NCBI RefSeq assembly: GCF_004010195.1
Contig: NC_057758.1
Coordinates: 917,998 to 981,997 of the forward strand
DNA: 64,000 bases
Source: Chiloscyllium plagiosum
Lineage: Eukaryota
Direction: 5' to 3'
This document shows, piece after piece, positions 1-64,000 of this stretch (its first letter is position 1; each line of letters opens with the position of its first letter). The notes beneath the pieces were generated by a model. The model saw only the letters and a list, made by a program, of their open reading frames with translations, was not told the origin of the DNA and made no database searches. A program made the translations under genes and the position numbers.

Positions 1-205
1 GTTATGGGTAGGTTCTTCACTCAGCGAGTCGTAAGTTCATGGAATGCCCTGCCAGTAGCAGTGGTGGACTCTCCCTCTTTATGGGCATTTAAGCGGGCAT
101 TGGATAGGTATATGGAGGATAGTGGGTTAGTATAGGTTAGGTGGGCTTGGATCGGCGCAACATCGAGGGCCAAAGGGCCTGTATTGTTCTATGTTCTATG
201 TTCTA
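1..205 (+). mobile_element. 3' end of CR1 (HER1-like) LINE
   Basis: Matches the 3' end of the young CR1 at 53170-53385 and ends in a (GTTCTAT)n tail. Confidence 0.85.
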
Positions 206-209
206 ATAT

Positions 210-893
210 ATTTACACACAGAGACTCACTCACATACACTGTACACCGACACAAGCTATCCATTGCAAGCAAACACACACACATGTGCACTCACGCTCAC
301 GTATTCATCCACACTGCACAATCTCTCAACTGCACACAAACACTCGAACTCTCCCAGATGCACACGCACACATTCACACTCACTCAAATGCAGAGTCTCT
401 CTCTGCCATGCATGCACATTAGTATTCTTTCACTTTTACTCACACAAGCTCTGTCACACACAGTCACACTGTTTCTCTGACACATGGACACGCACATACA
501 CACACACAGGCACGCACGGACGCACATGCACACAGACGAATTATTTCATTGAAGATTTTTTCAGTCAAATCAAAACCTGAACTCAACTTAAAACATAGTC
601 AGATTCAAAGTGGGTCTTTACATCTGAAACTCATCGTCCAATCTGAGATGTCACCTCACTGATAAAATATTTTATTAACCAAGGACAATGATTTCAAAAT
701 AATCCACATTTTGCATTTAGTAAGCAGTCTACCTCCTACATCTACAAGGGCATCTAGTGTTATTTTTTTTTTAAAAAAAGTTTACTGATAAACACTGTGT
801 CTTATACATCTCTATCAAGGCACGCCTGACGAAGGAGCTGAGATCCGACTCCTTGCAATTTCAAATAAACCTGGTAAACAATAACCGGGTGTC
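210..893 (+). mobile_element. Degraded Penelope-like 3' region (CA-rich tract, UTR, degenerate hammerhead-bearing terminus)
   Basis: CA-rich tract 210-540. Terminus CCTGACGAAGGAGCTG...AATAAACCTG...GGTGTC resembles the termini at 26320-26430 and 29323-29495. Confidence 0.5.
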
Positions 894-1140
894 ATAGAAC
901 ATAGAACATAGAAGAATACAGCGCAGTACAGGCCCTTCGGCCCTCGATGTTGCGCCGATCCAAGCCCACCTAACCTACACTAGCCCACTATCCTCCATAT
1001 GCCTATCCAATGCCCGCTTAAATGCCCATAATGAGGGAGAATCCACCACTGCTACTGGCAGGGCATTCCATGAACTCACGATTCGCTGAGTAAAGAACCT
1101 ACCTCTAACATCTGTCCTATACCTTCCCCCCCTTAATTTA
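894..1140 (-). mobile_element. 3' end of CR1 LINE
   Basis: Reverse complement of the family at 1-205; (ATAGAAC)n tail at 894-915. Confidence 0.85.
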
Positions 1141-1218
1141 ATTTTTCATCTGATTTCAACAAAACCTGCATTTTTTCACAGTAATGACGGGGAAGGCTTC
1201 AGCATCTCACTGTGCACG

Positions 1219-1810
1219 TGTTATGGAGCAGGTCAGGCCACCTCAATTATTTGAAAAATGTAGCCTAAAACCTAACTTTTCTTATTTTAAAGACAATTGC
1301 GGAGTGAAGTGGAATTTCCAGGTCTGATGCCCTTATACAAACGGCTTGGCTTTAAGCAAAACAGAATTTAGTTAAACACTACATTTGAAACACGATCGAA
1401 AATAGCAGAATTTGGAATATATTAACCACTGGAAAACTTAACTGACCGACCATAACAACAGTTACCAATTAATCGTTCAAATACAGCAACAACGCACAAC
1501 CCAACAATTCATCCTTGGCATAAAGGTAAATTCAAACATTGATTATTACACGCAGGAGGGAACAACACCCGAAGACACTTCAGAACAAAGTCAGATGGGT
1601 TCTTTACCGAAGCTTACAACACCCCTGAACTCTCACATCTTATGACTGCTATAGGTACAACAAAACAAAAAAAAACTGAACTGGGAGTATTGGCCACTCC
1701 ACTTGCATTATTTAACTCGACACTTTCTAAACTTACGGCATCTCTTTTTTTGTGACCCCTCTCAAACACATCAAGAACAGCATACCCTTGATAAAGGAAC
1801 AGCTTCGTCA
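1219..1810 (-). mobile_element. Solo LTR (Gypsy-type)
   Basis: TG...CA ends flanked by CACG on both sides (possible 4-bp TSD); similar to the LTR at 3147-3799. Confidence 0.6.
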
Positions 1811-2287
1811 CACGCTCTTGTGATCAGTACACAGGGTGTACACAGCTCAGTGGTCAAATATCAGCCCACTATGCTGTGGACATTGTATCACTATAGGCAA
1901 TACAGTTTGAATATTGCTGACTTGTGTAGCCTGAGGCTACACAAACAGAGAATTAGGATAATTACTTTATAAAAAGAACAGGAGACTCTTCGATTAGTGC
2001 TCATCACTGACCTTGTCCCAATGTCAAACACCCCACACTGTAGATGTTGCATTACTGCATACAATTCACCCTTTGCATACTGCCATGCATCCATATACTC
2101 ATTATCTCACAACTGTATATGTTGTACTGCTGTAGACAACACACGTGTTGCACACAGCCGAGTGTACAAATAACAGCCATCCTACATAGTCGCTAATGTA
2201 TTGCTATGGATAATCCAGTCGCTGAATATTGTTAGGTGCTCAAAAATCCCACTGTGTCGCCATTATATTATTGCCAGTTCTGTCACT

Positions 2288-2890
2288 TTGTGTGTGAGTG
2301 TTCGGTTTTGTTTGTGCATGTGAGTGTGTGAGTGTATGTCTGCGTGTGTGTGTGCCTGTTTGTGTTTTTGTGTGAGTATGTTTGTGTGTGTTTGTGCATC
2401 TCAGAGACGTTTTTTCTGCATTCTGGTTACCAAAGTGTATATTTACTGCACTGAGTCCATGTTACTGCATGTGAACGAACGTGTATGTCTCTGTTTGAGG
2501 GAGTGTGTGTCTGAGTGAATCTATGCATGTTAATGTCAGTGTGCGTGCAACTGTGTGTATGCAAGTGTTTGTGTCTGTATTTATATGTGGATGTGTATGA
2601 GGGTGTTTGTGAGTTTGCGTGAGTCTGTGTGTGCATTTGTTTGGTGGTGGTTGTGTGTGTTGCCTCTGTCTCAGCGTGTATGAATGTTTATGTATGTCTG
2701 CCTGTGTGAGTCTGCATTCGTTTCTGCACGTATGTGAATTTGCATATATGAACGTATGTGCACCTGCGCATTTGAGTGCATATGTGTTTATATGTCAGTG
2801 GGTGAGTATTTCTGCATGTGCGAGTATGTGCACGTCAGCATGTTTGGTAATGTTCTATGTGAATTTGAGTGTGTGTGAATCTGTGAGTCC
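2288..2890. repeat. Degenerate (TG)n low-complexity tract
   Basis: TG/CA-rich composition; the Cys/Val-rich ORFs here are spurious. Confidence 0.9.
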
Positions 2891-3146
2891 GTGGTTGCTA
2901 CTGTTTGACTTGTAAGTAAATGAACCTTAGACGAGTATTATGTTGTTTTATAATTATAAATTGCAGGATCGTCTGTGTCATCATCGAGGGAACGTTCACC
3001 CTTCAAGCAGCTTTTATTGCAGTAAAACATCAGCCAAGGAGGAGAAGTGCAGGCAGATACTGTTGATGATGGAATGAAACCGCATTTCTGCATTCAGGTT
3101 GAATCCGTTTCTATTCAAACAGTCTTGACAAACATTCAGAAGAGTA

Positions 3147-4213
3147 TGTTATGGGCAAGGCTAGATGCCGCAAAACGCAGGAAGGGGGTAGCCTAGCCCC
3201 TCACTTTTCTGTTTGTTTTAAGCAGGTGTAAAGTGTATGTCGCATGAATGATGCAAATGTTCGAACAACTAAACTTCAAGTAGAGCAAAATTTATTTAAA
3301 TACCACTGCATGAAACACATACGAAAAAAAGAGAGCGTAGAATGACAACTGTTTGACAACTCAACAGACATGATCCCCGGAACTCAACAAAAAGTTGTTC
3401 CAATTTTCTGCAACATGCCCATATTCATACCCTTTGGCAAAAATGTAAAATCAAACAAGAGTTGTTACTGGCAGTATAAATGTCAGAACAAAAGTTCCAG
3501 CAAGACCTTCGTTCACTTTGGCTGCTTCTCTTTTACCAACAGCTGTTAAAACTGTTAAAACTAAACCAAACTAGAAAAATCTCTGATCTGGGAGACCTCA
3601 CCACTCTCCTTTTTATTGTATAAGTGTTTAAAAAAAAACTATAAGTTGTTTTTTTTTAACCTGACGGTTCCCTTGGGAAGTATCTGTTACGAACTAGCAA
3701 AATCTACACCCCTGACAAATCGGAAACTCGACCGTTTACAACCCCTCTTGGAAGCAACCAAGGACTGCAGAACTTTTTTAAAAGAGCAGTATCGTCTCAC
3801 CTCCGCCCTTCAAAAATAAAAACAAATGACTATCCAAAGATAGTGTCATTTTAAACTCTTTTAATCGCGCACTTTTACTATGCTGCAATACATGTACATC
3901 ACATTAATTACTTCATTGTCTCAAAGATGTTACTGGCAACGTAAACGCTGAAATATTGTAACACCAACACAAAATTCAAAGCATCTTATAACTATCAAAT
4001 CTTTCTGTTCGTGCATGTGCAATGTTCTGGAGAAAAACCGATAAGTCCTTCTATCTTTACGCCCACTTCATGTAAGTGTACAGCACCGACACCAACATCT
4101 CTCGCATCGACCGCCAATTGGAATGATTCACGTACTGAGGCGTGGGCAATAACGGGGTAGTGGTTAACACAACTTTCAGACTGTAAAATGCCTTCTGATA
4201 TTCTTAAAATCAC
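3147..4213 (-). mobile_element. Gypsy remnant: RNase H fragment, PPT and 3' LTR (3147-3799)
   Basis: ORF 3995-4213 reads PVI..ESFQLAVDARDVGVGAV (RNase H DASxxGxGAV motif). Minus-strand purine tract GAAGGGCGGAGG abuts the LTR start near 3799. Confidence 0.7.
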
Positions 4214-4249
4214 AAAACACGGGATTATAGCCCAGCAAGTGTATAAGGA

Positions 4250-4860
4250 ACAATTAGCTTTCGAAGAGCTGATTTTTCATCAGGTCGTTTTGAAGCAGGA
4301 CCATACGACACAGAATTTATAGCGAAAGTTCACAGTTACACAATGACACATTGAACAAACCTAGGCTATTACATATTTATGTTTTTGTTGCAATGGATTG
4401 TTGGTTATATAAATCACAGAACCTCTTTTAAGTCACAATCTCAAGACAATTTAAGGTTCTGTAATAAAAGATGGTGTCTCAGCTCAGATGATGCCTTTAA
4501 CTTGCTTGGTGAGAGCCTTTCCATTTCCTAATCTTGAGGCAGACTGGTTCTGTTTCCAAAATGGAATTTACATATTTTGTGGACTGATAAACTGCAGTGC
4601 TTCGTCTGTAGCCTCACTGAAAATGTTACCTAGTATGGTGCCGAAACATCTAAAAATGAACCTTCCAGCTCATCAAGCAAATCCAGAGCCTCAACCTGAG
4701 CTACAAACTTCTCAAAACTTGCCATGACAGCTTGCAGTTTCTACAATTTTTGAGCAAAATAGAATGTATCTGCAAATGCAATTCTGTAAACATATATTCA
4801 CCCCATAACTGTAAATGTGTGTGCTTGTGCAGGAAAGAGAACGTGATGTGGGCATTAAAC
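4250..4860 (-). mobile_element. Penelope-like 3' region, interrupted by a second Penelope-type terminus on + (4600-4725)
   Basis: Minus strand CTGATGA...GAAAGCTA at 4255-4284; body resembles 25900-26430. Insert carries CTGAAAATGTTACCTAGTATGGTGCCGAAAC. Confidence 0.5.
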
Positions 4861-5029
4861 CGGAGATAACAACTCTGTCCTAGTTTTAAACTTCACCATC
4901 CCCCCACTACCTGAATTTCTGTCTTAAGATCCCTATTTCTCATCCTACCAAGGTCGGTGGCTCTTATGTAGACAATGACTTGCGGCTACTGTCTCTTCCC
5001 CGCAAATTTCCCCAAAACACAATCAGAGA

Positions 5030-5600
5030 TATCATCAACACTGGAACGTGGCAGGCAGAACACCAAACGTGAGTCTATCTCGTTCCCTCAGAACGACTTG
5101 TCGTTTCCACGACATATGGAGTCCCCAATGACTAATGTTGTGCTCCTCTTCTCACTTCCCATCTAAGCAACAGGAACAATTTCTGCGCCAACCAGTTCCC
5201 CGTGGCTTACCCCTGTTATGTCGTCTCTCCACCCCAACAGTATCCAAAATGGCATACTTTTTGTTGAGGTGAACGGCCTTTGAGGATCCCTTCATTGCCT
5301 GCCAGTTTCATTTCTATCCACTGAGGGTACGCCACCAACCTTCTTCTTGTACCTGAAGTGTGCCTACTCATTGTAACTGCCCTCAATAACCCGCTCCACC
5401 TGCCAAATGGCCCGAATTTCAGCCAGCTCCACCTCCAGTTCTCGAACTAGACGTTTTCAACGAGCTGACGTTGGGTGCATTTCCTGAATATACAGTTATC
5501 AGGGACACTAGCGGTAATCTTACTTCCCACATTCTGCAGGAGGAACATTCAACTGCCCTAACTTCCATTCCCACTATTCTAAATTCCTAACGAGCCGGCT
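5030..5600 (-). mobile_element. CR1 ORF1 (zinc-finger region) remnant
   Basis: Minus strand reads AVECSSCRMWE...VPDNCIFRKCTQRQL, resembling the Cys-rich N-terminus of CR1 ORF1. Confidence 0.6.
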
Positions 5601-6108
5601 GAAAACTAAAGGAAAAAGAAAAGCTGGGTCACCTACTCATTCCGGAGCATAGCAACTTCTTTGCTCATGTTGCCAACCTATTTATGTCTCACTGTCCTCA
5701 TCGCCATCTCCCCCAATGTTTTTTGTAGCTTGCAAACTTACTAATCGGGCCACCAATATTTTCTTCCACATCATTTAAGAATGAAATATATAAAAATATT
5801 CCAAAATTCTTCTTTTAAATGTACAATTCATTTATAATCAATTATACAGAATGTATCAAATGGACTGCTGTTCTCAAAATTCTATGGCTTTTATGATTCT
5901 ATAAGTAGAAGTGTTAGTGGGCAGAACGTGTACATGTAAGGAATTCAGTGGGAGAGAGCAGGAAGTTTTTGCTTACACCCCCAATAATTTACATTTCTAT
6001 CTTGTGGAAAGGTCCTTGTGTATAACTTCTACGCATACCTCTCAGATTATTGAGTTCTTCTATCAGGTCACTCTTCTTCTTCCTCCTTTGAGTGTGTCAA
6101 GAAATGTG

Positions 6109-6166
6109 ATGCTTTAGATTATTCATCACGTTGATTCTCCAGTTCTAGCTGTCATCGAAATTCCTG
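6109..6166 (+). pseudogene. Exon 1 remnant of GPR139-like GPCR pseudogene A
   Basis: Reads ML*IIHHVDSPVLAVIEIP then G|gtaaat. Resembles the family YYPxLAxxGxP TM1 start; phase-1 donor matches the acceptor at 11995 (G+CT = Ala). Confidence 0.6.
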
Positions 6167-6439
6167 GTAAATCTCTCTTTCATTTAAAGAGACAAAGCAG
6201 AAAGTGCAGCTGAGACTCAGTACATCCGTGAAGTCTGCAAAGGAAGGCTCAGTCGGCTTCTTCTTCAGAATGGTGCGGTACAGCTGTGTTGAACTTTCGT
6301 TGAACTTACAGCTGTGCAAATAACACTTCCGAAGAATTTTGGTAATTTGATTGATTTCAGACATTCCATTATAATACTTGTATCTTTTAAACAATCCCTA
6401 TATTGTAATAAATAGCTCCGAAAAAGCATGAATTTACAA

Positions 6440-7290
6440 GAATTTACAAGAATGAAGTGGAACCTCTGGACAAGTTGCAGAACAGCTTTACCAATATGCT
6501 GCTTGGATTAAAGGGGATGAGCTCGAAGGAGAGATTGGAAAAACAGGGTTGTTTTCTCTGGAGCAGCGAATGCTGAGGGGAATCTTGTTCGAATTCTATA
6601 CAATAATGAAATATATAGGTAAGATTCACAGCTAGAATCTTCGTCCCACTGCTGAAATGCCGAATACTGGAGGCGGGGTGGGGGTGGTTGTATTTAATGT
6701 GAATAGGGGAAATTTGAAGGAAGATATGAGAGACACTTTTTTTACACAGAGAGTAAGTGCCTGGAACACACTATCGGGTAAGTGGTGGAGGCAGAGACAT
6801 TAAGGGCTCTTAAAGGGCGTTGCGATAAGCGCATGAAAAATGCAAGGCATTCAGTGATTAGATTAGATTAGATTACTTACAGTGTGGAAACAGGCCCTTC
6901 GGCCCAACAAGTCCACACCGACCCGCCGAAGCGCAACCCACCCATACCCCTACATTTACCCCTTTAACCTAACACTACGGGCAATTTAGCATGGCCAATT
7001 CACCTGACCCGCACATTTTTTGGATTGTGGGAGGAAACCAGAGCACCCGGAGGAAACCCACGCAGACACGGGGAGAACGTGCAAACTCCACACAGTCAGT
7101 CGCCTGAGTCGGGAATTGAACCCGGGTCTCTGGCGCTGTGAGGCAGCAGTGCTAACCACTGTGCCACCGTGCCGCCCGTAACATGGACCAAGGACAGGCA
7201 GAAGGGATTGGTTTAATTTGCCATCATGTTCGGCACAACATCTCGGCCAAAGGTACCATTCCTGTGCCGGACAGCTCTGTACCATGTTGA
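6440..7290 (+). mobile_element. CR1 3' part interrupted by a SINE
   Basis: Degraded ORF2 C-terminus and TTTTTTACACAGAGAGT motif; the 3' tail resumes after 7177. Confidence 0.7.
6856..7177 (-). mobile_element. HE1/V-SINE-like tRNA-derived SINE, full length
   Basis: Minus strand GGGCGGCACGGTGGCACAGTGGTTAGCAC (A box), GGTTCAATTCC (B box), LINE-like 3' end and (TAATC)n tail. Confidence 0.9.
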
Positions 7291-7329
7291 ACGCTTTACA
7301 TTAACTGTTCTATGTTAAACAAAGGGACT

Positions 7330-7830
7330 TCAGACTCATTTTTCATGATCTTCAAATTCTCCCCTACCTCTCCTACCAAGTTTTTCATTAAAGTCCCATT
7401 TGGCAGAAATGTTTCTATGTGCTTCGACAGTGGTTTCACGCCGTTAAATTTAAATTCAAATGACTCACTGCGCAAGGATAGTTTCATCATTTGACCTCTG
7501 TTTCTCTTTTAATTCTTTTACGTCAGTAACCTCAAAGCTGTCAATTTTCAGACACAGCGAAGGCTTCGCATTCTTTTGTTCGGTGGAACACTTTGTAAAC
7601 AGGAGATTCTGCGTCCATTCTTACTTTATTTCTGATTGGTTACTGATATGAGGTGAGCATTTTTTGAAATTTTCGAATCTGTTCCTGCAACTGAAGAGGC
7701 CCAGGCATCCAAAGTTGTTTTTAAACTAAATATATCCTGAGAGTTGATATCGTTCTTTGCAACTTTGCTGACGCCCAGTGCATCCGAATGGGATACAATA
7801 CGTCCGTTGAACCTTGACAAAAAAATTGCC
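7330..7830 (-). mobile_element. Possible L1 ORF1 remnant
   Basis: Weak by-eye resemblance of minus-strand fragments to L1 ORF1. Confidence 0.25.
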
Positions 7831-7994
7831 AAGCGTTATCACATCTTGCTTGGTTCTTGTTGCACGTTGTCTTCATATGTTTAGACAATTGGAAGGTGTG
7901 TTTACAGCCATGGTAACTTTATCTGTCAACTGCAAAATTATGGATCCATACACGATGGTCTCCTTCTGTGTGCAGGCAATGACTTTATTATCAC

Positions 7995-8590
7995 GCTGAT
8001 TAGATTTCTTGTATTCATTCGTGGGATATCGGATTCGCTGGTTTTGCTCAGCAATTCATTGCCCATCCCGAGTCGCACTTTAGAGGCGGTGCTGAGCTGC
8101 CTCCTTGAACTGCTGTAGTGCAGATGCCGCAATTAAAACTATAATGTCCTTAGGGTGCAAATTGAAGCATTTTGACCCAACCAATAGAAGGAACGGCGAT
8201 ATATTTCCGAATCATATTAGTGAATGCTTGGAGACAGGCTTTCAGAGACTGGCTTCCATGCATCTCTGACCTTGTACTTTTAGAATTTACAGATAGAGGT
8301 TTCGTAAGGATATCCGTAGGGATCGTTGTTGAATTTCTGCAATCCATATTTTACATAGACCACACTGCTGCTTGTGAGCGTCGGTGGTGGAGAGAGTGGA
8401 TGCTTTTCACCTCATCAAGCTGTTTTGTCCTGGATTGTGTCACATGTCTTGTGTGTTGTTGGAACTGCATGCATCTAAGACTGTTCGGGTAGTCCATCAC
8501 ACTTTTTGCTCTGCTTTCTCTCATACAAGCGATAAGCATGTCTCACTGATCACGTATTTGTGTCAAGGTGCATGCTTGAGCTGTTGGAAG
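7995..8590 (-). mobile_element. LINE (CR1/L2 clade) 3' part
   Basis: Minus strand CAGTTCAAGGAGGCAGCTCAGCACC...GGGATGGGCAATGAATTGC 3' end; same terminus at about 22000-22055 and 27075-27140. Confidence 0.6.
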
Positions 8591-8739
8591 TTCATTTAAC
8601 TTTACCATTTGTTTGTCTCGTTCATAGTTTCCTACCAAAATTCAATGATCTTTGATGATGAATATACAACTGTGTTAATAAGTCTATTCCCTTTCAAGTT
8701 TTTTGCAGGCAAATGTCCAGATTCGTTTGAAGAACCTTT

Positions 8740-9780
8740 GCACCTTTACCAATTCAGCTTCATTACTTCCTCAACACTTATCCAGGCACAATGTATCATT
8801 CAAAAATCTGTTTTCCGGATTGGAACAAATGGAACGCCTTATTATCTGTCCTCGAGGGAACCCGTTCACCAGTTACCAACGCCGTGCAATCATGAGATTT
8901 AGGATAAAGAGTTTGCAGTTTGTGCCTGCTGTATCATTCAAAAGAATGACATTTGATCCAATATTCTACATGTCCACTTCCCTGTCCTTTCGCCACAAGC
9001 TTTCATTCTCTGACTGATCAAGAATTTACCTATCTCAGGCTTATATATGCAGAAGGTTAGTGTCCCCACACCTCTCTGCTGCAATTATTTCCAAAGACTC
9101 ACAACCCAACTGAGAGAAGAAATCCTTCCTCATTTCAGTGTTAATTTGGTGTTTCTATATCCTGAGACTGTTCCCTCTGTTTCCAGATTCTGTCAGAGTG
9201 GACTATCCTTTCTGCATTTCCCTTGTAACGTACACATTAATAATGCTTACTGTTTCAAGTAGATCAGCACTCATTCTTTTAAATTCCAACTAATCAAGTT
9301 CCAAATTGTCCAGTTTTTGTTTATGTCACCATCCCTCGATCCCAGTGTTCATCCTAATGAATATTGAAGTTCCCTCTCAGTTTTTTTTCAAAAGATGGTT
9401 ACTCAACAGAAGTATCCAGAAACTTTGGTTTATATTTAACAGGGGTTTCAGCTTCAAAACAAAGATCTCAGACATTCCTGTTTCCACAACCTCCACCCCT
9501 GTAAGATGGATTCACTTGATCAATGGCTCTGCTGCTGAACCCATCATTTGCAATCCTTCCCCAATGAACTCCACTGTTCCCTTTCACCCTTTGGTTTGCA
9601 GGCAACATGTACCATCAGTACCCTGTAGAACATTCAAACGAGTTTAGGAGCAGGAGCAAGTCATTCCGCCCTTCGTGCCTGTTTCAACATTTAATGCAAT
9701 CATGGTTAATTATCCAAATCAGTCCACTGTTCCTGATTTCTACTCATGTCTCTGCCATTAAACTCTCTGGCCTTCCAGCA
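8740..9780 (-). mobile_element. Several old CR1 fragments
   Basis: Degenerate RT and 3'-end pieces. Confidence 0.45.
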
Positions 9781-9840
9781 CATATCGGTTATTTCCACTC
9801 TACTGCATTTCAGATGCATTTTGCAACGGGTAACAAAGGA

Positions 9841-10320
9841 GTGAAAAGCATTTACATGAGGAAAGCTACAGACAACTGTTTTAGGAATCGACACGTGCAT
9901 GAAAAACAGAAGGGCACAAGATAATCTGGAAGATTAACGGAATGTTGGTCCTTCGTTCACTCAGGTATGAATAGCAGAGCAAGGTTTCTGAAGGTTTGTA
10001 GCTCAGGTTGAGGTTTATGGTGTAGGTGTGCTCGCTGAGCTGTAGGTTTGATATCCATTACCTGGCTAGGTAACATCATCATGAAAAGCATTTACATGAG
10101 GAAAGCTACAGACAACTGTTTTAGGAATCGACACGTACATGAAAAACAGAAGGGCACAAGATAATCTGAAAGATTAACGGAATGTTGGTCCTTCGTTCAC
10201 TCAGGTATGAATAGCAGAGCAAGGTTTCTGAAGGTTTGTAGCTCAGGTTGTGGTTTATGGTGTAGGTGTGCTCGCTGAGCTGTAGGTTTGATATCCATTA
10301 CCTGGCTAGGTAACACCATC
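9841..10320 (+). repeat. Tandem duplication, 2 x 240 bp
   Basis: 9841-10080 and 10081-10320 are nearly identical; each unit holds a CR1 piece plus a Penelope-type terminus. Confidence 0.95.
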
Positions 10321-10429
10321 ATCATCAGTGGCGACCTCCAAGTTGAAGCGTAGCTATTAGATATAAATAGAAAGCAGGAGACAACACCCTATGAATAGCA
10401 GAATAGGCACTATTACTGCAACTGTATAG

Positions 10430-11151
10430 TATTATGACACGTGGTAAACACCTCTGCTAATTTAAACCAGCCACACAGAAAATGTTCACCTCGTGCCGTA
10501 AGCTGTTAGAATTCGAAAGACAAAGAACTATCCCAGATGTCACTGTCTAAAGTAAAAATTAACAATTTTATTCTAACAGTTAAACAGAGAATATTAAATT
10601 GCTCACAACTCCTTTCGCTTTAACCGATCTTTTGCATCCGAATCGATAGTACTGGTCCAATAAAAATTCCAGATGAAGATTTATAAACAACATCAACTTT
10701 CAAAAACAGTCAGCTATAGAATCATCTCTTTGTATCTGCATCTGAAGATTTTCCTGTAAATCGGATTCGATGTTCTGTTGCGCAAACTTCTCATAGACAG
10801 GTCCTTGCAGTGTGCTCTTCAAGTAGCAGTATATGTTTGCGCATGAACTTGGCAGTTCTTTTTCTAGCTGTTCAAAATGTCCAGTTTTATATCCCAAACC
10901 ATCGGATCATTTCATTTGTTTTAATATTATCAAAATAACAAAATCAAATTTGATTAAATTTTGGTATCTTGGAGCATAATTTAAACTGATTGGCTGAATT
11001 TGAACTTGTGTTTGTTTCCTGATAACTGAGCTGCAGCTATTTGTTTCTCAAGTGATAATTTCTTAGTTTGTTCAGAACACTGTTTCTTTGTCAGTCCTTG
11101 CTAGTTTTGCAACCTTCTTAAAGTACAGTACACCTCTACATCTTCATAACA
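10430..11151 (-). mobile_element. Solo Gypsy LTR inserted in a CR1 fragment
   Basis: Reverse-complement similarity to the LTR at 40648-41321; splits the CR1 sequence CTGCAACTGT|ACAAGGTGCAGGTGAGA. Confidence 0.7.
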
Positions 11152-11995
11152 ACAAGGTGCAGGTGAGATCATATATGGAGTAATTTAATCAGTTTTGGTT
11201 TCCTTATTGAATTAAAATGTCGTTTCTACGGGGTGACAAGTTAGGCAGGAAGCCTACTCTTAGGTGAGGTAAACTGGGGCATGAAAAAGCCTTGGCTGGT
11301 AGGATTAAGGAAAATGGCAAGGCATTATACGCCTTTATGAGGAACAAGTGGATAGCTAGAGGAATGGTAGAGCCGATCAGGGATATTTGAGGGAACGTAT
11401 GCCTGGATTTGGAGTAGATAGGTGATGTCCATTAATGGAAACCTTGCTTCAGCATTCACAAGTGAGTAGGAAGATGGAAACTCGAATAGTTTGATGATAT
11501 AACGGAGTATCTGCTGGAAATTTGGAAAGCCTGAGTATAAGTAATTCATCTGTGCCAGATGGGATGCACAAAAAGTTGCAACGGAAAGGGAGGGAAGAGA
11601 TTGCTGCATATTTGCCTCGTTCCTGATGAAGGCATATACCCTAAAGGGCAATCCTCCTGCTCCTCAAATGCTGCCGAATAGCACCACTCTCTCGACAGGT
11701 CTACCTACGGCTGAGATGGATTGATTCCTGATCACAATGGGAAATCAAAGGATCAGTGGACAAGGAAGAGATCGTTAGGAAAATTGAAGCATCTATGTAC
11801 CTAATAAATTTTCATCGATGTTTGAATAGCCAAATAGTTTGTGCCCACTCCTATCTCTTCTCAATTTATGGAAATAATATTTCACGAATTGCTACATTTA
11901 AAATCATGTGGGAGAATTTCAAAACGTGCACTAAGAAACTGGCATCTCTAGTTCAACTGAACTATAGCCAACCTCTTTTATTTTATTCCTCGCAG

Positions 11996-12840
11996 CTAAC
12001 GTAGTGACGATTGTAGCCCTGCCTCTTCTAATGCTATCTTACGGCCAAGTCTTTTGCAGACTTAATGATCATCATTCTTGATCGAATTCTGAGACATATA
12101 CCATTGATTATTGAGATAGCTTTTTTGTTCATTCTTTTGAATTTCCTTATCTGTAATCTTCACTATACTTAATATTTGCTGTCATTGTGTGTTCCGTCTG
12201 GTTCACCATCACTTTCACTTTTTATCGATTTGTAGTTATTTCTTGCCAGAAGCTGAAAGTTAAGTACTTCACTGAAAATAGAGGCATACATTGTTCCAGG
12301 AACTGACTCTGTATTTCAGACTAGTGCATGCATATTGGTTCAGAGATTTGCCTTGTGATTTCGACATAAACTAGATTGTGGTACAAGCGACAGTTTGGGC
12401 ATCAATTGAATTCCTTGACGACGTTCTCAATCCTGAAATGCCATTTATCCTGCTTCTACGGATCAATGCCTTCATTACCAGATACATCGCCTTGACCTGC
12501 AAAGCTCACACAAGATACCCGGTTTCCAGCAGTGCAGAACGCTCCACAGACTCAGAGATGCAAAATCGAAAGAAATCAGTCATCTTACTATTAGTTGTCT
12601 CGCGAAGTTTTTGTTCTGTTCTGGTTCGTGTTTATGGTGTATTCTATATGGAATGCAATGTCTGTCATTGGCTATAATTCTGCATAGTTAGATAATTATT
12701 TACCTGAATTAGGTTTAATGCTTGAACTCCTCAGTTGCTGCACAAATACCGTTAACTTATGCTGTGACCCAGACTAAAGTCAGAGAGCAATTGGAGGATA
12801 TAGTTCAAAAAGCCCTTTTACATCAATTACTAAATTAATA
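11996..12840 (+). pseudogene. GPR139/GPR142-like GPCR pseudogene A, exon 2 (multiple deletions and frameshifts)
   Basis: Acceptor ttcctcgcag|CTAAC. Reads ANVVTIVAL, FADLMIIILDRILRHIP, SVWFTITFTFYRFVVISCQKLKVKY, VWASIEF...PFILLLRINA, EMQNRKKSVILLLVVS, LSCCTN, YAVTQTK. Confidence 0.88.
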
Positions 12841-13549
12841 CAATCTTTAAAAGTGGAGTCGGTGGTGCAAGTGGAATATTTTTCTACAATAATCTTTCCC
12901 CAGGGCGGGCAGTTAGAAACCAGTATAGAAAAGGAAATGCTTTCTTACAGGTTCATGTTTAGACATCACAAAACACCTCGTATCTCATCACGTGTTAGTG
13001 ACAGAGACACAGTGAGGACACGCTTTTATTCTTTTGTTGTCCACACCATGATCCGTCTGCTCTCCCATAATTCAGTGCAACAGAGAAAGAGCAGTCAACT
13101 CGCTTCCTGCAGCAGTGAGTTGCAACACACTGTCAATCGGTACTGATAACTTTGAACAGGTTCGACATGATAGTGAAAGTTGGCTTCAGAGACCCTTGTG
13201 TATTTCGTTACATTGATGATGGTTCAGTGAAGATCTCCAAATGAGGCCGCCAATTTCCATTCAATTCAAGAATATGTTTTTCGTTACTGTTAAGGAAAAC
13301 GGCAGGATATAAATAAGGATAAAGATTTACACGGAATTCAATCTCAGAAAGACTTGCACAAATTTTGAAAAACAGAGTTTAATGCATTCTGCAGTGATCT
13401 CCTTCAAAGATCCAAAATCCCTGTGAAGTTATATTTCCTTCTTCGTCTTCAATTTTATCCTCAACAGTCTTCTTCCCTTATATTTCATAAGTGGTATATA
13501 AGTTTTTTAAAAATGCAGACTGGACTGCGTTCCTATTCTGACTCCCTGA

Positions 13550-13900
13550 ACACATGGAATCCCTATAGTGCAGATACACGAAATTCGGTCAATTAAGCAT
13601 GCACTGACACTGGGAGCATCATCCATCCCATGCCCATTTCCCTTTCCTATTCTCATAAACTCACATTAACCATTGCTAATCCACCTACAAGCTAACCCCT
13701 GGACAGTAAGGGCAATTTACCATGACCAATTCATCAAAACTGCATACCTTTTGGACTGTGGGACGAAAGCTGATCACACAGCAGGAACTCACACAGAAAA
13801 TGGAAGAACGTGCGAAAACCATGCAATCACCCAAGGTTGCAATTGAAGCTGGGTCCGTAACATTGTAAAGTAGTGGTGCTATCCATTGAAGCATAATGCT
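13550..13900 (-). mobile_element. Old tRNA-derived SINE
   Basis: Degenerate match to the HE1-like consensus (TTTGGACTGTGGGACGAAAG..., GGGCAATTTACCATGACCAATTCA). Confidence 0.65.
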
Positions 13901-14187
13901 TTCGTTGCCATTCAGCATTTCAGTGATTGAAATTTACAGTGTATGAGGCTACTAAAGCTAACACATCTGTCGTCTTTCTACAATGAACTGCCCAGCTTAT
14001 CATACTGTCCAGCCACATATCTGTCGATCTCGCAATTCATCCTTTTCAAATAATTACACAGCTGTCTTTGAGATATCCTATGAAATGCTTCTCAATCATT
14101 ACCAGGTAGCACATTCAAATTCCTAAATACTCTCTGCACAATGTCTTTCTTCGAAACTAAAATTTATCCTTCCTGGCCCCATTCAGG

Positions 14188-14625
14188 GCCGGCATGGTTA
14201 GCACTGCTGTCTCATAGCAGCAGGGAACTGGGTTCGATTCACACCTCGGGTGACTGTGTGGAGTTTGAAGATTCTCCCCTTGTCAGCGTGGGTTTCCTCA
14301 GAGTACTTCAGTTCCCTCCCATTATCCAAAGATGTGCAGTTTAGATGAATTCGCCTTCCTAAGTTGCCCATAGTTTTAGGAACATTAGTAAAGAACAATT
14401 GTTTTTTTTTTACACCTAAGTAAAACGGCAGGATATAAATGAGGATGGAGATATACGCAGAATTGAATCTCAGAAAGACTTTCACAAATTTTGAAAAAAC
14501 AGAGGTTAATGCATTCTGCAATGACTTCCTTCACAGTCAGGGAATGGATCTGGGTAGGTTACTCTTTGGAGAATCGGTGTGGACTTGTTGGGCCGAAGAG
14601 CCTGTTTCTCTACTTCAGGGAATCT
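14188..14625 (+). mobile_element. HE1-like SINE interrupted by a ~140 bp insert
   Basis: 5' part GGTTAGCACTGCTGTCTCA...GGTTCGATTC; 3' part GGTGTGGACTTGTTGGGCCGAAG at 14576-14600. Confidence 0.75.
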
Positions 14626-15989
14626 AGTTATTCTACTAAATCTCCTTCAAACTCACTCGAGGGCTTCGACATTCAAACGCAATAATGTGCGAAGAACTGT
14701 ATATAATACTTCAAATATAGTCCGCCAAAGATTTGTGGAGATGTAGAATTGTCGGTTTATACTCTATGCCCCTCTTTACAAAATAGTATAAGCCTTCTTA
14801 ACGAGATTTCAACTTGCCTGTCCAGCTTCAGAGAATCATGCACTTGAACCATAAATTTCCTCTACTCCTATACATTCCTCAAAATTCAGAACACGTGATA
14901 CATTGCCAGTTCTCATCCCGTTAATCATTTTCCACTTCAAATCACCTGACCCTTTTCAGTTCCGACCAACAGAACCATTTTGCAGTTGTCATCCCCTGAG
15001 CCCCTTACCACTTCTGGCCCTAAACCACTCTCCCGCAATGCTGCCACCTTTTCAACCAGTTTTCTATTCTAACACATTTCCATCCCTGATCCCTGAAGCC
15101 TATTTCTGTTGTGAACCGATGAGCACCTTTCCCTCTTTAGAATCATAGAGTCACAGAATTTTCCATGATAGAAGAACATTATCTTGAATGTACCGGGTCT
15201 AAAAGGGCTGCCCAGTTGGTCACATACATCTTGAATGTAGCGGGTCCAAAAGGGCTGCCCAGTTGGTCACATTCTCCAACCCTCTACTCAAAACCCTGTG
15301 AATCCAACACTTTTAATTATATATCCAATTCTCTTTTGAGACATCCTTTGCATTCCGCACCATAATTGTCCCAGAAGATGCATTTCAAATCTGAGTGAAG
15401 AAGATTCCCCTCAGTTCAATCCTAGCACTCTTACTAACAATCTTGAAAGCTTGCATTGGCATCCCAAAGAGCTTCATAATTGAAGCCTTTGTGCTATCAT
15501 GAAGGCACTTTAGGAGAATGGCCAGATGAATAATTAGCGATTTGGAAACTGAATGATTTATTTGGGTGGTAGGAATGATTTGCCTTGCGACATTCCCTCT
15601 CTCTCACGTGTCTTTGATGAATATGTTCGCGAGTTGCGGTGTTGTGATTTGATGTGATCCCGAATCTACTCTTGTTGATAGACACTGAACGCTGAGCTCA
15701 AAATGACCTGACACAGAGGAATTTAAACATTTGAGGCAATAAGAAAGAAAAAGACAAAATGCACGAGTGGAGGAAATGAAAATATTAAATAAATATTTCA
15801 CTAGAAATCCTGAAGGCTTGTTATGAGATTGTCATCGGTTTTCTGTTTTTTTTAATGGTAGCAACGAATTTCATTTTCTCTGCTTCAGACTCTCTGTCTC
15901 TCTCCACGTCATTTATATTTGAAAAGACTGGTGAATCATGTATTCCATCTCTGCTGGCCTTGATTATCGAATTCTCAAATTCATTCACA

Positions 15990-16720
15990 CAAGTTGAAAC
16001 TTGAGTGTAGTTGGAACCTTGTACTGTTCCGTTAAGAGGATGTGAATGCTTTTCTGCACTGGGAGCTGATAAGACCAGTCTCAGAGTGTCATGTAAAATG
16101 GAACCGAGCTCACATTTGGCTGTGAAATAGGTATCTGAGTTGGTTGCTGTTCTGTCAATAATTCGAATTTAACCAGTCAGTTCAAATTATGCCACAGGGT
16201 TGTAAAACTGAAACGTGTCTGAATTTATTGTTGAGCCAACATCGAACCAATGAGACGATCCAATGTTGGGGACACTGAAAAGGCATGCATTTTGAAAATC
16301 AGACAAAGGAATTTCAATCGAGGAAGGGAGAGCCATGGCTTGAAATCCTCCTCATCAAAGGTATCTTTTCACGTAAAACATCTTCACAGTAAAAGGGAAG
16401 AAGTAGATTCAGAGAGATCTTCAACTGGAATGAGAATGATAACGAAGACGACAGCTGCTGTGTGGTCTTGAAATTAATTTGATGTAATTTTAGTAAGTGT
16501 CTTATTGGATCAATATATTGTTACCGAGTTGGAGCAGTTAAGATGTAGAGGGGTTAGTTGCTGTTCTTTTTCTTATATTCACTTATGGATTTAAAAAAGT
16601 CGTTGTTATTTTTCGTGAGATCTCTGTCACTCAGATTTCTTTCAACAAATTACGAGGTGAGGTGAGCTTTTTTGGGTATTTGGTACAATTGACAGTAAGA
16701 TTAACCGCCGTGTCATAACA
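15990..16720 (+). mobile_element. Gypsy LTR (5' boundary uncertain, may start at TGTTATGA 15819)
   Basis: Ends TGTCATAACA; internal similarity to the LTR at 38929-40153. Confidence 0.65.
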
Positions 16721-17039
16721 GAAACGAATCACCGCTGTGGATATGAAACTATTGACGAGGGAATACCTTTTGAACGCATAACGAGGCACTATGCGGGCTG
16801 ACTCTGGTCCAGAGTTGGGAGACACTCAGCAGACAACGTGGAATTCTGATAGAGACACGGCCGATTGTGTCTGCTGAATTATTTGATTCCCAACATCAAT
16901 GATCAGTATATGCCTCCCATCAAGCCATTGGCAGTAGCATGAAAAGGCCATTCATCCACTTGCATTCTCATCGCCGTAAAACTGCATTTTTGTTGATTCA
17001 AAAGTAACATTCCTTTTGTCGGCAATAAATGATTTATTC

Positions 17040-17670
17040 TTTAGCACCACAACATAAATCTTAGTGGTTCCTCGTTTGATCAGAATGAATTTCGGATTTT
17101 CTTTATTGACATTTTTCCTCTTGCTTCCACTCCTTGCCTGTCCTCCAGGCCTTCGCTCGCATCACCCACCCATCTGGAGCACCCATTCCTTTGGTCGCAT
17201 GTTGTTCAATTCCTCCATTCGCTTTTGTCAATGGTGTGGAGAAGTCCCCAATTCCGTTTGTTTTTACATTCCGTCAGGCCATTTGTCCATGCCCAATAAC
17301 ATGGCCAAGGAAGGTGACTTGGTCATTGGCATATACAGTCTTAGCGAGGTTTATCATCAAACCTGCCTCCGGAAGTCAATTGAACAATCGAGTACATGTT
17401 GCAAATGTTCCTTCCATGTGTGACTAAAAATCACCGCGTCATAGATATAAACGAGACAAATTGGAAATCCGGAAAAAACTTATTGATTAGTCGTTGAGAT
17501 GTGGCTGGGGTATTTTTCATACTATTTGGAATAATTTTAAAACGATACAGCTCATTCGGAATAATAAAAGTTGAAATTGTCTTCACTCGTTCAGACAGAG
17601 ATTCCTGCCAGTATCCTCTGAGAAAATTCATCTTAGAAATATGATTTGTGTGCCCCACGTTGTAATTGAA
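17040..17670 (-). mobile_element. Gypsy RT fragment
   Basis: ISKMNFLRGYWQ..LSER...MKNTPATSQRL followed by VIFSHTWKEHL...INLAK...VTFLGHVIGHG. Confidence 0.85.
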
Positions 17671-17749
17671 AATGAACAAAATTAGCATTTACTCTGAAAT
17701 CTGTAAATTAATACCTTCTAAAGTCAATTTAATGCAGAAAGCCTGACTT

Positions 17750-20260
17750 CACTGAATTCTGTGAACAGACCGCCTTTCCTTGCAAGCTGTGCAAACAATC
17801 TAATTCGGAAGAGTCAGGGAAAAACACAAGAGCAGTAGCAGTTTTTTGAACAGTAAAGGAATGGGAAAACAACTCCTTATGTGAAAAAGGGCTCGAACTG
17901 GTCACAAGCTGATTGTCATTGAGGTGAGATAAGGCTGAGCGAAGTATAGGATAAACAAACCATATGAATGATATTCGGGACCCTTGAACAAGGCATTTTT
18001 GTCAAGTGCATGTGGCCCGTCTGCAATATAGAGGCTAAAATTAATAAAGCTCAATTTTGGTTGCTCTTGCTAATAGTTGAGTCGAGTCAATTTAATTTCC
18101 ACGACAGTAAACTTGGGGGCTCATCTGGCACTCCGCGATTGGGTGAGATTCTGAGGATTCCCAGGAAGTGCAGGTGCCAGCACCTTGAAGGTCTTTCACT
18201 TCATCTCGAGTGCTGAGTTCGCCCTTTTGTATGAGAGGGATGTGAATCTGTGGATCGCCCCGGCGTCATTGTCCAAACTGAATAAGGTCGGGGTAAGAAT
18301 AGTGGCATAATTAATCCGATGTAGAGACTCATTCGATGAGAATGAAGGATCAGGAGAAGGGTTTGCGTGGTATTTGAGCAAAACCCAAGTGAAGGGGATT
18401 GCCGTCTCTTGAGTGTTTAAGAGACAGCAAGTTTAAGGGTGGTTTTAGACTTGGAACCACCACTGGCTCAGTTGGATTCGCCAAAGACATACTCGGTACA
18501 TGGTTTCTTGGGTTACACGCCCAATCCGAGAGGGGACCTCCGGAGTTAAAAATCAAGTAAAAGGGATAAAGATAATGTACCACAGAAAGAGACAGGAAAT
18601 GGAACACTTTTCCAGCAAGAACAGACAAGAGGGTGCACAGAGGAATTGGAATGGCCAACGAAAATACAGTACACGTTAAATAATTACGATCCAGCACTGT
18701 AAAGCAGTTAGAATTGTGGATGAAGGAATGTGGTTTTCCGGAGAGAGGAAGTTTTAGTAAAAGGCAGTTGGACATTTTGATATCGAGTTTGGAGGAGAGA
18801 GAGAAGGAGAAATGCAAGGGAAAAATAGAACCTGTGAATTGGAGTGCTTATAACATGTGGAAGGCTTAGGCTGATATCAGGGAAAGGAAATCTCAAGTAA
18901 AGGGTAGATCAAACAAACACCAGCGCACATGCAGACGTGCGCGGAAAACAACCAAACAAAGTTGTACAGTATCTTAATTCTGTTTCAGATCCTGATCTTG
19001 ATGACTGCCCTCCGAGACCTACAGCCCCCCTCCGAGATCCAGCTGGCGAAGGTACTACGTTAGCGGCCGCCGCTTCAGGGTCCACTGAATCACTGGTAGC
19101 ATCTCGTACCGGCAACATATTGGACCAAGAAGCCCAGGAGAAGTATAACTGGCCAACCGCAAATGTCCATGCCACAGTAGCCAACCCGCAAATGGAGCAG
19201 AACAGAGAATTTAATGCTTTTATTGCTGCGCTGGCGACCGCCTGGGAGGCATTCCCAGTGCGAATGGACATGACCAAAATTGCAATTTGTAAACAACGGG
19301 AACTTGAGACAGTGTCCCAGTACCTTACGCTTCTCACCCGACGACATAACGGCGGCAAAAATCACGCCATTTGAAGCACATCTGAGGATCAGTGGAATGA
19401 AGGCCGAAATAGGGAAGAAGATGTATTACCTGGGCCATGGAAAAGCAGAATTTCATAGAACAACATGTGATACATGTAGAAAAAATGCTAACCCAAGAGA
19501 AGGATAAGAGGAAATGAAAGATGGAACAGCAAGCACATAAGCCTGATGCAGATGGTGGCCCAGCCGTAGGAGGCAGGTGTTGCGAAAAAGAGAGAGGAAG
19601 ATGCGCTAGCATATGTAGATCTGGTGGGTACTTTGTTTGGGGAGCAATGGACCGTTGGGTGAGACAGTGCCAACACAGACAGCGTCAATTTGCCCAGAAG
19701 GCTGGAGAGCAGTGTGACTGACAGGGGAAGTCTGAGGTGGAGTTGTGCAGCTCATGAGGTACAGGTACGCCTCTTTCCTTTATGCTTGGCAACGAAGACT
19801 TGCTTATGCTAATCTCTTCTACTCACGTTACGGGCACTGAAACATGTCCCACCCCCATATTGAGCGCTGAGACTGCAGAGTGTGTACCATATATTCAGGA
19901 CAATAATGATGCATATAAGTCAATGCCTACCTTTATCTTATATGTGGAAGATACCTCAGTTACCTTTTTTGGTAAATACAGGATCATCCCTGAAAGGCTT
20001 AGTAGTGACAATGGGACACCATTTGCCAGTAATGCCCGACAGCAGATCTGTGATTATTTGGAAATAAACATGATACAGCACTGTGCCTACCACCCAGCGA
20101 GTGGTGGGGCAGTGGAAAGAGAAAATGCTACCTTAAAATATAAATTGACAAAATGTGAGGAACTCGGGGTGGCATGGACAAAAGCACTTCCAATTGTACT
20201 AATATATATGAGATCTAGGAAGAGCTAAACTCAGCTTGTTTGAGATTTTATTTGGCAGCG
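17750..20260 (+). mobile_element. Internally deleted class I (gamma/epsilon-like) endogenous retrovirus: LTR, PBS-Pro, gag and integrase remnants
   Basis: AATAAA at 18043; LTR end ...ACGACA near 18106; PBS TGGGGGCTCATCTGG at about 18114. Gag-like WMKECGFPERGSFS...WSAYNMWK, PTAP motif and degenerate Zn knuckle. Integrase core SSDNGTPF...HCAYHPASGGAVERENATLK...WTKALPIVL (ORF 19782-20228). Confidence 0.8.
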
Positions 20261-20269
20261 ATGAATTAT

Positions 20270-20630
20270 GTTTCCGCTTGAAATAGCCCACCGTTGGAAT
20301 ATTGTGTGCAGTTCTGATCGCCACAGTGCCAGCAGGATGAGGAGATTTTGGAAAGCGCTCAAGAATTGTTTAATAGGTTGCTAACTGAGGAGAGATTTGA
20401 CAAACTTGATTTGTTTTCACTTGCATGTGCCTGGATAAGCGGTGACATGATGGGCGTTACAAGATAATGAGAGGCATAGATTGATTAGACAACAGTCTTT
20501 TTCTCGGGTGGGAAATGTCAGTGACTAGTGAACAAAAGTTAAAAGTAATAGTAGCAACGATATGAGGGGCAGTATTCATGGGACGTAGATTAACTTGGTA
20601 AGGGCAGAATTTGTAACCTGCCCTCAGTTG
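20270..20630 (+). mobile_element. CR1 3' fragment
   Basis: Degenerate LEYCVQFW region and downstream ORF2 C-terminus. Confidence 0.65.
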
Positions 20631-20635
20631 CATTT

Positions 20636-20814
20636 TGAAAAATGTTTTGCTGGAAAAGCGCAGCAGGTCAGGCAACATCCAAGGAGCAGGAGAATCCACG
20701 TTTCGAGCATTGGTCCTTCTTCAGGAATCAGGATTCCTGATCGTCGAAACGTCGATTCTCCTGCTCCTTGGATGCTGCCTGACCTGCTGCGCTTTTCCAG
20801 CAACACATTTTTCA
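20636..20814. mobile_element. Fold-back (palindromic) Penelope-terminus mini-element with degenerate hammerhead motifs
   Basis: ~70-bp inverted arms plus inner hairpin TCAGGAATC-AG-GATTCCTGA; same sequence family as 23830-23915 and 34296-34503. Confidence 0.85.
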
Positions 20815-22439
20815 GTTTTGAGTCTCAAGTCAACTGAGTGAGCCTGAAGATCGCGTTTAGCTAAAGCTCATTGCTTACAACTTCGCTCAAGAATATTAGA
20901 CAAGATAGCGACTTTAGACAAGTCAGACAGTCAGTTAGAGGCAAATATTTAACAATTAAACATTGCTGAGCATTAAAAGCATTTAACTATCTGTAAAAAA
21001 TATACTTGGAACGGATAAAGAGACGGAGAGAGTGTGAGAGAGAGAGATAGACATGAAGGTCAAGACGGAATTTTAAAGAGGTGAGTAAGATGGAGGAAAG
21101 AGGAGAGGAGAACAATGAAGCAAAGGAATTGAGCTTTAAATAGTGCAATTGAAAATTTTGGGGGAACAGGGCAGAAAGACACAATGTCCCAGTCTTGTAA
21201 ATCTCTAGCCCTGGATGTATCCTGTTCTATCGCAATGGGTCGTTAGATACACCCATTTTATACAGTCGAGAAGAGATTGGCCCTGGGAATTCTAAACATT
21301 GAAGACTTGCTTTGGGCTGCCTCATGAAATATGCGATGACACACGAAAGCAGAATTCCTGTTGACTCTCATTGAACACTGCCCTTCAGTTGTCTAACCAG
21401 TCCTTTTATAACAGAAACAACACTCGGAGAAATCTCTGAAGGGAACAAATTTCATCAAATAGATTGTCGTCAGTTTTCTCAGACAGTCACAGAGATAGTC
21501 TAAGACAGAGAGTGACCGTATCACAATTAAAATAGTTGGTCACGTCCAGTGAGATAGAATTCTCATCTCGCTGGTGTTGAATATACCAAAAGGACAAGAT
21601 CCACTTGACCACAATACCAAAAAACTTCCAGTCATGGATGTATCGGTAACGATGGTGCTTATAAAAACAGGAAGTATTTGTGAACATGGTGTCTTGTTGT
21701 CAGACTGAGCACAAACTCCCTAAGATTGTGTTAAAGTCCAACAGCAGAATTTGGCACCCAAAGTTTCAACCACTACAAATTCTTCGTCCTACACTCTGCA
21801 CTCCACAAATTAATCCTATGCACATAATGTTCCATTTCACAAATCTTATGCCCTCCTCAGACATTGCACAATCTAATTTTACTGAACTCGAGAAGCATTT
21901 TGTGCCCACTCAAAAATATGGCACCCCCTTCAAATTTTCCCTTCCCCACAGTAATCCAGGCGAATAGATTGATCCCTGATCAATACTTGATTAAATTTCT
22001 CATGGGATGAAGACGTCGCTGGTCTGGCCAGCATTTATTGCTCTAATTGCCCAGTGGGGGTTAAGCGTCGAAAGATTCAGCTCTGGGTCACAGACAGGCC
22101 AGAACAGACAAGGATGATTGATTTTGACATTACTGAAACAATATGTGTTTTTCCAACAATCAGCAATGAATCTGCATTCATGGTTAGACACTGAATTTCA
22201 GATTTTCTATTGTTATGAAGTCAAATTTCATCAACTACGGAAATGGGATTTAAACCCGTGTTCCCAGAACATGATCTGGGTTTCTGGGTGCTGAGCCACC
22301 ATTACACCTTCATTTTTAGTAATATTTCCCAATCTATCATGGCCATCTTTTGGATCATACCATCGTGGCTTACTGTATTCAGTTCAGTAACTATGTCTCA
22401 GCATTAACTGGATCACTGTTCTCCTCGATGAAGATTTCT

Positions 22440-23680
22440 ATAATGCATTTATCAGGGACAAGTCATCCCTCACAAGCCTCATTGAATTCTTGAGGATGTG
22501 AGAAAACACGTTGATGAAGTTACAGCAGTGGATTTGGTGTATGTGGAGTCTATCTTGCGTGTGAAAACGGTCCGCATGATAGGTTAATTCAGAAAATAAA
22601 GAGGAATGGGATACAAGGAAACCTGTCTGGTTGGATACAGAAATAACTGGGCGATAAAGATAGATCTTGGTGGTATAAGGGAAGTATTTACCCTGGAGAG
22701 GTGTTCCAAAGCGAACGATTCTGAAACCTTTGCTCTTTGTGATATTTATAAATAACTTGTACAAGGAAGTTAAAGGATGGGTTAGTAAATTTGCCGATGA
22801 CACAAAGGTTGTTGTACTTGTTGGTAGTGTGGGGAGGTGTTGTAGTTTGCGATGAGACATTGGCAGGATGTAGAACTGGGCTGAGAAATGTCAGATGGAA
22901 TGCAACCTGGTATATTATGCAGCCATTCACTTTGATATAGTAAATTCGAATGCATAATACGGGGTTAATGGCAGAATTCATGGCAGTGTGAAGAAGCGAG
23001 GGATCTTGAGATCCATGCCCATGGATCCCTCGAAGTTGACAGCCAGGTTGATTAGGTTGTTCCGAAGGTTTCTGGTGTGTTAACTTTCATTAGCAGGGAG
23101 TTTGAGGTTCAGAGCCGCGAGGATATGTTGCAGCTCGATAGAGCCCTGGTTCGACCACACTTTGAATAATGTGTTCAGTTCTGGTCGCGACATTACGGGA
23201 AAGATGTAGAAGCTTTATAGAGGGGGTAGCGGAGACTCCTCAGGGTGCTGCCTGCACTGGAGCGCATGTCTGATTAAGAAAGGTTGAAGGAGCGAGGGAT
23301 TTTCTCATAAGAGCGAAAAAGGATGAGAGGTGACTTGATTCTGGTATACAATATAATGAGAATTATGGACAGTGTGGATAGACAGAAACATTTTCTCATG
23401 ACAGCGATATCCAAATCGAGGGGCACAGTATTAAAATAATTGGAGGGAGGTGTAGGGGAGGTGCCAGATCTTTGTTCTTTAATCAAAGAATATTGTGTGC
23501 ATGGAAGACACTGCTAGCAGTCCTTGTAGAGTCAGGTATATTAGGGATATTTCAGTGACTCTTGGATAAGCACATGGAAGTTCGTAGAATGAAGAGTATA
23601 CAGGTTAGTTTGATTTTAGAATTGGGTAATAATTCGGCTCAGCATCGAAGGCCGAAGGCTGTACTGTACTGTTCTATTTT
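22440..23680 (+). mobile_element. CR1 LINE, RT to 3' end, degraded
   Basis: SKFADDTKV (AGTAAATTTGCCGATGACACAAAG), CVQFWS, 3' tail GAAGGCCGAAGGCTGTACTG. Confidence 0.85.
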
Positions 23681-23814
23681 CACATTGTGGTCGCTAATTT
23701 TGACAGGCCCTCGAACACATGGATGGCAAATTCGTCCATTCTGATTCCCCAGTACCTAGTCTGGGATACCTCTTTTTCTCAAAGTTGCCTCAATATAACA
23801 GTCAACATATAACC

Positions 23815-24340
23815 TTAGTCTGGATTAGAGTGGTGCTGGAAAAACACAGCAGTGCAGGCAGCATCCGAGGAGCAGGAAAATCGACGTTTCGGACAAAAGC
23901 CCTTCATCAGGAATAGAGGCAGAGTGCCTGCAGGGTGGAGAGATAAATGAGAGGAGGGTGGGGGGTGGGGAGAAAGTAGCATAGTGTACAATAGGTGAAT
24001 GGGGGTAGGGTGGAAGGCGATAGGTTAGAGCAGAGGGTAGAGTGGATAGGTGGAAAGGAAGATAGGCAGGTGGGACAAGTCATGGGAACAGTGCTGAGCT
24101 GGAAGCTTGGAACTGTGGTGAGGCGGGGGAAAGGGAAATTAGGAAACTGGGGAAGTCCACTTTGATGCCCTGGAATTGAAGTATTCCGAGGCGGAAGATG
24201 AGGCGTTCTTCCTCCAGGCGGTGAAGGAGGCCCAGGACCTCCATGTCCTCGGCTGAATGGGAGGGGGAGTTGAAATGTTAGGCCACAGGATGGTGTGGTT
24301 GATTGGTGCTGGTGTCCCAGAGATGTTCCCTCAAGCGCTC
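23815..24340 (-). mobile_element. Penelope-like element 3' part (GIY-YIG endonuclease C-terminus and terminus)
   Basis: Minus strand HFNSPSHSAEDMEVLGLLH..RLEEERLIFRLG, pyrimidine-rich UTR, then the hammerhead motif. Confidence 0.8.
23878..23914 (-). ncRNA. Minimal hammerhead ribozyme motif
   Basis: AUUC CUGAUGA A GGGC UUUU GUCC GAAA CGUC GAUUU: conserved core, 4-bp stem II, palindromic ACGU stem III, GUC cleavage triplet. Confidence 0.7.
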
Positions 24341-24439
24341 TAGTTGAAGGCGCCCTAACGCGCTATGATAGTCAGATGGAGCGATGAAACTTATTGATAT
24401 CATTGTGTTGTTGTTATATTCACCACACGTAGAACCGCC

Positions 24440-26430
24440 AATCTCCGAGCACAATCCTACCACACATCTGTTTCATGTTCGAACACAACACTTTCACCAG
24501 TTCTGCATTTGAACATACAGAGTCGCCATGGGAACGAAACTGCATCCCGATATGCACAATTTCGAACAAGATTTCTTTGCTGCACAGTACTATACATCAG
24601 TTACATTTCTTCCTCTGAACCCATGATGAGGAGTCACTGCAGTAACTACACAGAGATATCAACACGTTTCATCCCAGTATCAGACTTACCATCGAGTACT
24701 CTTCAGTATCTGTCTCATTTGTGTCCATACGCATCTCTGTCAAGGACGGGCACCTTAGTACTTCACTCTACTGCAAACCGGTAGATAACCTGATGCTGCT
24801 GCACGTCTCTAGGTTCCACAATAAACATATTAAAACAGCCGTCCCCTGCAGACAAGGCCTGCACGTATACAGGATCTATTCAGATGACGAGGAACGTGAC
24901 AGATAACTAAAGGGGCTGAAGGACGCCCTCACAGGGCACGATGCACACCTCATCCTTCGCCAGTTCTGACGTATCACAGCGTGAAAGTGTAATGAACTCC
25001 GCAAGCGACAGATGTGGGATGCGACCGATTTGGTACACTTAATTGTCCAGTGCTTCCTGGGAGTTCAGAAACAACGTTATGCTCTTCACAGCCTGGAAAC
25101 ATATTATTGTTGAAGATGAGCACTTCTTCAAGGCCGTCCTACGCCTCTGCTTCTCCACCTAAAACAACCCCCAATCCTTAAACAGATCATTATTCGCAGA
25201 AAACTGCCCAACCTTCAGGGCAACATCCACCACTACATCGTTCAACCCTGCCAAGTTGTCCGCTGCAACTCGTGTTAGAGTGTCGACACGGATACTATCA
25301 TTACACATGCGGACATCACTCAGCATGTATGTGATAGGTATTCGTGTGACTCTGGCGACATTGTCTATCTCATACACTGCAGGCATGGCTGCCATGAGGC
25401 ACGGTGCATTGGCTAGACCAAGCAGACACTACAGCAACATATGAATGGACTGTGCATACCAATCGCCAGAGAGGGACATACCCACCCAATCAGTGATCAC
25501 TACAGAGGACAGGGATATTCGGCCTCGGATCTTCGGCTCAGCATTCTAAAGGTGGACTTCTGGATATGCAACAAGGCAGAGGGCCAAACAGAGGCTTATA
25601 GCCAAGTGTTGTAACGTTGAAGATGGCCTAAATCAGAATGTTAGATTCATGTCACACGACAGGTGACCCCATGGAGACTCATAAACACAGTCACTCAAAC
25701 ATATACACATGCATGGACACTTTTATATAATCACACAAACTCCAGCGGATGCTCTCTCTGAGTCAGATACACTAAGCACCCTGGGAGGCACAGGTGCGCA
25801 AGCACGCACTCACACTCACATGCAGACACTCATATCACGCACTCACAATATCTCTCTCATACACATCCAGACATACGCACACAAATGCACAGACACATAT
25901 AAATCTACGTGGTGATACTGAATTTGCAAAATTGTAATTGCGGATGCATTCTATTTTGTTAAAAATGCATACAATCTACAGGCAGTCAATGCAAGCAATC
26001 TATCCATGTGGCGTGGTATAAATTTCTACTTTAGAAATAGGACCAGTCTGACTCAAGATTGGAATACAGAGTCAGACAGAGTCAGACCTCACACCAGTTA
26101 ACTGTTCTTTTGTAAAAGCTTAAGTTATCTCGAGAATGTGAGATGAAAGAAGTTCTAGGATTTCCATATTAATGAACAGAAACTTGCAAATCATTCTAAA
26201 AGATGACAGACTTGAGGACAGCAAATGAGGTTAGTTCAATAGATCGTACCAGTTGCATACATAACACGGTGTTGCTTAGCTTTCAATTCTTTGCCGTATG
26301 ATCCTGAGCCACAAATATCTCATGGAGGAGCAGCGCTCAGAAAGCTGCTACTTCGAAGTAAACATCTTGTACTATAAACTGATGTTGTGTAATTTTTAAC
26401 TGTGTTCACTCAAGTCCAACATCAGCACCA
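24440..26430 (+). mobile_element. Penelope-like retroelement (RT thumb, GIY-YIG endonuclease, 3' UTR), degraded
   Basis: Reads LSTSLYCKPVDNL..., YRIYSDDEERD, YSCDSGDIVYLIHCRHGCHEARCIG*TKQTLQQHMNG; CA tract 25680-25900; degenerate terminus 26320-26430. Confidence 0.8.
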
Positions 26431-27499
26431 CTACTTAAATGTATGAGTTACCATATTACTTCTAAATATTGAAATAAGGCACCGACCCTAGACTATGCGA
26501 ATTAATGACATCTCAAGAAGTATAGTTTGAATTAATGCTTTGAAGAAGGTGAACGAATGAAGTTTTTCCTTGAAAAGAAATGTGAATAAATCTTTGAGAC
26601 TAATACATTATGTTTTCTGTCCAAAAAGAAAAATCATCAGTGCATGTGATAAATGTTTTGCAGTTGCCGAGAAGCACTTACAATATTGAAAGCACATCCA
26701 CAATGAAGTTTGAACAGGAATCAAACTTGTTGACCCAAGTCCAGTTCCGTCAAGCGGCACGAATTTAACGTTATGGCTGTTATGAATTTTCTGACTAACA
26801 AAGGGAAATGAGCAGTGTGTTTGTCACACATGTTTAGGAGGGCAGTAGTCTTTATGGCTTGGATGTTGAGAACGTTCCTGGTGGTCAGAGATCTAAACGA
26901 AACAAATCAGAATTATGTGAGCGAAGACCAGTAAACCAGAATACCGCATGTGGATGGTAGAATGTGTTGCGAGAATACGATTGGCTAAAGGCATAAATGC
27001 TATGTTGAAAATGAAGTCCAAGTTAGGTGTTTTAACTACCTGGAGTTAGTTGTGGGAGAATATAAAGTGTATTTGTTCTTCATTCATGGGTTGAGGTTGT
27101 CACTGACTGGGCCAGCATTTATCACCCATCGCCAATTACCCAAAATGTACTTGCGGTTCCAAAGTTCAGGAAATTGAAGTGACACAATGGATCAACTCTG
27201 GTTTATTGAATCGGGACAGTGGCGACTTTTGTGGTCGTATATTGTCGCTGAAATGAATGACCAAAGTACTTTTGCAACCCGACTTTATTGTTTAGTGCAT
27301 AAATTTGGACAACAAGAGAATGCGAGGGTAAACGAAGTAACTTGATCTTTGAAGCAGAGGATATGGATAAGATCCAAAATGAATAATTTGCATGCATCCA
27401 GGAGATGAATATGGAGGATGCTGAGATTTGTTTGGAACATACTAACATGCAGATAGGGCAGTGACATAATGTAGTAAATCTATCGGGAATGTTTCGCAC

Positions 27500-30296
27500 G
27501 CGATGAAACAAAGGGATCAGTTAAAGTGTGTCTGCTTTAACGGAAATAGTGTCAGAAACAAGAGTGGTGAACATAGAGCATGGATCGGTACATGGGTCTA
27601 CGATGTTATGGCCATAACGGAGAAGTGGGTTTCACGGGGGCACGAATTGTTGCTTGATGTTCCAGGATTTAGAACGTTTAAGAAGAGGAGGGTGGGTTGA
27701 AAATAGTGGAGGGGGTTTAACATTGCTAATCAGAGCGTCCATCACAGCTACAGAAACGGAGGTTGTTGAGGAAAGTTTGTCGACTGAGTCAGTATCGGTG
27801 GAAGTTAGGAACAGAAAGGGAACAGCCACCGCATTGGGGGTTATCTACAGACCACATAATAGCAGTAGAGAGATTGAATAACTCATTGACGGGCAGATTG
27901 TGGAAAAATGGAGATGTAGCACGGTTATTGTTTTGGGTGATTTCAACTTTCCCAATATCGATTGGAACCTACAAAGTGCAGATGGTTTGGATGGAACCGT
28001 TTTTGTCAGGTGTGTTCAGGAAGGTGTCCTAACGCAGTCTGTAGACAGACCGACGAAGGGAGAGGCCATTTTTGGATATCGTTCTCGGCAATGAGCCAGG
28101 ACAGGTGTCAGATCTAGCGGTGGGAAAACACTTTAGTGACCGTGATCACAACTGCCTCACATTTACCATAGCCTTGGAGATGGAAAGGAACAGTTACCAA
28201 GGGAAGATATTCAACTGGGGAAAAGGATATTATGACGCTACCAGACAGGAGTTGGGATTTACAGACTGGGAGCAATTGGAGACTATTTAAGGAGCAGTTG
28301 TTGCGAGTGATGCACGCATTTATATCTCTGAGACAGGTGAGAATGGTCAAGATTAAAGAACCTTGGATGACAAGAACAGAGGAGATTATAGTCAAAAAGA
28401 AGAAGGCAGTTTACATAAGTTGGAGGAAGCAAGGATCTCGGAGAGCTTTGGAGGAGTACCAGCTTGCTCGAAAAGAGCTCAGAAATGGATTGAGGAGAGC
28501 CAGGAGGGGCACGAAGAATAAGGGAGAACGCAAATGCATTTTACTCATACGTGAGGAATAAGAAACTGATATTGGAGAAGTCGATAGTAGTCATGATTCG
28601 GAGATGCCGGTGTTGGACTGGGGTGTACAAAGTTAAAAATCACACAACACCAGGTCATACCATATTTATACTAAGCTGCTCTGGGAAGCGAGATAGGAGG
28701 TTGCTAAGCCGCTGCTGAGGATCGTTTCCTCCTCACTTGCCACGGGAGTCGAACCAGAGGATTGGAAGGAGGCAAATGTAGCTCCTCTTTTTAAGAACGA
28801 CAATAGGGAAATCCCTGGCAAATACAGACCAGTCAGTCTTGCGTCTGTGATCGGATTTATGACTCTTTGGCAAAGCATAGTGTGATTAAAGGCAGTCAGC
28901 ATGGCCTTGTGAGGGGCAGGTCATGCCGTCCAAATCTCATTGAGTTCTTTGAGGAGGTGACAAGACAGGTCGACGAAGGCGAGCTGTGAATGTGGTGTAC
29001 ATGGACGTGTGCAAGGCATTTGGTAAGGTTTCTCATGGTAGGCTCATTCATAAAGTCCGGAAGTATAGGATACCGGGAGATTTTTCTATCTGGATTCAGA
29101 ACTGGTTTGCTGACAGAAGGCAGAGAGTTTTTATGGATGGAAAGTATTCTGCCAGGAGGACAGTCATCAGTGGGGTCCCACAGAGCTTTGTTCTTGGGCC
29201 TTTGCTCCTTTTCGTTTTTATATATATCTTGGATGAGGAGGTTGCGGGGTGGGGTTCGTAAATTTGCAGATGGCACGAAAGTTGGAGGTGCTGTTGATAG
29301 TATCGCGTGCTATTTCAGGCTAAAAATCACACAACACCAGGTTATAGTCCAACAGGTTTAATTGGAAGCACACTCGCTTTCGGAGCGACGCTCCTTCATC
29401 ACGTGTGCTTCCAATTAAACCTGTTGGACTATAACCTGGTGTTATGTGATTTTTAACTTTGTACACCCCAGTACAACACCAGCATCTCCGAATCATATTT
29501 CAGACTATCACGTGACATGGACAGGATGCAGAGCTCGGCTGAGAAATGGTACGTGCGAAGTGATGCATTTTGGAAGGTCTAAATCAAATGCTGAATATAG
29601 GATTAAATACAGGATTCTTGGCAGGGGGGGGGGGGGGGGGGGTGGAATAGAGGGACATGGATGTGGAAATACATAGATCCATCAAAGTTGCCACCCAAGT
29701 GGATAAGGTTGTTAAGAAAGTTTTGGCTTTCATTAACAGGGGGATCGAGTTTAAAAGCTGCGAGAATTGCTACAATTCTACAAGTCCCTGGTGAGACCAC
29801 ACGTGGAATATTGTGTCCAGTTCTGGTCGCCCTACTATAGGAAAGATACAGAGGCTTTGGAGAGAGTGCAAAGAAGGTTTACCAGGATGCTGCCTGGACT
29901 GGAGGGATTGGATTATGAAGAAAGTTTGAATAAGCTCGGACCTTTCTATCTGAAGATAAGGAGGAAGAGAGGAGACCTGATCGAGGTACACACGTTTCTG
30001 ACCGGATGGACAGAGTCAATAGCCAGAGACATTTCCTCAGTGCAGGATGCACTGGTACGAGGGGTCATAGGTTTGAGATAGTAGGAGAAAGTTATAGAGG
30101 AGAGTCAGAGGTAGTTTTCTTTACGCAGCCAGTTGGTAGTGGAAGCAGCGTCATTAGGGATATTTAAGCGACTGTTGGAAATGCGCATGGATAGCAGTAA
30201 TTTGAGGGATGTGTAAATTAATTTATTATGTTTTACGTTAGGATTAAACCTCGGCATAACGTCGTGGACCGAAGGGTCTGTTCTCTACTGTACTTT
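27500..30296 (+). mobile_element. CR1 LINE ORF2 (APE endonuclease and RT) with internal deletion and nested insertions
   Basis: LKCVCFNGNSVRNK..WIGTW.YDVMAITEKW, GDFNFPNIDW, GVPQSFVLGPLL, KFADGTKV, EYCVQFWSPYYRKD. Confidence 0.9.
29323..29495. mobile_element. Fold-back Penelope-terminus mini-element with hammerhead motif and 12-bp TSD
   Basis: Inverted arms 29323-29373 and 29403-29455; TSD TATTTCAG(G/A)CTA; minus strand UGAUGA A GGAGC GUC GCUCC GAAA. Confidence 0.85.

Positions 30297-30358
<62 letters not shown>
30297..30358 (+). repeat. (TCTA)n microsatellite at the LINE tail
   Basis: About 15 perfect units. Confidence 0.95.
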
Positions 30359-30514
30359 AATGGTGGCTCACAGTCCCAGTAAACCTGTTTTGAATCCTGC
30401 CTTAGGCGACTGTCGATGTGGAGTTTTGAGATGGGGTGTGCGTGAGCGTATGAGTGTGTGAGACATTGAATGTGGTCTTGTGTGAGCATGTGAGACAGAG
30501 AGAAAAAAAGTGCA

Positions 30515-30705
30515 TCGTGTAGTGGAGTCACCTGTAGTGTGACATAAACGCAAGGTCCAGCTGGAGGCATCCCCATGGCGACCGAATTTGTCTATGTGCT
30601 TCTGCTTGCCCACTCTGCTTTGTTGTGTATACTAACGTCTGCCTTGGAGGATGGTTAATTGAAGATCCAAGTGCAATTGTCCCTGAGCGTTGACGTATTC
30701 CCTAC
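30515..30705 (-). mobile_element. Penelope endonuclease C-terminal fragment
   Basis: Reverse-complement similarity to 25490-25680. Confidence 0.55.
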
Positions 30706-30709
30706 CAGA

Positions 30710-31195
30710 ATGGAAGCTTTGGAAAGGGTGCAGAGGAGATTTACTAGATGTTGCCTGGTATGGAGGGAAGATCTGACGAGGAAAGGCTGAAGGAGTTGAG
30801 ACAGTTTTCGTTAGAGAGAAGAAGGTTGAGAGTTGACTTAATAGAGACAAAAATAATAATAAGAGTGTTAGATAGGGTGGACAGGGAGAGCCTTTTTCCC
30901 CGAATGGTGACGGCGAGCACGAGGGGGCATAGCTTTAAATTGAGGGGAGATAGATATAGGACAGATATCAGAGGTAGTTTCTTTACTCAGAGAGTAGTAA
31001 GGGTATGGAATGTCGTGCGTGTAACGGTAGTAGATTCGCCAACTTTATGTATATTTAAGTAGTCATTGGATAACCATATGGACATACATGGAAAAGTGCA
31101 TGTTAAATCGGCTTCAGATTGGTATGACAGGTCAGTACAACATCGAAGGCCGAAGGGCCTGTACTGTGCTGTAATGTTCTGTGTTCTATATTCTA
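30710..31195 (+). mobile_element. CR1 3' end
   Basis: ORF 30748-31062 MLPGMEGRS...TRGHSFKLRGDRYRTDIRGSFFTQRVV plus tail. Confidence 0.85.
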
Positions 31196-31487
31196 ATTAT
31201 TTCTAACTCTTTCTTGATAACTTTCGATCTTTTTTCCCTTAACGTCTTTCTATGGCAGTTAATTTCACAGGTAGAAAGTTTTGAGGGTGTAGAAATATTT
31301 CCTCATCTCAGTCCGAAGTAGCCTACCGGCTATCCTTGGACTGTCAATGTTGGTTCTGATATGCCCAGTCCTCTTGCATATCGCTTGTCTACTGCTGTTA
31401 TCTCCCATGATTAGTGTAGGGATGGGGAAGACTGATCCACTTGATGAATCGATATGACGTTCTTCGTCCATGTTCCTGCATGTTTGT

Positions 31488-31759
31488 GGGCGGCACGGTG
31501 GCACACTGGTTAGCACTGCTGCCTCACAGCGCCAGAGACCCAGGTTTAATTCCCGCCTCAGGCGACTGACTGTGTGGAGTTTGCATGTTCTCCCCGTGTC
31601 TGCGTGGGTGTGCTCCGGTTTCCTTCCACAGTCCAAAGATGTGCAGGTCAGGTGAAAGGCGTAAATGTAGGGGTATGGGTGGGTTGCGCTTCGGCGGGGC
31701 GGTGTGGACTTGTTGGGCCGAAGGGCCTGTTTCCACACTGTAAGTAATCTAATCTAATC
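31488..31759 (+). mobile_element. HE1-like SINE
   Basis: A/B boxes and (TAATC)n tail. Confidence 0.9.
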
Positions 31760-33711
31760 CTGGTGAGTCATTATACATGCGAAGTTGTTTTGATTTTTCC
31801 TTTGAATTATTATTCTCACATATACCGAGGTGCACTGAGTGATTAAACAGAGTGATTAAACAGAGCAAACAATATAATACTATAGCAGCAGACAAGGTGC
31901 ACAAAGGTTGAGATCAACATCAAATTTAAAATTTTAGTGTTCCATTTCGACGTCCAATGACAAGGGTAAGAAACCATTCTTGAATCTGTTGTTTCGTGTG
32001 TTTAAGCTCTTNNNNNNNNNNNNNNNNNNNNNNNNNNNNNNNNNNNNNNNNNNNNNNNNNNNNNNNNNNNNNNNNNNNNNNNNNNNNNNNNNNNNNNNNN
32101 NNNNNNNNNNNNNNNNNNNNNNNNNNNNNNNNNNNNNNNNNNNNNNNNNNNNNNNNNNNNNNNNNNNNNNNNNNNNNNNNNNNNNNNNNNNNNNNNNNNN
32201 NNNNNNNNNNNNNNNNNNNNNNNNNNNNNNNNNNNNNNNNNNNNNNNNNNNNNNNNNNNNNNNNNNNNNNNNNNNNNNNNNNNNNNNNNNNNNNNNNNNN
32301 NNNNNNNNNNNNNNNNNNNNNNNNNNNNNNNNNNNNNNNNNNNNNNNNNNNNNNNNNNNNNNNNNNNNNNNNNNNNNNNNNNNNNNNNNNNNNNNNNNNN
32401 NNNNNNNNNNNNNNNNNNNNNNNNNNNNNNNNNNNNNNNNNNNNNNNNNNNNNNNNNNNNNNNNNNNNNNNNNNNNNNNNNNNNNNNNNNNNNNNNNNNN
32501 NNNNNNNNNNNGCATCCATTGTGTGCTTTCGAAATAATGCTGTTAAATTTTAATGTGTATTTTTAAATTAGGACGGTATATTGTTGTCGAGTTGGAGGCA
32601 GTTAACTAACATTTAAGAGAAAGAGGGGTTTAGAGTTCTGATTAGTTGTTTTTCACTGTTCACTGAGAGTGTTATGGAATAGATTGAAACTATTTTATTT
32701 AAATAGAGTAATTGAAGAATTCTCTGTCACTCATATCTTAACACATTACGAGCTTTTCTGGGCGTTGGTTCAATTAACAGAAGCGTTCACGGAATTGACA
32801 AAGAAGTTTGGGGGCTCGAGCCCGTGACTTCGGAGGGTTTGTATAGAGTTTGTTTGGCTGAGATCTGTCCAGTCTGCGACTTGGACAGATTTGAATAGAT
32901 GTGAATGTCCTAGATATTTAACTAAAGCACAGATGCGGCCATTTATTAAATTTTCGTTACTTCTGGTGACTAGAAGTAGTAGGAGAAGTACGAGAAGTAG
33001 TACTCGTTCCGTTACTAAATTAGGAGTAAAACAAATGGATCTTAAAATTGCGAAAGAGGTTATGGGATTTGAAGATGATTCTGAAACTTGCCAGGAACGT
33101 TTAGAAAGACAGAGAAAGGCCATACGTTTCGAATTTGCAACTAGTTTAGATGATGTTTAACCACGGACGAATATAAAGCTGAAATGATCAGTGAGTTAGT
33201 GTGTCAGAGAAACAGACAAGCACTTAAGTGTGTCAAAGAAACAGACAAGTGTAATAGATTTCTAAAAATGTAATCTACAAGAGAAGAAAATGGAGTTGGC
33301 AGATAAAGATAATGGAAAGAGAAGGAGAGAAAGAGAAAGAGAAAGAATGAGAAAGAAAAAAGGGAAAAAAGAGTGACAGACGAAGAGGAAAGACAGATAA
33401 AGATCTTAGCTGAGCAACGAGAGAGAGAGAAGGAAGAGAGGGAGAAACAGAGAGGAAGAGGGAGAGAAGAAAGAGAAAGGGAGAGAGAATTTGAACTTCC
33501 ATTGCGAATTAGTCAAGAAAGACAATTTAACAGTATGAAGATGACGTGAGAGGGTAGTGGTATGTAAAACTATGTTCAAACAGTGCCACAGTTTGATGAG
33601 AAAGATTTGGAAGCCTTCTTCATTTCAAATATTGACTAGACATATGGAGTGGTCAGCTGACTTATGAGCAATGATAGTTCAGACTAAGCTGATACATAGA
33701 ACTACTTAAGT

Positions 33712-34080
33712 ACAAAAGAACAAAGAACAAAGAAATTTTACAGGACGGGAACAGGCCCTTCAGCCCTCCATGTCTGAGCCGATCAAAATCTACTGTCTTA
33801 AGCTGTCGCTCAATTCCTAAGTATCTGTATCCCTCCGCTCCCCACCTACTCATGCATCGCTCCAGTTGCATCTTAAATGCATCTATTATGACTGCCTCTA
33901 CTACCTCTGCTGTTCCAGACATCCACCTTCCTCTGTGTAAAGTACTTGCCGCGCGTATCTGCCTTAAACGTTTCATCTCTCACCTTGAAAGCGTGACCTC
34001 TCGTTAGTGAATCCTTCACCCTCGGAAAACGTTTATCTCTATCTACTCTGTCTATACCCTTCATGCTTTTGTAAACCTCA
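33712..34080 (-). mobile_element. CR1 3' end inserted in Gypsy gag
   Basis: Minus strand FPRVKDSLTRGHAFKVR; (TTCTTTG)n tail at 33712-33735. Confidence 0.8.
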
Positions 34081-34295
34081 TGATTTGGAGATGCCGGTGT
34101 TCGACTGGGATGTACAAAGTTAAAAATCACACAACACCAGGTTATCATCCAACAGGTTTAATTGGAAGAACACTAGCTTTTGGAGACACTGCATGAATGT
34201 ATGTCAAACTCTGTTATCTCACTTTTTATATTATAATCAATCTAAACATCAGGTCATAGACAGGGAACACAGGGGGCTAACACCTTCAACATATT

Positions 34296-34503
34296 AGATA
34301 TGGAAATGTGTTGCTGGAAATGCGCAGCAGGTCAGGCAGCATCTAGGGAACAGGAGAATCGACGTTTCGGGCATTAGCCCTTCTTCAGGGCTAACGCCCG
34401 AAACGTCGATTCTCCTGTTCCCTAGATGCTGCCTGACCTGCTGCGCTTTTCCAGCAACACATTTCCATCTCTGATCTCCAGGATCTGCAGACCTCACTTT
34501 CTC
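34296..34503. mobile_element. Fold-back Penelope-terminus mini-element with hammerhead core and 15-bp TSD
   Basis: Near-perfect palindrome 34300-34468; TSD CACCTTCA(A/G)CATATT at 34281-34295 and 34504-34518; minus strand CUGAAGA A GGGC UAAU GCCC GAAA CGUC. Confidence 0.9.
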
Positions 34504-34727
34504 CACCTTCAGCATATTGGCTAGCTATCACCATTGTTAACAGCTAACCCGAGAATGCAACTTTAAAAAAAGGGTTTTGTGATTTACACACGCAAGAAGT
34601 GAAACTATCACTGTATTCTAACAATTAAAAGGCTTAACAGACAATCAATTCTTCAATGTATAATTTCAGTTACATCACACTGCAAATTTTACTATAGATT
34701 CTGTATTACGATCGAGCCCTCCACAAT

Positions 34728-34757
34728 CACCTGATGAAGGAGCTCCGAAAGCTAGTG
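34728..34757 (+). ncRNA. Minimal hammerhead ribozyme motif
   Basis: CAC CUGAUGA A GGA GC UCC GAAA GCUA GUG: stem I CAC/GUG, shortened stem II, palindromic AGCU, CUA cleavage triplet. Confidence 0.6.
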
Positions 34758-36519
34758 TGCTGGTGTTGTGTGATTTTTAACTTTGTAAACCTCAATCAAT
34801 ATAACTTAGTGGAACACAAAAAAATGACAATGCCGATGGTTTAAGAAAGGCTCTTCGAAAAGCTGTTTTCACTGCCAAAAGGTGGAACACGTAAAATCAA
34901 AACGCTGATCTTTAAAGAAACGTACTGCGGGAAAAGATGTTGTAAAAGAGGTTCACACAATGGTATTAGTCAAAGTTGGAAAGGAAACTCCAAGAAAAGT
35001 CGAGAAGCTGCAGGAGAGGGCACAGACTGGGCAGGCAATCAGTTTGGACACAGTGCCTGGTCTCTCAAAGACTGCACCTCTGTGGGTAACGTTTACTCAG
35101 AAAGAACGGGGGAGAAGGGAAAGAAGTTGTTATTTACAGAGAAACAGAATAAAATGATTCTCTAAAAGTAACAGATGGACTTATTTNNNNNNNNNNNNNN
35201 NNNNNNNNNNNNNNNNNNNNNNNNNNNNNNNNNNNNNNNNNNNNNNNNNNNNNNNNNNNNNNNNNNNNNNNNNNNNNNNNNNNNNNNNNNNNNNNNNNNN
35301 NNNNNNNNNNNNNNNNNNNNNNNNNNNNNNNNNNNNNNNNNNNNNNNNNNNNNNNNNNNNNNNNNNNNNNNNNNNNNNNNNNNNNNNNNNNNNNNNNNNN
35401 NNNNNNNNNNNNNNNNNNNNNNNNNNNNNNNNNNNNNNNNNNNNNNNNNNNNNNNNNNNNNNNNNNNNNNNNNNNNNNNNNNNNNNNNNNNNNNNNNNNN
35501 NNNNNNNNNNNNNNNNNNNNNNNNNNNNNNNNNNNNNNNNNNNNNNNNNNNNTCTACTCCGAAAAGGAGTCAGAATGTATTCCTGAGGATTCTTATCCTA
35601 AGACCAATGGCTTCTTAGTTTAGAGGTGACATAGGCAGAAGGGCAGCAGATTGTGTTGCCGGTGACATGCGGACAGGAAGTGTTATGGGTAGCACATGAT
35701 TTATTAGTAGGAGGTAATCGAAGTGTAAGGAAGACTCAGGTGAAGGTAAAATAAAATTCCAATGGCCTGGACTGCCATAAATGTTATACGTGCCAAATGG
35801 ATGATAAGCCACACGCAGTAATAAAACCAACATCTTTCCTGCCAATTCCCACATTCGAAGAACCTTTCACGTGGGTGATGAATCATTGTGCAGGCCTCCT
35901 TCCCAAAACTATACTTGAGAAAAACAAATCTGCTGACCATATTGAATGTGTCTTCCAGATTTCTATGAGGCAATTCTATTACGGAACATTAAAGGGAAAA
36001 GGGTTGTGGAGGAGTTCGTAGCTTTTTTTTATGCGGTAAGGGCAATCCCGAAAAGTTCAATCAGGCCAACGGTCCATTAAACTGAGCTGTTTAAGGAAAT
36101 CGTGGATAGCTTGGGCGTATAGCATTTTAAAGAAGTGCGTCATATCCTCAATCCCAAGGAGCTTTAGAAAGGTGGCATCTTTAAAACTCGGAATATTTCC
36201 TCGGGGATGATGTGCTAATTTTGTTACTAATGGTAGGAGATCCCTTTCGTCCAGATTCAGTGGGCCCTATGAAATTGAGAACAAATGAAGTCAGGTGAGC
36301 TATCTGGTAACGTTGCTGGATAGGGAGAACATTTTTTAAAAAAAGCTATCAGGCATGTGGTATGAATATCTTGAAACGATATTATAATACAGAGAAAGAA
36401 CTGAAGAAACAAGTGTTACTCACTGCACCGAAGAATGAGAAATGAAATCCAGACGTCCTGAAGTTTCATGTGTTTCAATATACGATAAACAACGAGTAAG
36501 TCCTTGATGAGTGGGATAG

Positions 36520-37495
36520 GATAGTGAACTGTCTATCTCAGGAGCAAAGAACAGAGTTGAAAGATTTGTTGCAGCAGTACGAGGACTAATGCAGAATTAA
36601 ATGGGAAGGAGTAGTGCTCTTGGATATCTGGGCTAGATATCGGGAATGTCGTTCCTTTAAAACAGAACCCTTGCAGGCTTAATCCTTTCAAAGTCATACA
36701 GCTCCAGAAGGAAGTGAATGCTCTCCTCAATGAAGATATCATTGAACAGAGTCAGAGAGAGTGGAGTTCGCTGCTCATGCAAGTTCACAAACCAGAGGAG
36801 ACTCAATTATTTTGTATGAGGGCCTCAGGGAAGGTCAACGTTGAACAGTATCGGACTCATACCCAATGCCAAGAATGGAGGACCGTGCAGAGAAATTCGG
36901 ACAAGCCAGATAAATCACCATTTTGAACAATTTGCGTGGTTATTGGCAGACAAGTTTATCAGAGAAAGCGAAATAAATTTCTGTGTTTGGAAGTCTAAAT
37001 CAGCTTTGATAGTGAACTGTCTATCTCAGGAGCAAAGAACAGAGTTGAAAGATTTGTTGCAGCAGTACGAGGACTAATGCAGAATTAAATGGGAAGGAGT
37101 AGTGCTCTTGGATATCGGGGCTAGATATCGGGAATGTCGTTCCTTTAAAACAGAACCCTTGCAGGCTTAATCCTTTCAAAGTCATACAGCTCCAGAAGGA
37201 AGTGAATGCTCTACTTAATGAAGATATCATTGAACAGAGTCAGAGAGAGTGGAGTTCGCTGCTCATGCAAGTTCACAAACCAGAGGAGACTCAATTATTT
37301 TGTGTGAGGGCCTCAGGGAAGATCAACGTTGAACAGTATCGGACTCATACCCAATGCCAAGAATGGAGGACCGTGCAGAGAAATTCGGACAAGCCAGATA
37401 AATCACCATTTTGAACAATTTGCGTGGTTATTGGCAGACACGTTTATCAGAGAAAGCGAAATAAATTTCTGTGTTTGGAAGTCTAAATCAGCTTT
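36520..37495 (+). repeat. Tandem duplication, 2 x 488 bp, within Gypsy RT
   Basis: Units start GATAGTGAACTGTC at 36520 and 37008 and differ by a handful of SNPs. Confidence 0.95.
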
Positions 37496-39391
37496 AACAA
37501 TTCAAAGTGGTGTATTTTTGAAGGAAGAAAGCACAAGCCACATTGCAAAGACTCATGAACAGAGTTGTGGCTGGGTTAACAAATTGTGCAGTTTATCTAG
37601 ATGATGTAGCGATCTTTAGGGAGTCATGGAAAAATCACATGGTAAGAATGGCAGAGGTCTGTGAGCAAAACTGGCAATAAACTTAAAGAAAACGGAATTC
37701 ACGAAGGCAGAGGTGACGTTTATGGGACATAACATCAGTCATGGGAAGTCGACCGCAAGGAACGCGAAAGGAAAGGCCATCGGGGAATTTCCATGAACAA
37801 CCTCGAAGAAAGAGGTTCTCTGATTTTTGGAAATAAATGGTTTCAACCGCAAGTTTGTTGCAAACTACAGCAGTGTAGTGGCACCGCAGGGGAACACAAA
37901 GTATCGGTGCACACAGCAATTCCAGGAGGCATTTGACAATTTAAGAGCAGTATTAATCACTGTACCTGTTTTAGCTACGCCACATCTTTTGGAACCGTTC
38001 AAAGTCGCAGTCAATGCTCACGATAAAGGGGTTGGGGCTGTGATGTTTCAGGTAGATGATGATGGAATTGAACAGTCATTTGGCTGCTTTTCAAAGAAAC
38101 TCAACACCCACCATAGAAATAATTCTACCATCGAAAAGGCATTATTGAGTTTGATACTAGCTTTACATTATTTCAGTGTTCATGACGAACAGTGTATCGA
38201 AGACAATTGTGTGCAGGAATCACAGTACTTCAACATTCTTGGAACAATTTAAAGACAAGAATAAGAGACTATTTTATTGGAGTCTTAGGATATAGACTTT
38301 TAATTAACAAATTTTACATTTTGCATGCCGTAAAAATGTAATAGCAGAAACGTTATTGCGGATTTACAGGATAACATATTGATAAGAATTAACAAATACC
38401 AATGTATTCTCATTCAAATCGTTTAGATAAATGACACACAGCAGTGGACCCAGAATCCTCTATGCAAACAACATGTTCAAAGGCCTCCAGTCTGAAAATT
38501 CAAACCTGTATAATTATCGTCTGTGTCTTACGTATAGCTAATTGTGTACCCAATTGGCAAGCTTCCTATGAAACCTCCGTGACCTAACCTTGTTTTAAAT
38601 ACGGAAATGTGTCAAATGTTGTTTGCCTCTCAAGTTCACGTGGACAAGACCTACTGCTCTGTCTCATCAATCTTTTAATTAGCAAATTTTACATGTTGCG
38701 TGTCGTAAAATGCAATTACAGATACGTTATCGCGGATTTAAAGGATAAATTATTGATAAGATTGAACAAATATCATCGTTTTTGTATACACCTGTGTTTT
38801 TGTGTGTGCAGAAATTAATTTAAAAAACGACTAATGTTCTACGCATTTCATTGTAATGGTGTTACCAATTAGAAAAAAGGAAGCGATTTTTCATTGTGAT
38901 ATTTCATTTTTTTCCTTAAGAGGGGAGTTGTTATGAAGTTGAAGGCGTGTATCTTTAAGAGAGAACGAATGCTGTTTTTCACACATAGCTTACAAGCATC
39001 TGTCATACGACTAACTAGCAGTCTCACAATGTCCTGGAAATTTGAACTTACGTAACACTTGGCTGTGAAATAAATACCTGAGTTGTTTGCAGTTTTATCA
39101 CCAATTTGAATCTAACCAATCAGTTCAAATTATGCACTTTGAAAAACATCGCACCATTCAAAAACACTCTGTACCAAAAGTACATTTTTCATATTAAACA
39201 CCTTTGTAGTAAAAGACTGAAGATAACCCAGAGAGATATCCAGCAGAAGGGGGTAGAATACTGTGTGGTTTTGAAATTAAGTTGATGTAATTCTAATGCA
39301 TTTTTAAAACAGTTATTGATTTGGAGGCAGGTAACAAGAAGGTACGAGCAAGGATGGCTCAGACTTGTCAATAGTTGTTTAATGTTCACTG

Positions 39392-40003
39392 AGAACATAG
39401 AGAACACAGAACAATACATCGCAGAAAAGGCAACTCGGCCCTCAATGTTGCGCTGACCTGTGAACTATTGTCAGCCCTTCCCCCTACACTATCCCATCAT
39501 CATCCATGTGCTTATCCAAGGATTGTTTAAATCTCCCTAATGTGGTTGAGTTCACTATATTGGCAGGTAGGGCATTCCACGCCATTACCACTCTCTGAGT
39601 AAAGAATCTGCCTCTGACATCTGTCTTAAATCTATCACCCCTCAATTTGTAGTCATACCCCCTTGTAGAAGCTAACGTCATCATCCTACCCTATCTAATC
39701 CTCTGATCAATTTGTATATCTCGATCAAATCTCTACTTCGCCTTCCTGTTTCCAATGAAAACAGACCCAAGTCTCTCAGCCAGTCCTCATAACACCTTCC
39801 CTCTAGACCAGGCAACATCCTGGTAAATCTCCTCTGCACCTTTTCCAATGCGACCACATCCTTCCCGAAATATGGCGACCAGACTGTACAAAATATTCCA
39901 AGTGCGGCCGCACTAGCGAATGGTGTAGTTGTAGCATAATATTGCAACTCCAGAATTCAAACACTCTACCAATGAAACCTAACACACCGTATGCTTTCTT
40001 AAC
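39392..40003 (-). mobile_element. CR1 3' end inserted in the Gypsy 3' LTR
   Basis: Minus ORFs LEKVQRRFTRMLPGLEG and TRGYDYKLRGDRFKTDVRGRFFTQRVV. Confidence 0.85.
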
Positions 40004-40254
40004 TTTTAGAATTAAGATATAAGTTGCTATTATTTTCTTTAACGAATGGAATTTGGGATTCGTAGTTACTCATATTTTAACAGATGACGAGGCGAAGTGA
40101 GCTTTTTAGGGCGTTTGGTATAATTAACAGAAGATGTGACCACCATGTCATAACATAACAATTATCTGAGAGCGGAATGCTTGATGTGTTTCAATCAATG
40201 ATGGTATCTGTCCTTGGGACTTTAATATAAGCAGCTTTTTTAGTATCCTGATTA

Positions 40255-40550
40255 GCATCCCTACTGTATGAAAACACGCCCTTCGAGCCAACAAGTCCAC
40301 AACAACAATCCGAAGAGTAACCACCCAGACCCATTCCCCTACATTTACACCTGACTAATGCACCTGACACTATGGGCAATTTTCCATGGTCAATTCATCT
40401 TTGGACTGTGAGAGGAAACCGGAGAAAACCCACACAGAAACGGGGACAATGTGCAAACTCCACACAGACGGTCGCCGGATGCAGGATTTGAACGCGGGTC
40501 CCTCGTGCTGTGAGGCAGCAGTGTTAACCACTGAACCACCGTACCGCCCC
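40255..40550 (-). mobile_element. HE1-like SINE
   Basis: Minus strand GGGCGGTACGGTGGTTCAGTGGTTAACAC... GTTCAAATCC. Confidence 0.85.
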
Positions 40551-40647
40551 AACATTCAATTTGAACATACTTTCGTAAGTGTGGCATCTTTGAATATCGT
40601 CTTTGGCGAAAAAAATGCCAGTGATGAAATGAATTGTGATTTCCCTT

Positions 40648-41321
40648 TGTTGTGAAGGTGTTGAGGTACTGTACCTTTAAGAGGTATTGGAAAAGCTAGC
40701 AAGGGCTGTCTGACATAGCACAAAGTGTTCTGGTCGAGGTGAAAATTTGTTCGACACAAATAGTGCAACAAATTCGGCCAATCAGTTTAAATTAGGCCCC
40801 AAGAAAGCAAACTCAACTCAAATTTAATATTTTGATAATATTAAAGCCAATGATGTTTTGGGGGTAAAAAAGCAGACATTTGAACAGTTCGTGGAGAACT
40901 GACACAGATCAGCAAATATAGACTGCTAGCTGAAGAGCTTTCTGAAAGCTACCTGTCTGTGGGGGGTGGGCAGCAGAACATGAAGGCTGATTGGGAGAGA
41001 ATCTAGAAAGGAGAGTCGGCAAAGCTGACTGGAAATGAAACACGATTATTTTCTTTTTGCAAATCTTATGTGGGATTTTTAATCGAATCAGTATTGCAGA
41101 GTGGGAGGAAAAGATAGATTTAAGAGTAAGCAGTAGTAAATAGTTGCTGGTTCTAATTTTCTCTGTTGGTCTTAAAGGATAAAGGTGTTAATTTTTACTT
41201 TAAGGAGTGACGTCTGGGAATAGATCTTTGCCTCTCGAACTTTAATAGATTACAGCACGGTGTGAACCTTTTCTGTGTTGCTGCTTTAAATTTGCATTGT
41301 GGTGTTGCCCATGTCGTAAAA
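40648..41321 (+). mobile_element. Solo Gypsy LTR with 4-bp TSD
   Basis: TGTTGTGAAG...TGTCGTAAAA flanked by CCTT on both sides; same family as 10430-11151. Confidence 0.75.
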
Positions 41322-42366
41322 CCTTGGAATGTTGTATGTTGTGACGTTGGGTTGCCTACAAATTATTCACAGAAGATTCAGAGGCAATGGTGTGAGTTTA
41401 GACATTTTCTTCGTCATCATCGTGAATTTGTCACGCATGCAAAGAGAACTGATGACATTTCGTTGTTGGACTATTTGAAATAGTATTTGAAACTGGGAAA
41501 TGGACGAGAGTTAGAAATAGTGAAATGGAAAGTGAGAGCCCGAGAGAGAGAGAGAAAGGTGTAGAATGAGACTGAGATGGAGAAAGTGGGAAGGCAGAAT
41601 AACGCAGGAGGAGGCTGAGACAGGGAGTATGAAAGATAAAATAAAGTGAGGCAATATTGCAGGAGACAAGAGTGCAAAAGAGATCGCGAAAAAGAGTGGC
41701 AGTTGAGGTGATGAAATATTGACTGTCATAAAAGGGTGAGATTGAGAAGTACAGAGTGGGAAAGAAGAGAATGTGAAAGACGCACTCGGTAAGGACTGTA
41801 AGAAAGAGCGTGGAAAAGTTAGGAGCGAGATTTTGGACAAAACTGGAAGCGAGAGTGGAGCTCTTTCATAATCAAAGCATTTAGTATTACTGTGTATCTG
41901 TCCCATGGGTCTTAAATTAATTGTGGTGATAGTATACATGTGGATCACAGTGTTTGTGACTAGGAGCAAATGTATGCATGTGTGTGAGGTGGTATATAGC
42001 AGTGCACAGTCGTGAGCGTGACAGTCCAATATGCGTGATAGTGTGTATATCTGTGTGACACTGCATATTTTTGAGAGTTATCACATCGTCATGGGTGCAT
42101 GAAATAACACGTGAATTATCTAATTCTCTATTTAATCTTTTCTGTGTGAAAACATTACAAGCCTCAAACAGTTTGAATAAGGATTTTTCAGCGAACATCT
42201 GTGTTCATTTTATTTTAAATATTTGAATTCGAAGATCTTTCATCGTTCCTGGCACTAAAAAATCGTGATTTTTATGGCCTCCTGTAAAATTCGACTTTGT
42301 ATCCCCAGTATAAACACATCTGATATCGTGTTCCTTAAAATGACAACAAACATTTTTCTCCACTCA

Positions 42367-42403
42367 GCACTGATGAAGAGTGATCTAGACTCGAAACGTT
42401 AGC
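42367..42403 (+). ncRNA. Hammerhead-like motif in a short Penelope-derived terminus
   Basis: CUGAUGA A GAGU GAUCUAG ACUC GAAA CGUU: core and stem II intact, stem I weak. Confidence 0.5.
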
Positions 42404-42589
42404 GTACCCTCTGTCCACGGGTGCTGCCTGACCCATTTTAATTTTCAACATTTTTGCTCTGTGTTCAATACTGATTCAGCATATCAATAATTTACCTCTG
42501 CTCTCTCCTTTGTTAAATTATTTGAATTTACAGGCCCTTCTATGATGGGGATTTCCAGCTACATCTGGCATTTCAATTCCCTCACGAGG

Positions 42590-42880
42590 AATCGATTTGC
42601 AAACAATTCCAATGTATTGGAATACAAATAATCAAGTCCCGGAAATTTATGCACCTTAATGATTTTTTAAAGATTTCCAGCACCTCTTTTTCTGCACAGT
42701 GGATTGTTTTCAAGGCATTGCTATTTATTTGCCCGAGCTCCCCAGCCTCCATATATTCCAAAACAGTAAATACTGACGCAAAATATAAATTTAATATCTT
42801 TTCCATCTCCGGTGGTTCCGCACAGAAACGGTGGCTTTGATGTATAAGGGGCCCTATTCTCTCCTTATTTGCTATTGTTG
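42590..42880 (-). mobile_element. CR1 ORF2 fragment
   Basis: KERIGPL...MEKILNLYFASVFT. Confidence 0.7.
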
Positions 42881-43529
42881 GCACTTTATGCTTTTCCAGT
42901 TATTATTTGACAGAATAGGCAGTGTCTCAGATGCTTAACTTAATGCCAATAACTTTAATACTTGGAAAGACTGTGTGTTCCCTATATTTTTGTCCACTTC
43001 ACATACTGTTTCTTCCAAAAAAATCTGCTGAAAAACTTTTCAGAAAAGTGTTATGGAAAGCACAGTAGAAAGCATTGGTGAGTCACAGCGTTATGGTCTT
43101 GCCATCGATTCCAAACTCTGAATGTTTGTGTGGAGTTCACACGTTCTCCCCATTTCTGCATGGGTTTCTTCTCGGTGCTCCATTTTCCTCCCATAGTCAA
43201 ATATGTACAGGTTAGGTAGATTAACGGTGCATGTTACAAAGTGACGGTGGGAAGCTCCAAAAATGGTCAGTGCAGATTGGATGGATCGAATGGCCTATAT
43301 TTGCACTGTAACTTTTCACGATTCATTAGTTTACATTATGATATTGAAGCAGAGACTGAGACAAAGTAGCAGTAGTATCCGTCGTACTCCTGCAAATTGT
43401 GGTGATATCTCGCAGACTGCATCTTTTGATATGTGAGAGACACCATGTACTGTTGTAATAAGGTGCTTCTGGTCAGTACAACATTGACTCCGTCTACACT
43501 TCTCGCTGCCTGGGAAAGTCAGCTAACAA

Positions 43530-43830
43530 AGGTAAAGACCTCTCTCACCCTGGTTGTAATCTATTCAAACCTCTTACGCCAGGCAGATTTTCAAGAGCTT
43601 AAACACACGAAACAACAGATTCAAGAATAGTTTCTTACCCATTGTCATTGGACGTCGAAATGGAACACAAAAATTTTAAATTTGATGTTGATCTCAATCT
43701 TTGTGCACCTTGACTGCTGCTTTAGTATTATATTATTTGCTCTGTTAAATCACTCTGTTTAATCACTCAATCACTTAGTGCACCTCGGTATATGTGAGAA
43801 TAAAATTCAAAGGAAAAATCAAAACAACTT
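43530..43830 (+). mobile_element. Rex1/L2-like LINE 3' end (inverted copy at 31780-32011)
   Basis: Degenerate RFKNSFLPIVIG terminal motif. Confidence 0.5.
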
Positions 43831-43852
43831 CGCATGTATAATGACTCACCAG

Positions 43853-44112
43853 GATTAGATTAGATACAGTGTGGAAACAGGCCCTTCGGCCCAACAAGTC
43901 CACCGAAGCCGAGGCGCAACCCACCCATACCCCTACATTTACGCCTTTCACCTGACCTGCAGGACTGTGGAAGGAAACCGGAGCACCCGGAGGAAACCCA
44001 CGCAGACACGGGGAGAACATGCAAACTCCACACAGTCAGTCGCCTGGGAATTGAACCTGGGTCTCTGGCGCTGTGAGGCAGCAGTGCTAACCACTGTGCC
44101 ACCGTGCCGCCC
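43853..44112 (-). mobile_element. HE1-like SINE (duplicate of 31488-31759, sharing flanks)
   Basis: A/B boxes; flanks homologous to the 31.5 kb copy. Confidence 0.9.
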
Positions 44113-44409
44113 ACAAGCATGCAGGAACATGGACGAAGAACGTCATATCGATTCATCAAGTGGATCAGTCTTCCCCATCCCTGCACTAATCATGAGAGAT
44201 AACAGCAGTAGACAAGCGATATGCAAGAGGACTGGGCATAACAGATCCAACATTGACAGTCCAAGGATAGCCGGTAGGCTATTTCGGACTGAGATGAGGA
44301 AATATTTCTACATTTACAAAACTTTCTAACTGTGAAATTAACTGCCATAGAAAGAAGTTAAGGGAAAAAAAGATCGAAAGTTATCAAGAAAGAGTTAGAA
44401 ATAATTATA

Positions 44410-44935
44410 ACATAGAACACAGAACATTACAGCGCAGTACAGGCCCTTCGGCCTTCGATGTTGTACTGAACTGTCATACCAATCTGAAGCCGATTTAACA
44501 TGCACTATTCCATGTATGTCCATATGGTTATCCAATGACTCCTTAAATATACATAAAGTTGGCGAATCTACTACCGTTGCATGCACGACATTCCTCTGAG
44601 TAAAGAAACTACCTCTGATATCTATCTCCCCTCAATTTAAAGCTATGCCCCCTCGTGCTCGCCGTCACCATTCGGGGAAAAAGGCTCTACCTGTCCACCC
44701 TATCTAACCCTCTTATTATTATATATGTCTCTATTAAGTCAACTCTCAACCTTCTTCTCTCTAACGAAAACTGTCTCAAGTCCTTCAGCCTTTCCTCGTA
44801 AGATCTTCCCTCCATACCAGGCAACATCGAGTAAATCTCCTCTGCACCCTTTCCAAAGCTTCCACATCTTTCTTATAATGCGTTGACCAGAACTGTACAA
44901 AATACTGCAAGTGCGGCCGCACCAGAGCTTTGTAC
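44410..44935 (-). mobile_element. CR1 3' end
   Basis: Reverse complement of 30710-31195, extending further 5'. Confidence 0.85.
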
Positions 44936-45465
44936 ATACATTCTTCGGTTCAAAGTAACAAATGGCATGGGAAAAAATGCAGGGACAGGATACTGAATTG
45001 AATGATCAGTCATAGTCACATTGTTTTGCTGAGCAGGCTCGAAGGGTCAAACTATACCGTCTCATCCTGCACCCACTTTCTATATCAGGATGATAGTAAA
45101 AGCCAGGTGTAATTTTCCAATGAGGAATCCCCCCAAATAGTCAATCCAGTGTCTGCAACATTAAAAACACAAGACCTTTCATTCTTCAGCAAAAAGTAAA
45201 ACTTTATTGATAATTTGAAAATGTTATCTTTGATGTCAGTATCTGTCGTGTGTTCACCATAGAACACCTGCCGTGCAGAAAGTGGCCATTCGGCCCATCA
45301 AGTCCACACCAACCTTCCACAAACCACCACAGAGACCCAGGTCTCAACCAAGCACTGTCTATTGCTAATTCACTTATTCTAAACATACCTGGATACTATA
45401 CGCACTACTGCATTACCAATCAACCGGAACTGCGCATCTTTGGACTGTGGGAGGAAACCGGTAAA

Positions 45466-45821
45466 GCCGGAGGAAATACATGTGCACACGAGGAGAATGT
45501 GGAAACTCCAGACAGACGGTCACTCAAGATTGGAATCGACCCGGCTCCATGGAGTTGTGAGGTAATACTGCAACACCGCGCAACTGATCTATTTTGTTGC
45601 CTATGTATGCTAAATGAAATAAATAATTTTGTTATCAATGTAGGCCGGAGGAAATACATGCGCACACGAGGTGAATGTGGAAACTCCACACAGACGGTCA
45701 CTCAAGACTGGAATCGACTCGGCTCCATGGAGCTGTGAGGTAACACTGCAACACCGCGCAACTGATCTATTTTGTTGCCTATGTATGCTAAATGAAATAA
45801 ATAATTTTGTTATCAATGTAG
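45466..45821. repeat. Tandem duplication, 2 x 178 bp (SINE 5' part plus flank)
   Basis: Units start GCCGGAGGAAATACA at 45466 and 45644. Confidence 0.95.
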
Positions 45822-46053
45822 CTGAGATTCAAATGTGCTCCAATTTAACGAATTCTTCCTTCTTTCTAAATGACTTCCTTTAAAAAATAATTGAAAAGAA
45901 AAGAACGTTACATCTACATCAGATCTACTGTGTAACGTTCAATAAATGTTTATGTAATAATTAATTATATTTCACTTGACCAAATTCCAGGCCACTAAAA
46001 CGTTGTGAAGTTAAAATTTTGTGAGAATAAATATGATCCTAGATTTGACTTTT

Positions 46054-46951
46054 TTAACTGCATGTATTTTTTCTAAAGAACAGTCGCTTCAATGGTGTCC
46101 ATGGAGATTTACCAACGTTTTTCAACTCTACTCTGAATTTTCTCTGGGTTGCTGCATAAATACATGGGTTCAGAAAACAACTGAAAAACTTCAAGAAATC
46201 TCCAACTTCAGTGACAAGATACTCCGGGTTTCTCGTGTCGTATCGGTAATGATTGATGTTTGTCAGTTTGCTAACGCCTAAAATCACTGAATGTGGCGAC
46301 CAAAGCAATAGAAAACTAAATGATGGACCTTTTTCGACTCTCCATCTGTGAATCGTAAGGCTCATTCCTTTGACCCCGGAGTCCCAGACGGGTTCTGCTC
46401 GCCACTAAAATACGGTGAATGGTTAAAGAATTCAGCAAGAGAATCAGAGCAAAAGGAAACCAAATGACCCAGGCGCTGTAAAACCAGACATATGCTATTC
46501 CTTCAGGTGAAGAAAAAAAAAGCCAAATTTCGCTGGCAGCCCCAAGGAATATCGTTAATAATTGTGTGAGGCTCATATTGGGACAAAATCGGTATTTCCT
46601 TCAAAAAGACCACGACAGAGATGGTTACTACAACTGTGTGTGCAATTCTATTGGTGCAATACTTTGCTTTAAAATTCTGGCAACAAATCGCGACAAACCG
46701 ATCGAAAGTGAAGGAGAGCGTGCACCAAACAGTCAATTCAACAGTAGCAGCATCCATATATATGATAACGCTGCATACGCGAGTATGATACAGAAATGAC
46801 AATGTAAAATGATAACTAAAAATATAATTCATCATTATGTTGAGGATAACGACCAGTAGAGCAGCTGTTGCCATGGCCACCATGTATACAGCGATACACT
46901 TGGACAGGCCACATCTTCTAGGAGGAAGAATTATGAGGACCATCAGGTTCG
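46054..46951 (-). pseudogene. GPR139/GPR142-like GPCR pseudogene B, exon 2 (two frameshifts)
   Basis: Acceptor ctctctttgacag|CGAAC. Reads ANLMVLIIL..CGLSKCIAVYMVAMA, SFTFDRFVAICCQ, PWGC, PFALILLLNSLT, MESRKRSII, NPCIYAATQRKFR over ORFs 46503-46958, 46316-46576 and 46054-46365. Confidence 0.92.
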
Positions 46952-47489
46952 CTGTCAAAGAGAGCGGAGGAGGGTGTGGAGAGTGGGGGAGGGGTTAGAG
47001 AGAGAGGTTTGCTGTGATAGATAAAGAAGTAAATATTATTACTATACCAAATGCATCTTAATATGCATGATATTGCTTGAAGTGTGGTAATGTGAGTCAG
47101 TTTTTTATTTCATTAATAATATATGAAAAGTATTTCACCAATCATCACGGAGATAGTTAGGAATACAAACATGTGGGATCATTAATCAACAGAATTATGA
47201 CATTACCAAGATGAAGTGAACGCAGAGATCAGAACAAGCGTTTCATTGAATCATAGAATCCCGTCACTGTGGAAGGAGGACTTTTACCGAAAGAGTCCAC
47301 GTAAACTTGCTGAAGATCAACCTGCCCAGATGCACTCCTCTGCCCTATTCTTGCCAGAATACTGCATCGACTATAGCTAACCGAGCAAGCCTTCGCTTGG
47401 CCATTGCATCTGACCGGCTGTTCTTTGCCTGTGGGTGGAAAATGGAGCCGCTGTTGGAAACTCACATAGACACCGGGAAAACCACTCAG

Positions 47490-49090
47490 TCCAATTCTGC
47501 CGTTGATTCAAGTCACTCTGCAACCTGCAATATTCTTCCACACTGAGCAATACTCCAACCGCTTTAGTGTCATTTGCAACCTTAATAACCCATCCACCTA
47601 TGCGAGCGTCAAAGTCATTTATAGAAACGACAAACAGCAGTGGTCCCAAAATGGATTCTTGTGGCACGCCACGAGTACCCGGACACCAGGATGAATATTT
47701 TCCGTCAACGACCACTCGCTGCCTTTTTTAAGAAAACAAGTTTCTAATCCAAACCGCTAATCCACCCTCAATCACATCCCTCTGCATTTTCTCCAACAGC
47801 CTAGCATATGGAACCTTATCAAAGGACTTACTGAAGTCCGTGTACACCACGTCAACTGCCCTACCCTCATCCACATGCTTGATCATCTTCTCCAAAAAAC
47901 TCAGTGAGGCTTATGAACGAAACCACTTTGACTATCTGCGATCAAATTGTTGCTTGCAAGATTATTATAAATCATTTCTTCATAATTATTTCCAAACTTT
48001 TCCTACAACAGACGTAAGGCACACTGCTCTATAATTACCTCGGTCATCTCTACTGCTCTTCTTGAAGAAGGGCATGACACTTGCAATCATCCAGTCCTCT
48101 GGTCATAAACCTGTAGAAAATGACGACTCAAAGATCAAAGAAAAAAGGCTCCAACATCTCCTCCACAGCTTCCCAGAGAATTCTTGGAGAACTCCCATTC
48201 GGCCTAGGGGAGTTGTCTACTTTCATTTCTTCTGGAATTCATAACAAGTCTTCCTTATTAACCTCGATCCTTTCTCGTCTAATATCTCGTATCTCATTCT
48301 TCTCCTCTGTAGTTCCCTTTTCCTGAGTGAACACTAATGCGAAATATTCGTTTAACACCTCTCCGATCTCCACGGGTTCCACACAAAACTTCACACTTCT
48401 GTCTTTGACTGGTCCAATTCCGACGCAAGTCATCCTTTTATTCCTCGCATACCTATAGAAAGCCATAGTGTTTTCCTTTATTCTATGTATAAAGAATGCT
48501 CATGTCCTGTGTTTTTTCTCCTTAACTCTCTCTTTAAATCCTTCCCAGCTGATCTGTAACTCTCCATCGTCTCGTCTCATTGTCACGTAAGCCTCCTTCT
48601 TCCACTGAACAAGTGATGCAATTTGTGTCGTAAACTATGGTTACCTTATTTTATCTGTTCCTCCCTGACTGCCAGTACAATATCTACCAGGAACACGCAA
48701 TATGTGTTCCTTAAACCAGTTCCACAATTCGATTGGCCCATCCGCTGCATTTTGCTACACCATTCTATGCATCCTCAGTCTTGCGTAATTGCATTATAAT
48801 TGCCCTTGCCCCATCGATAACTCTTGCGCTCTTTCCATCGCTATGCTGAACGTTAGTGAAATATGGTCACTCTCTCCAAAGTGCTCACCTACCACTAAAT
48901 AAAACACCTGGTCTGGTTCAGTACAAAGCAGCAGATCCTGTGTGGCCTCCCCACCTCCCCCCCTCCCCCACTTGTCGACCTTCGACATATTGTCTCAGGG
49001 AATCCCTTCTGCACACATTGGACAAGAACTGATCCATCCGACGTACGAGAGTTATAACATTTCCAGTCACTGTTGGGGAGTGACCTCCCT
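47490..49090 (-). mobile_element. CR1 ORF2 fragment, degraded (SINE fragment at 47245-47490)
   Basis: GVPQESILGPLLFVVSIND, AFYRYARNKRMT..IGPVKD. Confidence 0.85.
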
Positions 49091-50180
49091 GTTCCTTTAA
49101 CTCCTACACAGATGCTCCTGTTTCTAAACTCAGTCCATACTACCTGCTTGTTAAAAGTTCAGAGGTGAGAATTTGACTGTCCTCCTGCACTGTAAAATTC
49201 CAAATCTGGAATGCTGAAAGGCAAATATAGCGCTGTGACACTTAACTATTAGCAATAGCGCAATAGTTAGCGCTATGGATTCAAAACGCTGAGGAACCAG
49301 CCTTGGAACATTGTCTTTGTACAGTTGGCATGTTCTTCCTTTCTCTGCGCGAGGTCCTGTTACATCAGCCGGTATTGTCCAGCAGTCCAGTGTTGTGTGG
49401 TGTTGACATGTTGGTCTTGTCCAATTGGCCTTACCTGTTCAGGAATGAGAATTTTGGTGGATTAGCAACACTTTTAATGTGAGGTCATGGAAGTGGGTCT
49501 GGGCGTGATAATTCTCACAGGGTCGGTGGATTTTGTCTCTCAGCACTGTAGCGATTTCATGTATTCAGGGAGTCAGAATTGGAATGCGGTTCAGTCCTGT
49601 AACACAAACGTGTACAGCATTCAAAGAAGGTAAGGGGAAGAAGACGTTTGAGCATAAAATTGACGATGAAAGCAGAATTGGAACTTAATAGAGACTTTTG
49701 ATCTGTGAAGCAGATCATTGCAGATTCCATTGACTGAAGATTTATTTTTTCAAAATTCGTGAGCCTTTCTGACATTAACATGTGCGTGTATTGCCAACAT
49801 CATTTGTATCCTACCATTTTCTTTTCAACTAATACACATTTACTGTTGAGCTGAAAAGCCTCATTGGGATATCGCTGGCGAAACCAAATGCAAAATTATC
49901 ACCAACAATTTCTGGTGTCGAAACTATTCAGGGTTGTTAGTACCAGTTGACCATGAGTTCTCACTCCCTTCCGCAGGAAGTGATTTTACCTTTGTGTCTC
50001 AGTCGCACTAAACTGTGGGAGAACCAACAGATCATGAAGTGCACAATGAAGGAATGAAGACTTATCCTCACTGTGCCTTTGCCACTAACACCTGATGAGG
50101 TGCGAGTGGCAATATTAGTTCCAACAAATGAACTTGTGAGACAGCATTTTTTTTCTCTACTGATTTCTAACCAATTCTGT

Positions 50181-50478
50181 GGGCGGCACGGTGGCGTAGT
50201 GGTTAGCACTGCTGCCTTACAGCGCCAGAGACCCGGATTCAATTCCCGCCTCAGAGAACCGTTCTCCCCGTGTCTGCGTGTGTTTCCTCCGGTTTCCTCC
50301 CACAGTCCAAAGATGTGCAGGTCAGGTCAAGTGGCTATGCTAATTTGCCCGCAGTGTGAGGTAAGGGGTAAATGTAGGGGTATGGGTGGGTTGCGCTTCG
50401 GCGGGTCGGTGTGGACTTGTTGGGCCGAAGGGCCTGTTTCCACACTGTAAGTAATCCAAAAATCTACTTTAATCTAAC
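50181..50478 (+). mobile_element. HE1-like SINE
   Basis: A box GGCACGGTGGCGTAGTGGTTAGCAC and shared 3' end. Confidence 0.9.
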
Positions 50479-50539
50479 CACACGCCCTCTGGAGAGTTAA
50501 TTGTGGAGAAAACATATCACTTGATCGACTTGTACTTCT

Positions 50540-51000
50540 GACTCCTCTTTTGAATACTTTATTAATTTAGAAATTGATATAAAGGGCTTTATTACTACGC
50601 ATCCTTCAACTGCTCTCTGAGATAATCTTGGTCACAACATATACAACATTATTTGTGCATCAACTTAGGGTTCAAGCATAAAACCTAATTCGAGTAGATA
50701 ATTATCTAAATCTGCAGATTCATACTCAATGACAGACATTCCTTTCAACACAGAATACATCATAACCACGAATCATAACACAACAAAACTCCCCCTGATC
50801 ACTGAAAGTAAGATGAATGATTTCCTTCGACTCTCCTTCACTAAGTGCCTAGAGCTGTCTCCACTGCTGGAAGCCCAGAGTCTCTTGCGAGTTTTTATTT
50901 GTCATGGCGATATATCTGCTGGTTTAGGCATTAAACAGAATCAGATTGGATGTGAATCCAGGATTTTCAATGTAGTGAAAGAATACAATTGATGCCTATC
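50540..51000 (-). pseudogene. GPR139-like GPCR pseudogene C (TM5-TM7 fragment)
   Basis: Minus strand aligns by eye with 12395-12860 (GCATCAATTG, GAGAGTCGAAGGAAATCATTCATCTTACT = ESRRKSFILL, GAATTAGGTTTTATGCTTGAA = ELGFMLE), including 3' flank. Confidence 0.8.
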
Positions 51001-51489
51001 CTGTGGATTGTAATATTTATAGCAATGGAGAAGAAAACAAAAAATCAACTAAATGGATTAATACAATAATCTCAACGAGCAAACATTGTAATTCTAATAA
51101 AGAATACTGCAAAACCGCACACTTGCATCACATCACTAAAATAAAATCCGTGTAGTTGATAACACGTTGGAGGTTCCAAAAGTAGCAATTTCTTTTCTAG
51201 TATGTAATTTCGCCATTGCCTTATCTATTCCTGCAAGCACAGAGTAGAAACAACAATTTTTCCTGTAAAATGTTTGACACTTCTTAGCTGCATGAGGTAT
51301 CTGATTGCATACATGTGATCAATTAACATGACAAATTCAACAGAGCCGATATTCAAACAATGTAGTCCACTCTAATAAAGCAATTAGCTTCATTCCCGAA
51401 TAAATAATGTCATCAATATTTCTTAAAAGAGTGACGGAAGCCTGGCTCTCTTTCAAATATTAATATTTGAATGTTCAATTGGCGCGATT

Positions 51490-53385
51490 GAGAGTTATAA
51501 GATAGCCAGAAAGGACCTGAAGAGAGAGCTAAGAGCAGCAAGGAGGGGACATGAAAAGTCCTTAGTTGGTCGGATTCGGGAAAACCCTAAGGCTTTCTAT
51601 AGGTATGTCAGGTATAAAAGAATGACTAGAGCAGGAATAGGTCCAGTCAAGGATAGTAGTGGGAAGTTGCGTGTGGAGGCTGAAGAGATTGGGGAGACAC
51701 TGAATGAATACTTTTCGTCAGTATTCACTCAGGAACAGGACATTGTTGCCGATGTGAATACTGAGTCACAATTAAGTAGAATGGATGGCTTTGAGGTATG
51801 TAGGGAAGAGGTGTTGGAAATTCTGGAAAGGTTGAAAATAGAAAAGTCCCCTGGGCCTGATGGCATTTATCCTAGGATACTCTGGGAAGCAAGGGAGGAG
51901 ATTGCAGAGCCATTGGCCTTGGTTTTTATGTCCTCGCTGTCTGTAGGAATAGTGCCCGAAGACTGGAGGGTAGCAAATGTGGTTCCCTTGTTCAAGAAGG
52001 GGAGTAGGGATAACCCGAGTAACTATAGGCCGGTGAGTCTCACTTCTGTTGTGGGCAAAGTCTTAGAGAGAATTGTAAGGGATAGGATATATGAACATAT
52101 GGATTGAAATAATGTGATCAAGGATAGTCAGCATAGTTTTGTGAAGGGCAGGTCGTGCCTCAAAAACCTTATTGAATTCTTTGAGAAGGTGACTAAGGAG
52201 GTAGACGAGGGTAAAGCGGTAGATGTGGTGTATATGGATTTTAGTAAGGCGTTTGATAAGGTTCCCCATGGTAGACCACTGCAAAAAATACGGAGGTATG
52301 GCATGGAGGGTGAGTTGGAGGTTTGGATTAGAAATTGGCTGGATGGAAGAAGACAGAGGGTAGTAGTTGATGGCAAAGGTTCATCTTGGAGTGCAGTCAC
52401 TAGTGGTGTTCCGCAAGGATCTGTTTTGGGACCATTGCTGTTTGTCATTTTTATAAATGACCTGGAAGAGGGGTTAGAAGGTTGGGTGAGCAAGTTTGCG
52501 GATGACACAAAAGTCGGAGGAGTTGTTGACAGTGAGGAAGCATGTGGCAGGTTACAGCAGGATATAGAGAAGCTGCAGAGCTGGGCAGAAAGGTGGCAAA
52601 TGGAATCCAATGTAGCTAAGTGTGAGGGGATTCACTTTGGGAAGAATAACAAAAAGATGGGGTACTGGGCTAATGGTCGGATACTTGGTAGTGTGGATGA
52701 GCAGAGGGATCTTGGTGTCCATGTACACAGATCTCTGAAAGTTGCCACCCAGGTAAATAGTGCGGTGAGGAAGGCATATGGCGTACTGGCTTTTATTGGT
52801 AGAGGAATTGAGTTCCGGAGTCCTGAGGTCATGATGCAGTTGTATAAGACTCTGGTACGGCCACATCTGGAATATTGTGTGCAGTTTTGGTCGCCATACT
52901 ATAGGAAGGATGTGGAGGCACTGGAACGGGTGCAGAGGAGGTTTACCAGGATGTTGCCTGGTATGGTAGGAAGATCGTATGAGGAAATGCTGAGGAACTT
53001 GGGGCTGTTTTCAATGGAGAAAAGAAGGTTTAGGGATGATTTGATCGAGGTGTACAAGATGATTAGGGGTTTAGATAGAGTTGACCATGAGAACCTTTTT
53101 CCACGTATGGAGTCAGCTATTACGAGGGGGCACAGCTTTAAATTACGGGATGGTAGGTATCGGACAGATGTTAGGGGTAGATTCTTTACTCTGTGAGTCG
53201 TGAGTTCATGGAATGCCCTGTCAGTAGCAGTGGTGGACTCTCCCTCTTTATGGGAATTTAAACGGGTATTGGATAGGCATATGGAGGATAGTGGGCTAGT
53301 GTAGGTTAGGTGGGCTTGGAACGGTGCAACATCGAGGGCCCAAAGGCCTGTACTGCGCTGTATATTTCTATGTTCTATGTTCTAT
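51490..53385 (+). mobile_element. Young 5'-truncated CR1 (HER1-like) LINE with near-intact RT
   Basis: In-frame ORFs 51622-52107 and 52114-53196 split by one TGA. KSPGPDGIYPRIL, NYRPVSLTS, YMDFSKAFDKVPH, GVPQGSVLGPLLF, SKFADDTK; (GTTCTAT)n tail. Confidence 0.95.
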
Positions 53386-53479
53386 ATATTTCAAACTACT
53401 TTAAGAAAATTTGTATCACAGGAAGCTGATTTTGAATTTTTATTGTGATGGTGTGCAAAAACAGATATAAAACTCTTGA

Positions 53480-54725
53480 TAATTATATCGATTAGAATAA
53501 TGTGGTTAAGGATATCAACACAGTTTTGTGAAGAGTAGGTCGTGCCTCACAAATCTTATTGGGTTCTTTGAGCAAGTGACCAAACAGGTGGATGAGGGTA
53601 AAGCCGATGACGTGGTGTATATAGATTGCAGTAAGGCGATTGATCAGTTTCCCCATGGTAGGCTAATGCACAAAATTAGGAGGCATTGGATTGAGAGCGA
53701 TTTAGCGGTTTGGATCAGTAATTGGTTGGCTGAAAGAAGACAGATGCTGCTGGTTGATGGTAAATGTTCATCCTGGAGTTCACTTATTAGTGATGTCCCA
53801 CTTTGTTCACTGGGTTTGTCATTTTTAGAAACGACCTGGATGAGGGAGAAGGATGAGTTAAAGAATTTGTGGAAGACACTAAGATCGGTACAGTTGTGGA
53901 TATTGCTGAATGACGATCGCAGATCTGAGTTGAGAGGTGGCAAATGGTGTTTAATGGAGAAAGGTGTGACGTGATTGACTTTGGATGAAGTAACAGGAAT
54001 GCAGAATAGTGGGGTAATGGCAAGATTCTTGGTCGCGCAGATGAACAGAGAGATCTCGGTGCCCATGCACATAGATCCCTCAAAGTTGCCATCCAGGTTG
54101 ATAGGGTTGTTCAGAAGGCACATGACGTGACAGCTTTTATTCGTAGAAGGATCGACATTCGGATCCACGAAGTCCTGCTGCAGCTATACAAAACCGTGGT
54201 GCAACTGCACGTGGAGTATTGCGTGCAGTTCTGGTCACTACACTATAGGAAAGTTGTGGAAGCTTTGGAAAGGGTTCAGAGCAGATTTACTTGGTATCGA
54301 GGGAAGGTCTGATGCAGAAATGTTGAGGAACTTGAGACTCTTTTCGTTTAAGAGAAGAAGGTTGAGGAATGACTTAATTGTGACATATATGATAATCAGA
54401 GGGTTAGATCCGGTGGTCAGTGAGAGCCTTTTTCCGAGGATGTTGGTGGATACCACGATGGAGAATGATTTCTTTGTGAGGGGTGACACATATAAGAGGT
54501 AGTTTCTTTACTCAGAGAGTAGTGGGTGGGGTTGGAGAACCATTTCCCACAACCGGTTTTGACTCGCCATTCTTACGGACATTTAAGTGGCCATTGGATA
54601 GGTTTATGGACGAGAGAGAAATAGAGTAGGTTAAATGGGCTTCAGTTTGATTTCACAGGGTGGCACAACATCAAGGGCCGAAGGGTATCTCCTGCGTTGT
54701 AATGCAGTATGTTCTATGTTCTGTG
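53480..54725 (+). mobile_element. Older CR1 LINE, RT to 3' end
   Basis: RSCLTNLIGFFEQVTKQVDEGK, EYCVQFWS, GTTCTATG tail. Confidence 0.9.
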
Positions 54726-54789
54726 TCTAACATTTTAGGCATTGAAAGAAAACATTCTAATCAGCCTCTAACTCGACAGTTAACTCCCG

Positions 54790-57700
54790 AAGATGATTCC
54801 CGATAGGAGAGAGAGTGACAGGGTAGTTGCTATGGGTTCCTCAGACTTACAAACATTGACTAGGAATATATAGTTCAAGGAATTTGGAAAGGTCCGTTTT
54901 TGTCTACTATGTGCAGGACGGTTTCCTGACACAGTATGGGGACAGGCCAACAAGGGGCGAGGCCACATTGGATTGGTACTGAGTCATGAACCTGGCCAAT
55001 GATTAGACTTGGAGGTCGGTGAGCACGTGGGTGATAGTCACTCCAATTCTGTTATGTTTACTTTGGTGATGGAAAGAGACAGGTACATTCTGCACGGCAA
55101 GTCTCACAGCGGAAGGACAGGAAGGGAGAAAGTTATCGGTCGAAGGAACTGTGTTTTCTTTTTAAAGAAGTGGAATAACGTTTCAAGAGGAAGAACAATG
55201 TTTATGTTAGGATGAGACGTGACAGGCTAGCTATGAAAGACCTAAAGAGAGAGCTAATAAGAGCCAGGAGAGGCATGGCAATTGATGGGTGGGTAGGATC
55301 AAGGAAAACCCAGGTATATCAGTAATGATAGAATGACGAGCGTAAGATTAGGGCCAATCAAGAATACTGGTGGGAATTTGTGCGTAGAGTCGGAGGATAA
55401 AGGGGAAGCGCTAAATGAATATATTTCGTCAGAATTCACACTGGAAATAGTCAATGTTGTCGAGTACAATACTGAGGTACAGGCTACTAGACTTGATGGG
55501 ATTGATGTTCACAAGGACGAGTTAGAGCAAATATGGAAAATGTGAAAATAGTTAAGTCCCCTCGGCCAGATGGTATTTATGCCAGGATTCTCTGGGAAGC
55601 CACAAAGGATATTGCAGAGTCTTTGCCTTTGATCTTTATATCGCCATTGTCTACAAGAATAGTGCCAGAAGACCGGAGGATACCAAATGATATTCCTGTA
55701 TTCAAGAAGTTGAGTAGATATAACTGTTGACCAGTGAGTCTAACCCGTGTTGTGGGCAAAGTGGTGCATAACATTATACGATAAAAGGTTAAAAACCATG
55801 TGGGAAGTAGTAAGTTGATTAGGTATAGACAACACGGTAAACTTGCACAAAATAAGAAGGCATGGTATTGAGGGATATTTCGCGATTGGGATAAGCAATT
55901 GACTGGCTGAAAGATGATAGAGATCGGTAGTTGATGGGAATTGTTCATCCTGGAGTTCAGTTACTAAGGGGTTACTGCAAGGATCTTTTTTGGTGTCATA
56001 ACTGTTTGTCATTTTCAGAAATGAACTGGATGATTTGCTGGAAGGGTGGGTTAGCAAACTTGCGAATGACACTAAAGTCGGCAGAGTTGCAAATAGTGCT
56101 GAAGGATGTTGTAGGTGACAGAGGGAGATATATAAGGTGAAGAGCTTGGCTGAGACTTAGAAAATGGTGTTTGTTGCGGAAAGGTGTGAGGTGAATGACT
56201 CTGGAAGGCGTAACAGGAATATAAACTTTTGCGTTAAAGGTAAGTTTCTTGGTAGGTAGATGAACAGAGAGATCTCGGCGTCAATGTTCATCGATCCCGA
56301 AAAGTTGCCACACAGGCTTGTAAAATTGTTTCGAAGAAACACGGCGTGATAGCTTTTATTGGGAAAGCAATTGAGTTTCGGATCAACGAGGTCATGCTGC
56401 AGCTCTAAAAACTTCTGGTGTGACCGCACTTGAAGAATCGTGCATGTTTCTTGTCACTGCATTATAAGAAGAATATGNNNNNNNNNNNNNNNNNNNNNNN
56501 NNNNNNNNNNNNNNNNNNNNNNNNNNNNNNNNNNNNNNNNNNNNNNNNNNNNNNNNNNNNNNNNNNNNNNNNNNNNNNNNNNNNNNNNNNNNNNNNNNNN
56601 NNNNNNNNNNNNNNNNNNNNNNNNNNNNNNNNNNNNNNNNNNNNATGACGAGCGTAAGATTAGGGCCAATCAAGAATACTGGTGGGAATTTGTGCGTAGA
56701 GTCGGAGGATAAAGGGGAAGCGTTAAATGAATATATTTCGTCAGAATTCACACTGGAAATAGTCAATGTTGTCGAGTACAATACTGAGGTACAGGCTACT
56801 AGACTTGATGGGATTGATGTTCACAAGGACGAGTTAGAGCAAATATGGAAAATGTGAAAATAGTTAAGTCCCCTCGGCCAGATGGTATTTATGCCAGGAT
56901 TCTCTGGGAAGCCACAAAGGATATTGCAGAGTCTTTGCCTTTGATCTTTATATCGCCCTTGTCTACAAGAATAGTGCCAGAAGACCGGAGGATACCAAAT
57001 GATATTCCCGTATTCAAGAAGTTGAGTAGATATAACTGTTGACCATTGAGTCTAACCCGTGTTGTGGGCAAAGTGGTGCATAACATTATACGATAAAAGG
57101 TTAAAAATCATGTGGGAAGTAGTAAGTTGATTAGGTATAGACAACACGGTAAACTTGCACAAAATAAGAAGGCATGGTATTGAGGGATATTTCGCGATTG
57201 GGATAAGCAATTGACTGGCTGTAAGATGATAGAGATCGGTAGTTGATGGGAATTGTTCATCCTGGAGTTCAGTTACTAAGGGGTTACTGCAAGGATCTTT
57301 TTTGGTGTCATAGCTGTTTGTCATTTTCAGAAATGAACTGGATGATTTACTGGAAGGGTGGGTTAGCAAACTTGCGAATGACACTAAAGTCGGCAGAGTT
57401 GCAAATAGTGCTGAAGGATGTTGAAGGTGACAGAGGGAGATATATAAGGTGAAGAGCTTGGCTGAGACTTAGAAAATGGTGTTTGTTGCGGAAAAGTGTG
57501 AGGTGAATGATTCTGGAAGGCGTAACAGGAATATAAACTTTTGCGTTAATGGTAAGTTTCTTGGTAGGTAGATGAACAGAGAGATCTCGGCGTCAATGTT
57601 CATCGATCCCGAAAAGTTGCCACACAGGCTTGTAAAATTGTTTCGAAGAAACACGGCGTGATAGCTTTTATTGGGAAAGCAATTGAGTTTCGGATCAACG

Positions 57701-58256
57701 AGGTCATGCTGCAGCTCTAAAAACTTCTGGTGTGACCGCACTTGAAGAATCGTGCATGTTTCTTGTCACTGCATTATAAGAAGAATATGGAAGGTTTGGA
57801 AAGAGGGCAGAGAGGACTTACGAGGATGTTGCCTGGTATGCAGGCAACGTCTCACGAGGGAAGGCTGAGGGTCGAGAGGCAGTCTTCATCAGAGAGAAGA
57901 AGGTTGAATGGTGCCTTACTTGAACGCACCAGAAGAGCCTTTGGGTCGGGTGGATAGTGAGAGCCTTTTTCTCGCATAGTGATTTCAGCACGTGGATGCA
58001 GAGCTTCAAATTGAAGGGTGAAAGATATCGGACTGATGTCAGAGTTGGGTTCTTTACTAAGAGTGGAATAGGGGCGTGTAACGCACCAGAGGAGTCATTA
58101 ACTTTGATGGCATTTAAATTGACATTCGATAGACATATGGCGAGTACTGGCTACTGTAGTTTAGATGGACTTCAGAGTCGTTTCACAGGACGTCGCCACA
58201 TCAAGGGCCGAAGTGCCTTTACTGCGCTGTTCAATGTTCAATGTTCTATGTTCTAT
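54790..58256 (+). mobile_element. Older CR1 LINE ORF2 (contains a gap-flanking 1.15 kb direct repeat)
   Basis: KSPRPDGIYARILWEA, SKLANDTKV, 3' tail TGTTCTATGTTCTATG. Confidence 0.85.
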
Positions 58257-58789
58257 GCCTGGGTAGTCGTATTTAATAAAAAAAAACAAATTAGATGCAT
58301 ATGAACAAAGATCAGTGAACTAGAAGGTCGTAATCGGATTGGCAGTCTGTGTTCAGAGAATACAATTGAAAAAAAAACATGATTATCATGGTGCAGATAA
58401 AATTCAAGTGAGTTACTTCATCGACATGGAGCTTGATGCAGCAGAACTGAAATTTAACTTATTCTGCGTTCGTTCATGCGATTGCATTTGTCACTGGCTG
58501 GGCTGGCATTTCATGCGGTCACTATAGTATGTAAACTTAAGGAAATTGAAACTAGGCCATGGATCCACTCTCGCTTATTGAAATGGATGAAGCGGAATGC
58601 AATTATTTTATAGTCGGGCATGATAGCTGAATATTAAAGGAGTGATCAAAATACATTTGTTACCTGACTTTGTAATTTCATGCAAAATTCTTGACACCAA
58701 TGCGAAGAGATGAAACTCGCTTGAATAGGACTCATGCTAAGAAGGATTGATGCAAGTAACACGTTGAGGTGTGGTACATTAGGTAAATG

Positions 58790-59690
58790 TCTGAAAAAAC
58801 TCTGGATACTGGAAATCTGAAACAAAAACAGGAATTGTCCTAAGATCTTAGCCAGTGCGGTAGTGTCAACGAAGAAGAATCACAGTTAATGTTTCTGGAC
58901 CAATGGCTCTTCTTCAGAATTGATGGTAGCTCGATAAATGATGTTTTTTTTTAAAGTCGAGAACACGGGGGAAGGATGGGGTAAGAGTAAACGACAGATC
59001 GAGATAGAGAAAGAGAAAGAAAACTGTTGGAAAGAAAAATCAGACAATGATGCTCAGTCAGAGTTAATGAAATGCTGCTAATGGAGACGACTCGTGGCTG
59101 ACAGGTACACTTGTGTGAGAACAACCCATGTGATAAAACAGCCTGGTGTGTGGGGTTAGCAGAAAATGGCTAATGGTGCTCAAACACTAAATTTGTTGAA
59201 CTTGACAAAACTTCCATCAGGCTTCTGCGTTTCTAAGTTGTAAATGAAATGTCGTTCATTCATGGTGACATGGTGGCTTGTCGAAATGTCAAACAACATG
59301 AAGCTCAGGGTCAATTCTGCGGAAATAATGTAAGTGTTTCTTCAAAGCTGTCACACAGTCTGCATCCAGGAGTGGAGAAGATATTGTGACCAGCGAATAC
59401 AACTACTGAGTGAAGTGCAGTGAAAGCGCTATTTCACCTGTACAGAGTAGGTGGGGCGTTGGATAATAAGGAGGAAGGATGTGAACAGGTAGTTGTTACA
59501 CCTTCTGCAGTTGCGGAGGAAGATGCTGCGAGGGACTGGGGACGTGCTGGGAGTGACCAAAGAGTGAACCAGCATCAGTCAGAGGGAGCACTCCTTGTAG
59601 AAGCCTGACAAGGTAGTCGCATCCCTCTGAAGATGTTGGAAGTGGGGGCTTATGATCCTGAGGATATGAATGATTGTGGGAAGGCAGGCG
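58790..59690 (-). mobile_element. Penelope-like element 3' part
   Basis: Minus strand QVK*RFHCTS..CIR and ERHFIYNLETQKPDG..VKFN (GIY-YIG C-terminus); degenerate CUGAAGA...GAAAC at 58885-58917. Confidence 0.6.
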
Positions 59691-61429
59691 ATGACAAGCT
59701 GAATGTGCGTCTGTATGTGTGCAAATGTGTATGTTTCTATCTGTTTCTGCATGTCAGATTTAGCATGTTTGTGCATGTGTCTGTATGAGTGCACGTCTGT
59801 GTGTGTCAAAACGTCTATATGGGTATGTTGCCATGCATTGTGTACGTTATAGATGTGTATAAATTCATGAGTGACTGGGTTCGGATGAACACCCAGGGTC
59901 TTTTCTTCCAAGGGTGTGGGGATCCGAAATTAGAAAGCATAGGCAGAAGTTGAAAATTAAAAAGGAGCTGAGTGGTAGCTCTTTAACACATACAGCAGTA
60001 ACTGTATGTAAGGAGCTGCCAGATAAAATGTCAGAGGCGGGTACATTTTCAACACTTAAAATGCATCTCGAGTGATATATGAAAAGGAAATGCTTAGACA
60101 GATATGAGTCAAATGCTGGAAACCGGGAATGGGTCAGATCGAGATGCCTGTTGGGGCGAACGTGTTGTTTGTTATGTTGATGGTACTCCTGAAACAAGGT
60201 GATTCTGTACTTGGCTTTTTTTTTCAAAAGGTCTCGTAAATATAGACGCGCCGCAATGTCTGAACTGGCTAACTTAATAATGGATAACAGATGCTATCTA
60301 ACTCAACTATTCAGAATATACGTTAAGGTTTTTATTTAAAACAGTTGCAAAATAGACAATAGACAGTAGGTGCAGGACTAGGCATTCTGCCCTTCGATCC
60401 TGCATCATCATTCATTATGATCATGGCTGATCATCCTTAATCAGTATCCTGTTCCTGCCTTATCTCCATAACCCTTGATTCCACTATCCTTGAGAGCTCT
60501 ATCCAACNNNNNNNNNNNNNNNNNNNNNNNNNNNNNNNNNNNNNNNNNNNNNNNNNNNNNNNNNNNNNNNNNNNNNNNNNNNNNNNNNNNNNNNNNNNNN
60601 NNNNNNNNNNNNNNNNNNNNNNNNNNNNNNNNNNNNNNNNNNNNNNNNNNNNNNNNNNNNNNNNNNNNNNNNNNNNNNNNNNNNNNNNNNNNNNNNNNNN
60701 NNNNNNNNNNNNNNNNNNNNNNNNNNNNNNNNNNNNNNNNNNNNNNNNNNNNNNNNNNNNNNNNNNNNNNNNNNNNNNNNNNNNNNNNNNNNNNNNNNNN
60801 NNNNNNNNNNNNNNNNNNNNNNNNNNNNNNNNNNNNNNNNNNNNNNNNNNNNNNNNNNNNNNNNNNNNNNNNNNNNNNNNNNNNNNNNNNNNNNNNNNNN
60901 NNNNNNNNNNNNNNNNNNNNNNNNNNNNNNNNNNNNNNNNNNNNNNNNNNNNNNNNNNNNNNNNNNNNNNNNNNNNNNNNNNNNNNNNNNNNNNNNNNNN
61001 NNNNNNNCGGTCATGAAAAAGCCCCCTAATTAATGACCAAACTTGATCATTAACCTTCAGTTCATTGCAGCCTTGATTCATTCGTTAAATAAGCTGTGTC
61101 ATTGCAAATGACACAGCGTATGTCAATCTATGTCAATCATAGAGGATGTATACATTTCTGATTCATTTGCCAAATTTCCAGCAGCTGCAATTCTTGACTT
61201 CTGTCACAGATTTCAATCGACGGGTTGTGACGATCATGAAAAAGCCGCCTAATATATGTTCCGATTTCCTCCAACATCACATTAACACACGGCTTAGCAA
61301 AAAAAAAAAAGTACATACCAACAGAGGTTCTCACAGGAAAGAGATGTTAGAGATGGGCTGGATAAGCAAAAACAAAATCAAAGCTAGAAGATACACTGAA
61401 CTGGCTGTACTGGCTACTCCCCTTTCATT

Positions 61430-61890
61430 TCCTGGAATGGCGGGACAACCTTACGCTGAAAGACTGGAACGACTGGGCATGTATACCCTTCAGTCTAGAA
61501 GACTGAGAGGGGATCTGATTGAGACATATAAGATTATTAAGGGGTTGGACACTCTGGACACGTTTCCCCTGATTGGTGAGTGCTGAACCAGAGGACACAG
61601 CTTAAAAATGCAGGTACACCATTTAGGGCAGAGATGAGGAGAAACTTCTTCACCCAGAGAGTGGTGGTTGTGTGGAATGCTCTGCCCCAGAAGGCAGTGG
61701 ATGCCCAATCTCTGGATTCATTTCAGAAAGTGTTGGATAGAGCTCTCAAGGATAGTGGAATCAAGGGTTATGGAGATAAGGCAGGAACAGGATACTGATT
61801 AAGGATGATCAGCCATGATCATAATGAATGATGATGCAGGATCGAAGGGCAGAATGCCTAGTCCTGCACCTACTGTCTATTGTCTATTTT
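61430..61890 (+). mobile_element. CR1 3' end (different tail subfamily); inverted partial copy at 60355-60507
   Basis: PGMAGQPYAERLERLG..RRLRGDLIETYKII, RRNFFTQRVVVVWNALP. Confidence 0.85.
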
Positions 61891-63087
61891 GCAACTGTTT
61901 TAAATAAAAACCTTAACGTATATTCTGAATAGTTGAGTTAGATAGCATCTGTTATCCATTATTAAGTTAGCCAGTTCAGACATTGCGGCGCGTCTACATT
62001 GACGATACTTGGCTTTTGAAAAAAAAGCCAAGTACAGAATCACCTTGTTTCAGGAGTACCATCAACATAACAAACAACACGTTCGCCCCAACAGGCATCT
62101 CGGTCTGACCCATTCCCCGTTTCCAGCATTTGACTCATATCTGTCTAAGCATTTCCTATACATATATCAATCGAGATGCATTTTAAGTGTTGAAAATGTA
62201 CCCGCCTCTGACATTTCATCTGGCAGCTCCTTACATACAGTTACTGCTGTCTGTGTTAAAGAGCTACCACTCAGCTCCTTTTNNNNNNNNNNNNNNNNNN
62301 NNNNNNNNNNNNNNNNNNNNNNNNNNNNNNNNNNNNNNNNNNNNNNNNNNNNNNNNNNNNNNNNNNNNNNNNNNNNNNNNNNNNNNNNNNNNNNNNNNNN
62401 NNNNNNNNNNNNNNNNNNNNNNNNNNNNNNNNNNNNNNNNNNNNNNNNNNNNNNNNNNNNNNNNNNNNNNNNNNNNNNNNNNNNNNNNNNNNNNNNNNNN
62501 NNNNNNNNNNNNNNNNNNNNNNNNNNNNNNNNNNNNNNNNNNNNNNNNNNNNNNNNNNNNNNNNNNNNNNNNNNNNNNNNNNNNNNNNNNNNNNNNNNNN
62601 NNNNNNNNNNNNNNNNNNNCCACACACCAGGCTGTTTTATCACATGGGTTGTTCTCACACAAGTGTACCTGTCAGCCACGAGTAGTCTCCATCAGCAGCA
62701 TTTCATTAACTCTAACTGAGCATCATTGTCTGATTTTTCTTTCCAACAGTTTTCTTTCTCTTTCTCTATCTCGATCTATCGTTTACCCCATCCTTCCCCC
62801 GTGTTCTCGAGTTTTAAAAAAAAACATCCTTTATCGAGCTACCATCAATTCTGAAGAAGAGCTATTGGTCGAGAAACATGAACTGTATTCTTCTTCGTTG
62901 ACACTACCGCACTGGCTGAGATCTTAGGACAATTCCTGTTTTTGTTTCAGATTTCCAGTATCCAGAGTTTTTTCAGACATTTACCTAATGTACCACTCCT
63001 CAACGTGTTACTTGCATCAATCCTTCTTAGCATGAGTCCTGATCAAGCGAGTTTCATCTCTTCACATTGGTGTTCAGAATTTTGCAT

Positions 63088-63745
63088 AAAGAAACTACCT
63101 CTTATATGTGTCACCCCTCACAATGAAATCATTCTCCATCGTGGTATCCACCAACATCCTCGGAAAAAGGCTCTCACTGACCACCGGATCTAACCCTCTG
63201 ATTATCATATATGTCACAATTAAGTCATTCCTCAACCTTCTTCTCTTAAACGAAAAGAGTCTCAAGTTCCTCAACATTTCTGCATCAGACCTTCCCTCGA
63301 TAAATCTGCTCTGAACCCTTTTCAGAGCTTCCACAACTTTCCTATAGTGTAGTGACCAGAACTGCACGCAATACTCCACGTGCAGTTGCACCAGGGTTTT
63401 GTATAGCTGCAGAAGGACTTCGTGGATCCGAATGTCGATCCTTCTACGAATAAAAGCTGTCACGTCATGTGCCTTCTGAACAACCCTATCAACCTGGATG
63501 GCAACTTTGAGGGATCAATGTGCATGGGCACCGAGATCTCTCTGTTCATCTGTGCGACCAAGAATCTTGCCATTACCCCACTATTCTGCATTCCTGTTAC
63601 TCCATCCAAAGTCAATCACGTCACACTTTTCTCCATTAAACACCATTTGCCACCTTTCAACTCAGATCTGCCATTGTCATTCAGCAATATCCACAACTGT
63701 ACCGATCTTAGTGTCTTCCACAAATTCATTCACTCATCCTTCTTC
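63088..63745 (-). mobile_element. Inverted duplicate of CR1 segment 53840-54510
   Basis: Shares private mutations with that copy (ORFs 63095-63463 vs 54127-54502). Confidence 0.9.
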
Positions 63746-64000
63746 TCTGTTCTGACCTGTCTGTGACTCCAGACCCAGAGCTGAATCTTTCGACGCTTAA
63801 CCCCCACTGGGCAATTAGAGCAATAAATGCTGGCCAGACCAGCGACGTCTTCATCCCATGAGAAATTTAAACAAGTATTGATCAGGGATCAATCTATTCG
63901 CCCGGATTAGTGTGGGCAAAATAGTTGGGGAAGGGAAAATTTGAAGGGGGTGCCATATTTTTGAGTGGGCACAAAATGCTTCTCGAGTTCAGTAAAATTA

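Follow-up and report, generated by a model that had tools for sequence, protein, structure and literature searches.

Three short fold-back sequences in a 64,000-nucleotide window of the Chiloscyllium plagiosum genome (the window being the whole stretch of DNA analysed) are, on sequence grounds, stubs or minimal insertions of two families of Neptune-type Penelope-like retrotransposons (PLEs). It is likely that such hairpins arise from a pair of cDNAs, both primed by the target, that reach the capped 5' end of the element's RNA just upstream of a hammerhead ribozyme, run off it and join head-to-head. By extrapolation from a 1.35 Mb sample the genome holds about 190,000 of them, and the stubs constitute a very large natural record of the points at which cDNA synthesis starts and stops.

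Structure of the three hairpins

Elements 1 (20636-20814), 2 (29323-29495) and 3 (34296-34503) are the only fold-backs in the window with a spacer below 200 nt (Table 1). The initial annotation had described them as near-perfect hairpins from two sequence families and both points hold: arm identity is 95-98%, the RNA fold z-scores are -18.0, -17.0 and -22.6 with 0/200 equally stable shuffles for each of the three, and elements 1 and 3 belong to family A and element 2 to family B. Counted from the C of CUGANGA as position 0, the inverted arms stop at -4 (20728), +1 (29401) and -1/+2 (34389), and thus the fold-back centre lies at or beside this core, as had been stated. The two TSDs of 12-15 bp that had been reported were also recovered, at elements 2 and 3 (12 and 15 bp), each with one mismatch.

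Table 1. Features of the hairpins and neighbouring copies in the window
Feature	Position	Strand	Details
Element 1, inverted tail-less arm, family A	20639..20728	-	+85 to -4; damaged hammerhead, CUGAAGA from 20724
Element 1, junction	20729..20744	.	untemplated base opposite the -4 end, element strand reads G
Element 1, direct arm, also tail-less	20745..20814	+	+19 to +88
Element 1, TSD candidate	20633-20638 / 20816-20821		6 bp only
Element 2, left TSD	29311..29322	+	12 bp, 1 mismatch
Element 2, inverted tail-less arm, family B	29323..29401	-	about +80 to +1
Element 2, direct arm with tail	29403..29495	+	+29 to +121; start is the exact predicted ribozyme cut
Element 2, right TSD	29496..29507	+	
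Element 3, left TSD	34281..34295	+	15 bp, 1 mismatch; within family-B pLTR
Element 3, inverted tail-less arm, family A	34296..34389	-	+92 to -1/+2; CUGAAGA from 34388
Element 3, direct arm with tail	34390..34503	+	+7/+10 to +123; junction microhomology 3 nt
Element 3, right TSD	34504..34518	+	
Family-B host fold-back, longer direct arm	34068..34794	+	element 3 inserted into it; hammerhead core at 34731
Host fold-back TSD	34068-34080 / 34782-34794		13 bp
Longer 5'-truncated family-A copy	23811..24357	-	-467 to +98; shows upstream pLTR; hammerhead core intact at 23910

In the junction of element 1, after the untemplated base, comes a brief second copy of 5'-terminal sequence, which likewise has a G in front of it. 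At -5 the template has C or T in all 75 of the long arms that have a base there. The earlier claim that the termini bear hammerheads holds for the two families, but a reading of the sequences finds a complete ribozyme in none of the three window elements. Element 1 has a damaged helix II and a changed cut-site base, element 2 is without C3, and element 3 lacks most of the 5' strand of helix I, its inverted arm having an intact core and helix II. No hammerhead model was matched in an Rfam scan of the window, which returned only a chance miRNA hit.

Parent elements

The proposed Penelope origin is borne out, as the termini of both families continue upstream into adjoining ORFs with RT and GIY-YIG domains. 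The parent is laid out as a single ORF with RT and C-terminal GIY-YIG, upstream of the terminus. One frame at locus L210 matches both RVT_1 (E 3e-10) and GIY-YIG (E 2e-4) in Pfam, with weaker matches in five others. Pfam matches were absent or irrelevant in 3/9 longer frames, five decayed fragments matched 0 families, and no intact full-length ORF was recovered. The ORFs contain the YIDD motif; DKG is present in P0003, and the CCHH residues, a Cys pair within the GIY-YIG motif and a downstream His, in P0001 and P0002 (both motifs as defined in the accessible part of PMC8557442). P0001 and P0002 also have a CX4CxxC linker between RT and EN, which agrees with the Neptune pattern CX2-5CxxC, a type also given for Nematis-type linkers in the same portion of that paper. 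Locus L166 has the order ORF end, pLTR, tail, ORF start, i.e. a partial tandem, which applies to the A2-type subfamily only.

The core boxes, helix II, the minimal helix III and the short helix I of a minimal type-I hammerhead are all found in the family profiles and long copies, about 165 nt before the ORF start. Self-cleavage is predicted, and a small spike of arm ends lies at the predicted cut; the ribozyme fold is weak (z -0.7).

Census of hairpin pairs

A systematic sample of 1.4 Mb on contigs C1-C14 (1,347,216 non-N bases, small contigs left out) contains 341 arms, and close pairs are head-to-head in 73 cases versus tail-to-tail in 3. The typical layout consists of a target duplication, an inverted arm without the ~35-nt tail, the junction, a tailed direct arm and the second duplication. 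One tailed and one tail-less arm occur in 64/73 pairs, TSDs of 8-17 bp flank 51/73, and the 3' ends fall at two sites about 35 nt apart. This architecture of inverted terminus, one-sided tail and TSD is already published; a shark-specific literature search found nothing on these repeats. The two arms of a pair share subfamily variants, with 10/303 sites discordant compared to 0.32 between elements. The formation of a hairpin from two different RNAs is mostly rejected on these shared variants, family B being without diagnostic columns. The ~190,000 perfect hairpins may be a source of double-stranded RNA.

Arm ends and the putative start site

The 5' ends of the arms show a roughly tenfold or greater enrichment within the 12 nt that precede CUGANGA, some 30 nt upstream of the predicted cut. 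The bin 0..-12 has 5.29 ends per 100 nt at risk in family A (67/133) and 5.75 in family B (23/42), compared with 0.18-0.58 (A) and 0.08-0.62 (B) in bins outside +10..-30, and with 0.32 (A) and 0.26 (B) in the cut-site bin. Unpaired arms stop at the same place (43/94 in A, 12/24 in B). HMM mapping masks cut-site starts through the helix II palindrome; exact remapping by split alignment puts 57/120 (A) and 40/74 (B) ends in -12..0. The ends are scattered over about +10 to -12 and not at one base, with a modal end at -4 in family A and -8 in family B, and independent contigs have many joints at one base, 4463, which equals -4. A few head-to-tail joints were also seen in other runs (10 contigs).

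Simulated uniform truncations lack the peak (39 true versus 45 called of 582 in A; 3 versus 7 of 116 in B), and an artefact of an unknown subfamily was ruled out by this simulation and an upstream-continuation search.

The modal ends carry an untemplated G that neighbouring positions lack. The local count is too small (8 G versus 5 A in family A; 4 G versus 1 T in family B), and genome-wide patterns were therefore used. Before the -4 start of family A, G occurs 10,476 times versus 5,197 for A, a G share of 0.67 seen against 0.41 expected. Counts made by hand on the first 100 rows listed, which were not drawn at random, gave 72 G and 28 A at -4 in family A, or 48 G and 25 A minus the rows explained by the inverted arm (p 2e-5), and 76/100 G at -8 in family B against 26 expected (p 2e-25). 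Controls one base in, likewise the first listed rows, gave 19/100 and 31/100 against 29 expected. According to the available part of PMC4859970, an untemplated G at full-length 5' ends is a cap signature in L1/SVA. The extra G sits on the sense strand and therefore points to a sense, capped template, against the proposal of antisense self-priming.

Promoter-like motifs lie at matching distances. TATAAA is found at -36..-40 in 25/29 long family-B copies, about 30 nt above the modal end; family A is without a clear TATA box and has an initiator-like TCATTCC at -6..0 in 15/28 long copies. Copies of the ORF start also open at this site: of the 23 loci, 5 do so at -2 to -11, 3 lie at +8/+9 and 1 runs far upstream. 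A start pile-up was not seen in the raw RNA run, a poly(A) single-cell library.

Formation of the hairpins

It is proposed that the element's capped RNA is reverse transcribed from both nicked strands of the target, and that RT starts at the two 3' sites, in analogy to what the anole element does in vitro. The two short cDNAs would run off the RNA 5' end upstream of the ribozyme, the modal end being the putative capped transcription start, and would be joined through microhomology and short re-copying. The variants that the arms share would follow from two uses of a single RNA, but also from self-copying or a later conversion. For the most part the ribozyme just lies next to the junction, because it sits 4-8 nt inside the RNA, close to the cap. 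The stubs suggest that it cuts only a minority of templates, and the ~3-4% of arm ends at the cut site probably reflect such templates. The geometry is not universal, since the start of D. virilis Penelope (nt 371, in the section available of PMC2377424) is well upstream of the ribozyme region (PMC4209133, likewise consulted in part).

The initial annotation had tied the inversion point to the ribozyme, which stands in that the breakpoints cluster nearby with the RNA end as their probable cause, but not in that the cut supplies the main end. Cleavage making the template 5' end and thereby fixing the junction is very improbable in general and as the main route is refuted, holding for a minor class only. 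Element 2 has a direct arm starting exactly at the cut, and 4/120 family-A arm ends fall exactly at +28 (1/74 at the cut in family B), a spike over the 3 ends across 12 neighbouring positions (Poisson p 1e-4 to 3e-3). Most arms however include the core upstream of the cut, the peak is ~30 nt upstream, and genome-wide 538 cut-site matches compare with 11,097 at -4, for patterns of differing length. Among the first 100 listed cut-site matches G precedes 86 and C/T 14, an apparent excess, but many of these rows are junctions with microhomology, minor internal deletions or templated copies that carry mutations. It is also unlikely that RT instead stalls at a folded or protein-bound ribozyme and adds the G at the stall as an ordinary untemplated base rather than by copying the cap. 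The steady rise of ends across the ribozyme (+23 to -12), the anole protein's assistance in ribozyme folding (PMC11167929) and the RNA reads without start pile-up would agree with stalling, but a polymerase at -4 is already past the whole motif, the fold is weak, and the excess of G is limited to a single position in each family, which differs (-4 versus -8) in keeping with initiator and TATA spacing.

Snap-back, in which one cDNA reaches the RNA end, folds and copies itself into the inverted arm, is comparably unlikely, and in its simple form as suggested earlier it is unsupported because a self-copying cDNA cannot give a longer tail-less arm. The tail-less arm reaches further 5' in 32/64 pairs (17/45 by exact remapping), it begins at the second site where unpaired copies also end, and the extra G sits on the sense strand. 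On the other side stand the shared variants of the arms, the pairs in which the tailed arm is longer 5' (19/64, or 13/45 by exact remapping) and the self-priming interpretation given to palindromic junctions in the accessible part of PMC3846280, where a related antisense idea is put forward; snap-back could be the source of a minority of copies. That the hairpins form a non-autonomous family, transcribed and re-inserted as a unit, had been suggested as well and is likewise very improbable. A recurring junction is seen in ~12/100 of the -4 rows and ~20/100 of the control rows (first listed rows), element 3 and locus L002 have a common junction, and raw RNA reads contain fold-back joints (17 reads; 13 reads). 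Yet all 73 sampled junctions differ, which excludes one amplifying mini-element, the recurring junction spans several helix-II loop variants and was therefore formed repeatedly, and the inverted end is without an apparent promoter. The fixed structure of a SINE or MITE at many loci was not found either, with distinct junctions, lengths of 126-1293 bp and TSDs of 8-17 bp. Assembly chimeras, conceivable in an assembly rich in gaps (the sample's first 1 Mb contains 40,741 N), have a negligible probability given the TSDs in 51/73 pairs, the consistent tail asymmetry and the untemplated G. The arms moreover differ by 2-5%, and opposite-strand joints also occur in other public runs.

A possible strong-stop-like step

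Minus-strand strong-stop DNA of LTR retroelements starts from a tRNA primer, and their termini follow the order U3-R-U5. Priming here would likewise lie 90-130 nt downstream of the putative capped start, and in family B the TATA box, the start, the signal and site of polyadenylation and the priming sites follow one another in an order that resembles U3-R-U5. In family B, A tails at +57/+60 occur in 379+460 reads and a poly(A) signal at +38..45 in 25/29 copies; both priming sites lie downstream of these tails, which hints at a strong-stop step like that of LTR elements. In family A the poly(A) signal is absent in 26/28 copies, with no tail pile-up among the loose ends listed. The primer here differs in being nicked target DNA and not tRNA, and the products integrate directly. 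An LTR-type tRNA primer with integrase is not indicated; because TSDs vary and the parent encodes GIY-YIG, the likeness is at most one of working like strong-stop, not of membership.

It is tentatively suggested, as a possibility open to considerable doubt, that the ~190,000 hairpins represent jumps that failed, on both strands of the target. A jump scar (cap-G or indel) at the start site of long arms was found in 0/75 (A) and 0/61 (B). Annealing-based strand transfer need not leave a scar. PLE RTs are the closest relatives of telomerase (PMC8557442, part available), and a jump step, if true, would therefore bear on the origin of terminal repeats.

Comparison with known systems

L1 twin priming yields two cDNAs from separate stretches of the RNA, whereas here both derive from one and the same terminal 90-130 nt and start at fixed internal sites. 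The systems are alike in priming from both target strands, an inverted 5' piece, small junction changes and the untemplated G at full-length 5' ends (PMC4859970, in the portion available).

Non-LTR retrozymes, as far as the accessible text describes them (bioRxiv 10.64898/2026.07.22.740005), are also non-coding, hammerhead-bearing and derived from PLE pLTRs, but are head-to-tail tandems with a ribozyme per unit. The shark elements are single head-to-head pairs with mostly incomplete ribozymes, and not head-to-tail units with complete ones.

The metazoan PLE minimal hammerheads, in the available sections of PMC4209133, share CUGANGA, the extra base before helix II, the short helix I, and GAAA with a palindromic two-base helix III, and include many solitary motifs, some on opposite strands 100-700 bp apart. 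Helix II differs in having 4-5 bp here, and cleavage with circular templates is proposed there, whereas most ends here are upstream of the cut.

Published EN+ PLE insertions (PMC8557442; Adineta Pen2a, PMC3846280; both seen in part) have an inverted pLTR, a one-sided 30-40 bp tail and a TSD. They resemble the shark hairpins in that the terminus is inverted head-to-head, only one arm has the tail, the TSD measures about 8-17 bp, the junction is palindromic and the parent encodes RT and C-terminal GIY-YIG. The unit here differs in being cut down to about 200 bp, in being a dominant product (146/341 arms are in close pairs) and in having its junction tied to a G-marked 5' end. As to mechanism, the accessible parts of both papers either prefer antisense self-priming or take no side.

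A further parallel is the Anolis Poseidon PAc element. Its RT starts in vitro at two internal sites, equal to the tail, that lie near the ORF start and downstream of the hammerhead; both target strands are nicked and extended, and ribozyme cleavage is not required (PMC11167929). The shark families share the two sites ~35 nt apart, matching the tail and downstream of the hammerhead, but are Neptune-type rather than Poseidon, and their ORF does not start inside the ribozyme as it does in PAc. The main text of PMC11167929, as far as available, is silent on caps, inverted products and the 5' ends of cDNAs. The stubs provide exact coordinates for tests in this existing in vitro system, and their G-marked ends offer a testable clue to how PLEs, a poorly understood class, are copied.

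Window hairpins and their parent elements

The three near-perfect hairpins claimed in the initial annotation are real, being the sole short-spacer fold-backs recovered by a window-wide search and folding with a stability far above that of shuffled sequences. Each joins an inverted and a direct arm of a hammerhead-bearing terminus (pLTR) from one of two Penelope-like element (PLE) families, A and B. Two are flanked by target-site duplications (TSDs), one of 12 bp and one of 15 bp and each with a single mismatch, in keeping with the 12-15 bp first noted, and the fold-back centre lies at or beside the CUGANGA core in all three, as had been described; a complete ribozyme is kept in none of them. 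Coordinates within elements are counted from the C of the CUGANGA box (position 0), and a reading of the sequence by the minimal-hammerhead layout in PMC4209133 predicts cleavage before +28 for family A and, for family B, before +29.

Features of the window and of related loci (L-numbers denote other genomic loci)
Feature	Position	Observations
Element 1	20636-20814	Family A; TSD candidate of 6 bp only
Element 2	29323-29495	Family B; the single exact +29 family-B end; lies within 28700-29700, a decayed RT frame of LINE type
Element 3	34296-34503	Family A; nested in a larger family-B fold-back, itself with a 13-bp TSD
Independent family-A insertions	34281-34518; L203:4590-4740	Shared insertion point in the family-B pLTR (about -200 to -230); possible target preference, two cases only
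Reading frame beside element 1	about 19800-20400	Decayed, integrase-like by motif
Inverted pair	30711-31554 / 44046-44864	~800 bp, 96-97% identity, 12.5 kb apart
Hammerhead-type terminus	42370-42435 (+)	Different helix II; resembles an older family-A relative
Nested inverted duplication	53847-63743	~10 kb across, N gaps inside; three arm pairs, 480-660 bp, 95-97% identity
Complex A-type insertion	L009:2270-2860	Inverted arm begins inside the ORF leader, followed by short tandem tail-region re-copies

Parent elements were traced by pursuing shared sequence upstream from each terminus, which led to decayed ORFs with very many relatives in the genome. Pfam detects RVT_1 and/or GIY-YIG in six of the nine longer frames, and the translations carry DKG and YIDD motifs, CCHH residues and a CX4CxxC linker, features that PMC8557442 assigns to Neptune-type EN+ PLEs. 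The tandem locus L166 has the order ORF end, pLTR, tail (a ~35-nt 3' extension usually found on the direct arm) and ORF start, and thus the tail belongs to the 5' leader directly ahead of the ORF, whose ATG lies 38 nt downstream.

Genome-wide population

A systematic sample of 140 stretches of 10 kb, spaced 10 Mb apart along contigs C1-C14 (1,347,216 non-N bases), was mapped with profiles made from natural copies. It contains 73 head-to-head pairs, comprising 146 of 341 arms, and three tail-to-tail pairs; the density of 54 pairs per Mb extrapolates to ~190,000 in the 3.56-Gb genome. One tailed and one tail-less arm are combined in 64 of the 73 pairs (both tailed in 3, both tail-less in 5), TSDs of 8-17 bp (mode 14-15) accompany 51, and arm 3' ends form two peaks, at about +85-99 and about +120-129. 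All 73 junctions differ, which speaks against an amplifying mini-element with identical breakpoints at many loci.

Arm ends and the ribozyme

Breakpoints in the systematic sample are variable and far from uniform, clustering at 0 to -12. After exclusion of low-scoring arms, leaving 192 A and 60 B arms that match well, ends per 100 nt at risk reach 5.29 (A) and 5.75 (B) in this bin. The rate falls to 1.3-1.9 in the bins on either side and to 0.08-0.62 in the rest, the values around the predicted cut being 0.32 (A) and 0.26 (B). Unpaired arms also stop there (43/94 A, 12/24 B), so the peak is not created by junction microhomology, and uniformly truncated held-out copies mapped without such a bias in simulation. 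Split-alignment remapping of 97 short fold-backs from systematic and targeted loci showed that the interval from -12 to 0 takes in 57/120 arm ends of family A (modes -3/-4) and 40/74 of family B (modes -8/-9 to -2), and also uncovered a small sharp cut-site class of four A ends exactly at +28, one B end exactly at +29 and three within one base. Genome-wide, 538 matches to the cut-site pattern compare with 11,097 for -4, the patterns being unequal in length. The proposed tie between inversion point and ribozyme therefore survives mainly as proximity: ends cluster beside the core but are rare at the predicted cut.

Separately, about 10 of the 100 cut-site-pattern matches listed show a precise internal deletion that skips helix II, joining the first core box to post-cut sequence via 2-3 nt of microhomology.

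Signals of a probable RNA start

It is quite likely that the junction marks a capped RNA start, and not mainly a ribozyme cut or a self-amplifying family. The template base ahead of the start is C or T in family A (-4) and C in family B (-8), and the base preceding the A start genome-wide is G in 10,476 cases vs A in 5,197. By hand count of the first 100 matches listed, G precedes -4 in 72 (48 G vs 25 A once rows attributable to an inverted arm, 24 with G and 3 with A, are excluded) and -8 in 76 (55/79 without 21 removed rows), whereas controls one base further in, again the first 100 listed each, give 19 and 31 vs 29 expected. Untemplated G at the 5' ends of L1 and SVA is an accepted sign of cap copying (PMC4859970). 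Family B has TATAAA 28-32 nt upstream of -8 in 25/29 long copies. An initiator-like TCATTCC lies at the family-A site in 15/28 long copies. Among 23 ORF-start loci, 8 have no adjoining terminus match and 15 have a terminus, with 5' ends at -2, -11, -4 (with G), -2, -6, -36, +8, +9, +9, +30, +31, +37, +62 and +87 and one extending far upstream. Many joints in contigs from other runs fall on the same -4 base, and some junctions, that of element 1 among them, hold short re-copied pieces of the 5' end; the raw RNA run and these contigs gave no direct start-site evidence in reads.

Origin of the two arms and of full-length copies

Snap-back, in which self-copying makes the inverted arm, had been suggested as the hairpin origin, but it is unable to give pairs whose tail-less arm reaches further 5'. 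Such pairs make up 32 of 64 asymmetric pairs at a threshold of at least 5 nt (tailed arm further in 19, level in 13) and 17 of 45 under exact mapping (tailed arm in 13). Subfamily variants are discordant between the arms of a hairpin in 10/303 cases, the fraction between elements being 0.32, and both arms therefore share a source, probably one RNA. Twin priming, whereby both nicked target strands would prime and the cDNAs then be end-joined, would be the simplest account.

RNA data come from one raw poly(A) single-cell run of a possibly related organism. In it, non-genomic A tails are attached to family-B sense transcripts at +57 (379 reads) and +60 (460 reads), 12-15 nt past a poly(A) signal found in 25/29 long copies; both positions fall downstream of the ribozyme and upstream of the two priming sites. 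In family A the signal is absent from 26/28 long copies and A tails were not seen among the listed ends. Should ORF mRNAs end at these positions, initiation by RT would be restricted to the vicinity of the cap and the ORF could be copied only after a jump. Such an LTR-like strong-stop scheme would rebuild the pseudo-LTR, a step described as unexplained in PMC2377424. The model is put forward tentatively, as a possibility somewhat short of even. Host transcripts that make use of a pLTR signal may account for the tails, and long arms (75 A, 61 B) contain no start-site scar, which is against the jump or neutral. Opposite-strand joints in the raw reads (17, 14 and 13 reads) are possibly library artefacts.

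In the public sequencing run X12, ten contigs contain the exact -4..+125 unit repeated head to tail (L250:4592/4463), which would fit jumps from the cap to a new priming site, and 25 contain tail-to-tail joints between two RT start sites (L250:4551/4592).

Comparison with known systems

The head-to-head architecture with one-sided tail and TSD is already published. In the sources covered, including PMC12910113 and the retrozyme preprint, no PLE junction is tied to a capped start or strong-stop cDNA; subscription papers, repeat-database reports and older Penelope reviews fell largely outside this coverage, so precedent in print is possible. Twin priming with end joining is distinct from the mechanism put forward in PMC3846280, antisense self-priming. 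In the anole element (PMC11167929), nicking and extension take place on both target strands, and the tail is defined by two RT start sites, which the two arm 3'-end peaks found here match. The hairpins are real and abundant, and amount to a minimal form of an insertion type already known from PLEs.
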